Below the pieces are notes generated by a model. That model ran no database searches. It saw nothing but the letters and a program-made list of their open reading frames with translations, and was not told where the DNA came from. From contig JAGLDC010000037.1 of the NCBI GenBank assembly GCA_023145965.1, forward strand, positions 1 through 62,663: a stretch of 62,663 bases of DNA, in the 5' to 3' direction. This stretch comes from a bacterium (lineage in GTDB: Bacteria; UBP14; UBA6098). Position numbers and translations under genes: made by a program. Numbering within the stretch: the stretch's first letter is position 1; every line of letters begins with the position of its first letter. Of the stretch, positions 1-62,663 are shown one piece after another.

Positions 1-1761
1 GCGCATATTGATCATGGTAAATCCACACTTGCAGATAGAATGCTGGAAGTTACTAATGTCATTGATATGGGTTCACATGAAGCTCTTGTGTTAGATGATA
101 TGGAGCTGGAAAAAGAGCGCGGGATTACAATCAAATCTCATGCGATACGCATGGAATACGAAAAAGATGGAAAAACATATATTCTTAATCTTATAGATAC
201 TCCCGGACATGTCGATTTTACCTATGAGGTTTCACGCTCTTTGGCGGCTTGCGAGGGTGCAATTATTGTTGTTGATGCTACTCAGGGTATTGAAGCACAG
301 ACAATTTCTAATCTCTATCTAGCTCTAGAAAACAACCTCGAGATAATCCCTGTTGTTAACAAGATAGATATGCCCGCAGCGCGACCTGATGATGTGGCCA
401 TTGAAATAGCTGAGCTTATAGGCTGTGATATTGGTGAGGTGCTTCTGGTTTCAGCCAAGACCGGCGAAGGTGTTGGGTGCGTTCTGGATGCTATAGTTAA
501 ACGAATTCCTCCACCATCGGGAAGCAAAAATGCCCCACCTTGTGCTCTCATTTTCGATAGTTTTTACGATACATATCGAGGCGTGGTGGTCTATATCCGC
601 GTGGTCGAAGGCGTTATATCGCGCGGTGATAAGATTAAATTTTTTGTTACAAATAAACAATATGAAATAGACGAACTCGGCTATTTAACGCTCAGTCTTG
701 AAAAGACCGATTCACTTTCCGCTGGCGAAGTGGGTTATCTCATGGCGAATATTAAAAGCGTTGGCGATGCACGCGTTGGAGATACTATCACTATTATATC
801 GAATCCCGCACCCAAACCGCTTCCGGGATACCGTGAGGTTAAACCCATGGTCTTTAGTGGGTTCTACCCAACGAATCCCGAAGATTTTGAGAGCCTTCGT
901 TCTGCGCTTGAAAAGCTTAAACTTAACGATGCAAGTCTTGTCTATGAGCCGGAAACCTCTGCGGCTTTGGGTTTCGGTTTTCGGTGCGGTTTTTTGGGGC
1001 TTCTTCATCTCGAAATTAGTCAAGAGAGGCTTTATCGGGAATACAATCTTGATATTGTAGCGACCGTGCCCAATGTAGAATACAAGGTAATAACAAAAAA
1101 GGGTAAGGTTCTCGCTGTCGAAAATCCGGCCAAAATGCCAAATCCATTGGAAATTGAAAGTGTCGAGGAACCTTATGTCGAGGCCGAGATCATTACACCA
1201 CACGAATATGTTAGTCCTATAATGGGTTTAGTTAAAGAAAGGCGCGGTGAATATATCGCTACGGAGTACGTCGATCCGGCGAGGGTTTTATTAAAGTTTA
1301 GTATTCCACTCGCCGAGATAATTTTTGATTTCTTCGATAAGATGAAGACCGTTTCCCGTGGTTATGGTAGCTTCGACTATATCCTGGTCGGATACAGACC
1401 TTCGGATTTAGTAAAACTCGATGTCCGTGTTAATGGCGATCTTGTCGATGCCTTGTCCATTATTATTCACCGAGAACGAACCTATGATTGGGGCCAAAAA
1501 TTAGTTAGCAAATTGAAAGAGTTGATTCCACGCCAGATGTATGAGGTTGTGATTCAAGCGGCGGTTGGATCGCGAGTTATATCCCGTGCAAGGCGTGCGC
1601 CATTGAGAAAAAACGTAACCGCAAAGTGCTATGGAGGCGATATTTCGCGAAAACGGAAGCTCCTAGAGCGCCAAAAAGAGGGCAAACGACGCATGAAAAT
1701 GGTCGGAAGTGTAGAGATACCTCAAGATGCCTTTTTTGCGGTTTTAAAAATTGAGCGCTAG
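1..1761 (+). CDS. lepA: Elongation factor 4 (LepA), 5' end truncated by window edge
   Basis: Bases 1-39 read in frame as [13 protein letters not shown] (GTPase G1 region), so the gene starts upstream of the window. DTPGHVDF (G3), NKID (G4) and a LepA-type C-terminal region ([17 protein letters not shown]..., [25 protein letters not shown]-like tail) are present. Confidence 0.95.
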
Positions 1762-1830
1762 TTTATGCATTTTATAGGTTAATAGAGGGCTTTAAATCAT
1801 GTTATTAAATGCTGAATGCTATTAAATTTC

Positions 1831-1859
1831 TTGAATTAGGCATTGTTTATTCCTATAAT
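1831..1859 (+). promoter_or_regulatory. sigma70-type promoter (TTGAAT-17 nt-TATAAT) upstream of pilin gene
   Basis: TTGAAT at 1831-1836, exact 17-nt spacer, consensus TATAAT at 1854-1859, about 40 nt upstream of the ATG at 1900. Confidence 0.5.
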
Positions 1860-1899
1860 ATCTCTGAAGGCGCAATAAAAAGGAAAGACCATCACAGTC

Positions 1900-2415
1900 A
1901 TGGCAAAAAAAATTGATAGACATAAGGGATCTCTCGGTATAACCTTGGTTGAATTAATGATCGTCTTGATCATTATCGGAGTCCTTTCATCGCTAGCAAT
2001 AATTCGTTTTAGTTCTGCATCTAAGAAAGCAAAAATCCGAGAAGCAGCTGTTATGTTGGCTTATCTTTGGGATATTCAATACGAATATTATGTGGCTAAC
2101 GGTGAATTTATACATCAGAAGAACTTCGGATTTATACTCTTCGAGGTGGATTTCGGTTTTTCTTGGTTCGATAGAAGTAATGAATCACTTAGGAAAGAGC
2201 TGAACTATAGTTCTCCATCAGGAAAATCTAAATTTTGGTACATTAGTGGATTTGGTGGCTCTGGTTTTACAACTCATGCTTACCCTAAGGTTAGCGGTGA
2301 TTTTATAAATTGGGATGAAGAAGATGTCGATAACAGCCTGAAGGGAATAACTCTCTCTGTTGACAATGACCGCACTATTTATGTATATGGCTTCGGTAAC
2401 GTAATGAAGCTTTAA
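1900..2415 (+). CDS. Type IV pilin / pseudopilin-like protein (prepilin N-terminal methylation motif)
   Basis: Short basic leader ending in G, then ITLVELMIVLIIIGVLSSLAI with Glu at +5. This is the class III signal peptide followed by a hydrophobic alpha1 helix. Confidence 0.75.
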   Translation: MAKKIDRHKGSLGITLVELMIVLIIIGVLSSLAIIRFSSASKKAKIREAAVMLAYLWDIQYEYYVANGEFIHQKNFGFILFEVDFGFSWFDRSNESLRKELNYSSPSGKSKFWYISGFGGSGFTTHAYPKVSGDFINWDEEDVDNSLKGITLSVDNDRTIYVYGFGNVMKL

Positions 2416-2462
2416 TTAAAGCTCAGAGGAATATCCACGAGAGATTGAGAATTTGATTTATC

Positions 2463-2491
2463 TTGACCTAAAAGGGAAAAGGTATTATCTT
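2463..2491 (+). promoter_or_regulatory. Possible sigma70 promoter (TTGACC-17 nt-TATCTT)
   Basis: Hexamers with 17-nt spacing about 30 nt upstream of the 2524 ORF. The -10 element is weak. Confidence 0.3.
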
Positions 2492-2523
2492 CCCCCTATA
2501 TTTAGTTATTAAGGAAGGTCATA

Positions 2524-2763
2524 ATGATCAAATGGGCAATAATTATTGGAGCACTTGCTGTTTTTGAAATTCTCGGATTGGTTGTCGAATTTCCTCACGA
2601 ATACCTTTTTCTACCTCCTCTATTAATCTTAATGTCTGTTCTCGCTATGTTTTATCGTGTATATAATAAAATAAAACAAGGCGAAAGAGAAAAAATCAAG
2701 CATGAGCTCTATGAGCTTAAGCAAAAAATGGAAGAAACTTCTGAAACAACGATAAATAGTTAG
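2524..2763 (+). CDS. Small membrane protein, unknown function (2 TM helices plus charged coiled C-terminus)
   Basis: AAGGAAGG SD upstream. Two hydrophobic helices, then a KQGEREKIKHELYELKQKMEE tail. Stops 2 nt before kdsA. Confidence 0.5.
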   Translation: MIKWAIIIGALAVFEILGLVVEFPHEYLFLPPLLILMSVLAMFYRVYNKIKQGEREKIKHELYELKQKMEETSETTINS

Positions 2764-2765
2764 AA

Positions 2766-3587
2766 ATGATGAAGCTTAAAACTCCATCCCGCGAAATTAG
2801 AATTGGAGATATAAAGGTTGGCGGGGATAACACCTGGGCATTGATAGCTGGTCCATGTGCGATCGAGAGCGAGGAAGTTGCTCTTCAAACTGCGGATTAT
2901 CTTGCAAAAATTTGTTCAGATTTAGATATCCCATACATTTTTAAAGCCAGTTATGACAAAGCTAATCGCCTATCGGGAAAATCTCCGAGAGGTATTGGTA
3001 TTCAAAGAGGCCTAGAGATTCTTGATAAGGTAGGTTCCAAGATTGGAGTGCCTGTTTTAACCGATGTTCACTCTTCCGACGAGGTTTCTCGTGTTGCTGA
3101 AGTTGTAGATTGTCTCCAGATACCAGCATTTCTTTGCAGGCAAACTGATTTACTCATTTGCGCCGCTGAAACCGGCCTTCCGGTTAATATAAAAAAGGGT
3201 CAATTTCTCGCTCCGGAAGATATGAAACCCATTACAGATAAAGTATTATCGATCGGAAGCGGTGGGCTTTTAATAACCGAGAGGGGAACTTCGTTCGGGT
3301 ATCATAATCTCGTAGTCGATTTCAGAGGTATCCCGATTATGTCTCGATATGGATGGCCTATTGTTATGGATGTTACGCATAGCCTGCAAAGGCCGGGTGG
3401 AGAAGGTGGTTCGAGTGGAGGAGATAGAGAATTTGCTCCGCATTTGGCGGTTTGTGCCCTTTCTCTTGAAGTCGATGCATTATTCATTGAAATCCATCCC
3501 GATCCGGACAAAGCAATTTCCGATAAAAAAACTCAATGGCCTCTATCGCAAGCCAAAGAGCTTCTCGAATTCCTCAAGAACGGATAA
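2766..3587 (+). CDS. kdsA: 2-dehydro-3-deoxyphosphooctonate aldolase (KDO-8-P synthase)
   Basis: IAGPCAIES, FKASYDKANR, PVLTDVH, LQIPAFLCRQTDL, KKGQFL and DVTHSLQ motifs. Length of 273 aa is typical. Confidence 0.9.
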   Translation: MMKLKTPSREIRIGDIKVGGDNTWALIAGPCAIESEEVALQTADYLAKICSDLDIPYIFKASYDKANRLSGKSPRGIGIQRGLEILDKVGSKIGVPVLTDVHSSDEVSRVAEVVDCLQIPAFLCRQTDLLICAAETGLPVNIKKGQFLAPEDMKPITDKVLSIGSGGLLITERGTSFGYHNLVVDFRGIPIMSRYGWPIVMDVTHSLQRPGGEGGSSGGDREFAPHLAVCALSLEVDALFIEIHPDPDKAISDKKTQWPLSQAKELLEFLKNG

Positions 3588-3591
3588 TTCA

Positions 3592-4194
3592 CTAAATTTG
3601 CGGGACTCTATTCTCAATTGCGCGTGAGAGAGTGGATTTGTCTGCGAATTCCAGATCACCACCCACAGGAAGGCCCCTAGCGATACGCGTAGTTTTTAAA
3701 TTAAAAGGTAAAACTAGTTTAGCTATATACATCGCGGTTGTGTCGCCTTCTGTTGTGGGGTTTGTTGCCAAAATAAGCTCTTCAACCGAGCCTTCATTGA
3801 GTCTCTTTAATAGAGCATCAAGATTAAGCTCATCTGGCCCTATGCCTGATAGTGGGTCTAATACTCCTCCGAGCACATGGTAACAACCCTTGAAGCTGTT
3901 TGTTGCTTCAATAGCTAAGAGATCGGAAATCTCTTCTACTACGCATATTATGCTTTTATCTCTTTGTGGATTCAAACAAATCGCGCATGGGTCGGATTCC
4001 GATATTGAACCGCAGATGCTGCAGAATTTAACATTATCGATGAAGCTATTAAGAGCGTTAGCTAAGGCGCGCGCATCTTCGGATGGTTTGTGCAAAACAT
4101 AAAACGCGATTCTACGAGCGCTTCTTCTTCCAATCCCCGGAAGGCGGGAAAGTTCATCTATCAAGTTTTCGAGTATGGCAGGAATTTCAGACAT
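3592..4194 (-). CDS. recR: Recombination protein RecR
   Basis: N-terminal HhH (LPGIGRRSARRIAF), C4 zinc finger CxxC...CxxC (CSICGSISESDPCAIC), Toprim region (ICVVEE...ATNPTTEGDTTA). Confidence 0.95.
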   Translation of the reverse strand: MSEIPAILENLIDELSRLPGIGRRSARRIAFYVLHKPSEDARALANALNSFIDNVKFCSICGSISESDPCAICLNPQRDKSIICVVEEISDLLAIEATNSFKGCYHVLGGVLDPLSGIGPDELNLDALLKRLNEGSVEELILATNPTTEGDTTAMYIAKLVLPFNLKTTRIARGLPVGGDLEFADKSTLSRAIENRVPQI

Positions 4195-4213
4195 ATATTT
4201 AGAACGGTTAAAA

Positions 4214-5557
4214 TTATGGTTTTTCAGGGAGTATGGTATATGGTGTTACAAAGATAACTAATTCGGTTTCATTTGTTTGGTCTTGTTCAAAACGGAACAA
4301 GCGGCCGATAATAGGAATATCCTTTAAAATCGGAACTCCTCGCATAAGGGCTTTTGTGTCCCTCGTAGTGAGGCCTCCTATAATAAGCGCCCCTCCATCA
4401 TCGACAATAACACTCGTTTTTGCCCATCTTGTAATGATGCTATATCCAGCAGAGCCCGGAGAATATGAGTTGCGTTCGATGTAAAGATCCAAGGACACCC
4501 TTCCCAAGCTTGTAATATGGGGCTTAACTCGAAGCGTAACTCCTATATCGAATAGAGTCGTTACTACATTTCCCGCTTCATCTGTTGTGTTGATCGGGAT
4601 CTTAACACCGGACATTATTTCCGCTTCCTGATTGTCGAGAGTCACGATTTCAGGATTATCAACAATTTCGCCATTGTTGTTTGAAGTCAAGGCAGCGATG
4701 GAAACACCTATGTCATAGTCTCCAGAGACTATTCCCCATGTAAAAGAACCGAGTTGGTCTGTAACACCGATTTCCTGAGCACGGACTCCGAGACTAGCAT
4801 ATTGATCGTTTGGCGGGATGTTTCCGGTTTTACCGCTAGTCGCTATGCCTTGTGAGACGCCAGCTCCAGCTTCCCAAGCAACCCCAAGCTTGTCCAGCAG
4901 CTCCTTATCTACATTGAGGATTTTAGCTGAAACGCGAATTTGTGGTGTTTCTGTATCCAGAACTAAAATAAGGCTCTCGATTCTTGTGAAGACTTCAGGA
5001 ATATCGTTTACGACGATGGAATTCGTTCTACCATCGACAACTAATTCGCCTTCCGGAGTGAGTGTTCCTCGAAGAACCTGAGCCATGGCATTTGCATCGG
5101 CGTAACTGAGCAGGAATATATGTGTGTCATGTGGAATGAGTTGTTGCTTTTGTTGTTGATATTCGCGTTCATCGAGAATGTCCCGTCTATAATCATCGAG
5201 ACGCATTGCACGATATGTGTTGCCCTCTTGGATAAGAGTCAAGCTGAAGGTGTTTATTATACTCTGAAATGCGGTTGCCCATGTGACGTTTCTCAGTTTA
5301 AGGTCCACTGTTCCGGAGATTCTGTTATCGACGATAATATTAATATCCCCGGTTTCAGAGAAAAAATTTACAACGGATTTAATATCTGCCGACTGAAATA
5401 CTATTTGAGGAAATAACCTGTCTCCATGAGGAGATATTTCGTTAGCATTAGCAACACCTTCTTCGAGCTTTCTTAAAAAGTTGTATCCGACATCCTGGGC
5501 AAAAATGTTTAATGCTGCGGCTAAAAAGACGATGATGAGAATAGAGCTCTTTTTCAT
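4214..5557 (-). CDS. pilQ: Type IV pilus secretin PilQ (short form, no AMIN domain)
   Basis: Signal peptide, STN/N0-like module, and a secretin C-domain with GGLTTRD...RGVPILKDIPIIGRLFR...TELVIFVTP. Last gene of the pilMNOPQ block. Confidence 0.85.
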   Translation of the reverse strand: MKKSSILIIVFLAAALNIFAQDVGYNFLRKLEEGVANANEISPHGDRLFPQIVFQSADIKSVVNFFSETGDINIIVDNRISGTVDLKLRNVTWATAFQSIINTFSLTLIQEGNTYRAMRLDDYRRDILDEREYQQQKQQLIPHDTHIFLLSYADANAMAQVLRGTLTPEGELVVDGRTNSIVVNDIPEVFTRIESLILVLDTETPQIRVSAKILNVDKELLDKLGVAWEAGAGVSQGIATSGKTGNIPPNDQYASLGVRAQEIGVTDQLGSFTWGIVSGDYDIGVSIAALTSNNNGEIVDNPEIVTLDNQEAEIMSGVKIPINTTDEAGNVVTTLFDIGVTLRVKPHITSLGRVSLDLYIERNSYSPGSAGYSIITRWAKTSVIVDDGGALIIGGLTTRDTKALMRGVPILKDIPIIGRLFRFEQDQTNETELVIFVTPYTILPEKP

Positions 5558-6519
5558 CGGTCTTTCACCTCCTTTGGCAAAGAAAGAGTTACTTGCCTGA
5601 TTACTCCAAATTCTTCAATATTAAAGGTTACAGTAGTATCCGAGATTTCGGAGATGATGCCACCTTTAATGCTATCGCCGGTTCCATAAATGTAACCCCA
5701 CCCTCGAGCATCTTGCAAAACTGCAATTTTATTGATTCCTCGTCCAGCGACTACTCCCACAAGCATAAGGTCCTCTACAATTGGGAATGCCTCTTCGCCG
5801 AGTTTTGATTCGGTTGCGGGTTTTGCTACTACAAATGGGTCAGGAAAATCCCAACCTCTATATACCACGAGAGGGCGAATATAGCTTGCGCCCTCTCCTA
5901 GAGAATCCCCAGATATAAAGGCTTTTTGAACCTGTTCCTCGTGCACTCTTCTAGTAGGTCTCGGTTTTTTTATAGAGGATGGGGGTTCCGAGGTTTTTTG
6001 AGTTTCGCTTTTTTCTTTTATAGGCTTGGCTTCGGTTTTTACTTCTTTGGGTGCTTCTTCTGTCTCCGATATTGGCTTTACCTTAATTTTATCGGCCGGA
6101 GTGGCTCTACTAATTGACCACTCAGTGAAATCAGGATAGCCGGGTGTAGGCACAATAACTTTGCCTGATCTGGGGCCATCAGACGAGCTAATTTCCCCTG
6201 TGGGTTCGGCCAACACAAATACAATTCGCGTAATAGGTGGATCGCTTTGAAATTGAGCTGAACGGGCTTCGACAACTATCCCCGGTGGAAGCGGAGGAAT
6301 GTTTTTGTCCTTAAGGCGATGGATACCGCCAATTAGGTCGATAAGAAGCCGGTCTGGATTCTGGAGACGCGCGGTCTTAATCGATGAAGGCCCCGAAGTC
6401 AAAACTTCCGTGATCGTGTTATCGCCTTCTCGATATATCTTCAAACCCACGACATCATACTCAGAAGCCGAAATGCTTATAATAGTAACAAGGATTATTA
6501 TTAATATTTTTTTCATCAT
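5554..6519 (-). CDS. PilP-like pilus assembly protein with N-terminal AMIN-like domain
   Basis: Sits between pilO and pilQ with 4-nt overlaps. Signal peptide, AMIN-like segment (NPDRLLIDLIGG...ITRIVFVLAEP), K/E/P/T-rich linker, and a C-terminal PilP-like beta domain (IAVLQDARGWGYIYGTGDSIKGGIISEISDTTVTFN). Confidence 0.55.
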   Translation of the reverse strand: MMKKILIIILVTIISISASEYDVVGLKIYREGDNTITEVLTSGPSSIKTARLQNPDRLLIDLIGGIHRLKDKNIPPLPPGIVVEARSAQFQSDPPITRIVFVLAEPTGEISSSDGPRSGKVIVPTPGYPDFTEWSISRATPADKIKVKPISETEEAPKEVKTEAKPIKEKSETQKTSEPPSSIKKPRPTRRVHEEQVQKAFISGDSLGEGASYIRPLVVYRGWDFPDPFVVAKPATESKLGEEAFPIVEDLMLVGVVAGRGINKIAVLQDARGWGYIYGTGDSIKGGIISEISDTTVTFNIEEFGVIRQVTLSLPKEVKDR

Positions 6520-7214
6520 TCTAGCGTTGGGATAATGCCCCCGGAAACTCCGCTGAGCGCATCGTCCTCAGTTGCGCGGGGTTTAGTGCCCGGAGTAGGT
6601 TTTGAAATAGCGCCTTGACTCGATTGATTAACTTCGGTTAACATAGAAGGCGGTTGAAGCCTTTCCTCGGTTTTAATATGATATGCATTTATTACAAACT
6701 CAGAGTTAACTGTCTCACTTCCCTTCGAGCTATTTTTTACCAAAAAGTTTTTAGTTGTAGCAACAAATTTAAGATTTGCGATTGATTCGAGGAAAGAACC
6801 AAGTTCATGATATTTACCAGAAATTACAATTCTATAAGGATTGGTATGATAGTATTCAGATGCCTCGGAGGGGATAACATCGAGTTGCCTGACCATCATG
6901 TTATTCTCTCTTGCCGAAATATTGAATTTTGTTACAAAATCTGCAACATCCCTTTCTGTTGGCATTAATTCCTCGAGAAGTTTATATCGAATAAAAAGCC
7001 TTTCAACCTCTTTTTTAAGTTGAGGTAGTTTAGCCGCGGAGAGTTTGATATTTGAAAGCTTAAGATTAAGCTGTTCTAAAGTTTCTCTTTTTTCCTGTAT
7101 GATTTCTTTATTAGGAGTATATATCTGAGTGAGCCACAAAGCAAAAATAACACCGAAAATAAGAATCCCAGCGGCGATCTTTTGAACTTTATGGTCTTTA
7201 AAACTTATATTCAA
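6516..7214 (-). CDS. pilO: Type IV pilus assembly protein PilO
   Basis: Single N-terminal TM helix, coiled coil, then a ferredoxin-like C-terminal part. Operon position between pilN and the pilP-like gene. Confidence 0.7.
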   Translation of the reverse strand: MNISFKDHKVQKIAAGILIFGVIFALWLTQIYTPNKEIIQEKRETLEQLNLKLSNIKLSAAKLPQLKKEVERLFIRYKLLEELMPTERDVADFVTKFNISARENNMMVRQLDVIPSEASEYYHTNPYRIVISGKYHELGSFLESIANLKFVATTKNFLVKNSSKGSETVNSEFVINAYHIKTEERLQPPSMLTEVNQSSQGAISKPTPGTKPRATEDDALSGVSGGIIPTLE

Positions 7215-7936
7215 GGCTCAGGTTTCTCCTGTTTGGCTTTTTTAACAGCATCCAGTGCAGCATTTTTCTCTTGTTCAAGAGCTTCTCGGCCCAAAGGCAC
7301 AACTTTTGATGAAATAGGAGGAAGTTCATCCTTTATATTTATCTCTTCTTCGCCAATAAATTCTCCAGCATATTTCTCGGCAGTGGCAAATACTACATTT
7401 CCGGAAAGCTCGAAGCTATATTGCGTAACGCCTTCCGAAGTCGTGTTTTGTTCCCGAATATAATTCAACTTAATATCATCGAAATATTCCGAATTGATAA
7501 GACCGGCAATAAAATTGGCAATACCTTTAAGATTATAGCTTATACCTTTGACTGTAACGATCTTCTCAACTTCGACAAATTCGCTTATCCATAGAAATTC
7601 TGGTATTAAACTGGCAAACTCTTCGAATGTCTTAACCCAAAATGGTCTTTGGATTTCAAGCATTTTAATTGCTTCGATTCTCGTCGCTATTTTATCGCGT
7701 AACTCCTGAACTTGTTCGACCATGCTAACCTGTTGGCTAAAGCGTTGAATCTCGCTCTCCACTCTTGCAATTTCATTCTGAAGGGTTTCAATTTCATTTT
7801 GTTGTTGTTGAGTTTGGAACCAAAGAACAACAAGCCCTACAACCAAACAGACGAAAACATAAAGGAAATATTTATCGAAAAAAGGAACTTTCCTTTTTTT
7901 CCTAAGCTCCTGTGGTAGTAGGTTTACTTTAATCAT
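7211..7936 (-). CDS. pilN: Type IV pilus assembly protein PilN
   Basis: Canonical N-terminus MIKVNLLPQELRKKRK (the PilM-binding INLLP motif), a TM helix and a coiled coil. Confidence 0.8.
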   Translation of the reverse strand: MIKVNLLPQELRKKRKVPFFDKYFLYVFVCLVVGLVVLWFQTQQQQNEIETLQNEIARVESEIQRFSQQVSMVEQVQELRDKIATRIEAIKMLEIQRPFWVKTFEEFASLIPEFLWISEFVEVEKIVTVKGISYNLKGIANFIAGLINSEYFDDIKLNYIREQNTTSEGVTQYSFELSGNVVFATAEKYAGEFIGEEEINIKDELPPISSKVVPLGREALEQEKNAALDAVKKAKQEKPEP

Positions 7937-7937
7937 A

Positions 7938-9005
7938 CTAATCCGCCCTCAATACCAAACCAACAGCATTGGTATATATGGCTCCGATTTTTGATGGGTC
8001 CACTCCTCCAAATACTCCTTCCGCCGGCTGAAGATTCTTGAAAGGATTCATTATTTCAACAGAAACACCGGTCTTTTGCTCGATAGCTTCCGGCAAATAA
8101 TCGATCAGGGCTCCACCACCACTTAGATATATTTTATCGACTTTCCTACCTTGTGTAACATTTTCGATGTAGCTAAAAGCGACATCTAAACCGAGTTTAA
8201 TATCCTCAGCAGCATTGAAAACAGCCTCTTGAAAAGCGGTTTTATCTTCTATTGGGAATTTATCTAGCATTAAATCGTCGAGATCATCCCCTGTGAGCCT
8301 GAGCTCGGATTGAATATAATCCCATATCTGTCTAGCTCCAGTCGAGACATCTCTGACAGTATAATAGGTTCCATCAATTACAAAAGTTATATTGCAAAGC
8401 GCATGGCCAATATTAGTTAACGCGAAAACGCCCTCTTCAGGAAGACCATAATTAAACTCGAAAGCATTGAAAGTAGCAAAAAAATCGAGATCAATGGCAA
8501 TGGGTTCCAGGCCAGCGTCGCGAACAGCGTAAAAATATTGTTCCACAAGTTCTCGCCTAGCAGCAACAAGAATAACATCCTCTTTTTTGCCATCAGGGGT
8601 TTTGCCAAGATGGTGATAATCCACGGCTACACCGGATGTTCCGGTTGGGATTCTCTGTTCAGCCTCGATCATGACCGCCTCGGAAAGCCTGCCTTTTTTA
8701 CTTCCAAGCGAGACTTGAATTCTGTCGGTGAATACCTTGTGGCCTGAAAGGTTGAGGATAACCTCGTTTGTTTCCGGAGCAATTTCTTCCGCTAGGCTTT
8801 GGATAGCATAAATTACACCTTCATGGTCCTTTATGTCTTTTTCTACGATTGCGCTTTGAGGAAGGGTTTTCAAACCAAAGCCGAGGAGCTTGGGTTTGCC
8901 TACAGATGGAGGAACGATATTTACAATTTTTACATTAAAGGTGCCAATATCGAGTCCTAAAATAGAACCAGATCTTCGCCCTCTTATGGAGTCGAGAATG
9001 CTCAT
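7938..9005 (-). CDS. pilM: Type IV pilus assembly ATPase-fold protein PilM
   Basis: Actin/FtsA-like fold motifs (LGLDIGTFNVKIV, IYLSGGGA). First gene of the pilMNOPQ block. Confidence 0.85.
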   Translation of the reverse strand: MSILDSIRGRRSGSILGLDIGTFNVKIVNIVPPSVGKPKLLGFGLKTLPQSAIVEKDIKDHEGVIYAIQSLAEEIAPETNEVILNLSGHKVFTDRIQVSLGSKKGRLSEAVMIEAEQRIPTGTSGVAVDYHHLGKTPDGKKEDVILVAARRELVEQYFYAVRDAGLEPIAIDLDFFATFNAFEFNYGLPEEGVFALTNIGHALCNITFVIDGTYYTVRDVSTGARQIWDYIQSELRLTGDDLDDLMLDKFPIEDKTAFQEAVFNAAEDIKLGLDVAFSYIENVTQGRKVDKIYLSGGGALIDYLPEAIEQKTGVSVEIMNPFKNLQPAEGVFGGVDPSKIGAIYTNAVGLVLRAD

Positions 9006-9048
9006 ATTATCCTCATAAAAGGTCTAACTTATGCTATAGCTTGAGTAT

Positions 9049-9077
9049 AGTATAGATAACCTAAAGGTAATTGTCAA
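9049..9077 (-). promoter_or_regulatory. sigma70 promoter of pilM operon (TTGACA-17 nt-TATACT)
   Basis: On the minus strand: TTGACA (9077-9072), 17-nt spacer, TATACT (9054-9049), about 45 nt upstream of the pilM ATG. Confidence 0.6.
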
Positions 9078-9104
9078 GGCTAAAAAGTTCTTTTATTTAT
9101 TTTA

Positions 9105-10019
9105 CTATAGTTTTGCAAATAAAACCTCCGAGATTAAGATTCCTATTCTTGCACCCCAATCTGAAATAATAACACTGGAAGATGTGCCACGCATGAGAAA
9201 TCTCTCTATAATAATTGCACCAGCCGGTAGAATTGTGGCTCTTTTTGGGGCAAAAGCTATAATTTTTCCTATTTGATTTTGGCTTTTTAAAGCCAAAGAA
9301 TCGATTGTTCGAGTAATCCAATTTAAATCGAGTGTGGAATGATGCACTTTTTCCGGTATATACTCCGATAAGTTATTGAAAATTGCCCCCAAAGTGGTTA
9401 TCGAACCGCCAACGCCAATCGGATTTTTTTTGAAAGCATTTTTTGGAATTACCTGTAATTCCAAATCGACGAGTTTTCTCACCTCATTTAACTGTGCTAT
9501 TGAAAAAGGTGCAATTAAATCCATCTTCTCAGTCAGCACAACAGCACCGATAGGAATGCTCATCGAATCCAACAAATTAGTGCTTCCCCAGATAATCTCT
9601 GTGCTCCCACCGCCAACATCGAAAACGCATTTCTCTGCACTATGGTCCAGGCCTAAAGTCGATCCCAGATAGGAAAAATAAGCCTCCTCTTTTGGTGTAA
9701 GGATCCTTACTGAATGGCCTATGGAATTCGACAAGATCGAAACGACTTGTGGGGCATTCTTAGCTTTTCTGAAGACTTCCGTCCCGAAAGGAATTATACT
9801 TTGAACGGCCTCGTTTTGCATTGTCTTCTTGAAATTATCCAAGACTCTTACGGCATCCTCGATAGCACTCTCGGATATTATTTTTGTTTTTAAAAGGCCT
9901 CTACCAAGGCGAGGTTCTTCGACTTTGGTGAATAGAGGTTTAATATCGCCGCTCCGATCTATTTCGGCGATGGTCATTAAAATGGAATTAGTTCCTATGT
10001 CTATGCTCGCGACTCGCAC
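9105..10019 (-). CDS. Ppx/GppA-family exopolyphosphatase / guanosine pentaphosphate phosphohydrolase
   Basis: ASIDIGTNSILM and DVGGGSTE ASKHA-fold phosphate motifs. The ORF track starts at a TTG (10046). I prefer the GTG at 10019 because AGGAGA lies 5 nt upstream. Confidence 0.8.
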   Translation of the reverse strand: MRVASIDIGTNSILMTIAEIDRSGDIKPLFTKVEEPRLGRGLLKTKIISESAIEDAVRVLDNFKKTMQNEAVQSIIPFGTEVFRKAKNAPQVVSILSNSIGHSVRILTPKEEAYFSYLGSTLGLDHSAEKCVFDVGGGSTEIIWGSTNLLDSMSIPIGAVVLTEKMDLIAPFSIAQLNEVRKLVDLELQVIPKNAFKKNPIGVGGSITTLGAIFNNLSEYIPEKVHHSTLDLNWITRTIDSLALKSQNQIGKIIAFAPKRATILPAGAIIIERFLMRGTSSSVIISDWGARIGILISEVLFAKL

Positions 10020-10398
10020 AGTATCTCCTATACAAAGCGAAAGCAAGGAAAACAGTTATGCATCCGGCTAGGTCGGCAATAAAGTCTGCAATGCTTGCCT
10101 TACGATAGGGTAATTTTGACTGAAAGTATTCAACAAGTCCACCAACTACCGATGGAATAAGGATAGTAGATATAAGAGGATATGCGCCGCTGACAGCGTA
10201 ATAAGCTAATGTCGAAAGTAACGCAAAAGCACCAAAATGAAGGACTTTATCGAAATTTTGAAAAAGCATCGGCTGGTTAGGCGACGGTTGAATGGTAAGG
10301 AAGATAATTATCACCGTCCAAATAATTGCTGGAAGGTATTTTAATGCCCGATAGAGCTTACTTCTTTCTGGTCGATTTAATTTATCCTTGGAATGCAT
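9988..10398 (-). CDS. VanZ-like membrane protein
   Basis: 136 aa with four hydrophobic helices and a DKVLHFGAFALL motif typical of the VanZ family. Lies 4 nt downstream of uvrA. Confidence 0.55.
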   Translation of the reverse strand: MHSKDKLNRPERSKLYRALKYLPAIIWTVIIIFLTIQPSPNQPMLFQNFDKVLHFGAFALLSTLAYYAVSGAYPLISTILIPSVVGGLVEYFQSKLPYRKASIADFIADLAGCITVFLAFALYRRYCASREHRHRN

Positions 10399-10402
10399 AT
10401 TA

Positions 10403-13243
10403 CTAAATTATTCCCAGGGATTTTTTTAGGAAAGAGCCGGTATAGCTTTTTCGATTCATTGCGATATTTTCCGGTGTGCCTTTCGCCACGATAGTTCCCC
10501 CCATATCTCCACCTTCGGGACCGAGGTCTATGATGTAATCGGCAACCTTGAGAACATCTAAGTTGTGCTCGATTACAAGGACGGTATTACCAAGATCGAC
10601 AAGTTTATTAAGAACATCAAGAAGTATTTTAACATCGTAAGCATGAAGACCGACAGTAGGTTCGTCGAGAATGTAGAGCGTTTTTCCTGTCGATTTTTTA
10701 GAAAGCTCTGTTGCAAGTTTAACTCTTTGTGCTTCGCCACCAGAAAGCGTAACAGCAGATTGTCCAAGCGTGATATATCCAAGGCCTACATTACGAAGTG
10801 TTTTAAGTTTGTTTGAGATCAAGGTTATATTCTCGAAGAAATCGGTTGCTTCATCGACGGTCATTTCGAGAATTTCATTTATATTTTTGCCTTTATATCG
10901 AATTTGTAGAGTTTCTCTGTTGTAGCGTTTACCATGGCAGACGTCGCAGGGAACATAAACATCGGGCAAGAAATGCATTTCGAGCTTAATTGTGCCTCCC
11001 CCGCCACATGTATCGCATCTGCCGCCTTTAACATTGAAAGAAAATCTTCCTGTTTTGTAACCTCTTGCTCGTGATTCAGGCAAGCTAGCGAAAAGTTCCC
11101 GTATAGGAGTAAAAGCGCCGGTATATGTAGCCGGATTGCTTCTTGGAGTTCTTCCAATAGGTGACTGGTCAATATCAATGACCTTATCTATGAATTCGAG
11201 ACCGCGAATAAAGCGATATGGCAGTGGGCGAATATTCTTGCGCGTGAAATAGCGTGCAAGTATCGGGAACAGCGTCTCGTTTATCAGCGTGGATTTTCCC
11301 GAGCCTGAAACACCCGATATACAGATAAACATACCAAGTGGGAGTTGAATATCAACATTTGCAAGATTATTGCCGGATGCACCTTCGAGGGCGAGAATTT
11401 TCCCATTCCCTTTGCGACGATTCTCTGGAGTAGGTATCTCGAATTTGCCCGAGAGATATTTGCCGGTGTAAGAATTATCACATTTGACTATTTCTTCGGG
11501 AGTGCCGGCGCATACGATCTCTCCCCCGTGTATTCCGGCACCCGGTCCGAGATCGATAATATAATCCGCAGCCTCGATTGTCTCGCGATCGTGTTCGACG
11601 ATTATGACTGTATTCCCGATGTCACGCATAGATTCGAGTGTTTTAATTAGGCGAATATTGTCGCGCTGATGAAGGCCGATAGACGGTTCATCGAGAACAT
11701 ACATCACTCCGACCAGCCGGCTACCAATTTGTGTGGCTAAATGTATTCGTTGGGATTCTCCGCCTGAAAGCGTGCTGGATTGGCGATTTAGGGTAAGGTA
11801 GCCAACGCCCACGGCATCGAGAAATGCAAGGCGCTCGGTGATCTCTTTGAGTATCTGTTTCGATATGAACTTTTCGCGGTCGGTAAGTCTTTCTTGTAGG
11901 TTTCGGAAGAAGAAAAGCGCCTCGGCGATGCTCATCGATGTAACCTCATTTATGGGCAAATCGCCGACTCGAACACTTCTGGCTTCAGGGCGAAGTCTGC
12001 TTCCACCACATTTAGGGCACGGAGCTTGACTCATAAACTGCTCTATCCACATGCGAATTCCGTGGCTGTCGGTCTGATGGAAACGCCGTTTTAGGTTGGG
12101 AATTATGCCTTCATATTGAGATTTCCATTGGCCTTTGGCTTTGCCATCTTGAGATTCGTAATGGAAAGTGAATTCCTTATTACCCGATCCGTAAAGAACA
12201 ATCTTTTGAAAATCGTCCGAAAGTTTACTCCACGGTTTATATAGGTCAATGCCTAGTTCAGCTGCCACTGCCTTGATCATTCTACCCCAGTGTCTTCCTG
12301 TGGGGTCTCCCCATGCTTTAATTGCGCCATCCATAATGCTCTTTGATTTATCCGGCACAATGAGGTCGAGGTCGAGTTTGCGCTCGGTGCCAAGGCCATC
12401 GCAAGAAGGGCAGGCACCATAGGGACTATTAAAGCTAAACGAGCGCGGAGAAAGCTCCTCATAGGATATGCCACAAACAGGGCATGCATAATTTTCACTG
12501 AATATCTGCTCTTCTTCGGTGTCGGGATCGAGTATCATGACCATGCCATCGCCGAATTTTATCGCAATTTCTATAGACTCAGTGAGCCTCTGTTGGATAT
12601 CATCTTTGATAACAAGCCTGTCCACGACTATCTCTATGTTGTGCTTGATTTTGCGAGAAAGCTCGAGTTTGTCTTCGATAGAGTGAACCTCTCCATCGAT
12701 TCTCGCCCGGACAAAACCGTCGCGAGCGATGCCATCTATGAGGTCCCGATATTCACCTTTTCGCGAGCGAACAAGAGGAGCGAGAATCAGAATACGCTTG
12801 CCCTCCGGCCATTCCAATATTTTATCGACAATCCCCTGCACGCTCCACTTGGATATCTTCCTGCCGCATTGATAGCAAAAAGCAATGCCGATTCTTGCAT
12901 AAAGCAAACGCAGATAATCATATATCTCGGTGACTGTCGAGACTGTTGAGCGCGGATTGTGGCTCGCTCGTCTTTGCTCGATAGCAACAGCCGGTGATAA
13001 ACCCTCGATATTATCGACATCGGGTTTTTCCATAAGACTGAGAAACTGACGGGCGTAAGCCGACAGCGATTCTACATAGCGACGCTGTCCTTCAGCAAAG
13101 AGCGTGTCAAAAGCAAGAGAGCTCTTACCGCTACCGGATAAGCCGGTAATGACGGTAAGGCTATCTCGAGGAATATCGACCGAAATATTCTTCAGGTTAT
13201 GTTCCCGCGCGCCTTTAATTGATATGATTTCGCTTTTACTCAT
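10403..13243 (-). CDS. uvrA: Excinuclease ABC subunit A
   Basis: Two ABC modules (GLSGSGKSSLAFDT and GVSGSGKSTL; LSGGESQR and LSGGEAQR), zinc modules (CPVCG...CPSCDG, CPKCGG, CDTCGGGG...CDVCHG). 946 aa. Confidence 0.97.
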   Translation of the reverse strand: MSKSEIISIKGAREHNLKNISVDIPRDSLTVITGLSGSGKSSLAFDTLFAEGQRRYVESLSAYARQFLSLMEKPDVDNIEGLSPAVAIEQRRASHNPRSTVSTVTEIYDYLRLLYARIGIAFCYQCGRKISKWSVQGIVDKILEWPEGKRILILAPLVRSRKGEYRDLIDGIARDGFVRARIDGEVHSIEDKLELSRKIKHNIEIVVDRLVIKDDIQQRLTESIEIAIKFGDGMVMILDPDTEEEQIFSENYACPVCGISYEELSPRSFSFNSPYGACPSCDGLGTERKLDLDLIVPDKSKSIMDGAIKAWGDPTGRHWGRMIKAVAAELGIDLYKPWSKLSDDFQKIVLYGSGNKEFTFHYESQDGKAKGQWKSQYEGIIPNLKRRFHQTDSHGIRMWIEQFMSQAPCPKCGGSRLRPEARSVRVGDLPINEVTSMSIAEALFFFRNLQERLTDREKFISKQILKEITERLAFLDAVGVGYLTLNRQSSTLSGGESQRIHLATQIGSRLVGVMYVLDEPSIGLHQRDNIRLIKTLESMRDIGNTVIIVEHDRETIEAADYIIDLGPGAGIHGGEIVCAGTPEEIVKCDNSYTGKYLSGKFEIPTPENRRKGNGKILALEGASGNNLANVDIQLPLGMFICISGVSGSGKSTLINETLFPILARYFTRKNIRPLPYRFIRGLEFIDKVIDIDQSPIGRTPRSNPATYTGAFTPIRELFASLPESRARGYKTGRFSFNVKGGRCDTCGGGGTIKLEMHFLPDVYVPCDVCHGKRYNRETLQIRYKGKNINEILEMTVDEATDFFENITLISNKLKTLRNVGLGYITLGQSAVTLSGGEAQRVKLATELSKKSTGKTLYILDEPTVGLHAYDVKILLDVLNKLVDLGNTVLVIEHNLDVLKVADYIIDLGPEGGDMGGTIVAKGTPENIAMNRKSYTGSFLKKSLGII

Positions 13244-13561
13244 ACATGTTATTTCTTTAAAAAGAATATTTATTTAATATATAGTTAAATTAGTTATTTT
13301 CAAGCGACGCTTTCAGTTAAGAGGACACAGTATTAAGACAAATCGCCTATTATTCTCTAATTTGGAAAAGGAGCGTGATTTTATTAAGTTACTTATATTT
13401 TCAGGATTTTTATTCGGTTCGATTATAACTTCAAGGTGGAATAGCGTTAAATGTGGTGCAATGCTTTTTCTAATAGGAAAAATTCAACTTGTTGCATAAT
13501 GCCAGTTTATAGCTATATTTGAATAATTGATATAAGTATCACAGATACTGAGGTCTGTATT

Positions 13562-16375
13562 ATGCGTAGCTTATTTGTAATATTGCTTTTAATCTCTTCT
13601 TTAGTTTTTCCTGCTGTTCCATTCCTAGAAAATGCCCGCGAGATTTTACCTTCGCCCTTTGATGGCCATGCGCAGATGTCCCAGATAGTTGTCAATTTGG
13701 ATGAGCAAGCGCTACCGGGTTGGCGTGGAATAATAAATCAATGGACGGGACGTCCTTATAGAGCATTTGGGAAGGGGATCGAAATACCACACTGGGTGGA
13801 AACTCCCGAATTAGCGGAAAATGCCGTCAGAGCATTTATAGATGATCACCCCGATATTTTTTGTGTTTCTTCACAACAGATTAGAACGGTGAAATGCAAA
13901 CGACATCTCGATACGTGGTTCGTTATTTTCGATCAACTTCAGGATGGCAAACGCATTTATGGTGCGCGGCTAGATTTTAGAATATCTCCGGATGGCAAGC
14001 TTTTCATGTTTGGTGACCAAACATTGCCGGCTTTCAAAAGGGAATGGCCGGTTTTGTCGGCCATCAATACAATCGATTTGGCTCAAAGGGACCTGGGCTT
14101 TCAGTATTCAAATGCCGAGGAATTAGAAGAAATTTGGCTCCCAATAGAGGAAGATGGGCGCCTTGTTCCTCATCCGGTCCGTAGAATTGATTTAACGGTG
14201 GACAATCCACCATCGAAATGGGCTTGTTATGTTGATATCACAACTGGTGCGACGCTTATGCGCGTTAATAAATTTTATTACTTTTCTGGTTATATAACTG
14301 CGAGTGTCGAGGTTTCCCCGGTCGCTCCATGGAACACAACACATACGCGTCCGATCCGATGGGGAAGAATTGTATTTGGTTCTTACTACACAGATGCAAG
14401 TGATACCGGTTATTATAATTTCTCCACATCGAGCAGTGGAACCGCTATTCACGAACTTGAAGGAGCATATCTAACAATGAATGATTCCAACGGCGCCGAG
14501 CCTTATTTCTCAACCTCGGTTTCCGGCAGCGCCGATCTCGATATTCACATGGATGATTCCTATTCAGGTCCCGAAGAGCGTTCGGCTTATGTTTGGGCTA
14601 TGCGTGCTTTAAGAAACACTAAGCTTATAGACCCTTCATTCACAGGCATGGATGTTCGCACTGGCTGTAATGTCAATTTATACGGTTCCTGCAATGCTTA
14701 TTGGAATGGTAGTTCAATTAATTTCTATCGAGAAGGAGAGGATTGCCCCAATATTGCTCGTATTAAGGATGTTGTAATGCACGAATATACTCACGGCATC
14801 ACATCTGCGATTTACGATGGTAGCGGTTATGATCCGCTTTTAGCAGTTAATGAAAGCTGGAGTGATTATTTCCCCTGCACCGACTCCGACAATCCGCAAC
14901 TCGGTCGCGGTTTCTTTGGAAGCTATACATATCTTCGTTTAATTGACAACGATATGGTCTATCCTGATGATTGGGAGGGCGAGGGACATCACGACGGAAT
15001 GATTCTCAGTGCGGCCTTGTGGGATATGCGTGCAGTTCTCGGAAGATCTTATTCGGATACACTATTTATGTTTGCACGCTATGGCTTACCCTATAATTTT
15101 AGTGATTATTATTACGATATTTTAGCTGTCGATGACGATGATGCCGATCTCTCTAACGGCACCCCGAATTACTGTGTCATTGCGGATGCTTTCGGTGAGC
15201 ACGGTATAGGTGGTGGTGCGGATATAATTCTCTCGCATACTCCTCTCGGCGACACCGAAAATACCCATTTGCCCTATTCTGTTGTTGCCAATCTTGTCGC
15301 TTGTGCTAGCTCCTCCTGGTTGCCCGAAAGCGTTCTTGTGCGCTTTTCTATCGATGGATTTCTTTGGGCTACAACGGCTATGACATCAACTGGAGGAACA
15401 GTATATACAGGGAGTATCCCGCCTCAACCTGCGGGGACAATAGTGCGTTATGCAGTTGTAATTAAAGATAATTTAGGCCACTCAAAGACGCATCCATCTG
15501 ACTACCCCGATAGGAAAAATATATTTGCCGTTGGATCGCAAGTAGCAATATTCGAAGACGATTTTGACTCGGACCTAGGATGGTCGAGCGGAGCTACAGG
15601 CGATGATGCCTCGACCGGTCAATGGGTGCGCGAAGACCCATATGAAACCTATAATACTTCGACTGGTTTAATTTATCAATCTGAAGATGATCATACGAGT
15701 TCGCCGGGAACTCATTGTTGGGTCACAGGTAACGCGCCCATGAGTCAGGGGGCTGGCTATGCCGATGTTGATGGCGGTAAGGTTACGCTTCTTTCTCCAA
15801 TAATAAACCTATCTGCCTATCCCGATCCGATGGTTAAGTATTGGCGCTGGTTCACAAATGAAACCTCCCTCGATGACTCATTTTGGGTTGCAGCCTCCAG
15901 CGATGGAGGAAGTAGCTGGCACGTCGTCGAGGTCGTTCCGCAGACGGAAAATAACTGGACCCGGGTTGTCTTTCCTCTTACGGATTTCATTACCGCAACC
16001 TCAAATGTTCGTTTTGCTTTTCAGGCTACCGATTATCGATCAGGAAGCCTCACAGAGGCAATGGTGGACGATTTTGGTATCTATGCTTATGTGCCGGTCG
16101 CAGTTGAAGAGAGGCTGAAATTACCAGAAGAATTTGATATGGAAATCTGGCCGAATCCGTTCAACGCCTCATTGAGAATGGAGTTTTCTGTCATTCCAGA
16201 AAAAGCAGAAATATTCGATATTGTAGGGAGGCAAATAGTTGTATTGGTCCCCGGAAAAACAATTATTTGGAATGGCGAAGATGTTTTGGGCGAAGAAATA
16301 CCCAGCGGGATATATTTTGTTCGCGCAAGTTTCGGGGATAGTGATATTATCAAAAAGGTATCGTTGATTAGATAA
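13562..16375 (+). CDS. Secreted zinc metalloprotease (thermolysin-clan, M4/M36-like) with T9SS type-A C-terminal sorting domain
   Basis: Signal peptide. HEYTH at 14780-14794 followed by NESWSDYF (third-ligand Glu region). The last ~80 aa are WPNPFNASLRMEF...GIYFVRA...KKVSLIR (Por_Secre_tail-like). Confidence 0.8.
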   Translation: MRSLFVILLLISSLVFPAVPFLENAREILPSPFDGHAQMSQIVVNLDEQALPGWRGIINQWTGRPYRAFGKGIEIPHWVETPELAENAVRAFIDDHPDIFCVSSQQIRTVKCKRHLDTWFVIFDQLQDGKRIYGARLDFRISPDGKLFMFGDQTLPAFKREWPVLSAINTIDLAQRDLGFQYSNAEELEEIWLPIEEDGRLVPHPVRRIDLTVDNPPSKWACYVDITTGATLMRVNKFYYFSGYITASVEVSPVAPWNTTHTRPIRWGRIVFGSYYTDASDTGYYNFSTSSSGTAIHELEGAYLTMNDSNGAEPYFSTSVSGSADLDIHMDDSYSGPEERSAYVWAMRALRNTKLIDPSFTGMDVRTGCNVNLYGSCNAYWNGSSINFYREGEDCPNIARIKDVVMHEYTHGITSAIYDGSGYDPLLAVNESWSDYFPCTDSDNPQLGRGFFGSYTYLRLIDNDMVYPDDWEGEGHHDGMILSAALWDMRAVLGRSYSDTLFMFARYGLPYNFSDYYYDILAVDDDDADLSNGTPNYCVIADAFGEHGIGGGADIILSHTPLGDTENTHLPYSVVANLVACASSSWLPESVLVRFSIDGFLWATTAMTSTGGTVYTGSIPPQPAGTIVRYAVVIKDNLGHSKTHPSDYPDRKNIFAVGSQVAIFEDDFDSDLGWSSGATGDDASTGQWVREDPYETYNTSTGLIYQSEDDHTSSPGTHCWVTGNAPMSQGAGYADVDGGKVTLLSPIINLSAYPDPMVKYWRWFTNETSLDDSFWVAASSDGGSSWHVVEVVPQTENNWTRVVFPLTDFITATSNVRFAFQATDYRSGSLTEAMVDDFGIYAYVPVAVEERLKLPEEFDMEIWPNPFNASLRMEFSVIPEKAEIFDIVGRQIVVLVPGKTIIWNGEDVLGEEIPSGIYFVRASFGDSDIIKKVSLIR

Positions 16376-16404
16376 ATTAATCGAGGATAATGAATCTCCA
16401 AAAA

Positions 16405-16428
16405 GGCAGGTTAGACCTGTCTTTTTTT
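16405..16428 (+). terminator. Rho-independent terminator after the protease gene
   Basis: GGCAGGT-tag-ACCTGTC stem (7 bp, one G-U) followed by TTTTTTT. Confidence 0.6.
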
Positions 16429-16496
16429 CATTTTTAATAGGTGTTGCGGAATGTGGCTTGCTTAATTATATATGTTATAATGTTTAGGAGTCGATA

Positions 16497-17267
16497 TTGA
16501 AAGCACGAAATAAACCACTAACCCAGGTTTATGACTATTTTAACTTGGTTGCACAAGCATTTGCGGGTATAGTTAAAAAGCCATATTATTTTTCCGAAGT
16601 TTTGCTCCAGATGGAAAACATCGGTGTCCAATCTCTGCCTATAGTCCTTTTAACAAGCACTTTCGTCGGCATGATATTAGCATATCAAGCCGGGTTTGCA
16701 ATGGCTGTTTTTGGTGCGAAGATGTATATCGGAACACTGATAAGTCTCTCGCTTGTTCGCGAGCTTGGGCCGGTGTTGGCTTCGGTTGTTGTGGCCGGAA
16801 GAATAGGAGCCGGCACTGCGGCGGAACTTGGTAGTATGCTTGTGACAGAGCAAATCGACGCAATGCGTGCGATGGGAACCGATCCGATTAAAAAGCTTGT
16901 CACTACGCGGCTTATTGCGGGCATGATAATGATTCCTTTTTTGGTTATAATCGCCGACCTAATGGGTATTCTTGGAGGCGGCTTTATTGCATCTAGCGCC
17001 TTTGGGCTTGCTCCCTCTTTCTATAAGAAAACGGTCATCCAAGCACTCGTTGTCGAGGATTTGGCTATGACCCTTCTTAAGGGGGTTTTCTTCTCTATTT
17101 TGATTATAACGATGGGTTGCTATGCCGGTCTCAATGTCGAAGGCGGAACTACGGGTGTGGGCCATGCTACTACCCGGGCGGTAGTGTTAAGCATTGTATT
17201 TATTTTAATAACGGATTATTTCCTAACGGTGTTGCTTCTTAAACTCCTTCCGGGATTGGCGTTTTAA
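16497..17267 (+). CDS. mlaE: Phospholipid/lipid ABC transporter permease MlaE
   Basis: TTG start with AGGAG SD. MlaE/YrbE-type permease (LVRELGPVL...AGR.G...AELGSM.V.EQIDA). Followed by an ATPase and an MCE protein. Confidence 0.85.
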   Translation: MKARNKPLTQVYDYFNLVAQAFAGIVKKPYYFSEVLLQMENIGVQSLPIVLLTSTFVGMILAYQAGFAMAVFGAKMYIGTLISLSLVRELGPVLASVVVAGRIGAGTAAELGSMLVTEQIDAMRAMGTDPIKKLVTTRLIAGMIMIPFLVIIADLMGILGGGFIASSAFGLAPSFYKKTVIQALVVEDLAMTLLKGVFFSILIITMGCYAGLNVEGGTTGVGHATTRAVVLSIVFILITDYFLTVLLLKLLPGLAF

Positions 17268-18008
17268 TTGATCTCGCTGAAGAACATATCGAAATCTTTT
17301 GAAGGAATGCCGGTTCTCGACAAACTGAATCTCGATATCGAAAGAGGCGAAACTTTCGTGATCATGGGGAAATCTGGTTGCGGCAAGTCGGTGACCTTAA
17401 AGATAATCCTAAGATTGCTTTATCCAGACGAAGGCCAGATTTTCATTGATGGCGAGGACACAACCTATTTTAACGAAAAACTCATGATGCCAATCCGCAC
17501 GAAAATAGGTATGCTTTTCCAAGGCGCAGCTCTATTCGATTCTATGAATGTGTGGCAGAACCTAGCTTATCCGCTTTTGGAACACACGCAACTCCCAATC
17601 GAGGAGATCAACGCGAAGATAGCCGAGCTATTAACCTTCGTCGGTCTTAATGGCGCTCAAGAAAAGTCACCATCGGAACTTTCGGGGGGCATGAAGAAGC
17701 GAGTTGCTCTCGCTCGCGCAATGATCAATGATCCATCCTATGTTTTCTTCGATGAGCCGACAACCGGCCTCGATCCTGTAACATCGGGGATGATTAATGG
17801 TCTTATAATTAGAACCAGAGAACGCTTCGGTGTAACATCGATTGTCGTTACTCACGATTTGGCTAGCGCAATGCGGATTGGAACACGATATGCGTTTATA
17901 CATGAAGGGAAAATCGGATTCGAGGGAAACAAAGCGGAGCTTTTTAAATCAAAGAATCCGGGATTGCGTGAATTTTTAAAGGATGCAGAATGGCAAGACC
18001 AGTCCTAA
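17268..18008 (+). CDS. mlaF: ABC transporter ATP-binding protein MlaF
   Basis: Walker A GKSGCGKS, signature LSGGMKKRVALARA, Walker B VFFDEPTTGLD. Confidence 0.85.
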   Translation: MISLKNISKSFEGMPVLDKLNLDIERGETFVIMGKSGCGKSVTLKIILRLLYPDEGQIFIDGEDTTYFNEKLMMPIRTKIGMLFQGAALFDSMNVWQNLAYPLLEHTQLPIEEINAKIAELLTFVGLNGAQEKSPSELSGGMKKRVALARAMINDPSYVFFDEPTTGLDPVTSGMINGLIIRTRERFGVTSIVVTHDLASAMRIGTRYAFIHEGKIGFEGNKAELFKSKNPGLREFLKDAEWQDQS

Positions 18009-18970
18009 GAACTACTCCCGCTCAGAAAGCCTCTATAGGCGGGTTGATCGTTGTAGCATTGTTGATACTGGGCGTTGCAGTTTTAATACTCGGCGGCGAA
18101 CAGGGATTTATGTCTCGTCGGTATCAGCTAATGGCGCGTTTTGAACGAATAAGCGGTTTACAGTCCGGTGCACCGGTGTGGCTTGCGGGCCAGAGAGTCG
18201 GATTTGTATCTCAGATTGAGTTCGTGAAAGACGATGCTGATGGCGTTTTTATCGATGTTACGATGCGTATCGATTCGCGATATAGTGATCTTATTCGAAG
18301 AGACTCCGAGGCGAGAATCGGCACGCTTGGTCTTTTGGGAGATAAGCTCGTAGGCATAACTCTCGGTTCGGCGGATTCACTCAAACTCAAACCGGGAGAG
18401 TACGTAAAAACGGACAATCCGATAGATTTCGAAGAGCTTATTCAACGAGGAGTCGAGACTTTCGGAGATTTGGCCGAGGGCGGGAAATCCCTTAAGTCTA
18501 TTGCCGCGAAGATAGATTCTGGTGAGGGCACTTTAGGCAAACTCATTAATGATCCCTCGATCTATTTCGATATAGCCGCTCTTACAAGATCCACAGAGGA
18601 AATAGTTGATAAGATCAATAAAAATGAAGGCAATATCGGCAGATTGTTTAATGATACCCTTCTTTATGATGAGATGGTTGCCTCGATATCGGATGTTAGA
18701 GAATTGATAGATAGCATTGGAGATGGTAGAGGCACTTTGGGGAGGCTCGTGAAAGATCCTTCGCTGTATGACCATCTTTCCGCTTCGCTTGGAAGAATAG
18801 ACACTCTTATTGCGCGAGTAGAGCGCGGAGAGGGAACGTCCGGGAAGTTTATATCCTCTGATGATCTTTATCGTGAAGTTACAAGCACTGTTGGTTCGCT
18901 CGATTCGCTTCTTATTGATATTCGTAATAATCCAGCTAAATATTTCAAGGTTAAGGTTACTATATTTTAA
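17990..18970 (+). CDS. mlaD: MCE-domain protein MlaD with C-terminal GTLGKL..D..LY repeats
   Basis: N-terminal TM helix and an MCE domain (GLQSGAPVWLAGQRVGFV). Four roughly 30-aa repeats (EGTLGKLINDPSIY, EGNIGRLFNDTLLY, RGTLGRLVKDPSLY, EGTSGKFISSDDLY). Confidence 0.8.
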   Translation: MARPVLRTTPAQKASIGGLIVVALLILGVAVLILGGEQGFMSRRYQLMARFERISGLQSGAPVWLAGQRVGFVSQIEFVKDDADGVFIDVTMRIDSRYSDLIRRDSEARIGTLGLLGDKLVGITLGSADSLKLKPGEYVKTDNPIDFEELIQRGVETFGDLAEGGKSLKSIAAKIDSGEGTLGKLINDPSIYFDIAALTRSTEEIVDKINKNEGNIGRLFNDTLLYDEMVASISDVRELIDSIGDGRGTLGRLVKDPSLYDHLSASLGRIDTLIARVERGEGTSGKFISSDDLYREVTSTVGSLDSLLIDIRNNPAKYFKVKVTIF

Positions 18971-19099
18971 TAAAGCAGGTGGGGAGTTTCTCGAATAATG
19001 AGGTTGGTTTCTCAGGCTTGCAGTGAAAGAGCATAAATACCGCTCTCACAGAAGTGAAATATTGAGCTCGCCAACTGTCTAATCACGGATAGATCGAGA

Positions 19100-19783
19100 A
19101 TGAAAACAAATTTTAAACCTAGACGGAAAATGACGATGAAAAAAGGTATTCTTATATCATTCGAAGGTATAGATGGAAGCGGTAAATCGACACAGATGAA
19201 AGAAGCTGCGGAATATCTGAGCTCGCGTGGCTATGAAGTTCTTATCACCCGTGAACCCGGTGGCACGGAACTTGCTGAAAAAATACGCAAAGTGTTGCTC
19301 GATGCGAAGATGGATGGCAAAATAACCTCGAAGGCTGAATTGCTGCTTTATCTGGCATCTCGGCATCAGCACAGCAAAGAGATTATCGAGCCGTTTTTAA
19401 AAAACGGCGGGATTGTTCTTACGGATCGCTACGCAGATAGCTCGACGGCATATCAGGGAGTGGGAAGGGGTCTTGGCATAGAGTTGGTCGAAGGACTTAA
19501 CGAATTGGTTATCCCCCAATGGCCTGATTTAACAATAATAATCGATATTTTGCCCGAGGAAGCCCTTCTCAGAATGAACGAAAGAAAACCGGACAGACTA
19601 GAGCGCGCCGGTATGGAGTTTCAAAAAGTGGTAAGAGAGGGTTTTATCGAGCTTGCACGGCGGCATCCAAAAAGAATGGTCGTGGTTCGAAGCGATAAAG
19701 TTAAAGAGAAAACAACGCGCGAGGTTATTCGGACTATCGATGAATTCTTGGCAAAGCGTAATATTTACAAGGAAGAAAAATGA
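19100..19783 (+). CDS. tmk: Thymidylate kinase
   Basis: ISFEGIDGSGKSTQ P-loop, DRY motif (TDRYADS), lid region. The true start may be an internal ATG (19130 or 19136), which would give the usual MKKGxxIxFEG N-terminus. Confidence 0.9.
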   Translation: MKTNFKPRRKMTMKKGILISFEGIDGSGKSTQMKEAAEYLSSRGYEVLITREPGGTELAEKIRKVLLDAKMDGKITSKAELLLYLASRHQHSKEIIEPFLKNGGIVLTDRYADSSTAYQGVGRGLGIELVEGLNELVIPQWPDLTIIIDILPEEALLRMNERKPDRLERAGMEFQKVVREGFIELARRHPKRMVVVRSDKVKEKTTREVIRTIDEFLAKRNIYKEEK

Positions 19784-21537
19784 AAAAGCAACAAATATAT
19801 ATAATCATTTTAGCGCTTATGTTGGTTTTCTCTGCGGTGGTTCTGGCTACTCAAAGTGGAAGCAACATTATTAAAGATGTTAAGCTTATTGGCAAGGTGA
19901 TAAACAAGACTTATGAAAACTATGTGGATCCTATTGATACACACAAGTTCATTTTAGGAGGCGTCAAAGGCCTACTCGATGGTCTCGATTATCACACTGT
20001 TTATTTTAAACCCGAGGATTATGAGAATCTCAAGACTAGCACAAAGGGTGAGTTCGGTGGCTTGGGAATTATTATCGGCATGCGGGATAATATCCTAACG
20101 GTCATTTCCCCTATGGAGGGCACCCCGGCATATCGTATGGGCCTGGCTGCGGGCGATAAGATAGTCTCTATCGATGGTGATCCAACAAAGGGTATGACTA
20201 CTCAGGATGCTGTCGATGTGCTTCGTGGCGAACCCGGGTCAGAAGTTACCCTTACTATTGTCCGACCTGGTGAACCTGAGCCGCTAGATTATGTTATCGT
20301 TAGGGCTATAATACACATAGATGCTGTCCCATTTGCAGGAATGATCGAAGACGAGGTTGGTTATATTCGTCTTGCTCGTTTCTCCGAGGATGCTGGTTTC
20401 GAGGTGAAGAAAGCTGTTGATTCACTCAAGACCCTAGGTATGAAGGACCTGGTTTTTGACTTAAGATCGAATTCGGGTGGACTTCTCAATCAGGCTATCG
20501 AAGTCGCAAGTGTTTTTCTGGAACCTGGGGAGCTTGTCGTTTATACACAGGGCAAGGATGAACATTCTAGAAGAGATTTCCATTCGATGTGGGGTTCCGA
20601 ATTCAACGAGGGGAAACTTATCGTTCTTCAAAATCAAGGCTCAGCTTCGGCTAGCGAGATAGTTGCCGGTGCTATTCAAGACCACGATAGAGGTATTATT
20701 CTCGGAGCGCGCTCTTTCGGTAAAGGCCTCGTTCAAAGCGTAATCCAACTTTCAGGGGATGGTGACGCTCTTAAAATTACCACCGCCAAGTATTATATCC
20801 CCTCCGGAAGATGTATTCAAAAAGAGGATTATCTTGACAGACCCGAATCTGTGATTTTACAACCAAATAGCTCGGGGGATGAGGATTCTGAGACCGAAAC
20901 CGAAGAAAAAATCGAAGACAGATGGTGGGAACAGGATATTGTTTCTGATGAAGCAGGGGTCGGTTCAGATAGTATCCCTGAAGATGCACCAATTTATTAT
21001 ACAAACAGCGGGAGAAAGATGTATGGTGGGGGTGGTATCACTCCAGATGTTTTCTTTGAGGCCGAAAAAATAACCCGATTCGAGATTGAATTAGAAAGAA
21101 AAAGCATGTTTTTCGATTTTGCAGTGGATTATCTCGTCGAGGGAAAAGAATTTCCGGCGGATTTCAAGGTCGAGGATTTATTGTTCAACGATTTCACGGA
21201 TTATGTTAAGTCTAACGATTTCGATTACAAGACGCTGATCGAATTACGCCTCGAAGAGGCCGAGTCCTCTGCTATCGATCTCGGTTACAATTCTGATTTT
21301 ACCGAACAAATAGATAAGCTTCGTCAGGTTGTAGAGGAGGAGAAACAAAAGGACTTTAAACGCAATCGCGACTATATAGAACGCTCTATCCGGCGTGAGT
21401 TTGTTAGTAAGCTTTGGGGCGAGGATGCAAACTATCAGTTTGTAATATTGGAATCTGATCCTGTGATCGCAAGAGCAGTCGAGCTTATTCGCGAAGATGA
21501 TGAGTATTCAGCTCAACTGAAACCTTCAGATAAATAA
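19780..21537 (+). CDS. C-terminal processing (tail-specific) peptidase, family S41
   Basis: ATGA overlap with tmk. Signal peptide, PDZ (GGLGIIIG...GTPAYRMGLAAGDKIVSIDG), catalytic region DLRSNSGGLL...GSASASEI...SFGKG. Confidence 0.9.
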   Translation: MKKQQIYIIILALMLVFSAVVLATQSGSNIIKDVKLIGKVINKTYENYVDPIDTHKFILGGVKGLLDGLDYHTVYFKPEDYENLKTSTKGEFGGLGIIIGMRDNILTVISPMEGTPAYRMGLAAGDKIVSIDGDPTKGMTTQDAVDVLRGEPGSEVTLTIVRPGEPEPLDYVIVRAIIHIDAVPFAGMIEDEVGYIRLARFSEDAGFEVKKAVDSLKTLGMKDLVFDLRSNSGGLLNQAIEVASVFLEPGELVVYTQGKDEHSRRDFHSMWGSEFNEGKLIVLQNQGSASASEIVAGAIQDHDRGIILGARSFGKGLVQSVIQLSGDGDALKITTAKYYIPSGRCIQKEDYLDRPESVILQPNSSGDEDSETETEEKIEDRWWEQDIVSDEAGVGSDSIPEDAPIYYTNSGRKMYGGGGITPDVFFEAEKITRFEIELERKSMFFDFAVDYLVEGKEFPADFKVEDLLFNDFTDYVKSNDFDYKTLIELRLEEAESSAIDLGYNSDFTEQIDKLRQVVEEEKQKDFKRNRDYIERSIRREFVSKLWGEDANYQFVILESDPVIARAVELIREDDEYSAQLKPSDK

Positions 21538-22335
21538 TTGTTCATTGAAAGCCTTTATATCCTTCCTTTGGGATTAATTGCCGGTGTTGTCGCTGGATAC
21601 CTTGGGATTGGTGGAGGCGCGATATATTTACCATTGCTCTTTTTGGTATTTGAAGGAGAATGCGCTCCCGAAATTTTACCGAAGGTTTGCGTGGGAACAA
21701 GCATGGGCGCTGTTTTTCTAACGTCGTTATCGGCGGGAACAGCACATTTTAGAATGAAAAATGTGCTTGTTGAAAAATGGATTGCTTTATCCTCTGGCGC
21801 GCTTATTGGTTCTTTCTCGGGGGGGATGATTGCAGGAAGTTTGCCGTCCTATTATCTGAGAATTGTCATCGGCGTCGTAATGATCCTTTCTGCGATACGT
21901 TTGTTAATTCCAAGAAAGGAAACGCCCGGGAAAGAGTCCTCGGTTAGTGGGAATGTATGGTTATTTCCCTTGGGAATAATTATAGGCGGGGTGGCTTCGA
22001 CTGTAGGTATCGGTGGAGGAATACTTGCTGTTCCGATTTTGATAGGTTTCTGGAGACTCGAATCGAGATATGCCGCTGGCACCTCGTCTGCGATGACAAT
22101 GATTTTAGCTTTAGGAGGCTTGATCGGTCATATCCTATGGGGAGGTGGAGATTTCGAAGCTGGAAGAGGTTTTTTAGGTTCGGTGTCTTTAGAAAAAGCC
22201 TTGTTGTTGGGTATTCCCGGCGCGATTGGTGCGCCTGTGGGAGTAAGTTTGCATAAAAAGTTTAAATCGGGTGTATTTAAAATTATTTTTTCCGTTCTTT
22301 TGATTTTGGTTGCTATTAAAATAGTGTTTTTGTAA
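21538..22335 (+). CDS. TauE/SafE-family anion exporter
   Basis: 265 aa with about 8 TM helices and duplicated G-rich halves (GYLGIGGGAIYLPLL and VGIGGGILAVPIL). Confidence 0.75.
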   Translation: MFIESLYILPLGLIAGVVAGYLGIGGGAIYLPLLFLVFEGECAPEILPKVCVGTSMGAVFLTSLSAGTAHFRMKNVLVEKWIALSSGALIGSFSGGMIAGSLPSYYLRIVIGVVMILSAIRLLIPRKETPGKESSVSGNVWLFPLGIIIGGVASTVGIGGGILAVPILIGFWRLESRYAAGTSSAMTMILALGGLIGHILWGGGDFEAGRGFLGSVSLEKALLLGIPGAIGAPVGVSLHKKFKSGVFKIIFSVLLILVAIKIVFL

Positions 22336-22371
22336 ATTAAAGCGAAATGAAAAACATATATTGGAGGGACT

Positions 22372-23229
22372 ATGAAGAAAATCCTTATTCTGTCGTTTTT
22401 GGTTTTAGTTGGTTGTGCCTTTGCTCAGGCTGATGGAAAGGGCATCGTAGCAACAGTCAACGACGATGTTATTGTAACACTTAACGAGCTTATGGGTGAG
22501 ATAAGAACTCTACCTCAAGATCAGGTTTCTATCGCTACGACCAAGGAGGGTGTTACTCAAGTTCTCGATGGTATTATCCGAAGGAAGCTTTTAGCTGATA
22601 ATGCTCGAATGTTACAGGTAGATACCGTTCAAGTGGTTAAAGAAGCGATGAATCGCTCTGAGGACATCGTTCTTGCTGATTTTCTGGTGATGAATATTCA
22701 AGCGAATTCTCAAACTGAACCGGTTACAGAGGCCGATGCTCAGCAGGTCTATGCTCAGAATGAGTCGCTTTTCTATTCTATTCCACAGGTTGAACTAAAG
22801 CAGATCGTTGCAATATCGGAAGACGAAGCTGATAAAATTGAGGGTGAGCTAGAAAAGGGTAAAAAATTCGATGACTTGATCGAGCGATATCCGGGAAATC
22901 CCGAGGGTGCCAAATCTGGCGATATTGGATTTATTTTACAGAATCAATTATCCCCTGCGGTTGTTCAGATTGCCGATGGTCTTACTCCTGGTAAGTGGGG
23001 TGGCCCTATTAAAACAGAAAGCGGCTTACATTTTATTTACTTAATTTCGAGGAAACCATCTGAGAAATTGGCTTTCGAAGATATTAAGGAAGACCTTATT
23101 GGCAGAATAGGCGGTCTTCGCGCGCAGAATGCCGTAGATGGTTATATACAGTCGCTTATCGACGAATCTAAAGTATCTATTGATAATTCAGTGCTAAAAG
23201 AGGCTATCGTCCCGGTGCAATCGGAATAG
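22372..23229 (+). CDS. Periplasmic parvulin-type peptidyl-prolyl isomerase (SurA/PpiD-like)
   Basis: GGAGG SD, signal/lipobox LVGC, SurA_N-like helical region, and a PpiC domain (GDIGFI...GGPIKTESGLHFIYL). Confidence 0.75.
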   Translation: MKKILILSFLVLVGCAFAQADGKGIVATVNDDVIVTLNELMGEIRTLPQDQVSIATTKEGVTQVLDGIIRRKLLADNARMLQVDTVQVVKEAMNRSEDIVLADFLVMNIQANSQTEPVTEADAQQVYAQNESLFYSIPQVELKQIVAISEDEADKIEGELEKGKKFDDLIERYPGNPEGAKSGDIGFILQNQLSPAVVQIADGLTPGKWGGPIKTESGLHFIYLISRKPSEKLAFEDIKEDLIGRIGGLRAQNAVDGYIQSLIDESKVSIDNSVLKEAIVPVQSE

Positions 23230-26200
23230 TCAATCCATTCGGCATTTAGATCTATAAGGGCAGTTCAGGCAGTTTTCCTGAACTGCCTTTCCTTTGGTTT
23301 GTAGGTATTTTTGAGCAAGGTTAAAATGAAGCTCAATATCGATTTCAGGTATTGATCGAAGCTCCACCGGTTCATGCGTGAAAAGGACCGAAGTTTTAAT
23401 GCTATCTTCGCGAATTCCAAGGGAAGAAGCGGCTGCTTTGCGGTAAGCGGCGAGTTGAGGAGCATAATATTCTAGACGCTGGTCTCGCTTTTTACCAATT
23501 ACAGCATCGCTTTTGTAATCCAGGATATGCCAAACGCCCGAGTCATACCACAGTCTGTCAATAACTCCAGTTATCAAGAACTTGTTATAATGAAGAACAA
23601 CGCGTTCCTCTCGTTTATCCACCTGAGGTGTTCCAGAGAATAGCCTCTTTACATTTGTATCTTGAGATAATTTAACAAGGATTTTTGCCGAGGCGGGCGC
23701 AAAATCGAACTCATTGCACGACAATAAAGCTATATGCTCGATCTTTTCGATTCCCGGGAGTGGGCTCGGGAGTATTTCGAAAAACCGATGAATGAGATTA
23801 CCCCAATTCTTACCACGTTCCTCAGTATCCTTTCGATTGTTTTCGAACGACATTAATTGTTTTATTCGTGGGCAACTGCCAAGCTGAGCAAGTTCGGTAG
23901 CTTGAAGAAAATAAAAACCTCCCTCGATATCGAGGGTCTCATTTTTCTTTGCAGAAGAAATGCTCTCTAATGAAGTGGGGTCGAAAGCTTGGTATATCGG
24001 TTCTTTTCCCAATAATACTCTTTTTGCAATAACTGGTGCAATGCAGTCTATTCCTTTTCTGATTTTAATGGCCGTTCCACCGAAATCAACCATGGTAATA
24101 CCGGTTTGAGGCTCCGATGAAATAAGCCCTTCGATAAAAAACTTCATATAACCCGATTTCCATTTGTCGGCGGAAAGGAATAGATGATCTCGCGCTCTTG
24201 TGAAAGCAACATACAAAAGCCTTTTTCTTTCTGCATTTTCTCGAACATTTTCGAGTTTGGAAATGAGCTGCAAAATTGAACTTTTTGAATCGCCTTGTGC
24301 ATTCTGAGCTTGGAGGAGAATTCCGAGATCGTCATCGCATTTAAGGGCTTGCGATTTGTTGCTAAAGTGCTTTCCGAGGTCGGCAATCATCACAATTGGG
24401 AACTCCAATCCTTTGGATTGGTGAATAGTCATGATCTTAACAGCATCAGAATTATCATTCTCGATATTTGCTTCGCTTTCATCCGTTTGATCAAGATTAT
24501 TCAAATGGAGGGCAAGCTGTTCTATGCCATTGCCGTCGAATTTCACACAAATTTGGATAAACTTCTGAATGTTTGCAATTTTTTGCTGACCGTTAGCCAT
24601 CCCCGCGAAGGTAGCCCAAGCGCCGGTTCTCTCAAGCGTGTAAGATAAAACTTTCGATGGTTCGGTGGTTTCCGCGATTTTTTCGATTTCATTAAGTATC
24701 TCTATCGTTTGTTCGAGGAGTAAAAAATCTTCATTGCCGAGGGTAGGCGGTCGGTTTTTTAGGCATATTTCAATGCCTTCACGAATATTGCCTTCACCAG
24801 AAATGCTTGCAGCTAAAATAGCAGTGTCAGGTAAAGCGATAAGTGGGCTTCTCAAGAAACCGACAAGGGAAATAATATCCCTGCTATCTGCAAGATACTT
24901 GATTAAGCAGGCGCAACTTGCAACCTCTTGCACAGCAAAGAGGCTATTGCCGCCGATCTCGATATGCGGAATATCATAAGAAAGTAAGGCAAGCTTAATC
25001 TCCGAAAGCGTTGTTCGTTTTGGAATAAGAAGAGCGATGTCTCCCCAGCGCGCAGGGCGTTGTGTTTCGCCCTCAGAAATATTAAGAGGATCCTCGCCAT
25101 TACTTGAACCCATTACAATTGTTTTTATACGACTTACAAGCATTTCTTCTTCAGTAGCTTTCTCGTTATCTGCAAGAAGTATCTCCACTGTGCCATCGAT
25201 TGCAGTGTTATCCTGGCGCCCGAGTTTTAAGGATTGTGGTTTAGCCTCAAAATTGAACTCCATGTGCTCGTTGGATTTAAACAATATCTCACCTATCGAA
25301 TTGGCAAAATTTAAAATGGCTCTTTTTGAACGAAAATTACAGGATAACTGCGCCATGAAACCACTTTTTTCGATAATCCATTTTTTCCCGTATTCGATGT
25401 TCGCAACATCGGCACCTCGAAAGCGGTAAATGGATTGCTTTGGATCTCCAACCCAAAAAAGAGAACCCTCGATATTGTCGCCCAAATGAGCTATGATATG
25501 CCACTGAACCGGGTCGGTGTCCTGGAACTCATCGACAAGAAGAGAAGCTATACCAGCGACGAGGTCTTCGACATAATTTCCATGAACAACTACATTTTGG
25601 GCTGCCATAAGAAGGTCGTCGAAATCGTGAATTCCGAGAGAACGAAGCTTGTTTTCAACGAAGGGTTCGAAATGTTCGTATAGTTTTGCAAAAGCGACGG
25701 TCGATTCGGCGTCGAGGTTGCTAAGCTCATCAATATTATCGATAATAAACGGATAAACTTCGGACATCGTTTCACTTATATGATCGCATAAAGCCCTCGC
25801 ATGCTTCAGGTCGGATTCCGCCCATGATTTCATACTGCCTTTTCTGGACATTCCTCGCTTTTCACCATTAGCTCTTGTGAAGGCATTGATAAATGGAATA
25901 AAACCAAATGGGTTCTCTGGGTCTGGTAATGGAGCCTCGATATCTAGAAGAAAACTTGCGAGTTTATCTGTTCTATTGACTCTTTTGGCAAGCGCCATGA
26001 CCTCGGCAATTTCTCGGGCGGCGATTTTTCTGGAATGCAAAATCCACTTCGCAGCAACCTTTAAAAAACCGACCCTCCATTGTGTTAATAGGTCTTGTTG
26101 ACTCGAAGGGGTTGCCTTAATTTTATCGGATGTTTTCAGTCTATTAGAATATGCATTTGCAAGCAATGTCGGTGTATTGTTCCAACCAATCAGTCGCGAT

Positions 26201-26694
26201 AAAGTTCTAGCTATTTCAATATCAAAACTCTCTTTTTGTGTAATATGCTTGCAAAATTCTGCCGCTATAGAATCGATTGTAACATAAGAAAATCGGGCTT
26301 CTTCGGCGGATAGATCGAGTTTCGATAGAAAAGGGTATCTTCGTGCAATTTTACTGCAGAAACTATGAATTGTGCCAATATTTGCCTCAGCCATTCGTAT
26401 TGCAACCTCATGCCAAAACTCGTCACTCTCTTCAAAGGCTAGCTCTTCGCATTTTCGCGCAATCCTGGAGGCCATTTCCGCAGCAGCTTTACGGGTGTAA
26501 GTCATTGCTATTACAGACCGCAAGGCCTTTTCGGGGCTAAAGCCATTTTGTTTAGCCCTTTTAAGTAAAGCGATGAATCTTTCCGTTAAAACGAAGGTTT
26601 TACCGCTTCCCGCGCCTGCAATCATGCCCATTGGGGTGTCGATATCGACACCCTTAGATTGCTCATCGGTTAAGGTAAGCTTATCCTTTGTCAT
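23230..26694 (-). CDS. addA: AddA-like UvrD/Rep-family helicase with C-terminal PD-(D/E)XK nuclease carrying a 4-Cys staple
   Basis: Walker A GAGSGKTF, LVDEFQDT (motif II), TIHQSKGLEF, YVAFTRAR. C-terminal nuclease has ILDYKSD plus C...CxxCx5C (SCPRI...CLNCPYRSKC). I place the start at ATG 26694 (MTKDKLTLTDEQ), overlapping the addB-like stop by 14 nt. The ORF-track start at 26754 adds 20 unlikely residues. Confidence 0.85.
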   Translation of the reverse strand: MTKDKLTLTDEQSKGVDIDTPMGMIAGAGSGKTFVLTERFIALLKRAKQNGFSPEKALRSVIAMTYTRKAAAEMASRIARKCEELAFEESDEFWHEVAIRMAEANIGTIHSFCSKIARRYPFLSKLDLSAEEARFSYVTIDSIAAEFCKHITQKESFDIEIARTLSRLIGWNNTPTLLANAYSNRLKTSDKIKATPSSQQDLLTQWRVGFLKVAAKWILHSRKIAAREIAEVMALAKRVNRTDKLASFLLDIEAPLPDPENPFGFIPFINAFTRANGEKRGMSRKGSMKSWAESDLKHARALCDHISETMSEVYPFIIDNIDELSNLDAESTVAFAKLYEHFEPFVENKLRSLGIHDFDDLLMAAQNVVVHGNYVEDLVAGIASLLVDEFQDTDPVQWHIIAHLGDNIEGSLFWVGDPKQSIYRFRGADVANIEYGKKWIIEKSGFMAQLSCNFRSKRAILNFANSIGEILFKSNEHMEFNFEAKPQSLKLGRQDNTAIDGTVEILLADNEKATEEEMLVSRIKTIVMGSSNGEDPLNISEGETQRPARWGDIALLIPKRTTLSEIKLALLSYDIPHIEIGGNSLFAVQEVASCACLIKYLADSRDIISLVGFLRSPLIALPDTAILAASISGEGNIREGIEICLKNRPPTLGNEDFLLLEQTIEILNEIEKIAETTEPSKVLSYTLERTGAWATFAGMANGQQKIANIQKFIQICVKFDGNGIEQLALHLNNLDQTDESEANIENDNSDAVKIMTIHQSKGLEFPIVMIADLGKHFSNKSQALKCDDDLGILLQAQNAQGDSKSSILQLISKLENVRENAERKRLLYVAFTRARDHLFLSADKWKSGYMKFFIEGLISSEPQTGITMVDFGGTAIKIRKGIDCIAPVIAKRVLLGKEPIYQAFDPTSLESISSAKKNETLDIEGGFYFLQATELAQLGSCPRIKQLMSFENNRKDTEERGKNWGNLIHRFFEILPSPLPGIEKIEHIALLSCNEFDFAPASAKILVKLSQDTNVKRLFSGTPQVDKREERVVLHYNKFLITGVIDRLWYDSGVWHILDYKSDAVIGKKRDQRLEYYAPQLAAYRKAAASSLGIREDSIKTSVLFTHEPVELRSIPEIDIELHFNLAQKYLQTKGKAVQENCLNCPYRSKCRMD

Positions 26695-29600
26695 TTTCGC
26701 CGCCTCTGAAGGGGGGTCTGGAAATATCTTTATTACAAATATTGAAAAATTCACACCATTTGGGACATTCGCCGCCTGCGGGTTCCGGCGGGAAGTTACA
26801 ATTATCGATATCGGCGATAAGCTTCTTGGTTAAAGCGGAATATTTATCGAGCAATGCTCGCCATTCGTCCATTGGAATGCTATTTTCATTCTTATCTCCG
26901 GGGTAATCTTCTCGCTCGAATCGAGCGCTTAAAGATGGTTTTAGTTTGGAGAAACCTATCCAATAATGTGCTCCGACAACATCGCCGTATTTCTCGGCCA
27001 TCAAACAATATAGCGGTAATTGAATAGCATTCATTTCCAATATATCATTCAGTTTTGGTGAGCCGCCGGACTTGTAATCTATTATCCTCAGTCTTCCACG
27101 GCTGTCACAATCTATTCGATCAACCTTTCCATAGATAGGAATATTATTGAATTCGCCCTGGAGAGAGGTTTCGGTTGCGATTGGCACAAACTCATCGGAT
27201 ATTTTAACCAACGCTTCGATATAGCGCTTTAAGGCTAGGCATATTCTTCTTTTGAAGTCTTCGATACTAAAGTCCTGGTCTTTAATTTTTTGGTTGGATA
27301 TGGCTTCAGAAACGAAGTCTTCAATAGAGTTTAAAGAGTTTTGATAATTCTCGGATGTAATAGCTATTTTTCTGTATGCTGCTTCGAAATCTGAAACTGT
27401 TTTCTGTATGCGCCACGGGATATCGTTTCCGTCGAAATAGCCCTCGATTCTCTTTTTCCACAACAATTCGAGAGCTTTATGAAAAACGGAGCCCTCAATC
27501 TTTCTTTCAATAGGTTCTTCTGGTTCCGGTGGTGTTTCTATCCCGAGTATCTTTGAAAAAAAGTAGTTGAGAGGGCATATATTGTAGCTATTCAGCCGCG
27601 TTACACTCAGGCCGTTGCGAGGCGAAGATTTTTCGCAAGAAAAACGCCTTCCTAAAACACCATCATAAATACTCGATTCAAACTTCTTTATATAATTAAA
27701 AACCCGTAATGAGTGAATCGCTCTATCTAGGCCTTTGACACCTTCGAGTTTGTGGGTGATTGTCCCAATTTCTGCCCGAGGCCGACATAGAAGTCTGCCA
27801 GCTTCGATTTGTTGGTTTTTTAAGGAAAAAGACCTTAAAAGCAAACTCGAAGCATGGGCGGCATTTTTTTTGAGGTATTTTTCTTTATTATCACCCAGAG
27901 CCCGCATAAAAGAAACTATTATCGGAGAGGGCGGAAGTGGTCTGTCTTCCTCTGAAAGCGAGTGCGTCATTATCGTTAAGTCGGTTTTTGCAACGACCGT
28001 TAGGATATTATAAAAACGCCTCAATAGCGAATTTTCAAGATTTATTCCGAGTCCGACCGCCTCGCTTGAGGTTAGAAAAAGATAATCGCTGTCATTTTTT
28101 GGGACATCACCTTGGATGCACCCTGGGATAATCGCGATTTTTGTGTCACATCGATAGATTTCGCTGAGAGGGCGAATGTGAACACCCTGTCCGTTAATGA
28201 TTTCATCCTGCTCAGCTGGAATGAGTTTCACAAGAAGGTCACAGTGGCTTGAAAAATAGTCCTCGGGAGAATCTTTGAATCGTTCGATAAGATCTTCGAT
28301 ATTCTCAAAGGATTTGAATAGAATCGAGCTCTTAATATAAGAATCAGTTTGAAGTGCTTGCTCCATGATTCTATCGGAAATATCGAACTTTTTAAAAAAC
28401 CTCCAAAGTATGTTCGAAAAAATATTACCAGTTATCTTTTTATAATAGAGTGCCGGGAAAAGAATATCCTTAACGCTCTCAAGCAACTCCAGAGCTTTTA
28501 AAGCCGCTTCTCTCTCATTTTCCTTTATATTCTCGGATTTCAAAAGAGGTAAATCTTGTATGCCCCTGAAACCATAAGCACAAAGCAATGTATCTATTTG
28601 CTCTATGTCTGTGTTTGCCAATAAAGGATTTTTAAAAAGGGAGAGAACACTTTTTCTCGAAATGTCTGATTCTATTGTGTCTCGAATCCTAAGAACGAGT
28701 TTTGAGATCATATTTGAAACGAAGGGAAAAGCACGCGGACCGATGAAAGGTATTCCCATGTCATCGAGGTCTCTGACAGTGTGCTCTGGATTGTCAGTAA
28801 AGATGGAGATAGATTCATAAGCGATACTGTTATCCAAATGAAGCGCTTTAACAGCCGAGCTTACAAGCTCGTTTTCTTGGAGGCCGTTTTTTGCCTCGAA
28901 AACCGTTAAGCGTGGCCATTGCCCTATGATAGATTTTGGCAGATTTTCTATGTATCCGTTTCGAGCGGCTATCGCAAGAACGATGTCCCGAGCGGGTATA
29001 TCGACTTTTGTGTTTAGCAACGGTTTATGTATCACCTCGACGCCAAGTTCGGTCGCAATATCCTCCAGAAGCTTAACCGATGACATCAAAGACTTGTTTA
29101 GCTTTTTATCCTCGAAGGCGATATCGCTTGTAGGTAAATAAAAATCTACATCTGTATGACAAGCCATGGCAACCAATATTCTGGCATCCATGTGCCTAAG
29201 CTCATCAAACCAGATCGCGGATACTTTGTCTATGTGACCAAAAGAAAGTGAAGGCCCTTTTTTGCAAAGAAGATCTATTGCAGCAGATTCTCTTTCAGCC
29301 GAATCTGTGCAATCCATAGCTTTAAGCTCCTCGTTATAGCGCTGGAGAAGCTCGGCAAGTTGTTTTTGCCGTGCTCCATAGCGCCAAGACTTCTTGGCAT
29401 ATGCCTTATTAAAGCCGATATCTGTTGTGTAGCCTGCACGCCTCAGGGCGAGAAGCACCGAAGAAATATCGATAACTATACCCGCTATTCGAGCGGAGTC
29501 GCTTAGTTCGGGGTTGCTGGCAAGTATCCTTTTAACAAGGAAAACTTGATCGATAGAATCTAGTTCTTTAGGAAGATCGAGATACTTATCGAAATCGGAA

Positions 29601-29755
29601 ATAAAGGATTTCGGTGTGAAAGTCCAATTCCCAAGTTTAGCTTTACCCGGTGGAAGAAGCCTTAGAACAGCATCTCTAATGGCCGAACTGTTGGGAAAAA
29701 GGAGAATTCCACCCTTCTCTTCGAAATCGAATCGATCTCGAATTATCCTTAACAT
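26681..29755 (-). CDS. addB: AddB-like PD-(D/E)XK nuclease subunit (no Walker A)
   Basis: 1024 aa immediately upstream of, and overlapping, the addA-like gene. C-terminal nuclease has RIDCD...IIDYKSGG and cysteines ICPLNYF...CPKWCEFFNIC. No GxGKT motif seen in the N-terminal half. Confidence 0.7.
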   Translation of the reverse strand: MLRIIRDRFDFEEKGGILLFPNSSAIRDAVLRLLPPGKAKLGNWTFTPKSFISDFDKYLDLPKELDSIDQVFLVKRILASNPELSDSARIAGIVIDISSVLLALRRAGYTTDIGFNKAYAKKSWRYGARQKQLAELLQRYNEELKAMDCTDSAERESAAIDLLCKKGPSLSFGHIDKVSAIWFDELRHMDARILVAMACHTDVDFYLPTSDIAFEDKKLNKSLMSSVKLLEDIATELGVEVIHKPLLNTKVDIPARDIVLAIAARNGYIENLPKSIIGQWPRLTVFEAKNGLQENELVSSAVKALHLDNSIAYESISIFTDNPEHTVRDLDDMGIPFIGPRAFPFVSNMISKLVLRIRDTIESDISRKSVLSLFKNPLLANTDIEQIDTLLCAYGFRGIQDLPLLKSENIKENEREAALKALELLESVKDILFPALYYKKITGNIFSNILWRFFKKFDISDRIMEQALQTDSYIKSSILFKSFENIEDLIERFKDSPEDYFSSHCDLLVKLIPAEQDEIINGQGVHIRPLSEIYRCDTKIAIIPGCIQGDVPKNDSDYLFLTSSEAVGLGINLENSLLRRFYNILTVVAKTDLTIMTHSLSEEDRPLPPSPIIVSFMRALGDNKEKYLKKNAAHASSLLLRSFSLKNQQIEAGRLLCRPRAEIGTITHKLEGVKGLDRAIHSLRVFNYIKKFESSIYDGVLGRRFSCEKSSPRNGLSVTRLNSYNICPLNYFFSKILGIETPPEPEEPIERKIEGSVFHKALELLWKKRIEGYFDGNDIPWRIQKTVSDFEAAYRKIAITSENYQNSLNSIEDFVSEAISNQKIKDQDFSIEDFKRRICLALKRYIEALVKISDEFVPIATETSLQGEFNNIPIYGKVDRIDCDSRGRLRIIDYKSGGSPKLNDILEMNAIQLPLYCLMAEKYGDVVGAHYWIGFSKLKPSLSARFEREDYPGDKNENSIPMDEWRALLDKYSALTKKLIADIDNCNFPPEPAGGECPKWCEFFNICNKDISRPPFRGGENDKG

Positions 29756-31443
29756 CAGCCTATAGCCATGGATTTCATGAATTCTTCATTAGTCTTTGTT
29801 GTTAGCACTTTATTCTTAAGAAATTCCATAGCCTCTACCGGATTCATGTCAGCAAGTATCTTTCTTAAAAGCCATATTCTCTGCAGCGAAGTATTATCGA
29901 GAAGTAGTTCCTCTTTGCGCGTGCTCGAGCGATTAACATCCATAGCGGGGAATATTCTTCTGTCGGCAAGTCTGCGGTCGAATACGATTTCCATGTTGCC
30001 TGTGCCCTTGAATTCCTCAAAAATAACCTCGTCCATCTTGCTGCCGGTTTCAATGAGTGCCGTGCCGAGGATGGTAAGACTTCCGCCCTCTTCTATGTTT
30101 CTAGCGGCACCGAAGAACCTCTTGGGTTTTTGTAATGCCGAAGCATCGACACCACCCGTGAGTATTCTACCGGAGTGCGGCGCGACAGAGTTATATGCCC
30201 TTGCAAGCCTAGTAATAGAATCGAGGAGAATCACAACATCGCGTTTGTGCTCGACAAGCCGCTTTGCGCGTTCAATAACCATGTTCGCAATCTGAACATG
30301 CCTTTGGGGTGCTTCGTCAAAGGTGCTTGAAATCACTTCGGCATTCACCGAACGCTGCATGTCGGTTACTTCCTCAGGACGCTCATCTATAAGAAGCACT
30401 ATGAGTTTGCATTCGGGGTGATTATGTGAAAGCGAATTGGCAATTTTTTGTAAAAGCACGGTCTTTCCGGCTTTTGGAGGGCTTGTAATAAGGCCTCTCT
30501 GTCCCTTGCCAATAGGAGTGAGAAGATCCATAATTCTCATCGAGGAATCTGAGGGGGAATTCTCGAGAATAAGGCTTTCATTAGGGTAAAGTGGTGTTAG
30601 GTTATCGAAGAGAATCTTGTGGCGTAGGGCCTCAGGGTTTTCATCGTTGATAGTTTCAACCTTTAAAAGCGCGAAAAAGCGCTCGGAGTCTTTAGGTGGG
30701 CGGATGTGTCCAGTTACAGCATCACCTGTTCGCAGGCGAAAGCGTTTGATCTGACTGGGCGAAACGTAAATGTCATCAGGGCCAGCGAGATAATTATAGT
30801 CAGGGCTACGAAGGAAGCCATAACCATCGGGAAGAACCTCTAATACGCCGCTTCCTGATATGTTCCCCTTAAAAGCTACTATCTTTTCAAGGTATCTAAA
30901 GATAATATCTTGCCTTCTGAGAGAGCTAGCGCTGTCGATATCAAACTCTTCAGCGAGCGAAACCAATTCGTCTATATGCTTTTTCTTAAGCTCTTCGAGA
31001 TTGGCATTCACTGGTTTCCTAGGAATAGAGTGGGGTGTTTTTGTGGGCTCCGACCTCATTGCAACCTCTCTTTCAACGCGCTCACGAGCCTTATCTTGGG
31101 GTTTTGATTGATGAGCGAAGTTCTTCTTATGTATTGGTTCTGTCTGTTTTGTTTTTCTAGGGTCAGGTTTTCTTCTTTCGGGTTTGTCTTTTCTCTCTAT
31201 ATTCTTTTTAATCGGTTTTTCTTCGGCTTTTTTTATTTCGGGCGATTTTTTCTCTTTTGGCTTTTCGGGAGCTTCAGCACGGTGTGATGGCTCTTGGTTT
31301 TCGGGTGGCTTGTCTCTGAATAGGAATATTTCATACTCCATCGGAAGACCATCATGTAAGCCGCTTTTCTTCGGTTTCTTCTCTTTTGAGTCGATGGAAT
31401 TTGCTTCTTTATTTTCCAATTCCATGTCTTTCTTTTTTGGCAT
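29755..31443 (-). CDS. rho: Transcription termination factor Rho with 146-aa K/E/P-rich N-terminal extension
   Basis: Rho_N ([21 protein letters not shown]), CSD RNA-binding domain ([14 protein letters not shown]), Walker [18 protein letters not shown], and the R-loop/Q-loop region. Its stop overlaps the addB-like ATG (TGATG). Confidence 0.95.
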
Positions 31444-31481
31444 TTCTACCTCTTTCTTATTATGATTGCTTTGATAAAATT

Positions 31482-33203
31482 CTACATATTGTCAGGTGCT
31501 ACAATGCCAAGAAGGCTGAGGCCGAGGGCAAGGACCTCTTTTATTGAACGGCAAAGTGCAACACGCGCCATAGTTGTAATTGGATCGTCTCCAACTACAC
31601 GGTGTTTAGCATAAAAAGGATGAAAAGTCTGCGCAAGTTCAATTAAGTAAAAGCATAAATGATGTGGCGCTAACTCGTCGACACACTTGGATAGAACAAA
31701 GGACCACTGAGCCAGTTTGCGCGCCAGGGCCAATTCTTCCGGTTGATTAAGAGAAGCGAGTTCTTTTCTTCCGAGATTGGAGGGATTATAGCCTTTAATC
31801 TTTGCATGTTCAAGAATACCGTTAATTCTAGCGTGAGCGTATTGGATATAATACACTGGATTCTCGTCCGATTCTTTTCGCGCAAGGTCGAGGTCGAAAT
31901 CCAGATGAGCTTCCATGCGCCGTGCAATGAAGAAAAATCTCGCAACATCGACACCGACATCCTCGATTAACTCATTAAGAGTAACAATATTACCGGAACG
32001 CTTGGACATCTTTATCTTTTCGCCATTTTCGAGCAAATTGACCTGTTGGAGAACAAGAACATCGAAGCGACATTCGTGTTTGAGAGCTTTGATTGCGGCT
32101 TTAATTCTACCGATATGGCCATGATGATCCGGGCCCCAAATATCGTAAAGTCTATCGAATCCACGAAGCATCTTATTTCTGTGATAGGCTATATCGACGG
32201 CACCGTAGGTCAATTCACCATCGGACTTGATAAGAACAAAGGGTTTTTCATTTGGGTCTATCACGGGTGTATCGAACCATTCAGCGCCTTCATTTTTGAA
32301 GGTCAATCCCTCTGCTCTGAATTTATCGAGAGTATCGACCACAAAATTCGCATTCCTGAGTTCGGTTTCTCTGAAAAATTTATCGAATCTAACACCGAAG
32401 TTTTCCAAAGAGACTCGGATTTCGGAAATCATTCTCTCTAAAATCCAGTTTTTTAAAGTCTCTAAAAGGTCTTTGTTGCCGTTTGATTTAATTAGAAGAG
32501 CTACATTATCCGAAGTAAAAGAGGTTAAATCCGATTTTTCGATTATTTCTAAGAGATTTTCCAGTATCTTCGGTTCTTTGTCTGCGAACAGGACGGCCTC
32601 GTTAGCGAGATAATCGCCTCTATAGCTGTCTTTTCCAAATTCTACGGAATAACCGCGTTGTTCTATTATCCTGAGAATAAAGGAAATAGTGAGCTCGCGT
32701 ATTTGATTTCCAGCATCATTCAGATAATACTCACCCTGCACGTCATGACCGACATAGCGGAGAATATTAACTATCGAGCTTCCCACTGCAGCAGCGCGCG
32801 CACTCACAACATTAAGAGGGCCGGTTGGATTAGCGGATACGAATTCGATTTGAATTCGCTCTCCGCAGTTGTCGGGTTTTCCAAAATCACGGGGTTTGTC
32901 GATTATTCTCGCAAGCATGTCCCTGAGAAAATCCAACGAATAATCGAAATTTAAAAATCCTACTCCCGCTTGTTGAACCTTGCTAAAAGAAGAGGGAAGA
33001 ATAATATTTTTTACAATGTCATATCCAATGTCTTTTGGAGATCGCCTAAGTTCTCGAGCAAGCTGGAAGGGTAGATTTGTTGAAAGATCGCCGAATTCCA
33101 TGTTGTCAGGAATGGTTAATTCAGGCATAACTTCTATATGCCACATATCCATTATGGTTTTCTTCAAAGCTTCGATTAGCTCTACATTAGCTTTATACAG
33201 CAT
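31482..33203 (-). CDS. argS: Arginine--tRNA ligase
   Basis: Class I signatures [10 protein letters not shown] (HIGH-type) and KMSKRSGN (KMSKS), plus a DALR anticodon-binding C-terminus. I prefer ATG 33203 ([11 protein letters not shown]), preceded by GAAGAGG and overlapping the rsfS stop. The ORF-track start at 33248 lies inside rsfS. Confidence 0.95.
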
Positions 33204-33582
33204 CCTCTTCCCCTTCAACCTCGATACCGATAGTCTCGGAGGGCGCATCAGCCCAATAATCTTCGAGGGAATAAAAATCCCTTTTGTCCGGTAAGAAAAG
33301 ATGCACTACAATATCGAACATATCGATAATAGCCCACGATTCACTCGTCAGACCCTCAACTCGAATAGGGCCGATATTGGCTGATTTAATTTCACTGACC
33401 AAGTCTCCGCCTAAAATCTTGAGGTGTCTTTTGCTTTGAACGCTAGCAATGATGAACCAATCCGCTATCTCTGTGAGGCCCCTAAGGTCTAGGATGCGGA
33501 CATCACGCCCCATCTTTTCAACGATTGTCTCCGCGAGTGCTAACACTATCTCGCGTGTTGTGGGTTGTTCAATTTCTGTCAT
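33193..33582 (-). CDS. rsfS: Ribosome silencing factor RsfS
   Basis: 129 aa with a DWFIIASVQSKRHL...WAIIDMFDIVVHLF...R.FY.LE..W pattern typical of RsfS/IojAP. Confidence 0.9.
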   Translation of the reverse strand: MTEIEQPTTREIVLALAETIVEKMGRDVRILDLRGLTEIADWFIIASVQSKRHLKILGGDLVSEIKSANIGPIRVEGLTSESWAIIDMFDIVVHLFLPDKRDFYSLEDYWADAPSETIGIEVEGEEDAV

Positions 33583-34064
33583 GTTTTATATTTTCCCTTC
33601 AGTTTTTTTATAATTGTAAGGTAGTCGAGCCCGACTACAATAGTCGCATCGACCATAAGCTCGTATCGCTGCAGGATAATTCTATCGTCCGGCAATCCTG
33701 TAAGATAGGCCAGCGACTCAGCCACTGTGGCATTTCCAACCCTATCCACTATCAAACTCGAAGGATACAAATAGCCGCTTTCCTGTTTTATATCTACAAC
33801 ATCGACACCCATTTCACGAAGCAGTTCGGCAATTTTGAGAACGTCTTGCCCTTTTCCACAACCGCCAAAGAGTTCGACCTTGATAGCGCCTTTATCAGGA
33901 ATTCGACGCGAAAAAGGCTCTTCTTTTTCGGGGATTAAGTATTTACCCACAATAAAAAATCCAACGAATGTTAAAACAATAATAACCGCCCAGTCGAATA
34001 CCTTTAATGTCTTCTTTAAGCGTTGATTTTCAGAATGAATTTTATTCTGTTGGGTTTTAGCCAT
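33579..34064 (-). CDS. Membrane-anchored LytR_C-domain protein
   Basis: N-terminal TM anchor, then VELFGGCGKGQDVLKIAELLREMGVDVVDI...DATIVVGLDY, resembling the LytR cell-envelope-related C-terminal domain. Confidence 0.55.
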   Translation of the reverse strand: MAKTQQNKIHSENQRLKKTLKVFDWAVIIVLTFVGFFIVGKYLIPEKEEPFSRRIPDKGAIKVELFGGCGKGQDVLKIAELLREMGVDVVDIKQESGYLYPSSLIVDRVGNATVAESLAYLTGLPDDRIILQRYELMVDATIVVGLDYLTIIKKLKGKYKT

Positions 34065-34074
34065 ATTGGGTGGG

Positions 34075-34563
34075 TTATAATCCTAAAGGTCTATGCCATG
34101 GGTCGGCAAGAAAATCTTCCCCTGAAATAGTCTGTGGCGATATTTTTAAATTGAGTCTAAAAAAAGTGTTATCGTTAGGTCTCCAGTCCAATCTAAAAGC
34201 AGGAGTCAATTCTGTGTGCTTAGAACCATTAAAGCTGACGCTTGCAATATCGAGATAAACGGAGGTCTTAAGTCTCGAACTAAACGCGTAATCAATTCCA
34301 TGTGTGTAGCTCAACACAGAACCACTCGATCTACTGTTAGAGCTATAGCCAAAGCTAAGCCTGCTGTTTTGCACGAGTCGATTCCGCGCGAAAAGCGAGG
34401 CATGACCGCTTTTTGTAAGCGCACAGTTTTCATCGAAGTATTTATTCGATGGGATAATTTCACTTTTTTCAGTCTGCGAATAATATAGGCTATCCTTTTC
34501 GGCGCTTAATGCCGAGAAAGCGATTAGAAAAAAAATACAAATCTTCAAAAATGACAATTTCAT
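34075..34563 (-). CDS. Secreted hypothetical protein (possible small beta-rich OM protein)
   Basis: Clear signal peptide (ALSAEKD), alternating beta-like pattern, its own promoter. No family recognised. Confidence 0.45.
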   Translation of the reverse strand: MKLSFLKICIFFLIAFSALSAEKDSLYYSQTEKSEIIPSNKYFDENCALTKSGHASLFARNRLVQNSRLSFGYSSNSRSSGSVLSYTHGIDYAFSSRLKTSVYLDIASVSFNGSKHTELTPAFRLDWRPNDNTFFRLNLKISPQTISGEDFLADPWHRPLGL

Positions 34564-34603
34564 CGTCCTGAGGGTATCAGATTGGTGGGAATCCGTTTAC
34601 TAA

Positions 34604-34632
34604 TATATATTTATGTTAAAAACTAATGTCAA
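34604..34632 (-). promoter_or_regulatory. sigma70 promoter (TTGACA-17 nt-TATATA)
   Basis: Minus strand: TTGACA 34632-34627, 17-nt spacer, TATATA 34609-34604, about 40 nt upstream of the ATG at 34563. Confidence 0.5.
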
Positions 34633-34746
34633 GGAAAAAATTTACTATTAATCAATGATTATAATAAACTATCTTATTTCGTGGTTCCAAAATCCTCTTG
34701 GATTTAAGCTGGATGAAACGAGATAATTGCTCTGCTAAAATAGTGT

Positions 34747-35154
34747 TTACTTCACTATGGGGATTATAATTCCCTTTTCAGGGTGAGCAAAATATCTCCC
34801 TCCGTCAAAGTCGAGTTGCACCTGAACATTCGCGCCAGTATTACCCTTAATAGCTTTGGCAATGCGCACGGCCTCCTCCTTTTCGTCGCCGGGTATAACC
34901 GGTTTATAGAGACGGACATAAATGGGGAAATGGTTGTCGATTGAATAGCCATTTTGCGAAAGTGAATCGAGAACGAATTCAAGCTCGGGTATTTTTATAT
35001 TGCTCGAGTAATCTATAATAACCTTAGCTGGTTCCGGTTGGCATCGTGGAGTAAAAAATATTAACAAGATGCCCAGAAGAACCCCAGTAGCAATAGCTTC
35101 AAGGAATGGGATTCTCTTTTTAAAGCTATGGCGCATTCTATCTTCAATTGTCAT
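34747..35154 (-). CDS. Membrane-anchored or lipoprotein hypothetical protein
   Basis: 135 aa with a hydrophobic segment ending in Cys (LLIFFTPRC). Overlaps the upstream gene by 11 nt. No family recognised. Confidence 0.45.
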   Translation of the reverse strand: MTIEDRMRHSFKKRIPFLEAIATGVLLGILLIFFTPRCQPEPAKVIIDYSSNIKIPELEFVLDSLSQNGYSIDNHFPIYVRLYKPVIPGDEKEEAVRIAKAIKGNTGANVQVQLDFDGGRYFAHPEKGIIIPIVK

Positions 35155-35875
35155 CGATGCTCCTGTTTAAATATAATATGCCAGCATCGGAAGGAATCGG
35201 CAAAACAAATATGTCTTCGGGAAGCTTATTGTTCAAGGTTTCCTTTTCAATCTTTATCATTATTTTTTCATTTCGGGTGGGATTTGTGATCGTGATCATC
35301 CTTGGCCGGATTATACCATTGCTATCGACAAACTGGAAATAACCGATATCTAAAATCGCTAATCCGTTTTTCGAGAATATTTGAATACTTGTGGGAACCC
35401 ATGCCGACGGAAGTATTTCGATCCTCCTAAGTTCCATTTCTCTCTCGAATACCATTTCTATAGTCTGTGATTCGGTGCTAAAATCTATCAGGTCTCCAGG
35501 CTCTTCAGATAAACCTACCCGTGCTATTAAGGCTTTTACCAGATCCGAGGTCCCAATATCTAATCCAAGAACAGGATTAATGCCGGCATCTTCTTTTATA
35601 ATATAAAGAGAATCCTTTGATGGCAAAAATAACGCCATCGAATCGCCAATCGAAACGGCGACAGCTGGCACAGACCCAACAAAACCGCGAATATTGGCCC
35701 TGAAGCTGTCGGGTGCGGAGTAGAAAAAATCAGCAGAGAAAGAGTTCTTAAATGTGTCTGTCTCTATTTTAATAGAAATCCTACCCGAAACCCGCTGGAG
35801 AAGAGAATCCCTCAAATTAAGCGTATCGATAAGGGCTTTTGAGTCTATTGAAACTTTCTTGAAATCCGTAACCAA
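35144..35875 (-). CDS. LolB/DUF4292-like outer-membrane lipoprotein; annotated TTG start probably too far downstream
   Basis: The body resembles LolA/LolB-fold DUF4292 proteins (family recalled from memory). The in-frame sequence just upstream (35876-35941) encodes a textbook lipoprotein signal peptide (ARSIALFILLLAFFVSC) behind AGGAGGGAGGAG, but with no ATG/GTG/TTG. See findings. Confidence 0.55.
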   Translation of the reverse strand: MVTDFKKVSIDSKALIDTLNLRDSLLQRVSGRISIKIETDTFKNSFSADFFYSAPDSFRANIRGFVGSVPAVAVSIGDSMALFLPSKDSLYIIKEDAGINPVLGLDIGTSDLVKALIARVGLSEEPGDLIDFSTESQTIEMVFEREMELRRIEILPSAWVPTSIQIFSKNGLAILDIGYFQFVDSNGIIRPRMITITNPTRNEKIMIKIEKETLNNKLPEDIFVLPIPSDAGILYLNRSIDDN

Positions 35876-35925
35876 TTGTGGCCCAGCACAGGAAACGAAA
35901 AATGCAAGAAGAAGGATAAATAAAG

Positions 35926-38241
35926 CTATCGAACGAGCGATAAGCTCCTCCCTCCTATTATTCTGCCCCGAGGATTGCGGGTGATAGCCAGATACATTCC
36001 AGATGGGAATTCCAGGCCTTCAGATGTTCGAGCATTCCAAATAGAACCATCGCCGGCGTGAGTCGATACAAGTCTTCCGGCAAGGTCGTATATCTCGATA
36101 GGTCCGGGAGCAGTGATCTTACATGAAGAATTGAAAGGATTCGGTTCCACGCGAATCGTCTCCATTGAAACGGGTTTTTGGGCCTCGTCGATAGAGGTCC
36201 ACTCGAGAAGGTAAAAGAGAATTTCATCCCAATAGGCTTCTCTAGCTTCAGAGCTATCGACAGCGCCGAGGTAGAAAGTGCTGATTATCCTAGCAGATGA
36301 ACCTATTCCGTTGAACACGCCCCTGATAGGGCTTATAGTTGGCGCAGGGCCATCGTGTGAAACCGCAATAGCATCGCCATCTGTTACAAGAAGTTCATCA
36401 ACAAAATGGTCGGCTTCGGTGCGGAAGGCGTAATCGAGAGTGTCGCCTACTACCAACGGATGAAAATTTCGGTAAAGGACAATTTTTTCAATATTACCTG
36501 TTGATGCCGAGAATCCCTCTGCTCCAAAATTGGCTCCAAACAAGGCCATAAACTCCTGTGCGACAGGGCTTCCGGTCGAATAGTCACGAGCATTGTCAGT
36601 GCCTTCCCAGTAAATGCTTCCGCCACCCCCGACAAAATTTATCATGGCTTGAATTGAGGCATCGTCGGGCATGGTGTTTGTGCCAAGCCGGTTTCCAGTG
36701 ACGAAGGCTATTGCGTTAATAGCAGAAAGGTCGATTGACGAAATATCCGGATCTTGAGTTGTGATGCCAGCATCGATGTGGCCGGGGATTCGGTTAAACA
36801 ACCACTCGGCCGGCCCTAGACCCCACGGCATGAGTGTGTCGCAATTATCCCAGTCGATAACGAGCAAATCGTGATCGATTGCCCCTCCATAGTCGAGTTC
36901 GAAGTCAATTATCGTATCACCGAAGAAAACCATTGGGAATGTAGAATCAGGGTCGTATCCCGAATGAGTGGCAATGAGTTTATACATCCCGGGTATAAGC
37001 CCTGTAAATTCGTAGAAGCCGAGAACATCGGTAGTGTCGTATGACACCGAGGAATCACCCATTATTGAAGAAAGGAACAAGATGCTACCTGTATAGTCCG
37101 AAGCGCCAACTAAAGAAACATTGCCGCTGATACTGTTTCCTCCCCCACCACCTGTTGTGTCTTCTGTTAATACTAGCATGATCATAGTATCGCGAGTCAT
37201 AACTACTGTGGCGCCTGCGTTAAAATAATCGTCTCTGCTAGCAATTATGGTATAGGTATCTGACACAAGTGAGTCGAATATAGTCTGTCCCATGTCATCT
37301 GTCATTTGGGAGATAATGAGTTCAACGATTTCTATCTTAGTCAGTGCCAGTGAGGTTGGTGGAGGGAACCCTGTAAGCATTGTTTGCACTGTTAAAGTGA
37401 GCAGAGAATCGGTCGATCCGCCCCCGCCGCCAACATAAAACTGTATTGTGTCAGTAGTTATATTTGGCGTGAGGGCCTTGTCTTGAACCTGTGCGATGGC
37501 GGTTACCCATGTGCCAGCAGCAAATGGGAGTAGTGTGTTATAAGTCACTCTAATTCCATCTACTATAGGCGTGCGTGTAGTGATAAAGCCGATATCGAGG
37601 GTGTCAATCCATAGATGAATATTAAACATCGAGGTGTCGAGCCCTGCTTCATCTGTGGCATCGAAGTAGATCATAGTAAGACTGGTATCTACCGTGTCGC
37701 CATCGGCTGGGAACCAATTAGAAATAATAGGCGGGATAGTGTCCGGCTCGGGAGGTTCTACATCCTGAACGAGCTTAAAGAAGGCAAAATTTCCAACCGG
37801 AATTATCAGGCTATCGATGGTGTGCATTTCTTCCCATACGATGGAGGTATCCAGCGTCATGCCATAGCCTATATACATCTGTCTAATCGAGTCCGATGGC
37901 ACCCATGTAGGAAGCCACGTGGCCTTGATGTTGGGGGCAGTGTAGTTACTAAACTCGGCCTGCCATATATGTTCTGGTTCTGTGTCGGAGCGAAGGTCCT
38001 TGCTGAGGCTAAGCATTCCCCCGCCGGTAGGCATAAAAGAAGCACCGAAGCTCATAAAAGGAGGAATGGCCATACCATCTACTCCAAAATCAAAACCATC
38101 GGTTGCTCCCGGTTGAACACCTAATGTGCACGATGCCCAATCTGTTGGCGTGTCTTCGAAAGTTATAGGTATCCAGAAACTATACCCGAAGGCTATTCCA
38201 CTTAATAAAAAAGCGAGTGAAAGAAGTTTTATTGCTTTCAT
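35926..38241 (-). CDS. Large secreted multidomain protein with T9SS type-A C-terminal sorting domain
   Basis: GGAGG SD and signal peptide. Two Gly5 linkers and a CarboxypepD_reg-like module (GNVSL...GFYEFTGLIPGMYKLIATHSGYDP). Terminal VEPNPFNSSCKI...IEIYDLAGRLV...GMYLAITR...SLVR. Confidence 0.8.
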   Translation of the reverse strand: MKAIKLLSLAFLLSGIAFGYSFWIPITFEDTPTDWASCTLGVQPGATDGFDFGVDGMAIPPFMSFGASFMPTGGGMLSLSKDLRSDTEPEHIWQAEFSNYTAPNIKATWLPTWVPSDSIRQMYIGYGMTLDTSIVWEEMHTIDSLIIPVGNFAFFKLVQDVEPPEPDTIPPIISNWFPADGDTVDTSLTMIYFDATDEAGLDTSMFNIHLWIDTLDIGFITTRTPIVDGIRVTYNTLLPFAAGTWVTAIAQVQDKALTPNITTDTIQFYVGGGGGSTDSLLTLTVQTMLTGFPPPTSLALTKIEIVELIISQMTDDMGQTIFDSLVSDTYTIIASRDDYFNAGATVVMTRDTMIMLVLTEDTTGGGGGNSISGNVSLVGASDYTGSILFLSSIMGDSSVSYDTTDVLGFYEFTGLIPGMYKLIATHSGYDPDSTFPMVFFGDTIIDFELDYGGAIDHDLLVIDWDNCDTLMPWGLGPAEWLFNRIPGHIDAGITTQDPDISSIDLSAINAIAFVTGNRLGTNTMPDDASIQAMINFVGGGGSIYWEGTDNARDYSTGSPVAQEFMALFGANFGAEGFSASTGNIEKIVLYRNFHPLVVGDTLDYAFRTEADHFVDELLVTDGDAIAVSHDGPAPTISPIRGVFNGIGSSARIISTFYLGAVDSSEAREAYWDEILFYLLEWTSIDEAQKPVSMETIRVEPNPFNSSCKITAPGPIEIYDLAGRLVSTHAGDGSIWNARTSEGLEFPSGMYLAITRNPRGRIIGGRSLSLVR

Positions 38242-38269
38242 GCTACCTCCAGTTTATACTTAATATTAC

Positions 38270-38298
38270 AGTATAATACCCTCTTATATAACTGTCAA
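38270..38298 (-). promoter_or_regulatory. sigma70 promoter (TTGACA-17 nt-TATACT)
   Basis: Minus strand: TTGACA 38298-38293, 17-nt spacer, TATACT 38275-38270, about 30 nt upstream of the GGAGG-ATG at 38241. Same hexamers and spacing as the pilM promoter. Confidence 0.6.
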
Positions 38299-38354
38299 GG
38301 GCTAGAATGAAGTTAAGAATATTATCGATACTTGTAAGATAAATAAAATACCCA

Positions 38355-38386
38355 ATAAAAAAGCCACGCGAAAGGAATCACGTGGC
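38355..38386 (-). terminator. Rho-independent terminator after DUF1015 gene
   Basis: Minus strand: GCCACGUG-auuccuuu-CGCGUGGC (8 bp, one G-U), then UUUUUUAU, 22 nt after the stop codon. Confidence 0.65.
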
Positions 38387-38408
38387 TCAATAATTAGATA
38401 TTCAATTT

Positions 38409-39653
38409 CTAATCAAGCAAATGAACGACCATGCCGCTACGAAGTTTTGGCTCGAACCACGTGCTTTTTGGAGGCATAATTTTACTGGCATCAGCAATAG
38501 CTATAAGCTGATCTATGCCGGTCGGGAACATCGCGAATGCGACAGCCCACTTTTTGGAATCGATGAGTTTTTCAAGTTCGCCCAGACCGCGGATTCCACC
38601 AATAAAACCAACACGCTCATCGGTTCTTGGATCGCCTATATTTAAAGTAGGGGCAAGTAAATTTTCTTGAAGAATGGCCACGTCGAGGGACTTAACCGGG
38701 TCAGAGGCATCAAAGGAACCCTCTTTTGCCGTGAGCTTATACCAGATACCATCGAGAAACATGCCGAATTTATGTAATGCTTTTGGTCTGTAGGCCTTTG
38801 CACCCATCTTTTCAATTTCAAAATTCTCGGTAACCTTTCCAATAAAATCCTCTTTACTCAGACCAACGAGGTCTTTAACCACGCGGTTATAATCGAGAAT
38901 CTTCATTTGATTGTCCGGAAAGATCACAGAAAGGAAAAAGTTATATTCCTCTTCGCCTGTGTGATTTTGATTTTGCGCTTTGCGTTCTGCGCAAACACGG
39001 CTTGCGCTTGCACTACGATGATGGCCGTCCGCAACATAGATGTATTCGATTTTCTTAAATTCGTTTCGTATAGTAGTTTCAACTGAAGGATCATCGATAA
39101 CCCAAAGTGTGTGGCGTATGCCATCCTCGGCAACGAAATCCACGGTCGCCTTTTTCTTGATGAATTCGGCGATAGTTCTATCTATTTCATCACAGTGCCT
39201 GTAGGTTAAGAATACAGGTCCGGACTGGGCATTCTGGGTCGATATGTGCTTTGTTCTATCGTCCTCTTTTTTCTTGCGGGTGAGCTCGTGTTTCTTGATA
39301 ATGTCTTTATCGTATTCCTCGACACTAGCAAGGGCAACAAGGCCTACTTGAGTGTGGTCGCACATAATCTGGCGATATATGTAGTATCTCGGTTGGGAAT
39401 CTTGGCACATATAGCCAGCATTGATGAGTCTCTTGAGGTTTATTGAACCTTGTTTATAAACCTCATCGGAATAAAGGTCTGTGTTTTCCGGTAGGTCTAT
39501 CTCCGGTTTAACAACATGTAAATAGCTAAGGGGATTGTCCTTTGCGACGGCGCGAGCCTCCTCGCTAGATAGAACATCATAAGGCAAGCTGGCAATGTTT
39601 TGCGCATATTCTGGTTTGGGACGAAATCCTTTAAAAGGTCTGACATCTATCAT
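38409..39653 (-). CDS. DUF1015-family protein
   Basis: N-terminus MIDVRPFKGFRP...IASLPYDVLSSEEA and 414-aa length match the DUF1015 family pattern as I remember it. ADGHHR motif mid-protein. Confidence 0.8.
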   Translation of the reverse strand: MIDVRPFKGFRPKPEYAQNIASLPYDVLSSEEARAVAKDNPLSYLHVVKPEIDLPENTDLYSDEVYKQGSINLKRLINAGYMCQDSQPRYYIYRQIMCDHTQVGLVALASVEEYDKDIIKKHELTRKKKEDDRTKHISTQNAQSGPVFLTYRHCDEIDRTIAEFIKKKATVDFVAEDGIRHTLWVIDDPSVETTIRNEFKKIEYIYVADGHHRSASASRVCAERKAQNQNHTGEEEYNFFLSVIFPDNQMKILDYNRVVKDLVGLSKEDFIGKVTENFEIEKMGAKAYRPKALHKFGMFLDGIWYKLTAKEGSFDASDPVKSLDVAILQENLLAPTLNIGDPRTDERVGFIGGIRGLGELEKLIDSKKWAVAFAMFPTGIDQLIAIADASKIMPPKSTWFEPKLRSGMVVHLLD

Positions 39654-39929
39654 CTTCTATCCTTTCTTTGAAAATGCAAAAGTCATAAGAAGCAAGATTA
39701 CTTATTCCCTATCGAAATGTCCAGCGCTTTTTTTCCCTATTCGCAAGACCTCATTATTCGCGCATATCGGCGCGAAAAAAATTGCTATTTTATTCGCAAT
39801 CAGAAAAATGGTTTCATTCGGCGATTAGTTTCACCGTCACGGGAAAGTGTAAAAAGAGACTATCTCATTAAGGTCTTTTTAATTATACTTATCGATGAGT
39901 TTTATAAATCATGTTAAGAGGAATGAAAT

Positions 39930-40532
39930 TTGTCGAATACTAAAAGTAAAATAACTCTAATTGCGCTTACAATCCTGATTGTTTCAGTTCCATCTATGAT
40001 TGCATGCGGGTTCATCCCGTTTGCTTATAGGTTCTGGCTATTTTCGTTTATTGCGGTGTTTTTGGTGCTCATATGCTTTACTCAAGGGATAGGAATAAAA
40101 AAGCTTGGTCTTCGTTTTGATAATCTAAGGCAATCCTTAATATGGAATACTATTGCTTTACTTCTTGTGCTAGCTTTTATTTTTGCAATATTTGCAGAAA
40201 ATATTTTTCAACGGCAGGAAAAGGAGTTTTTTAACCATTTCTATTTGATATATGTATTGCTGATTGTTCCCGTGCAGGAATTCATTTTTCGAGGATTCGT
40301 TTTTGCTGAGTTGGATAAAGCCGGCATTAAAGGGCAGGCCGCACAGATTATAATTTCAGCAATTTTGTTCTCCTATGTTCATATAATTTACCGGAATCCC
40401 ATTTTTTTAGTGGCCACTTTTCTTCTCGGTATAATATGGGGAATAACCTATAACCGACACCCGAATATAATTGGAACTATGGCGTCTCATGCGATTATTG
40501 GTATAATATCTTTTTATCTTGGGATTGTTTAA
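39930..40532 (+). CDS. CPBP-family intramembrane glutamic endopeptidase (CAAX protease-like)
   Basis: TTG start. Multi-TM protein with motif 1 QEFIFRG, motif 2 FSYVH and motif 3 HAIIG. Confidence 0.75.
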   Translation: MSNTKSKITLIALTILIVSVPSMIACGFIPFAYRFWLFSFIAVFLVLICFTQGIGIKKLGLRFDNLRQSLIWNTIALLLVLAFIFAIFAENIFQRQEKEFFNHFYLIYVLLIVPVQEFIFRGFVFAELDKAGIKGQAAQIIISAILFSYVHIIYRNPIFLVATFLLGIIWGITYNRHPNIIGTMASHAIIGIISFYLGIV

Positions 40533-40560
40533 AACAAATTAGGACTAGTTAGGACTAGTA

Positions 40561-40779
40561 ATGATAGTATTCGAAATTGACGGCGAATTTATTGAGTTAT
40601 TCAAACTGCTCAAGGCCGAAGGCCTTTGCGAGAATGGTGCCCAGGCGAAAGCGGCGGTCAGTTCTGGTGAAGTTCTGGTTGGGGGCCAGGTCGAAACCCG
40701 TAAAAGACATAAGCTTCGTCCCGGGGTAATCGTCGAATATGCGGGGGAAACGATAAAAATTTCAAAAAAAATCGAATAA
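40561..40779 (+). CDS. S4-domain RNA-binding protein (YbcJ-like)
   Basis: 72 aa. LFKLLKAEGLCENGAQAKAAVSSGEVLVGGQVETRKRHKLRPGVIVEY fits the small S4/YbcJ family. Confidence 0.75.
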   Translation: MIVFEIDGEFIELFKLLKAEGLCENGAQAKAAVSSGEVLVGGQVETRKRHKLRPGVIVEYAGETIKISKKIE

Positions 40780-40842
40780 ATCCCATAGGTTAGTTTATAG
40801 CCTTATCGAGAAGACAATAAATTTACTCGAAAGGGGAAAATT

Positions 40843-41079
40843 GTGGTAAACGGAACTGACTTACTGGGTGCAGGGCTTGGAGCAGGGCTAATAGTGCTTA
40901 TCGTAGCATTGGTTTTGATTGAATTAGTGCTAAAGGGTATTGCGCTTTGGAAATCAGCCAGAATCGGTCAAACCGGCTGGTTTGTTTGCTTATTGATATT
41001 TAATACTGCCGGTTTATTGCCTTTGATTTATCTTCTAGCGGTTGCTAAACCAATTGAAAAAAGGCTCTCGCGAGAATAA
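40843..41079 (+). CDS. Small 2-TM membrane protein (DUF5652-like)
   Basis: GTG start behind AAAGGGGA. KGIALWKSARIGQTGWFVCLLIFNTAGLLPLIYL resembles the DUF5652 core (recalled from memory). Confidence 0.5.
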   Translation: MVNGTDLLGAGLGAGLIVLIVALVLIELVLKGIALWKSARIGQTGWFVCLLIFNTAGLLPLIYLLAVAKPIEKRLSRE

Positions 41080-41092
41080 CCCTTTCGCGGAT

Positions 41093-41124
41093 AAAAAGGC
41101 CTCCGAATTTTCGGAGGCCTTTTT
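41093..41124. terminator. Bidirectional Rho-independent terminator between convergent genes
   Basis: AAAAA-GGCCTCCGA-attt-TCGGAGGCC-TTTTT: a perfect 9-bp GC-rich stem flanked by an A-run and a T-run, between the stops at 41079 (+) and 41142 (-). Confidence 0.8.
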
Positions 41125-41141
41125 AAACAGGTTTGTCTGGG

Positions 41142-41816
41142 TTATTCTTTAACGCCTTTATCGCCGAAGAAGACTCCCAGTTCGAAGAAAATGCCGCCCA
41201 TTTCCGAAGGCTCGAAGGTTTTTTCAACAGTATCTCCGTCGGCTTCGATAAACCAGAATTTGCCTTCATCGCCTGCAAAAGGCATATGGTAACCAGTTGT
41301 AAGCTCGACTCCAACCGGTCCTAAGTCATAGGCTGCTGAAACCTGCGGGCGAATGAAGCCATAAAACGACATCTCTCCGTCATTGTCACCATTGTCGTCG
41401 TTGATGAATGTAATGATGGAGCCTCCGCCCACGGCGAGGCCGCCGGATAAATCTAGAGGCCCAAAGGTTGCATAAACTTCAGGTAGAACCGCAAGACGAG
41501 CATCGCCAAACCCGACACCGGATTCATCTTCGCTCATCACATCTTCGGAAGGCTCGCCTTTGGCATCAAAATAGCCCCCGGAGAGAATTCCACCGATTCT
41601 AAGGAAACGGTTAAGGACTCCCCATCCATGAATATCGAGGACGAGTTCATTTGTTGAGGAAAGTTCCTCATCTGGTATCATTGCTTCGTATGTTTCTTTC
41701 GCCGCTGTAGCATCGTTGAGCTGGTATCCAAAACTTATACTTGCTCCACCGCCCTTGTCTGCGAAAGCAACATGTGCGAGAAAAATCATTCCCATAATAA
41801 TGAGAGTTTTCTTCAT
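41142..41816 (-). CDS. Secreted hypothetical protein, probable small OM beta-barrel
   Basis: Signal peptide (HVAFADKGG), Gly-rich alternating beta pattern. No family recognised. Confidence 0.45.
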   Translation of the reverse strand: MKKTLIIMGMIFLAHVAFADKGGGASISFGYQLNDATAAKETYEAMIPDEELSSTNELVLDIHGWGVLNRFLRIGGILSGGYFDAKGEPSEDVMSEDESGVGFGDARLAVLPEVYATFGPLDLSGGLAVGGGSIITFINDDNGDNDGEMSFYGFIRPQVSAAYDLGPVGVELTTGYHMPFAGDEGKFWFIEADGDTVEKTFEPSEMGGIFFELGVFFGDKGVKE

Positions 41817-42128
41817 TTCGTCCCCTTTCTTTGAAGCTACAAGCTAATTGCCTATCTTTACAAACTTATTATATGGCTATTTTTATGCAAGTTTTTTTAA
41901 AAAATAATACTCTTTAAAAATAGGTTGTTAACATTAGTGAAAGAATAATCGATGGTTTCGTCCTTTATGATTATATATTGGAAAAGGGATTTTTTTGTGA
42001 TTTAACTTATGGCATCTTTAAGGCGAAAGCTTTTGTTTACTGTGTTTTTAATCTAATACAATATCATCGAACTTCAGACTTTTCTAAAAGATACTTTTAT
42101 TGTTTGTTTTTCTAAATCCAAATTCCCC

Positions 42129-42157
42129 TTGACTTTTATTGTAGTGGAAATTAAATT
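42129..42157 (+). promoter_or_regulatory. Possible sigma70 promoter (TTGACT-17 nt-TAAATT)
   Basis: Hexamers with 17-nt spacing about 95 nt upstream of the AAGGAG-ATG at 42252, inside a 435-bp AT-rich divergent intergenic region. Confidence 0.35.
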
Positions 42158-42251
42158 CGTTTATTAAAATTCGAAGTATGCTGACATAAGCGCGTAGTGA
42201 ATTTCGCGTTTTGGTTATTGTTAGGATTTTGTTAAAGTCAAAGGAGCTGAT

Positions 42252-43265
42252 ATGACATTAAGGGGAGATTTTTTCTTATTCTCCGTTTTCCTGCTCTTAA
42301 TCTTCGCTGCGTTGACAGCGAGTTCTACGCCTCCGGTTCCGGTTATGTTTGCACCGGCCGAAAGCGTTATTACTACATGCGAGGACGAAGAGGTTCACAT
42401 CGACCTCACGAGCGGTAGCGATATCGACATTTCGACAATTGTCTTTTGGGTGAATAGCGATAGTTTTACCCTGGACGACGACGAGCTTCAACTCGTTAGC
42501 GACACGCTTTATTTCAGACCTAGCGGTTTCTATACTTATCAAACCGGTAATATAACCGTTTGCCTCGATAGCATTAGCGATACTATCGGTGTTTGGTCGG
42601 ATGAGTATTGTTGGGATTTCTTTGTCGATCTCGAACCTCCGATTATGAGCAATGCTTCACCGATGAGTCCCCCCTCGATATCGGCCTTCAATTTCGACAT
42701 CGAGATGGATATTGCCGACTTATTGCTTCCGGTAGATTCGACAACAATAGTTGTGCAAATTATTGCCGGCGACGAGACGACTATGGTCGATTACGACGAA
42801 AGCTATGTCGAATGGAATAATCCGACCCTTAGCTTTGATGCTCAAAGAACCGGCGCGATCTTCGAGGATGGCCAACAGGTAACTGTCCGCCTTATTGTGC
42901 GCGACCTTCCGCCTGTCACATCCGACTGTGCTGGCAATCTTCTCGACACATCGTTCACATTTACTCTTGCGGAAACGCCGTGTGATCGGTCACCAAATCC
43001 TATAACGCCTGGATTGCAAGACAATGTTAATGATGAGGTAATCTTTCAGTTTCCGAATATGCGCAAGGCCAATTCGGAGATACATGTCTTCATTTACGAT
43101 CTTAAAAATAATCAAGTTGCAGACATCGATCAGCCAATCTCAGGCGAATGGCGCTGGGATGGTTTGGACACCGCTGGTGAACAACTCGGTCAAGGGACTT
43201 ATATTTACTTGATCAAAGTGGACGATGAAACGCAATGTTCTGGAACCATTAATATCGCCCGATAG
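42252..43265 (+). CDS. Secreted Ig-like-domain protein with FlgD-Ig / T9SS type-B (CHU_C)-like C-terminal domain
   Basis: Signal peptide. The C-terminal ~90 aa are PNPITPGLQDNVNDEVIFQF...IHVFIYDLKNNQV...WRWDGLDTAGEQLGQGTYIYLIKV...GTINIAR. Compare the FTPNGDGINDxF...IFNRWG...WDG...GTYYY pattern. Confidence 0.6.
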   Translation: MTLRGDFFLFSVFLLLIFAALTASSTPPVPVMFAPAESVITTCEDEEVHIDLTSGSDIDISTIVFWVNSDSFTLDDDELQLVSDTLYFRPSGFYTYQTGNITVCLDSISDTIGVWSDEYCWDFFVDLEPPIMSNASPMSPPSISAFNFDIEMDIADLLLPVDSTTIVVQIIAGDETTMVDYDESYVEWNNPTLSFDAQRTGAIFEDGQQVTVRLIVRDLPPVTSDCAGNLLDTSFTFTLAETPCDRSPNPITPGLQDNVNDEVIFQFPNMRKANSEIHVFIYDLKNNQVADIDQPISGEWRWDGLDTAGEQLGQGTYIYLIKVDDETQCSGTINIAR

Positions 43266-43273
43266 GAGGGAAA

Positions 43274-46165
43274 ATGAGAATTAATAGGTATCTTATTGTA
43301 GCGATAGTTTTAGCAATGATGGTTTCTCCGCTCATTGCGCAAGTCGATCAGCTTGGCGCACGTCCATTGGGCGCGGGCGGTGCATATACAGCTATGTCGG
43401 CCGATGCTAACTCTTCAGTCTGGAACCCGGCCTCGATGGAGTCTTTCCGCAATCTTGCTTTTACTGCGAGTTTTGCGAGGCTCTATTTAGGTGTCGAAAA
43501 TGATGGTCTGAACGAGGGCTTTGCTAGCTTGGTCAATCATCTCGGTTTATATGGTCAGTATGGTAGTTACGGCATTTCATTTGCCCAATACTTCTCTGAT
43601 GTCTATAGCCAGATGCAGGTGACTTTGGGTTACGGCAAAAGGCTTTATGGCACTGTTGACGGAAATCAATTTTCTGTCGGAGCCAATTTAAAGCTGCTTC
43701 GCAGCGGTTTTAATGATGCTAATTTTTATAATTTCGATCCAACCGATGAGGTGTTCAGTTCGAGCTACAACAGCATGTCATATTCGGCAGATGCCGGTTT
43801 GTTTTTCCGTCCGGCTAATTGGATAAGTGTTGGCGCGGTCGTTCAAGACCTTCTTCAGCCGGATGTTTCGATTTCCGGTTCAGGAGAGGATGCCGACAAG
43901 CTTCCTATGAAGGTTCGTGGTGGGCTGGCCTTTCATTATAAAGGCTTCCATCCGACCGTCGATATCGAGTATGCGATGCGAGAAATAAATGGCGAATCGG
44001 ACATGAAAATCCATGCTGGTATCGAGAAATGGTTCGGTAAGACCTTCGCCGTTCGCGCCGGCCTTAATCGAGATGAAGCGGCTCTCGGGCTTTCCTATAT
44101 GCATTTTGGCGAGCGCCTTGGATGGGGAATCGATTATGCAGTTCTCTATCCCGCACTTAACGAGATGGCCTCGGATTTCTTAACCACACATCGAGTTGCG
44201 GTTAATCTAACACTGGACCCTCCACCAGAACCGATACGCGACCTCGAGTTGTCCGGTGAAGTTGTGGAGATTACGCCCAAGAGAGGCCTTATTGGCGGCG
44301 AGGTTGAGATTCGCACTATTATAGAAAACCGTGGCGAGATCGATGAAAATGGAGTTCGGGTAGCTGTTTATTACCAGAATCAACTGGACGAATGGAACCT
44401 CGCTGTCCCGGTCGAAAAATACGACTTCGGCGTGGCCGAAAGGGTTGCTCTTTCCTGGAAATGGACGCCTCCCGCCAAAGGACATTACACGATCTTCGTT
44501 AATATCGATGATAAGGGTGATAGGATCCCGGATATTCGCGGAAGGGTTCCTGAAGATGATGAAAGCAACAACACAGGCATGGGCGAATTCGATGTGTTCC
44601 TCACTCCTGAGGGCAACATCAAACCGCGCGATGAGCAGCTCAAGGTTAGTAAGCTTACGCTTTATCAAGAGGAAGAGCCACTTATTCCTGTGGTTTTCTA
44701 TGGGAAGGAATCTGCGGATGTTGCTCAGCGCTATGATGGCATGCTTGCGACCGTGGCCGAACGACTCAAGACGAATCCCGATGTTTTAATTTATCTTCGC
44801 GGTTATTATGATGAGCTTTCCGAGCCTGGAGATAATAAAGAAAGCTTGGCAATTTCGAGAGCTCGTGGGGTTGAAACAAAGCTTAAGGCTATGGGTGCAC
44901 CTGCGGCTCAGGTTAAAGTGATCGATAGCGGTTATTTCATGGGAAAATCTCGTGCCGGCAATCTTAGCAGCCAATGGATTGCACAGGATAAGAAACTCAT
45001 GTCTGCGGAAAACCGCAGAGTGGAGCTTTCTGCATGGTTCCCGCAGGGCGTCGATTTCTTGGCCGAAGTTTCCTTAAACGGAAGCAGCCTCGGCACCGAT
45101 GGCATCACTGCGCTCGGTGGGCAGATGACTGCGATTCAAAATATCCTGAACCGCAATCCAGAGGCCATTATTCTTGTCGAGAGCTTCTATAATTCAGAGG
45201 ATGAAGCCTCTGCCGACCAAGGCTTTAAAAAAGCTATGGAGATTGGCAGGTATATCCGCGGGCAACTCGGAGAAGACCTCGGAGAACGCATTAAGATACA
45301 TACTTCCTTTGAACCTGAAGCCGAAGTTGAAAAAATCCTCGTTTTCCCGAATTCAGAGGGTGTAATCTGGCGTCCGAAGGTCGGGGACAGAGTGTTCACC
45401 GATTATCAGGTAGAAGGCACAGAGGAAAACCTTGTTGAGATAGATGCCGCAGTGGATGCTGGCGTGGATAGCTTCGGTGTGGTTATCGTTAACGAAAAAG
45501 GCGATGTAATCCGCACGCTTGCCTATGGCAAGGGGGAAATTCCATCTGGTCTTGCATGGGATTGGCGCGATAACTCCGGCGAGCTTCTGGATTTCGACAA
45601 TAAATATTTTGCAAAGCTCGACATTCGCGATAATATGGGAGAGACTTTCCTCACATATTCCGACACAATGGAGATTCAAGTGACACACCAGGCTAAACGC
45701 ATCGAGAGCCTTGTTATTGTTCTCTTCCGTTTCGATGAGGATGTCCCCGAATCCAAGTTCCTCGAAACCCGTGTTGAATATGTTGCACGTCGATTTATCG
45801 AGAGAGCGGATAAAAAGAACACCAGCGTTATGGCGCTAGTTACTGGCCATGCAGACTCTATTGGCCCTGAGTATGATAATATTGCACTTTCCAAGAAGCG
45901 GTCTGAGAGAGAGTTGAACACTCTGAAGAATTACATGATGTATCAACTCGATTTCGATACCAAAGACCAACTCGATAAATGGCTTTCGGACAGGCATGTT
46001 ACGCTCGAGGCTAAAGGCTTTGGCGAATCAAAGCCCTATGAGATACTTCGCTGGACAGGTGAGACGGTCGAACGTGTTCTTCTTGGGGATAATGCTTATC
46101 CCGAGGGTAGAACAGTTAACCGCAGGGTTCTTTTGGAAGTGGAAAGCAGAAGAATCACCGAATAG
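43274..46165 (+). CDS. PorV/PorQ-like outer-membrane barrel fused to CARDB, FlgD-Ig-like and multiple OmpA_C-like peptidoglycan-binding domains
   Basis: AGGAGG SD 8 nt after the upstream stop, then a signal peptide. N-terminal GARPLGAGGAYTAMSADANSSVWNPASM barrel motif (~290 aa). CARDB-like segment (GGEVEIRTIIENRGE...NNTG). OmpA-like units ending ENRRVELSAW and GRTVNRRVLLEV. Confidence 0.7.
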   Translation: MRINRYLIVAIVLAMMVSPLIAQVDQLGARPLGAGGAYTAMSADANSSVWNPASMESFRNLAFTASFARLYLGVENDGLNEGFASLVNHLGLYGQYGSYGISFAQYFSDVYSQMQVTLGYGKRLYGTVDGNQFSVGANLKLLRSGFNDANFYNFDPTDEVFSSSYNSMSYSADAGLFFRPANWISVGAVVQDLLQPDVSISGSGEDADKLPMKVRGGLAFHYKGFHPTVDIEYAMREINGESDMKIHAGIEKWFGKTFAVRAGLNRDEAALGLSYMHFGERLGWGIDYAVLYPALNEMASDFLTTHRVAVNLTLDPPPEPIRDLELSGEVVEITPKRGLIGGEVEIRTIIENRGEIDENGVRVAVYYQNQLDEWNLAVPVEKYDFGVAERVALSWKWTPPAKGHYTIFVNIDDKGDRIPDIRGRVPEDDESNNTGMGEFDVFLTPEGNIKPRDEQLKVSKLTLYQEEEPLIPVVFYGKESADVAQRYDGMLATVAERLKTNPDVLIYLRGYYDELSEPGDNKESLAISRARGVETKLKAMGAPAAQVKVIDSGYFMGKSRAGNLSSQWIAQDKKLMSAENRRVELSAWFPQGVDFLAEVSLNGSSLGTDGITALGGQMTAIQNILNRNPEAIILVESFYNSEDEASADQGFKKAMEIGRYIRGQLGEDLGERIKIHTSFEPEAEVEKILVFPNSEGVIWRPKVGDRVFTDYQVEGTEENLVEIDAAVDAGVDSFGVVIVNEKGDVIRTLAYGKGEIPSGLAWDWRDNSGELLDFDNKYFAKLDIRDNMGETFLTYSDTMEIQVTHQAKRIESLVIVLFRFDEDVPESKFLETRVEYVARRFIERADKKNTSVMALVTGHADSIGPEYDNIALSKKRSERELNTLKNYMMYQLDFDTKDQLDKWLSDRHVTLEAKGFGESKPYEILRWTGETVERVLLGDNAYPEGRTVNRRVLLEVESRRITE

Positions 46166-46187
46166 GAATCAAATATAATAATTAGAG

Positions 46188-46213
46188 GGCGGCTTTTTTA
46201 GCCGCCTTTTTTT
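46188..46213 (+). terminator. Rho-independent terminator
   Basis: GGCGGCT-ttttt-AGCCGCC followed by TTTTTTT, 22 nt after the stop at 46165. Confidence 0.75.
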
Positions 46214-46308
46214 ATTTTATAGCCAATAGTATAAAAAATATAGGTTTTGTATTGAATTTACATTATGTATATTAGTGAGTACTTTAAATATGCTACTTGG
46301 AGGTTGCA

Positions 46309-48081
46309 ATGTTTAGGATAGTTGTTGTGGCTGTTTTATTTTTCTTGTTTTTCATCCCCGTGCTTTTTGCCAACACGACATATGTCTTTGGTGGGGAGAT
46401 CGCTAGCGGGATTTGGATTAAGGAATTTTCTCCTTATAAAATTCTAGATTCAATAAGGTTATCGAATGGAAACGGCCTTTATATAGAACATGGTTGCGAG
46501 CTTTTATTTGAAGATAATGCAGCTTTTATTATTTCTTCAGGTTCAAAATTGATTGCCGGAATTTCGAGATGTCCCGGAGATCCCACTGATTCGGTGTGGT
46601 TTAAATATGCGGGGGATGAGGATGATACTCTCGTCGGTTGGGATGGTCTCCGCTTTCAAGACGCTGCTAAATGCACACTCAGAAATTCCCACATTTCGGG
46701 TGTTGTTATTCGTGAGCCAGCCGGATATGGTGCTATCGTTAATAACAATTCAGAGCTAATTATAGAAAATTGTTTAATTCAAGATAACATAGGTGGAGGT
46801 TCAGGTGGAGGAGGGGTTTATCTCGAATCTACACGACCATCGTGTATTCGTGATTGCGATATTTTGAACAATAAATCTTTTGGGCATGGTGGTGGATTAT
46901 ACGTCAGTGGCACAGATGTTGTCTGTATCGATGGTAATTTTATTGACAACAATGAATTGCTTGACGGTTCTAAAGATGGCGGAGGGGCTTATATAAGCGG
47001 TTCAGTGTTGTTTAGCGATAATACTGTTACATGGAATAAGTCATTTCATGATGGTGGGGGTTTGTTTCTTAATAATTTTAGTGGAAATGTTATAAGGCCA
47101 ATTCTTCACTTTAATCTCGCTTATCGTCGAGGAGGAGCACTTGCTATTGCGGGTGGCGAAGCGGAGATTATTCAAGCTGATATTTGCTATAATTATTCTC
47201 TAAGTCTCGAAGGCGCTGGAGTTTATACTCTTAATAACGGTGTTGCTACTTTTATAAATTCGATTATTGCTCATAATGATGGCGGTGGATTATGGTGCAC
47301 TTCAACATTGATGGATGATTGTATTAAGGTTATCAATTCGACGATTGCAAATAATTATTCCGGCCCGGGAATACATATTGGATTCACATACGGGGGTGCT
47401 GACCTACTTCTTTTTAACTCGGTTGTTGCATACAACTCCCGGAGCTACGCCGCATGTGAGCAAATACTTCTCGAATCCACCTCGAATCTTTGGGTTGATC
47501 ATTCGTTTGTCAATGACTTATCCGCTGTATGTAATAATGGTTCGGGTTCCATAAATATGATATATCCGGATCACTTCATTTTCGGTTCACCGAACTTTGT
47601 TGATACAACCGAATGCAACCTAGGATTCACCCCCGGTTGCGAGTCGGGGCTTTCCCCGTTAATAGATGCTGGCGCTCCCTACACAATATACAACAGGGAC
47701 ACAGTTTGGGCGCCTTTAGATGATTATATCGGGAATGTTCGCTATATGGATTTCGCCTACGATCTAGGAGCAATTGAAAACAGTTGCCTTGGGATGCTCG
47801 AAAGGGGAGATTTACCTGAATCAAATTCTCTTATATCAGCGAGACCTAATCCGTTCAATTCAACTTTGGCAATAGAGTTTCAAGTTGCAAGAGAATCGGA
47901 AGTTTCAATAGATATATTCGATGTGTCAGGGAGAAAGGTCGAGACGATTTTTTGCGGCAGACTGACTCGAGGATATCATATCGAGAAATGGCAATCGAAC
48001 GAACTATCGTCGGGTGTCTATAATATAAAACTCGTTATTGGTGGCGAGATATTCCATGCCAGAGCGACTTTACTCAAGTAG
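46309..48081 (+). CDS. Right-handed beta-helix (Pmp-like GGx[IVL]/FxxN repeats) surface protein with T9SS type-A C-terminal sorting domain
   Basis: I prefer ATG 46309 (GGAGG + 5 nt) over the ORF-track TTG 46297. Signal peptide. Repeats GGGVYL, GGGLYV, GGGAYI, GGGLFL, GGALAI, GAGVYT, GGGLWC. Tail RPNPFNSTLAIEF...IDIFDVSGRKV...GVYNIKL...TLLK. Confidence 0.8.
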   Translation: MFRIVVVAVLFFLFFIPVLFANTTYVFGGEIASGIWIKEFSPYKILDSIRLSNGNGLYIEHGCELLFEDNAAFIISSGSKLIAGISRCPGDPTDSVWFKYAGDEDDTLVGWDGLRFQDAAKCTLRNSHISGVVIREPAGYGAIVNNNSELIIENCLIQDNIGGGSGGGGVYLESTRPSCIRDCDILNNKSFGHGGGLYVSGTDVVCIDGNFIDNNELLDGSKDGGGAYISGSVLFSDNTVTWNKSFHDGGGLFLNNFSGNVIRPILHFNLAYRRGGALAIAGGEAEIIQADICYNYSLSLEGAGVYTLNNGVATFINSIIAHNDGGGLWCTSTLMDDCIKVINSTIANNYSGPGIHIGFTYGGADLLLFNSVVAYNSRSYAACEQILLESTSNLWVDHSFVNDLSAVCNNGSGSINMIYPDHFIFGSPNFVDTTECNLGFTPGCESGLSPLIDAGAPYTIYNRDTVWAPLDDYIGNVRYMDFAYDLGAIENSCLGMLERGDLPESNSLISARPNPFNSTLAIEFQVARESEVSIDIFDVSGRKVETIFCGRLTRGYHIEKWQSNELSSGVYNIKLVIGGEIFHARATLLK

Positions 48082-48088
48082 GGTTGAA

Positions 48089-49147
48089 CTATTTAGAACG
48101 GTTTTCCCGTTCCTCATAGAAATTTTGAACATCTCCTCGGAAGCTTTTGCAGACGATTTCTACATGTCTGAGATATGGTTCTTTTTTTACTATCGGTGCG
48201 AAAAGTGAACCATCGACAATATATAGTCGATTTGTTATTGGTTCGGAAAAAACGTAGGATATTATCGGTCCTCCCATGGTTTTAACAGGATTCTCCCAAA
48301 GAGCGCGTATTTGCACTGCAGGTCGTCCTCCAATATAGACGCCCATCGATTCCGGCTCCATCTCTAAAGAAACGATATCTCCTTCGTAATAAATAGCGCA
48401 AAGGCTATCGCGGACTGACATCCAGCGATCGATTGAGAAATCCAACGAGGAATCAAGGGCTGTCCACCAGACGAATACCCATCGCTCGGGTTCGAGTGTT
48501 CTTAACCATATGAACCTTTTATCTGGGGTTCCTTTTTCCCAGGTCCAGAATCGAGGGACTCGGATTGCATAGCCATATTCTGAAGCGATGGAATCCTCGA
48601 GGGAGATTTGTTCGCTTTCGCCAAAGACCTTTCCAAAAAGCCAATAGGATATTCTGTCGTTGACTGAATTATTAAGCAATCTAAATAAATCATCGCCACC
48701 CAGAAACAATCTCGATTCAAGGTCTTTTTCTGTAGGTGCGGTAATTATTATTGTGAGCTGACCCGAAGCCCAGAGGTCTTTTTTTGCAATAATCCAATCG
48801 GAACCCGAAAGAACCATTTTCTTTGCATCTTCGGAAAGCGCCTCGCGAATGAACCTGCCCGCTGGCCCAGGAGATTCAAGGCTTGCAGCAATAATTGATG
48901 TTCGTGCATGAGTTAGCTTTTCGAATGTCGTTTCATCGACATATTCTAATTTAAATATCGTTTCATTTCTTGGGGTTACAATTGGGATTTCGACAGCCGA
49001 GGATAAAAGTGGGGAGATATTCCCAAGCTCCTCGGCATCGACGAGGGTGTATATTTTATTATAAGAACCGACGGCCTCTTTTTTAACATCACAAGCCAAT
49101 GTGAATAGAATAAAAAACATACAAAATATTATAGCCTTGGATTTCAT
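48089..49147 (-). CDS. Hypothetical lipoprotein (possibly DUF4837-like)
   Basis: Lipobox LFTLAC. 352 aa. The family guess is from memory only. Last gene of the thiD-PAP2-NUDIX operon. Confidence 0.5.
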   Translation of the reverse strand: MKSKAIIFCMFFILFTLACDVKKEAVGSYNKIYTLVDAEELGNISPLLSSAVEIPIVTPRNETIFKLEYVDETTFEKLTHARTSIIAASLESPGPAGRFIREALSEDAKKMVLSGSDWIIAKKDLWASGQLTIIITAPTEKDLESRLFLGGDDLFRLLNNSVNDRISYWLFGKVFGESEQISLEDSIASEYGYAIRVPRFWTWEKGTPDKRFIWLRTLEPERWVFVWWTALDSSLDFSIDRWMSVRDSLCAIYYEGDIVSLEMEPESMGVYIGGRPAVQIRALWENPVKTMGGPIISYVFSEPITNRLYIVDGSLFAPIVKKEPYLRHVEIVCKSFRGDVQNFYEERENRSK

Positions 49148-49680
49148 TATAATTCCCTGCTTACATTGGGTAAAAGCGTTCTAGAGAGCGATTCGATAGC
49201 TCTATTAAAAATCCTTCTATGGCTCGAAAAGACCAAACGAGGTGCAGAGTCTATATTAAACCATTTGGCATCGGCAATGTCGTCATTTGCCGAGGGTATG
49301 CCGTCAGTGGTGACCAAAAAACCGGCTACCATTACATTAGTATAAGTATTGCTTTTTTGACCCTCGGTCCCGAGATGGGAGATAATGTTGCCACGAAGAC
49401 CTGTTTCTTCGAGGAGTTCACGCAATGCTCCCTCTGAGGGTGTTTCATCTATCTCGACGAAACCCCCCGGAAGTGACCATTCACCAATGGAAGGCTCAAC
49501 TGCCCTCTTTGCTATTAGCACCTTTCCGGATTTATTGAAGGCCACCACACATGTTGCTGGAAGCGGGTTTTCGTAGATTGGTTTAGCGCATTTCTCACAA
49601 TAAAGGCGTGTTTTGTTATCGAATACAATTTCGGTAAGAGCACTTCCGCAATCGGGACAGAATTTAGGTCGCATGCGCAT
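49147..49680 (-). CDS. NUDIX hydrolase with N-terminal zinc ribbon
   Basis: CPDCGS...CEKC ribbon. Nudix box GGFVEIDETPSEGALRELLEETGL. Confidence 0.85.
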   Translation of the reverse strand: MRMRPKFCPDCGSALTEIVFDNKTRLYCEKCAKPIYENPLPATCVVAFNKSGKVLIAKRAVEPSIGEWSLPGGFVEIDETPSEGALRELLEETGLRGNIISHLGTEGQKSNTYTNVMVAGFLVTTDGIPSANDDIADAKWFNIDSAPRLVFSSHRRIFNRAIESLSRTLLPNVSREL

Positions 49681-50221
49681 TATTTTTCTCCATTTTGAAT
49701 AATTTTTTAGCTAAAAGAGATATTCCCACACCGATAAAAGCACCGTAAATTGCGCCGGCAAATATATCCATCGGCCAATGAACACCAACATATACTCGAC
49801 TGTATGCTACAATAAGCGCAAGGAAATAAAGAGGTGTTGCGGGCCAACCGTAGTGTGTAACTATTACAGAAAACACTCCGAAGCTGGCCGCTGCGTGGAG
49901 GCTTGGCATAGCGTAGCCCGTTCCGCAATCTACAAGTAATCTTCCTAAATCTAGATGGCATGGGCGAGGCTTTGCGATAAGTGGTTTTATGACGTAGTGC
50001 CCCAAAGGATCGATGATAGCATAGCCAACCAGGGCGCTAAGCGCGGTTATTCGACCCTTCTTACGCCCAATAATAGTAATTCCTACGAGAATACCAATAA
50101 TAATCAATATTCCGGTTTCTTGATTTGTGGCAAGAACCATAAAGCGGTCTAAAAAGGGACATACCCATTTGCCGTTCATAAGAGAAAAAAGGGATAAGTC
50201 TATGTTGTAAAAGAAGTTCAT
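49664..50221 (-). CDS. PAP2-family lipid phosphatase
   Basis: KPRPCH (KX6RP), PSLH (PSGH), SRVYVGVHWPMD (SRX5HX3D). Multi-TM protein. Confidence 0.8.
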   Translation of the reverse strand: MNFFYNIDLSLFSLMNGKWVCPFLDRFMVLATNQETGILIIIGILVGITIIGRKKGRITALSALVGYAIIDPLGHYVIKPLIAKPRPCHLDLGRLLVDCGTGYAMPSLHAAASFGVFSVIVTHYGWPATPLYFLALIVAYSRVYVGVHWPMDIFAGAIYGAFIGVGISLLAKKLFKMEKNNAHAT

Positions 50222-51009
50222 GTATATAGAATATATGGTGGATGCGATTTTTTCAATGCTGAAGTTAAAACAGATTTAGCCTTACTCACAGAATCCGGAA
50301 GAGAGAGACCCTCGGCAAGATTAGATGCTATTAATGAAGCGAGTGCGCAACCGGTGCCGCGAAATCTCCCTGCGATACGCTTGGAAGAAAACTCATACAT
50401 GCACTTTCCAAAAAATAAAAAATCGCGCGGCTCGCCGGATGAATGCCCGCCTTTAATCAATACAGCATTCGTAGATTTTGAAATACTCTCTCCAGCGCAT
50501 TTAGCGCTTTCCTCAGATGAAACTTCGACTCCCGAGAGAATAGAGGCCTCTTCCCAATTAGCCGTTACAAGTGTGGTTAAGGGAAAGAGTCGTTTCACTA
50601 AAATCGCAATGCCATTGCGGTCGAGAAGTTCCATACAGGAAGTCGAGTGAAAGACTGGGTCTAAAACAATTGGAACGCCTATGGAAAAACTCTCTAGGGA
50701 ATCGCATAGTGTATCGACTAAGTTACCAGAACCGAGCATCCCAATTTTTATCGACGAAGGTTTTGTCGATGTCGAAAACGCATATTGAAGAGATTCTGCA
50801 AAAACAGCAGGCTTCACAAGATGTGTTTTGCCCGCTGAATCAAATCCTTGGTTGGCAATTGCTGTAATAACAGGCGATACGATATTGCCGGTGGCCGATA
50901 TAGCTCTTATGTCAGCAGAAATCCCTGAACAACCGGTGGGATCGAGGCCAGCTATAACACATATAATTCTTTGTTTCATATATAACATTGTAAAGCAAAC
51001 CAGGGCCAT
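50218..51009 (-). CDS. thiD: Hydroxymethylpyrimidine/phosphomethylpyrimidine kinase (ThiD family)
   Basis: VIAGLDPTGCSGISADIR, IKIGML, LIKGGH, GTGCALASLIASNLAEG. The start could be ATG 50988 or 50979 instead of 51009. Confidence 0.8.
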   Translation of the reverse strand: MALVCFTMLYMKQRIICVIAGLDPTGCSGISADIRAISATGNIVSPVITAIANQGFDSAGKTHLVKPAVFAESLQYAFSTSTKPSSIKIGMLGSGNLVDTLCDSLESFSIGVPIVLDPVFHSTSCMELLDRNGIAILVKRLFPLTTLVTANWEEASILSGVEVSSEESAKCAGESISKSTNAVLIKGGHSSGEPRDFLFFGKCMYEFSSKRIAGRFRGTGCALASLIASNLAEGLSLPDSVSKAKSVLTSALKKSHPPYILYT

Positions 51010-51281
51010 TTCAAGATGTTATTTTTATCTATCGACCAATAATAGCTCAGTTAACATTTGGCCGGTCGGCATAATTTGTTGCATAAGGGACCAGTTTACG
51101 ATGCCATAGTGGAAGCCTATTAGGTATAGCTTATTTTTGGCTATACCTTTAAATTTGCGAGAGTGAATCCTGTGCTGACCGGCCTATAAGTGGTTATCTA
51201 AATTGCACAATTATATTTCCGGCATATTTTATGCTTGAGATAAGTTCGAACCGATGTAAAAATGAGATTTTGGAAGAGGAT

Positions 51282-54200
51282 ATGTCATATATAGGAAAGA
51301 TTTTATTCTTGGTGCTCTCGGTTACTGTGATTTTAGGATATCCGCTAACTTCTGTCGAAACGGCGGATGGTATCGAGTTAACATGGATTGCGCCTAAGCT
51401 CGATACGACGGAGATCGATGGTAGCATGTTGCTTATTCAATGTAAAGGCGCGGATATAAGCGGAGTGCCCGGAAGTCCGGGAATACCTCGATATAGAATT
51501 CCAATAGCTTTACCCACCGGCGACTTATGGTCGTTTGAGCTTATCTCAGAATTATGGGAACCCTTCGGTCGAGCACGCCTTGCTCCTGTTCCCACTTGGC
51601 AAGGATTTCCGGATGGTCCATATTACGAAGATTATATTATCGATACAAAGACTTATTCCGAGAATCACTGGTTCCCATTTGAAAAAGAAGCATTTTCGGA
51701 AACAGGACATATAAGAGGTATAAAAATCGGCCATCTCGAAGTTTATCCTATTAGGTTCAATCCTGTTTCGGAAGAGTTGGAAAGGCTTGTTGACTTTAAA
51801 TGTAAAGTAGCTTATTCAACTTCTTCAGAGATGAATTCTCCTACTTTGCTTGAAAAAACGGTTATAGGTTTTGTTGCTAACCCGCAAAGCGCTTTAACCT
51901 TTATTAAAACCAAACCTAAACGGCGCCCATCGAGGGATTTATTTACTCTAACAGATTCATGGTTTACTTTTCCAATTATAGAGAGCGGTCTTTTTAAGAT
52001 CGACCGCGATTATGTGCTTTCTATGGGTTACAATCCTTCCGAAATAGATCCTTCCGAAATAAGATTGTTCGATGAGGGCTGGATGGAGCTTCCAACGGGC
52101 CAAGAGCCGGAATTGCCATCTCTGGAAGAAATTCCCCTCTATCCGGTTGGCCTCACCGATGGTTCTTTCGATAGTGGCGATGCCCTTTATTTTTACGGTA
52201 GAGGACCTTCTGGCTGGTTTGTCGAGGAGACGCGTTTAAGCCACCATCTTCACAGATTCACAAGCGCCAATTACTATTGGGTCACTATCGGGGGCGATTT
52301 TCCCGAACCGTCTAAGCGTCTCACTAAAGAGGAAATATCAGCTCATGATACAACGTCGTTTGGCAAATTTCTACATTTCGTTGAAAACGATTATGTATAT
52401 GCCAAAACAGGGAATGATATTCAATGGGGTTCGGAGAGGACAACCGAAAAGCATATATCTCTCCTCGATTCTCGTATAGACACAACAAACGGTGTATATG
52501 TTCGCCATAGAGTTGTGCCGGTAGCCGACGAAACAAGGCCTATTGTATATGCCACTGCAAATGGTTATTCACCGGATTCTACATACAGTATTTGGACAGG
52601 TGCCCAGTCGGCCTTTTTTGGTAATGCGTTTTCTAAAAACGCCAATTCCATAGATATTGATTTCTTGGGGACATCCGCCCTTTTTGATTATTACGAGATT
52701 CTATATCAAATTGAACTTGTTGAATACAATGAATCTCTTGAGTTTCTCGGAAGGGACACGGCATCTGCCTATTTGATCGCAGGTTTTGATTCCGAACCTT
52801 TGGTCTTTGATGTCACTGGCCAAAACTCATTAAGGTTGCTTAAACCCTATTTGATGGATGATGGCAAATGGTGCTTTTCCGATTCTCTTGGAAGCCGACA
52901 TTATTTTATTTCGGAAAGATCATCGGCATTGCGGCTCGATTATCCAATATTGAAGGAGTTAGCGGAGCTTCGCGAACGATCTTTTGATAGCGAACTACTT
53001 ATGCTTATTCCCGAGGGTCTCGAGAGTGATATCGACGAATATATCACATACCGAGAATCACGCGGCACAACTGTAGATTGGGTTTTTGTTGAAGATGTTC
53101 TCGAGGAGTTCGGTTTCGGGACGAAAGACCCAACTGCGATACGCGATTTTTTGCGCTATCTTTGGTTATATTCAGACTATCCACCAGAACATATCCTTTT
53201 GGTGGGTGATGCCACATGGGATCCAAGAGGAATAACAAACCCGCCGGAAACATTTTGCCCTGCAGCACTTTGTGTATCGAACGCGCCAGATGACTATTTC
53301 TATGCCGTTACCGAAGGCGACGGCATACCCGATTATTCCGGCGGAAGAATTCCTATCACAACAATAAACGAATGGCGCAATTGGGTTGAAAAACTCATGC
53401 GAACCGAGGGCAATCCAGATTTTGGAACATGGCGAACGCGTTTCGTCTATTGTGCCGATGATGAACGAAAAACAGGTAACTTGCCGGATACGTGGCAACA
53501 TACTACTCAGGTGAGTTCCTATGTTCGCGATATGCCGGCATGGACAGAGCCCAGAACCGTCTATCTTATCGACTATCCCCTAACCTCTTCCGGCCTGAAA
53601 CCGGGCGCCCAAAAAGCATTGCTAGAAAAGTGGAACGATGGTTCGGTTCTTGTCAACTATGTTGGCCACGGGAATTATCGTTTATGGACGCATGAGGAAG
53701 CTTTCGAGGCAACTAGTTGCATAAGTAAACTCGAGAATAAATGGAAATTACCGCTTATGGTCAGTGCCTCATGCGAGGTTGGTTTGTTTTATCGAACTGT
53801 AGGGCAATGTATTGCCGAACAGGTTGTCCTTTTCCCTGAGGCTGGTGCAGTTGCTGCAATCGCTGCAACTCGCATGACACTCTCGCCCAGCAATGGCAGT
53901 CTCAACGCTCGGCTTCTTGATATTTGTTGGGGGCAAAATCAAAAAGCTCAACTTGGCCCAGCGCTTTTTTATGCTAAGGGAGGGGATTCTTGGGCATCGA
54001 CGCGTGGTCAATATGTTCTTTTTGGCGATCCAGCCATGGAAATAGGGGCACCAAAGTTGGATATTGTTATCGACCTAGACAGAGACTCACTTATAGCTGG
54101 AGTAAAAACACATGTTACAGGTGAAGTTCTCTCCGATTCGGCGATTGTTTCCGATTTTAATGGAACTGCCTATATACTCGTTTATGATTCCGGTTACTAT

Positions 54201-55085
54201 AAAAATTACTCTAATTCGCCCTATCTTTCCGGTTCTGTTTCTTACTTTCAAGGCGGAAAACGACTTTTTGTTGGGCCAGTGAGTGTCAGAGGGGGCTTAT
54301 TTGAAGGTGAGTTCGTCGTTCCAATCGATGTCTCCTATGGAACCGAGGGCGGGAAGGTCGTTGTTTATGCTTACGATAATTCCGATGAGGCAGTGGGCTA
54401 TTTTGATGAGATGATTGTCGCTGGCGATACCACATTAGTTATCGAAGACTCTCTAGGCCCCGAAGTTGACCTTTCTTTCGATGGTCATGGTTTCAGCAAC
54501 GATGGGGTTATATGTGATGGAGGGGAACTTATATGCACAGTGTCCGATGAAAATGGTATAAATCTCTCTGGTGCCGCCGGCCATGCATTAACTATGACTT
54601 TGGATGGGAATGAATCTAATGCACTTGATCTGTCTCAATACTTCGAATATAGGCTCGATAGTTATCAGGTCGGAGAGGCGCATATACCGCTGGAAGATCT
54701 TTCCTTTGGGAAGCATACTGTCAGGGTCAAAGCATGGGATAATATAGGCAATTCTGGTGAAGCTGAAATGAGTTTCGAGGTTGCAGATTGTGAAATTATA
54801 ATCTCCAATCCCCTCGCATATCCCAATCCCTTCCGGTCAGATACTGAATTGACCTTCAATATCGGTGTATATGCCGATATTACGATTAATATATATACAC
54901 TCACTGGAAGACCTGTTAGAAAGCTGGAGTCATCTGTTTATCCAGCATTTGCAATGGTCCACTGGGATGGCAAAGACTCGCGTGGCACGCCGGTAGCTAA
55001 TGGTGCTTATTTAGTTAAGATAGAGGCAAGAACGGTCGATGGCTATTCCGACGAAAAGGTGTTTAAAATAGCCAAGCTCCGCTGA
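51282..55085 (+). CDS. porU: Peptidase C25 (gingipain-fold), PorU-like T9SS C-terminal signal peptidase/sortase
   Basis: I prefer ATG 51282 (GAAGAGG SD; MSYIGKILFLVLSV signal peptide). C25 landmarks HILLVGDATWDPRG, DDYFYAV...GGRIPI, catalytic His in VNYVGHGN and Cys in MVSASCEVG. FlgD-Ig/CTD-like tail YPNPFRSDTELTF...WDGKDSRGTPVANGAYLVKIEA. Sits directly upstream of a PorV-like gene, as porU does in Bacteroidota. Confidence 0.75.
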   Translation: MSYIGKILFLVLSVTVILGYPLTSVETADGIELTWIAPKLDTTEIDGSMLLIQCKGADISGVPGSPGIPRYRIPIALPTGDLWSFELISELWEPFGRARLAPVPTWQGFPDGPYYEDYIIDTKTYSENHWFPFEKEAFSETGHIRGIKIGHLEVYPIRFNPVSEELERLVDFKCKVAYSTSSEMNSPTLLEKTVIGFVANPQSALTFIKTKPKRRPSRDLFTLTDSWFTFPIIESGLFKIDRDYVLSMGYNPSEIDPSEIRLFDEGWMELPTGQEPELPSLEEIPLYPVGLTDGSFDSGDALYFYGRGPSGWFVEETRLSHHLHRFTSANYYWVTIGGDFPEPSKRLTKEEISAHDTTSFGKFLHFVENDYVYAKTGNDIQWGSERTTEKHISLLDSRIDTTNGVYVRHRVVPVADETRPIVYATANGYSPDSTYSIWTGAQSAFFGNAFSKNANSIDIDFLGTSALFDYYEILYQIELVEYNESLEFLGRDTASAYLIAGFDSEPLVFDVTGQNSLRLLKPYLMDDGKWCFSDSLGSRHYFISERSSALRLDYPILKELAELRERSFDSELLMLIPEGLESDIDEYITYRESRGTTVDWVFVEDVLEEFGFGTKDPTAIRDFLRYLWLYSDYPPEHILLVGDATWDPRGITNPPETFCPAALCVSNAPDDYFYAVTEGDGIPDYSGGRIPITTINEWRNWVEKLMRTEGNPDFGTWRTRFVYCADDERKTGNLPDTWQHTTQVSSYVRDMPAWTEPRTVYLIDYPLTSSGLKPGAQKALLEKWNDGSVLVNYVGHGNYRLWTHEEAFEATSCISKLENKWKLPLMVSASCEVGLFYRTVGQCIAEQVVLFPEAGAVAAIAATRMTLSPSNGSLNARLLDICWGQNQKAQLGPALFYAKGGDSWASTRGQYVLFGDPAMEIGAPKLDIVIDLDRDSLIAGVKTHVTGEVLSDSAIVSDFNGTAYILVYDSGYYKNYSNSPYLSGSVSYFQGGKRLFVGPVSVRGGLFEGEFVVPIDVSYGTEGGKVVVYAYDNSDEAVGYFDEMIVAGDTTLVIEDSLGPEVDLSFDGHGFSNDGVICDGGELICTVSDENGINLSGAAGHALTMTLDGNESNALDLSQYFEYRLDSYQVGEAHIPLEDLSFGKHTVRVKAWDNIGNSGEAEMSFEVADCEIIISNPLAYPNPFRSDTELTFNIGVYADITINIYTLTGRPVRKLESSVYPAFAMVHWDGKDSRGTPVANGAYLVKIEARTVDGYSDEKVFKIAKLR

Positions 55086-55164
55086 TTATTTTTTTGGCAC
55101 TTATCTTGCGGAAAAGAGATAATTTAATTACTTATTTGCCTATAAGGCAATATGGAGGTTAAGG

Positions 55165-57633
55165 ATGTTCGTTTCAGGAAAAAAGGGATTTTTATCTCTT
55201 ATAATATTTTTATTGTTGCTTTCCGCATTTACAGTTTCAGCCGATAGAACGCGCGGAGGAGTTCTTTTCCTTTTGATAGGCCCCGGCGCTAGAGCCACGG
55301 GGATGGGAGAGGCCTTTGTCGCCATCGCAGACGATCCGACAGCAACATATTGGAATCCCGCCGGTCTTGGTAACTATCCGCTTTCTTCGCAATGGATCGA
55401 CTATGGAATTCCTCCCGGGAATAAAATAATCGCTATTGCTACCGAGAAAACAGGTGTTATCGATATAGATTATCGAACCTACGATGTCTGGGCTGGAACC
55501 GATTCAGGGCTTTTTGTCCATAAAGGCAAAAAATGGGTTGGAGAAGAAAGATACACTACAGCCGAAGAGGAATCGATGATAGATGTGCTGTTCCACTTCA
55601 TTGATGGAACTTCTTTTGATTCGAGTGTGGTATATGATAGGATTATTCCTGCGGTGTTGGCTGCAAACAATATGTCCGAACTTCCAGAGGGCTATCTTCC
55701 CCCTGAAACAAAACTTGTTATTCCTTTCGATGCCCTTGTCGATGGTAAAATAACCGCTCTTTTGGGCGGCAAGAAGGAGCTTTGGGTTGGCACCGATAAT
55801 GGCCTTTATCGAAGGATCAGAGGCCAATGGGAAAAGTTAAACCAAAGTGGTGGTCCCGGAAGTAAGAATGTAACTAAAATCGCGATAGACAGCCGCAGCT
55901 ATCTTTATGTTGGCACTGATGATGGCCTTTATACCCTTACAGGAAGCCGCTGGACTCGTTACACCTCAGGCGATGGCCTTCCGGGTAATAGAGTTCATTC
56001 GATTTTTGCTGGTTCGCACCGCGATATCTGGGTTGGAACTGAAGCTGGCCCAGCGCGTCAAAGCGGAGATAAATGGGAAAACTCCTTCAAGGTCGAGCCT
56101 GCGCTGGATGTAGATTGGCAGGGATTGGTTAAGCAAGTGTTTCCCATCAGCGGGACTAGAAGCATAGAACACGCTGCCTCCGAAATTATTGCTCGCAACG
56201 AACAACTCGACAAACAAAGACCGACCCCCGGTTCTAAGATTGAAATTCCTTATTCAATAGCCTTCGAGTCGCCTGTAACAGCTATTTTCGTTGATAAATA
56301 TAGGAAAATCTGGTTTGGAACAGAACTCGGCCTTAAATGTTGGGATACCCAGAGTCAAAAATGGAGCTTTTATGGATGGACTTCCGAGGAGATAACCGAC
56401 GAGATTTCTATTGAGGATTGGGCGCGAGCCAGATGGTCTAAGGCCTCCGACGATTTGATTAAAGACCTGGTGAAGTCGCTTCGCTATCATAATCGTATTA
56501 ACGGGCAGGTTTTTGAAGCAGGTAACACTATTGAATATCCGAAGAGCCCGATAAGCGGGCATATTACTTCGCTCGAGGGAGCCCCAGATGGCAATCTTCT
56601 GGTAGGAACCGAATTTGGGACTATGGTTTACGATTATAAAAAGGGTCGCTTCGGCTATTACGATCAAGGTGGCCTCAAAAATGAAAAGCTCACGGATATT
56701 ATCCGTCATGGTAATGAGTATTGGTATAACACCGGCGATAACACCTCGATCTATTCAAAAGGCAAACACGGCATTAGTTTCATGCATGTTCAATGGCTTC
56801 CGACGCTTGCACCCGATCTTTATTATGAGTTCCTTGGCGGAACGACATATCTCGAGGGCTGGGGAACGGTGGGTGGAGCGATTACATATATTAACGAAGG
56901 TAAAAACGAGTGGACGGATGAGGATGGAACTGTTCTCGGCACCTTCAGTTCTTACGAACTCGCGGCCTCAGGTGTTTATGGCACTAAGGTTGCTCCGAAT
57001 CTTTCTGCCGGCTTGGCCTTCAAGCTTATCTATTCAGCTTTAGCTAAGGGCGTAACAGTTGGCATGGAACAGGAAGAGGGTGTCGCGACGACATTCGCGG
57101 TCGATGCCGGTCTCCTTTATCAAACGCCGGTCAAAGGCCTATCTCTTGGTATGGCGGTTCAAAATCTCGGGCCGGATATTCACTATATCGATGCTGCACA
57201 AGCTGACCCACTTCCGCGCAACCTCAAGGCTGGCCTCGCATGGAAGATACTTAATACAGACTATAATAGGCTTACACTTGCCGCCGACATCAATAAAGAC
57301 CTCATTAATTGGGGCAATGATCCAGTCGGTAAGGAATTCCACGAAGCGGTAAAAAATCTCGGTGTCGAATATACTTACTCTAACTTTATATCACTACGCG
57401 GCGGTTACATGATAGACTACGATTATATCCCGACCGAATCCTCTGATATTATTCGCAACGAAGATTTTAATTCCGATCATTGGAAGGGGATACACTATTT
57501 TACACTCGGCGCGGGGCTTAATTTTAAGAATTTCGGCTTTGATTTCGGCTATATTCCGTTGCAAGAGGACGACGAAGAGGGCAAACTCGTGCTATCGAAT
57601 ATTCTTCGCTACTCGGTTAATATTGCCTTTTAA
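55165..57633 (+). CDS. PorV/PorQ-family-like OM beta-barrel with ~460-aa inserted beta-propeller-type repeat region
   Basis: GGAGG SD and signal peptide. GARATGMGEAFVAIADDPTATYWNPAGLG barrel-opening motif. Six to seven WxGTxxGL repeats (VWAGTDSGLF, LWVGTDNGLY, LYVGTDDGLY, IWVGTEAGPA, IWFGTELGLK, LLVGTEFGTM). The C-terminal ~290 aa are amphipathic beta strands ending in NIAF. Confidence 0.7.
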   Translation: MFVSGKKGFLSLIIFLLLLSAFTVSADRTRGGVLFLLIGPGARATGMGEAFVAIADDPTATYWNPAGLGNYPLSSQWIDYGIPPGNKIIAIATEKTGVIDIDYRTYDVWAGTDSGLFVHKGKKWVGEERYTTAEEESMIDVLFHFIDGTSFDSSVVYDRIIPAVLAANNMSELPEGYLPPETKLVIPFDALVDGKITALLGGKKELWVGTDNGLYRRIRGQWEKLNQSGGPGSKNVTKIAIDSRSYLYVGTDDGLYTLTGSRWTRYTSGDGLPGNRVHSIFAGSHRDIWVGTEAGPARQSGDKWENSFKVEPALDVDWQGLVKQVFPISGTRSIEHAASEIIARNEQLDKQRPTPGSKIEIPYSIAFESPVTAIFVDKYRKIWFGTELGLKCWDTQSQKWSFYGWTSEEITDEISIEDWARARWSKASDDLIKDLVKSLRYHNRINGQVFEAGNTIEYPKSPISGHITSLEGAPDGNLLVGTEFGTMVYDYKKGRFGYYDQGGLKNEKLTDIIRHGNEYWYNTGDNTSIYSKGKHGISFMHVQWLPTLAPDLYYEFLGGTTYLEGWGTVGGAITYINEGKNEWTDEDGTVLGTFSSYELAASGVYGTKVAPNLSAGLAFKLIYSALAKGVTVGMEQEEGVATTFAVDAGLLYQTPVKGLSLGMAVQNLGPDIHYIDAAQADPLPRNLKAGLAWKILNTDYNRLTLAADINKDLINWGNDPVGKEFHEAVKNLGVEYTYSNFISLRGGYMIDYDYIPTESSDIIRNEDFNSDHWKGIHYFTLGAGLNFKNFGFDFGYIPLQEDDEEGKLVLSNILRYSVNIAF

Positions 57634-57639
57634 TTTAAT

Positions 57640-60600
57640 ATGACGAATACTATAAAAAAATATGCCTTGATCTCGTTTTTGGTGATTTTCCCACAGATTC
57701 TTTTGGGAGGCGCAAAAATGGAGATTCACCCACTCGGTCCAAACCCCTATTTTCGCGGCGACCCCTGGATTTCGCAGGTCTCAGATCGCAATCTTCTTGG
57801 TCTCGATCGAGCTTCGCCGTGGGCTCTTCCGCGCCCTTCGAAAAATGCTGTTCCCGATACTATCAAGGTTCTTGTTATTCGCGTGGAGTTCCAACCTGAT
57901 AATACAAGCCGCACCACCGGAGATGGCACCTTCGATTTAAGCCCTTACGAGCAGTCCCCGCACCCTTTCGACCCTCTGCCGCATAATAAAGCTTATTTCG
58001 AGGCACACATGAAAGCGCTTAGAAATTATTATTTAGCAGTCAGTGACTCACAAGTTTATATCGATTTCGAGGTTTTTCCGGAGAGTGAAAATATTGCTTA
58101 TCGTCTTCCGGATTCCATGAGTTACTACGGCCCTGAGGGTTGGATGGGTTTCGATATGGCCGACAGAATGCAGCAATTCTTTAGGGATTCATGGGAGCTC
58201 GCCATCGCCGAGGGAGATTTCGATATCTTTGATTATGATGCTTATTTTGTTTTCCACGCTGGGAGCGATTGGCAGAACGATATTGCATCGAGTAATCCCG
58301 ACTATGTGGCCTATTGGCCCGATATTTTCATTCCCAGTCCAGATGACCTTCCCACCGGTTATTTGAAGCTTCCTTTCAAGATAGCCGACCGTATCGAGGA
58401 TGGGATAATTATGCCAGAGCATGGCTGGCAGGATGGTCAGATAACCTGCATAAATGGGGCTGTTGCCCACGAATTTGGGCATCAGCTAGGTTTGGTTGAC
58501 CTATACAATACCGGTAATTTTATTACGCAAGTCGGCGATTTTTCGCTGATGGACAACGGCTTTGCGGTCGGCGCGGACATAGGTTTCGATGTCGATGAGG
58601 ACGGCAATGTTTCCGATGACGAATTCTATTCAGTCTATGGGATGTTTCCGGGCTATCCCGACGCTTGGAGTAGGGCTTATCTCGGATTCGAGACTCCGGT
58701 CGAAGTTGTAGATGATTGCGATACCATTGTTTTAGAAGCCTGTGAGTTGCCCATGAACGAAGGGGTAACTCTAATTAAAATCCCGATTAACAGCTACGAA
58801 TATTATCTTATTGAAAACAGGCAGGACGACCTTGCCGGCGACGATGGTTTCTATAGCCTTAAACGAGATAGTCTAACCGGTGTCGTTATTGGAGCTCTCG
58901 CAGTTGACACCACGAAATTTACCTCGGCCTTGGATTTTCTTCTTCCGGGTCGCGGGTTTTTAATATGGCACATCGATGAGACTGTGGCCTATTCCGATGT
59001 CGATGGCAACGGGATCAATAATTTTAATGATAACACACTTCAATGGGACTTATCGCGGCGTTTTGTGGCCCTCGAAGAAGCTGATGGCTATGAAGACCTC
59101 GGGACTATAATTACCTTTGGCGAGCCACTCGATTATTTTTATTATGGCACTAACTTCGGCCCAAACACGAATCCCTCGACCTCGGCCAACGATGGCGGTT
59201 TTTCTGGGATACTCGTGGACAGCATGTCTGTTTCGGGTGATGAGATGCACCTTCGTATTCGCTTCGATAATGTTGTCCCGACACCCGATGTTATCACGAC
59301 GATATATCCTCTTTATGCCCCAATGCAGGCTGGCGATCTCGACGGTGATGGCTTCGATGAACTTCTTACAGAAGCCTATTATTTTAACGGCTCGGCTTAT
59401 GTTGGTTGTGTTCTTATCTGGAATTTGGATGGCACTCCCTTTATCGATAACGGTATAACCGTTTCTGGGTCAGAATTCGACGGAAATGTTATCCGCGCGG
59501 ACTATCCGGTTGCCGCGACCGTTAACGCTGAACGAGTTACACTTCCGGCTGTTGGTAATATCGACAGCGACGAGCTGGCCGAGGTGGTCGGCATCGATAC
59601 CGAGGGCTGGCTTCATGCGTGGAACCCTAGGGACCTCGTAGGGGGCTTCATGCGGGAGCTTTCAGGTTTCCCCGTTGAACTCGATAGTTCAGCGCAGCGG
59701 AGCGTCAGCCTATGGGACGTCGATTCTGACGGCGAATTAGAGATCGTAGCTTATGCTAATGAAAGATGGTATCTTGTCGATAATGACGGTTCGATTCTCG
59801 CCACCGGCGATGCTCGCGGTGAAATAATGGGAATTGCACCAACGGAACAAGGGCTTTTTGTTGCCGCTAAAAGGACGCTTGCTAAGATTATATTTTTTAG
59901 CTGGACAGGCGAGGTTATTCGAGAGAAACAGCTTTCCTCGGGCGATGTATCTTACCTTGCACGCGGCGATCTCGATGGCGATGGTATTTCAATGGAAATT
60001 GCATGCGCGGGGCGTTCCGGCGTTCTATTTGCTTTTGATTCCACCCTTGATTATCTCGGAGTTTTCCCGACAAACATAAACGATACATCACTTTCGAGTC
60101 CGGTTATAGTTGATATTGACGGCGACGATGTTCTGGAAGTTTTATCGACAGGAAGAAAAGGGCTTTATATTTATGAACCAACGGGAATTCCGCATGAAAA
60201 CGCGCCCTTCGGGCTCGAAAATGTCTTAGCATCTCCAATATTCGGGGGAGAATATGCGCTATTTCCCTCCGGTGATGGTCCAATTAAAGCTATAAATAGT
60301 TTTGGCGAATCACCTTATGGGTTTCCTTTGGGCGGGGCGCCATCGAATGCCGCACCCTGTTTTTTCAAGGGCTCGGAGGGTTATGGTCTTGCGCTCGGAA
60401 GCACAAACGGCTCGCTTTTAATATGGAATAACCTAGAAAATTCGCTTGATGATGGCGCGTGGCCGATGTGGGGTGCAGATGCAAGGCATACATTTTTACA
60501 GGCAAGCGAAGGATCGTGTCCGCTTGTAAGCGGTGAAGACGGCATAGAAATTTTCTATTGCTATCCCAATCCCGCAGAAAGATCTACCATTTTTCGTTAT

Positions 60601-60819
60601 TCTTTTTCCGGTTCTTCCCCGGAGAATGTCCAGATCAGAGTTTTCGATGCTGCGAATAACCTCATCGCAAGCCTAGATGGTCAGACTAACGCAGGGACGC
60701 CTCTCGAGCTTGAATGGAATACTGAGAAAGTCGGAAGTGGTGTGTATTGGGCAAGGTTATCTGGAGATTTTAAAGGAAAGACTATTTCAAATATTTTCAG
60801 AGTGGCGATTGTCAAATAA
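57640..60819 (+). CDS. M6 (immune inhibitor A-like) zinc metalloprotease with FG-GAP/VCBS repeats and T9SS type-A C-terminal sorting domain
   Basis: Starts 6 nt after the barrel gene. HEFGHQLGLVDLY (58468-58482 encodes HEFGH) matches the M6 HExxHxxGxxD motif. FG-GAP-like repeats GDLDGDGFDELL, GNIDSDELAEVV, WDVDSDGELEIV, GDLDGDGISMEI, VDIDGDDVLEVL. Tail YPNPAERSTIFRY...VFDAANNLI...GVYWARL...VAIVK. Confidence 0.8.
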   Translation: MTNTIKKYALISFLVIFPQILLGGAKMEIHPLGPNPYFRGDPWISQVSDRNLLGLDRASPWALPRPSKNAVPDTIKVLVIRVEFQPDNTSRTTGDGTFDLSPYEQSPHPFDPLPHNKAYFEAHMKALRNYYLAVSDSQVYIDFEVFPESENIAYRLPDSMSYYGPEGWMGFDMADRMQQFFRDSWELAIAEGDFDIFDYDAYFVFHAGSDWQNDIASSNPDYVAYWPDIFIPSPDDLPTGYLKLPFKIADRIEDGIIMPEHGWQDGQITCINGAVAHEFGHQLGLVDLYNTGNFITQVGDFSLMDNGFAVGADIGFDVDEDGNVSDDEFYSVYGMFPGYPDAWSRAYLGFETPVEVVDDCDTIVLEACELPMNEGVTLIKIPINSYEYYLIENRQDDLAGDDGFYSLKRDSLTGVVIGALAVDTTKFTSALDFLLPGRGFLIWHIDETVAYSDVDGNGINNFNDNTLQWDLSRRFVALEEADGYEDLGTIITFGEPLDYFYYGTNFGPNTNPSTSANDGGFSGILVDSMSVSGDEMHLRIRFDNVVPTPDVITTIYPLYAPMQAGDLDGDGFDELLTEAYYFNGSAYVGCVLIWNLDGTPFIDNGITVSGSEFDGNVIRADYPVAATVNAERVTLPAVGNIDSDELAEVVGIDTEGWLHAWNPRDLVGGFMRELSGFPVELDSSAQRSVSLWDVDSDGELEIVAYANERWYLVDNDGSILATGDARGEIMGIAPTEQGLFVAAKRTLAKIIFFSWTGEVIREKQLSSGDVSYLARGDLDGDGISMEIACAGRSGVLFAFDSTLDYLGVFPTNINDTSLSSPVIVDIDGDDVLEVLSTGRKGLYIYEPTGIPHENAPFGLENVLASPIFGGEYALFPSGDGPIKAINSFGESPYGFPLGGAPSNAAPCFFKGSEGYGLALGSTNGSLLIWNNLENSLDDGAWPMWGADARHTFLQASEGSCPLVSGEDGIEIFYCYPNPAERSTIFRYSFSGSSPENVQIRVFDAANNLIASLDGQTNAGTPLELEWNTEKVGSGVYWARLSGDFKGKTISNIFRVAIVK

Positions 60820-60963
60820 CCAAAAGGATTATAGATTCGTTTTTTTTGAATTAACATAATTAATCATTCCCGCGCAAACGGTCGATCAATGGATTACAAT
60901 CAGAGCGGAGAATATTACAATGAACCTAAATTGCATTTTTAGAATGAATAATCTGGAGGAATA

Positions 60964-61839
60964 ATGAAACATAGAATAGCAATCCTTTTAGTTGTTTTTG
61001 GTGCTGTTGCGGCATTTGCTGTTAGCCCAATACAAAAAATGTTATATATGCCGGTTTTAGCTCAGGTTGAACAGTCCGAGACGGAAGAGTTTCCCACTGG
61101 AGATAATGAGCTTTTCGACAGCGGCGTGCATAAGAACATTAAATCGAGCTTTCTGTTGTCTTTAGCGGTTCCTGGTGCTGGAGAGTTTTATGCTGGTAAT
61201 CCAATTAAAGCAGGCGCATTCTTTGCTGCGGAAGCCGCTCTATGGACGGGTGTTATCATTTATAATAATAAGGGCAACGATGGCGAGCAATCTTACCGCG
61301 ATTTCGCCGATGCACATTGGGAGTTCGATTATTATTACGATTGGTTCATCGGGTTTGGCGACGCAACCATATATACCGAGCAGTTGCCGGTTAATATGGT
61401 TATCGACGGAAGCGACACCACATATACGCCCGACAAGACTCACGATTATTATGAGATGATAGGGAAATATGACTGGTTCGTTCTCGGTTGGGAAGACCTT
61501 TCAAACCGAGATGCTATACGCGATTCGAGCACTATGCAATCCGAGGTGGACAAGATACTCGGGGTTCTTAAGGCGCATGAGGATGACAGTAATCTTCGTC
61601 TTGAATACATGAATATGCGTAAAGAAACCAACGACTATTTCACCTGGTCGAAGTATTTTATCGGCGCGGCTATCTTTAATCATTTCTTGAGTGCATTCGA
61701 TGCAGCTTGGACGGCCAAGCGCTCCAATGATAAACTATACGAAGGTTTCACTTTTGCCCCGCATATAGAAGCTCAGATGGGTTTCACGGCTTCGGGAGAA
61801 CCGGAACCACGGATAGCCATTAATCTTGCGAATTTTTAG
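60964..61839 (+). CDS. Membrane protein, DUF5683-like (paralogue 1)
   Basis: GGAGG SD and signal peptide. Helical hairpin SLAVPGAGEFYAGNPIKAGAFFAAEAALW, then an aromatic-rich domain. The family name is recalled from the PGxGQxY motif only. Confidence 0.45.
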   Translation: MKHRIAILLVVFGAVAAFAVSPIQKMLYMPVLAQVEQSETEEFPTGDNELFDSGVHKNIKSSFLLSLAVPGAGEFYAGNPIKAGAFFAAEAALWTGVIIYNNKGNDGEQSYRDFADAHWEFDYYYDWFIGFGDATIYTEQLPVNMVIDGSDTTYTPDKTHDYYEMIGKYDWFVLGWEDLSNRDAIRDSSTMQSEVDKILGVLKAHEDDSNLRLEYMNMRKETNDYFTWSKYFIGAAIFNHFLSAFDAAWTAKRSNDKLYEGFTFAPHIEAQMGFTASGEPEPRIAINLANF

Positions 61840-61858
61840 ATTGAGCAAAGGTTAAAAG

Positions 61859-62587
61859 GTGTTTAATAAAACAGTCATATTATTATTTTTTCTCTCAATT
61901 TTCTGTGGAAGTGCATTTGCTCAAGCCAAGGAGAACCCTTTTGGAGGAGGATCCGAGGTTTGGGAGCAGGAAGCCACGATTGAGAATATGCCCTCTAAAT
62001 GGACAGCCGCCGGCCTTTCGCTTCTCGTTCCGGGAGCTGGACAGCTATATCTCGGGAAAAAGAACTCCGCTCGGTATTTTCTTGCCGCAGAAGGATCGAT
62101 ATGGGGCGCTTTTGCTGGATATACGGTCTATGGCAATTGGCGGAAAGAAGATTATCATAACTACGCCGCAATTCACGCAGGAGTGAACCCATCGGGCAAA
62201 GACAATGCCTTTTTCGAAACACTCCTCGATTTTAATAGTCGCGACACTTACAATTACTGGATGCATTTGATATACCGCGACGAGGTGCCTCTTTACCCCA
62301 CTACAGATGAGTATTTTTGGGAATGGGAAAGCAATGCAGCGATGGACGAATACGCTAGTATAAGAGAATCTAGCGAGAAGGCTTATCGCACTGCACGGAC
62401 AATTCTAGGTGTAGCTTTAATAAACCGTGTCTTCAGTGTCGTGGATATTTTTAGAACCGATGTCTATAGTCTTAGATCGGGTGATGGTAGTTTGAGTGAT
62501 AATGGAGATTTTATGCCACAGGCTTATGTTGGAACTGCAAATAACGGTTCTCCGACTATAGGCCTTCGCTTCGTGAAGAATTTTTGA
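61859..62587 (+). CDS. Membrane protein, DUF5683-like (paralogue 2)
   Basis: GTG start and signal peptide (AFAQ). SLLVPGAGQLYLGKKNSARYFLAAEGSIW hairpin is homologous to the preceding ORF. Confidence 0.45.
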   Translation: MFNKTVILLFFLSIFCGSAFAQAKENPFGGGSEVWEQEATIENMPSKWTAAGLSLLVPGAGQLYLGKKNSARYFLAAEGSIWGAFAGYTVYGNWRKEDYHNYAAIHAGVNPSGKDNAFFETLLDFNSRDTYNYWMHLIYRDEVPLYPTTDEYFWEWESNAAMDEYASIRESSEKAYRTARTILGVALINRVFSVVDIFRTDVYSLRSGDGSLSDNGDFMPQAYVGTANNGSPTIGLRFVKNF

Positions 62588-62599
62588 TTATCCTGTTTG

Positions 62600-62663
62600 A
62601 TGGGGAGCGTGGTGTCAACAATAATTGTTTATGCGACGAAGTATGGCACATCGGGGAATTGCG
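62600..62663 (+). CDS. 5' fragment of a possible flavodoxin-fold protein (runs off window)
   Basis: ATG at 62600 (or GTG at 62609) behind GGGGAG. MGSVVSTIIVYATKYGTSGNC resembles flavodoxin-like N-termini (IVYxSxYGxT). Only 21 codons are visible. Confidence 0.25.
   Translation, partial: MGSVVSTIIVYATKYGTSGNC

Follow-up and report, generated by a model that had tools for sequence, protein, structure and literature searches.

A PorV-family outer-membrane barrel with a predicted periplasmic propeller and LysM-like modules in Zixibacteria-like bacteria

Introduction

Canonical PorV has one domain and a length of about 400 aa (402 aa for the PDB sequence), whereas the gene at positions 55165-57633 (+) of the window, the whole 62,663-nt stretch of DNA analysed here, encodes a PorV-like protein of 822 aa. 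What, then, is the additional sequence, where does it enter the barrel, and on which side of the outer membrane would it lie? A sequence-only reading had proposed that a Reg_prop beta-propeller of about 460 aa interrupts a PorV-family barrel, and this is borne out by Pfam, NCBIfam, AlphaFold2 (AF2) and Foldseek alike.

Gene and domain organization

The reading frame is uninterrupted and the GC content is level across the region. The product belongs to the PorV/PorQ family, and its match to the family model is interrupted by residues 72-532, which are exactly nucleotides 55378-56760 (Table 1). The predicted signal peptide appears in the AF2 model as a helix over residues 6-20 (low pLDDT, 20-29). 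The hatch segment carries GARATGMGEAF...DDPTATYWNPAGL; its NPAGL motif (residues 64-68) and the terminal F of the protein were read directly from the sequence. Among the aligned relatives, the hatch is 42 aa long in 53/53, with 14 hatch residues invariant.

Table 1. Features of the PorV-like gene and its cluster, in positions of the window
Feature	Position	Strand	Residues or size	Remarks
PorU-type T9SS sortase (C25 peptidase)	51231..55085	+	1284 aa	directly upstream; T9SS_sortase, Peptidase_C25
Sec signal peptide	55165..55242	+	1-26	predicted cleavage between ...FTVSA and D; without lipobox cysteine; read from sequence
N-terminal hatch segment, FadL/PorV fold	55243..55377	+	27-71	aligns to PorV 6h3i_F 4-64
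Inserted domain, closed seven-bladed Reg_prop-type beta-propeller	55378..56760	+	72-532	Reg_prop, AF2, Foldseek
LysM-like module 1	55537..55734	+	125-190	blades 1/2 connection; AF2 beta-alpha-alpha-beta, hhalign
LysM-like module 2	56077..56256	+	305-364	blades 4/5 connection; relatives' Pfam LysM matches, AF2
LysM-like module 3	56371..56547	+	403-461	blades 5/6 connection; relatives' Pfam LysM matches, hhalign
14-stranded PorV-type outer-membrane barrel	56761..57633	+	533-822	ends ...NIAF; stop codon included; PorV_fam, AF2, Foldseek
M6-like metalloprotease	57640..60819	+		intact HEFGH motif, FG-GAP repeats, weak T9SS type A C-terminal sorting-domain match
Two paralogous secreted proteins, function not assigned by homology	60964..62587	+	291 aa and 242 aa	recur downstream in the cluster

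Identity of the barrel

Regarding family membership, the protein scored 230.2 bits with NCBIfam PorV_fam (NF033709; cut-off 90) and 61.5 bits with Pfam PF19572 (cut-off 27), both matches being split around the insert; positions 39-326 of the PorV_fam model are covered by residues 530-822, with a further match in a separate stretch at the N-terminus. The PDB PorV sequence 6h3i_F flanks the insert in the same manner, with its residues 4-64 aligned to query 10-67 and 68-258 to query 531-714. The PorV equivalog NF033710 gave 148.2 bits, under its cut-off of 250, a score spread over three stretches by the insert; PorQ (79 bits) and PorV2 (46.7 bits) ranked below it. Orthology to PorV, and not to another member of the PorV/PorQ family, rests largely on the adjacency of porU.

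As for the fold, the AF2 model of the 822-aa protein (pLDDT 87.4, pTM 0.82) has a barrel of 14 strands between residues 536 and 821, with alternating short and long connections. The top Foldseek matches were the PorV chains 8gl6_F and 6h3i_F (target-normalised TM-scores 0.61-0.63), followed by the Reg_prop propellers of hybrid two-component sensors; FadL and TodX were also among the matches. Against 8gl6_F, a 367-residue PorV chain, 339 columns were aligned (E 2.7e-15). The expectation of the sequence-only reading that residues 1-70 and 533-822 make up a single PorV-like unit is supported by these data.

The propeller

A W/L-x-G-T-x-x-G motif occurs in six copies, at residues 109, 207, 248, 289, 383 and 479 (spacings of 98, 41, 41, 94 and 96 residues). 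These repeats, described earlier as evenly spaced, had been attributed to Reg_prop, and the attribution holds: Pfam Reg_prop (PF07494) matched the whole protein at E 8e-16 and the excised insert at E 1.9e-17, in the latter case over 4 separate stretches, with 56.5-61.6 bits against a cut-off of 20.4, and AF2 predicts a closed propeller of 28 strands (7 x 4; pLDDT mostly >90) in which strand 76-81 closes blade 7.

In the Foldseek search, the insert matched the propellers of the Bacteroides hybrid two-component sensors 3va6, 3v9f and 4a2l at E 1e-12 to 1e-10. PorZ (5m11) was among the structural matches at E 1.6e-7; the PorZ model NF052228 of NCBIfam gave a weak match (E 0.001; 17.6 bits, cut-off 260). 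An exhaustive phmmer search for a stand-alone propeller-LysM ancestor gave full-length matches solely in PorV fusions; the remaining matches cover the three canonical blades alone.

The LysM-like modules

AF2 predicts a beta-alpha-alpha-beta arrangement at all three modules, and these are, judged from profile alignment, mutually homologous: hhalign gave probabilities of 98.1% and 97.4% for module 1 against modules 2 and 3, respectively, and of 98.7% (E 1.5e-16) for module 3 against module 2. Pfam LysM (PF01476) matches were found in 23/53 relatives (best E 2e-14). Those of P0058, P0059, P0064, P0066 and P0037 (E down to 1e-13) fall at the module 2 site, query 310-362, and those of P0045, P0047, P0072, P0090 and P0039 at the module 3 site, query 408-458; Asn345 in module 2 and Asn443 in module 3 are nearly invariant. 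The module 1 site varies across the relatives: where the module is absent it measures about 5-16 aa, and in other relatives about 65 or about 135 aa. Module number thus differs from one relative to the next, on a propeller scaffold that is constant.

The three segments excised from the window's protein gave no LysM match in Pfam at E up to 10, and a search of PDB sequences with profiles of modules 2 and 3 that drew solely on members of the window's clade gave nothing significant, the only LysM protein among the matches being CEBiP at E 0.16. The modules of this protein would therefore be very diverged LysM domains, identified through homology to the relatives and through the predicted fold. 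Their canonical GD(T/S)L..IA motif is replaced, and glycan binding may for this reason have been lost in the window's clade. PGSKIEIPY and EAGNTIEYP, tentatively read before as LysM endings, do terminate predicted beta-alpha-alpha-beta modules that align to the relatives' Pfam LysM matches. That reading had counted two such modules; the one at residues 125-190 is a third.

Orientation of the insert

The sequence-only reading had put the insert into the barrel's first turn or loop; it sits instead between strand 1 and the N-terminal hatch, whose NPAGL segment is the plug of FadL-family barrels. In the AF2 model, the short connections are S2-3, S4-5, S6-7, S8-9, S10-11 and S12-13, the long ones are S1-2, S3-4 and onward to S13-14, and the chain terminates in Phe. 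Two published anchors are available from Flavobacterium johnsoniae PorV: its experimentally defined periplasmic loop 193-199 (PMC10994853) aligns to the S6-S7 turn of the query, and Asn87, which contacts cargo (PMC10994853), aligns to the S1-S2 loop. Given the strand/loop parity and both anchors, strand 1 should begin at the periplasmic rim, which would put the whole 460-residue domain in the periplasm below the barrel; this placement comes from strand counting and from alignment to published PorV loops, not from measured geometry. The docking platform had been suggested to be either surface-exposed or periplasmic: the strand/loop pattern and the F. johnsoniae periplasmic loop favour the second option, and a surface-exposed position is unlikely.

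Distribution and gene cluster

The propeller-LysM-PorV design is conserved across Zixibacteria-like bacteria. PorV homologues longer than 700 aa, suggested earlier as a check, were readily found: the best 120 of 1613 homologues are all 727-1057 aa long and hardly differ in Pfam content, since every one carries PorV, most carry Reg_prop and many carry LysM. From 374 genomic relatives, 80 were kept, and all match essentially the whole query except L017, L076 and L080, which are partial matches at or near locus ends. Genomes that encode full-length relatives number at least 80 at species level; they come from many studies, and most bear the label Zixibacteria, UBP14 or GN15.

The upstream PorU gene ends 79 nt before the PorV-like gene; its product scored 588.6 bits with NCBIfam T9SS_sortase (cut-off 420) and matched Pfam Peptidase_C25 at E 5e-67. 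A PorU match lies directly upstream in 71/80 related loci, most of the other nine having too little upstream contig sequence. On the other side, the M6-like gene begins 6 nt past the PorV-like stop codon, and for this reason the protease is a probable operon partner and cargo. It scored 309 bits with NCBIfam T9SSA_dep_M6i, under the cut-off of 600, and its Por_Secre_tail matches (E 5e-4 to 7e-4; 20.0-20.3 bits) were under the curated cut-offs of 23-27; an M6-like match is present downstream in 72/80 loci. Further downstream, tblastn located the 291-aa protein in 55/80 loci and the 242-aa protein in 52/80, which are most of the loci with a long enough contig. Both paralogues carry a signal peptide, contain the motif L-x-x-PGAG-x-x-Y-x-G, end in NF and match DUF5683 only weakly.

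The order PorU, PorV-like gene, M6-like protease and two small paralogues recurs wherever the contig reaches, each neighbour being matched in 52-72 of the 80 loci, with misses mostly on short contigs. Ring or motor genes and a Sov/SprA gene were found nowhere within the 62-kb window.

Comparison with known systems

The best sequence and structure match is PorV (LptO) of F. johnsoniae and Porphyromonas gingivalis (6h3i_F, 8gl6_F), which has in common with the 822-aa protein the 14-stranded FadL-family barrel, the NPA hatch, the C-terminal aromatic residue and a gene that lies right after porU. The differences are the host, Bacteroidota for PorV and a Zixibacteria/UBP14-like bacterium here, and the stretch between hatch and strand 1, where about 3 residues are replaced by 460, namely the propeller and the three LysM-like modules.

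PorE (PG1058) and PorP of P. gingivalis likewise bring a periplasmic propeller and a peptidoglycan-binding domain to a FadL-family T9SS barrel, with PorE as the proposed bridge from the outer membrane, at PorP, to the peptidoglycan wall (PMC9143113, PMC7192894). However, PorE is a separate lipoprotein made of TPR, a WD40-type propeller (PMC12773672), CRD and an OmpA_C-like domain, whereas the module described here is covalently part of the barrel, its propeller is of the Reg_prop type and its putative wall-binding parts are LysM-derived. TPR, OmpA and PorE models of Pfam and NCBIfam gave no match to the 822-aa protein at E up to 1, and it has no lipobox cysteine. The suggestion that PorE modules are distributed onto two barrels in this genome is accordingly not upheld, and amounts at most to a functional analogy.

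The best solved matches to the insert, the propellers of the Bacteroides hybrid two-component sensors BT4663, BT4673 and BT3049 (4a2l, 3va6, 3v9f), share the Reg_prop family, the seven blades and the periplasmic location, and have a glycan-binding function. These sensors carry two tandem propellers and a Y_Y_Y domain on an inner-membrane kinase; the 822-aa protein has one propeller, LysM-like modules between its blades and an outer-membrane barrel as carrier. PorZ (5m11), with weak structural and sequence matches, is also a propeller-bearing part of the T9SS attachment complex on a PorV/PorQ-family barrel, but it is secreted to the cell surface, where it associates with PorQ without a covalent link, and it has two propellers plus a C-terminal sorting domain, as opposed to one propeller, no sorting domain and a predicted periplasmic topology here. 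A literature search on PorV with propeller or LysM, on type IX secretion in Zixibacteria and on PorV2/PorU2 found no paper describing this architecture, and the claim that it is undescribed stands so far as that search reached.

Proposed role and alternatives

Taking together the observed architecture, topology logic, conservation and synteny, the reading that we favour, with slightly more confidence than an even chance would warrant, is that the protein is the PorV-type carrier and anchor barrel in the module that this lineage uses for type IX secretion and attachment, with its own domain for anchoring or docking in the periplasm. The probable task of the insert is to attach the barrel to the wall or to machinery in the periplasm. 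A complete propeller domain with LysM-derived modules in three of its blade connections stands between hatch and strand 1. Mechanistically, the barrel's extracellular loops would, as is usual for PorV, hold PorU and cargo with a type A C-terminal domain, for example the adjacent M6-like protease, and the periplasmic propeller-LysM platform would fix the barrel in place, through LysM-type modules on peptidoglycan, through the propeller face on periplasmic T9SS parts, or through both. The bridging of outer membrane and cell wall that is performed in Porphyromonas by the separate PorE on its PorP barrel would be built into PorV itself, and by binding peptidoglycan or a partner, PorV would be tethered and not a freely diffusing shuttle. 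More tentatively, and with clearly less confidence, Zixibacteria-type PorV could be a stationary wall-tethered hub in which the platform replaces PorE-like and perhaps also ring-associated anchoring components, so that the five-gene cluster would form a compact, self-contained attachment unit, unlike the Bacteroidota model.

A different function for the same periplasmic domain, which we regard as rather unlikely, is docking or coupling to the T9SS motor/ring machinery or the translocon and not to the wall: the contact of the propeller would be with PorK/N-like rings, with a PorW/SprE-like bridge or with a Skp-like chaperone, the machinery would position or move PorV together with PorU, and the LysM-derived modules would be structural. 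Docking of proteins is a typical function of propellers, a defined packing of propeller against barrel is suggested by the pTM of 0.82, and the window's clade has a degenerate LysM signature. Moreover, the attachment complexes PorU-PorV and PorQ-PorZ of P. gingivalis lie directly over the PorKN rings and co-purify with them (PMC12365241), and the periplasmic face of F. johnsoniae PorV touches SkpA (PMC10994853). However, no candidate partner was found and ring or motor genes are absent from the window; LysM is still clear in many relatives (E down to 1e-13), and its number varies as that of a valency cassette would, so that ligand binding fits better than a purely structural part.

Doubtful to a greater degree is a PorZ-like or sensor-like glycan-binding module, which would capture the anchor, a glycolipid or polysaccharide, or would sense a glycan in the periplasm, for presentation to PorU, in a fusion of PorQ-PorZ type. 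PorZ is built of propellers and matches the insert as given above, the nearest solved propellers are periplasmic glycan sensors of the Bacteroides hybrid two-component systems, and LysM modules bind GlcNAc-containing glycans. Nevertheless, PorZ resides at the cell surface with a C-terminal sorting domain, which the insert, on the periplasmic side by its topology, lacks; the PorZ score is far under its cut-off, the PorQ equivalog scores below that of PorV, and LPS gets to the outer leaflet without free passage through the periplasm. The surface PorQ-PorZ fusion was rejected on topology and scores.

Finally, a chimeric assembly, a worry of the sequence-only reading, or a gene call that ran a propeller protein and a PorV gene together, has only the unusual length in its favour and is refuted: an identical ORF is present in two independent assemblies of the same sample, the best homologues are equally long and nearly identical in Pfam content, the gene stands in the same cluster in 80 species-level genomes, and the PorV match flanks the insert in an unbroken frame of level GC content.

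Conclusions

The reading of the 822-aa protein as a PorV-type barrel with a built-in periplasmic anchor bears on current views of type IX secretion, in which PorV is central, either as a mobile shuttle between translocon and attachment complex or as a barrel that a rotating ring in the periplasm drags along. To our knowledge, all such work on PorV comes from Bacteroidota, where its periplasmic mass is almost nil. The value of the present case is limited in that the organisms are uncultured and function is inferred. It is also a clean example of a FadL-family barrel with a complete propeller inserted after the hatch and ahead of strand 1. A lineage outside Bacteroidota in which PorV always bears a large periplasmic propeller with LysM-type modules is a natural experiment, and may help to address how the barrel is positioned or energised, whether a barrel anchored to the wall can still hand over cargo, and in what ways functions like those of PorE can be reassigned.

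Sequence features and predicted structure

The insert lies within a single unbroken ORF and corresponds exactly to residues 72-532 of the product; it carries Reg_prop repeats that far exceed chance. The six copies listed in the sequence-only reading are present at residues 109, 207, 248, 289, 383, and 479 (spacings of 98, 41, 41, 94, and 96 residues), and their assignment to Reg_prop is borne out by Pfam, with E 8e-16 for the full-length protein and 1.9e-17 for the excised insert, in which four stretches each pass alone. As for the flanks, the NCBIfam model PorV_fam scored 230 bits (cut-off 90) with a match split around the insert: model positions 39-326 correspond to residues 530-822, and a second, N-terminal stretch matches separately. 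In the solved PorV of F. johnsoniae (6h3i_F), residues 4-64 and 68-258 match residues 10-67 and 531-714 of the query, respectively; about 3 residues of a normal PorV are thus replaced by 460.

The AlphaFold2 model, built from a 53-sequence alignment, had a mean pLDDT of 87.4 and a pTM of 0.82, and its domains are collected in the table. The first strand of the insert, 76-81, most plausibly supplies the outer strand of the last blade (511-531), so that, judging from the strand order, the propeller would be closed in "velcro" fashion with its two ends adjacent; adjacent ends are the geometry expected where a domain is inserted into a host protein. Foldseek against the PDB returned PorV 8gl6_F as the top match (E 2.7e-15, 339 of 367 columns aligned), with target-normalised TM-scores of 0.61-0.63 for the PorV chains 8gl6_F and 6h3i_F, followed by the Reg_prop propellers of Bacteroides hybrid two-component sensors (3va6, 3v9f, 3ott, 4a2l) and, lower in the list, by PorZ (5m11), FadL, and TodX. 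From these matches, residues 1-70 and 533-822 make one PorV-like unit, as first supposed, with a Reg_prop propeller lying between them.

Features of the PorV-like protein and of other genes in the window
Feature	Position (strand)	Residues	Description
PorV-like ORF	55165-57633 (+)	1-822	822 aa
Insert	55378-56760 (+)	72-532
Signal-peptide helix		N-terminal	AlphaFold2 model
Hatch		30-70	Short helical and coil; AlphaFold2 model
Propeller			28 strands, seven four-stranded blades; AlphaFold2 model
LysM-like modules 1, 2, 3		~127-187, 307-362, 405-459	Beta-alpha-alpha-beta; AlphaFold2 model
Barrel		536-821	14 strands; AlphaFold2 model
M6-like metalloprotease	57640-60819 (+)
Paralogue pair	60964-62587 (+)		291 aa and 242 aa
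Barrel-OmpA pair	42252-46165 (+)		337 aa (first) and 963 aa
PilQ-type secretin	4214-5557 (-)		Downstream end of a same-strand ORF run
Neighbours in that run	5554-9005 (-)

Regarding its position, the insert precedes strand 1, between hatch and barrel, instead of occupying the barrel's first turn or loop as had been proposed. Modelled turns of 3-5 residues link S2-3, S4-5, S6-7, S8-9, S10-11, and S12-13, loops of 5-17 residues link S1-2, S3-4, S5-6, S7-8, S9-10, S11-12, and S13-14, and the protein ends in ...NIAF. Short turns in the periplasm, long external loops, and a periplasmic C-terminus are the standard barrel pattern. The S6-S7 turn (~656-660) aligns with residues 193-199 of F. johnsoniae PorV, a periplasmic loop touching SkpA, and the S1-S2 loop (~550) aligns with its Asn87, a residue in contact with the C-terminal domain of the cargo within the pore (2024 translocon study, PMC10994853). 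Counting back from the loop lengths and these aligned loops, strand 1 would begin at the periplasmic rim and, since the propeller of the model ends four residues earlier, the insert would be periplasmic, a placement well anchored by strand parity and loop alignment. Taken jointly, architecture and topology are very probably as described here.

LysM-like modules

The two segments between blades that had tentatively been taken for LysM endings were probably recognised correctly, as they fall in modules homologous to the Pfam LysM matches of the relatives, and a third such module is also present. Of the 53 relatives in the alignment, 23 match Pfam LysM (best E 2e-14); the match coordinates of ten relatives project through the alignment onto residues 310-362 or 408-458, and profile-profile comparison makes the three module positions mutually homologous (probabilities 97-99%, E 1e-11 to 1e-16). 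Modules 2 and 3 have a constant length of ~58 aa in all relatives, and Asn345 and Asn443 are near-invariant. The window protein's own modules gave no Pfam LysM match, profiles from its clade alone gave no significant match to LysM chains in the PDB, and the usual LysM signature, GD(T/S)L..IA, is replaced. Judged by these comparisons, the modules are probably LysM-derived, and retention of glycan binding in the window's clade is uncertain.

The module 1 position is variable: it is empty in the short forms of 727-738 aa (P0037, P0041, P0046, P0087, P0098), holds one module in the window's clade, and spans ~135 aa in the ~860-aa forms and typical Zixibacteria; an additional module copy occurs in one relative. 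The forms of ~1045-1057 aa (P0056, P0057, P0067, P0073, P0078, and others) match only ~77% of the query, so a further domain of ~230 aa must be present.

Conservation and genomic neighbourhood

Two assemblies of the same sample, an ENA scaffold (397 kb) and a Logan contig (32.6 kb), encode the identical protein with the same neighbours. Among 5.8 billion proteins searched, 1613 were homologues; the 120 best-scoring ones measure 727-1057 aa without exception, and all have Pfam PorV, most Reg_prop, and many LysM. Few of them bear a name; where they do, it reads "PorV/PorQ family protein", and the sources are Zixibacteria, Acidobacteriota, or unclassified bacteria. Species-representative genomes gave 374 relatives, of which 80 were kept; essentially the whole query was matched except at three loci (L017, L076, L080), where the match sits at or close to the locus end. 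By label, the 80 are mainly Zixibacteria/Zixiibacteriota and otherwise UBP14, GN15, FCB group, Ignavibacteria, unclassified "bacterium", and Acidobacteriota (one), the closest being a UBP14 UBA6098 genome (81% identity). Hence the gene is real and conserved, and the chance that the fusion is an assembly artefact is negligible. When the insert by itself was the query of an exhaustive phmmer search, only PorV fusions matched over its full length, and no stand-alone propeller-LysM composite turned up; every other match was confined to the three canonical blades and came from a long protein with multiple Reg_prop repeats.

By tblastn with the window's neighbours, the genes for PorU and the insert-bearing PorV are followed in the 80 loci by those for the M6-like protease, the 291-aa protein, and the 242-aa protein, in that order. 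Each neighbour is matched at 52-72 loci, with misses mostly on contigs that end before the expected position. PorV with the insert strictly co-occurs with PorU. In the window, the upstream PorU sortase scored 588.6 bits (cut-off 420). The protease starts 6 nt past the PorV-like stop codon and has FG-GAP repeats and a weak type A sorting-tail match, under the curated cut-offs; it scored 309 bits (cut-off 600) against NCBIfam "T9SS-dependent M6-like inactivated metalloprotease" but, unlike what that name implies, retains an intact HEFGH motif. NCBIfam also contains models for PorU2 and PorV2, a hint that other bacteria have an already known parallel trio, PorU2-PorV2-M6i, that resembles this cluster. 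The 291-aa and 242-aa paralogues share an L-x-x-PGAG-x-x-Y-x-G motif, a signal peptide, a C-terminal NF, and weak DUF5683 matches; their recurrence downstream of the trio in most loci makes them candidates for additional, unrecognised parts of the attachment module, which they may be.

Farther upstream, one gene encodes a beta-helix protein that carries a type A tail; otherwise the window has the genes of an ordinary chromosome (uvrA, rho, argS, lepA, PilQ-type secretin). In the barrel-OmpA pair, also farther upstream, the first protein (337 aa) weakly matches type B sorting-domain models (CHU_C 25.4 bits, just under the cut-off of 27; TIGR04131 19.4 bits). The 963-aa protein, starting 9 nt downstream, gives a weak PorV-family barrel match (residues 28-280, 52 bits, cut-off 90) and has a CARDB domain; OmpA is represented twice, by a domain at 476-550 and by a weaker match to an OmpA-type peptidoglycan-associated model at ~772-885. 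Together the two proteins resemble a type B cargo and its PorP/SprF-type barrel, the barrel being fused to PorE-like peptidoglycan-binding domains. The secretin scored 258 bits (subfamily cut-off 284), and its ORF run, possibly an operon for type IV pilus assembly, is unrelated to the PorV finding.

Identity and proposed function

The window protein belongs to the PorV/PorQ family, in agreement with all features tested, and on synteny and best equivalog match it is probably a PorV orthologue, with an equivalog score (148 bits) under the cut-off of 250. PorZ identity was rejected, as was that of PorE: the protein lacks a lipobox, matches none of the TPR, OmpA, and PorE models, and has a propeller of another type, so that the earlier idea of PorE modules distributed onto two barrels holds as a functional analogy only.

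The evidence shows a PorV-family barrel with a periplasmic seven-bladed Reg_prop propeller bearing LysM-type modules. Its external loops would do the PorV job of holding PorU and type A cargo, and the periplasmic platform would fix the barrel to peptidoglycan through the LysM-type modules; alternatively or additionally, the propeller face may fix it to periplasmic T9SS parts. There are precedents: PorE on the FadL-family barrel PorP is proposed to bridge to peptidoglycan (PMC9143113), attachment complexes sit directly above the PorKN ring (PMC12365241), and SkpA touches the periplasmic face of PorV (PMC10994853). A PorV barrel with a periplasmic anchoring or docking platform is the best overall explanation and a somewhat probable one; peptidoglycan anchoring specifically is put a little lower, as a tentative reading. 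That the insert is purely a protein-docking domain, directed toward ring, motor, or translocon parts, is unlikely. A glycan-presenting or glycan-sensing role, as in PorZ or the two-component sensors, is more doubtful still, being disfavoured by the periplasmic topology, the absent sorting domain, and low scores.

The literature searched describes no PorV into which a propeller or LysM has been inserted, in keeping with the sequence-only view of it as undescribed, and no type IX secretion in Zixibacteria; public annotation of these proteins says just "PorV/PorQ family protein". What is new is a lineage-wide PorV variant, not a new kind of system. Resting on prediction in uncultured organisms, the finding bears on the live question of how PorV gets positioned or moved: with a covalently attached anchor, PorV would be held in place and not freely diffusing.
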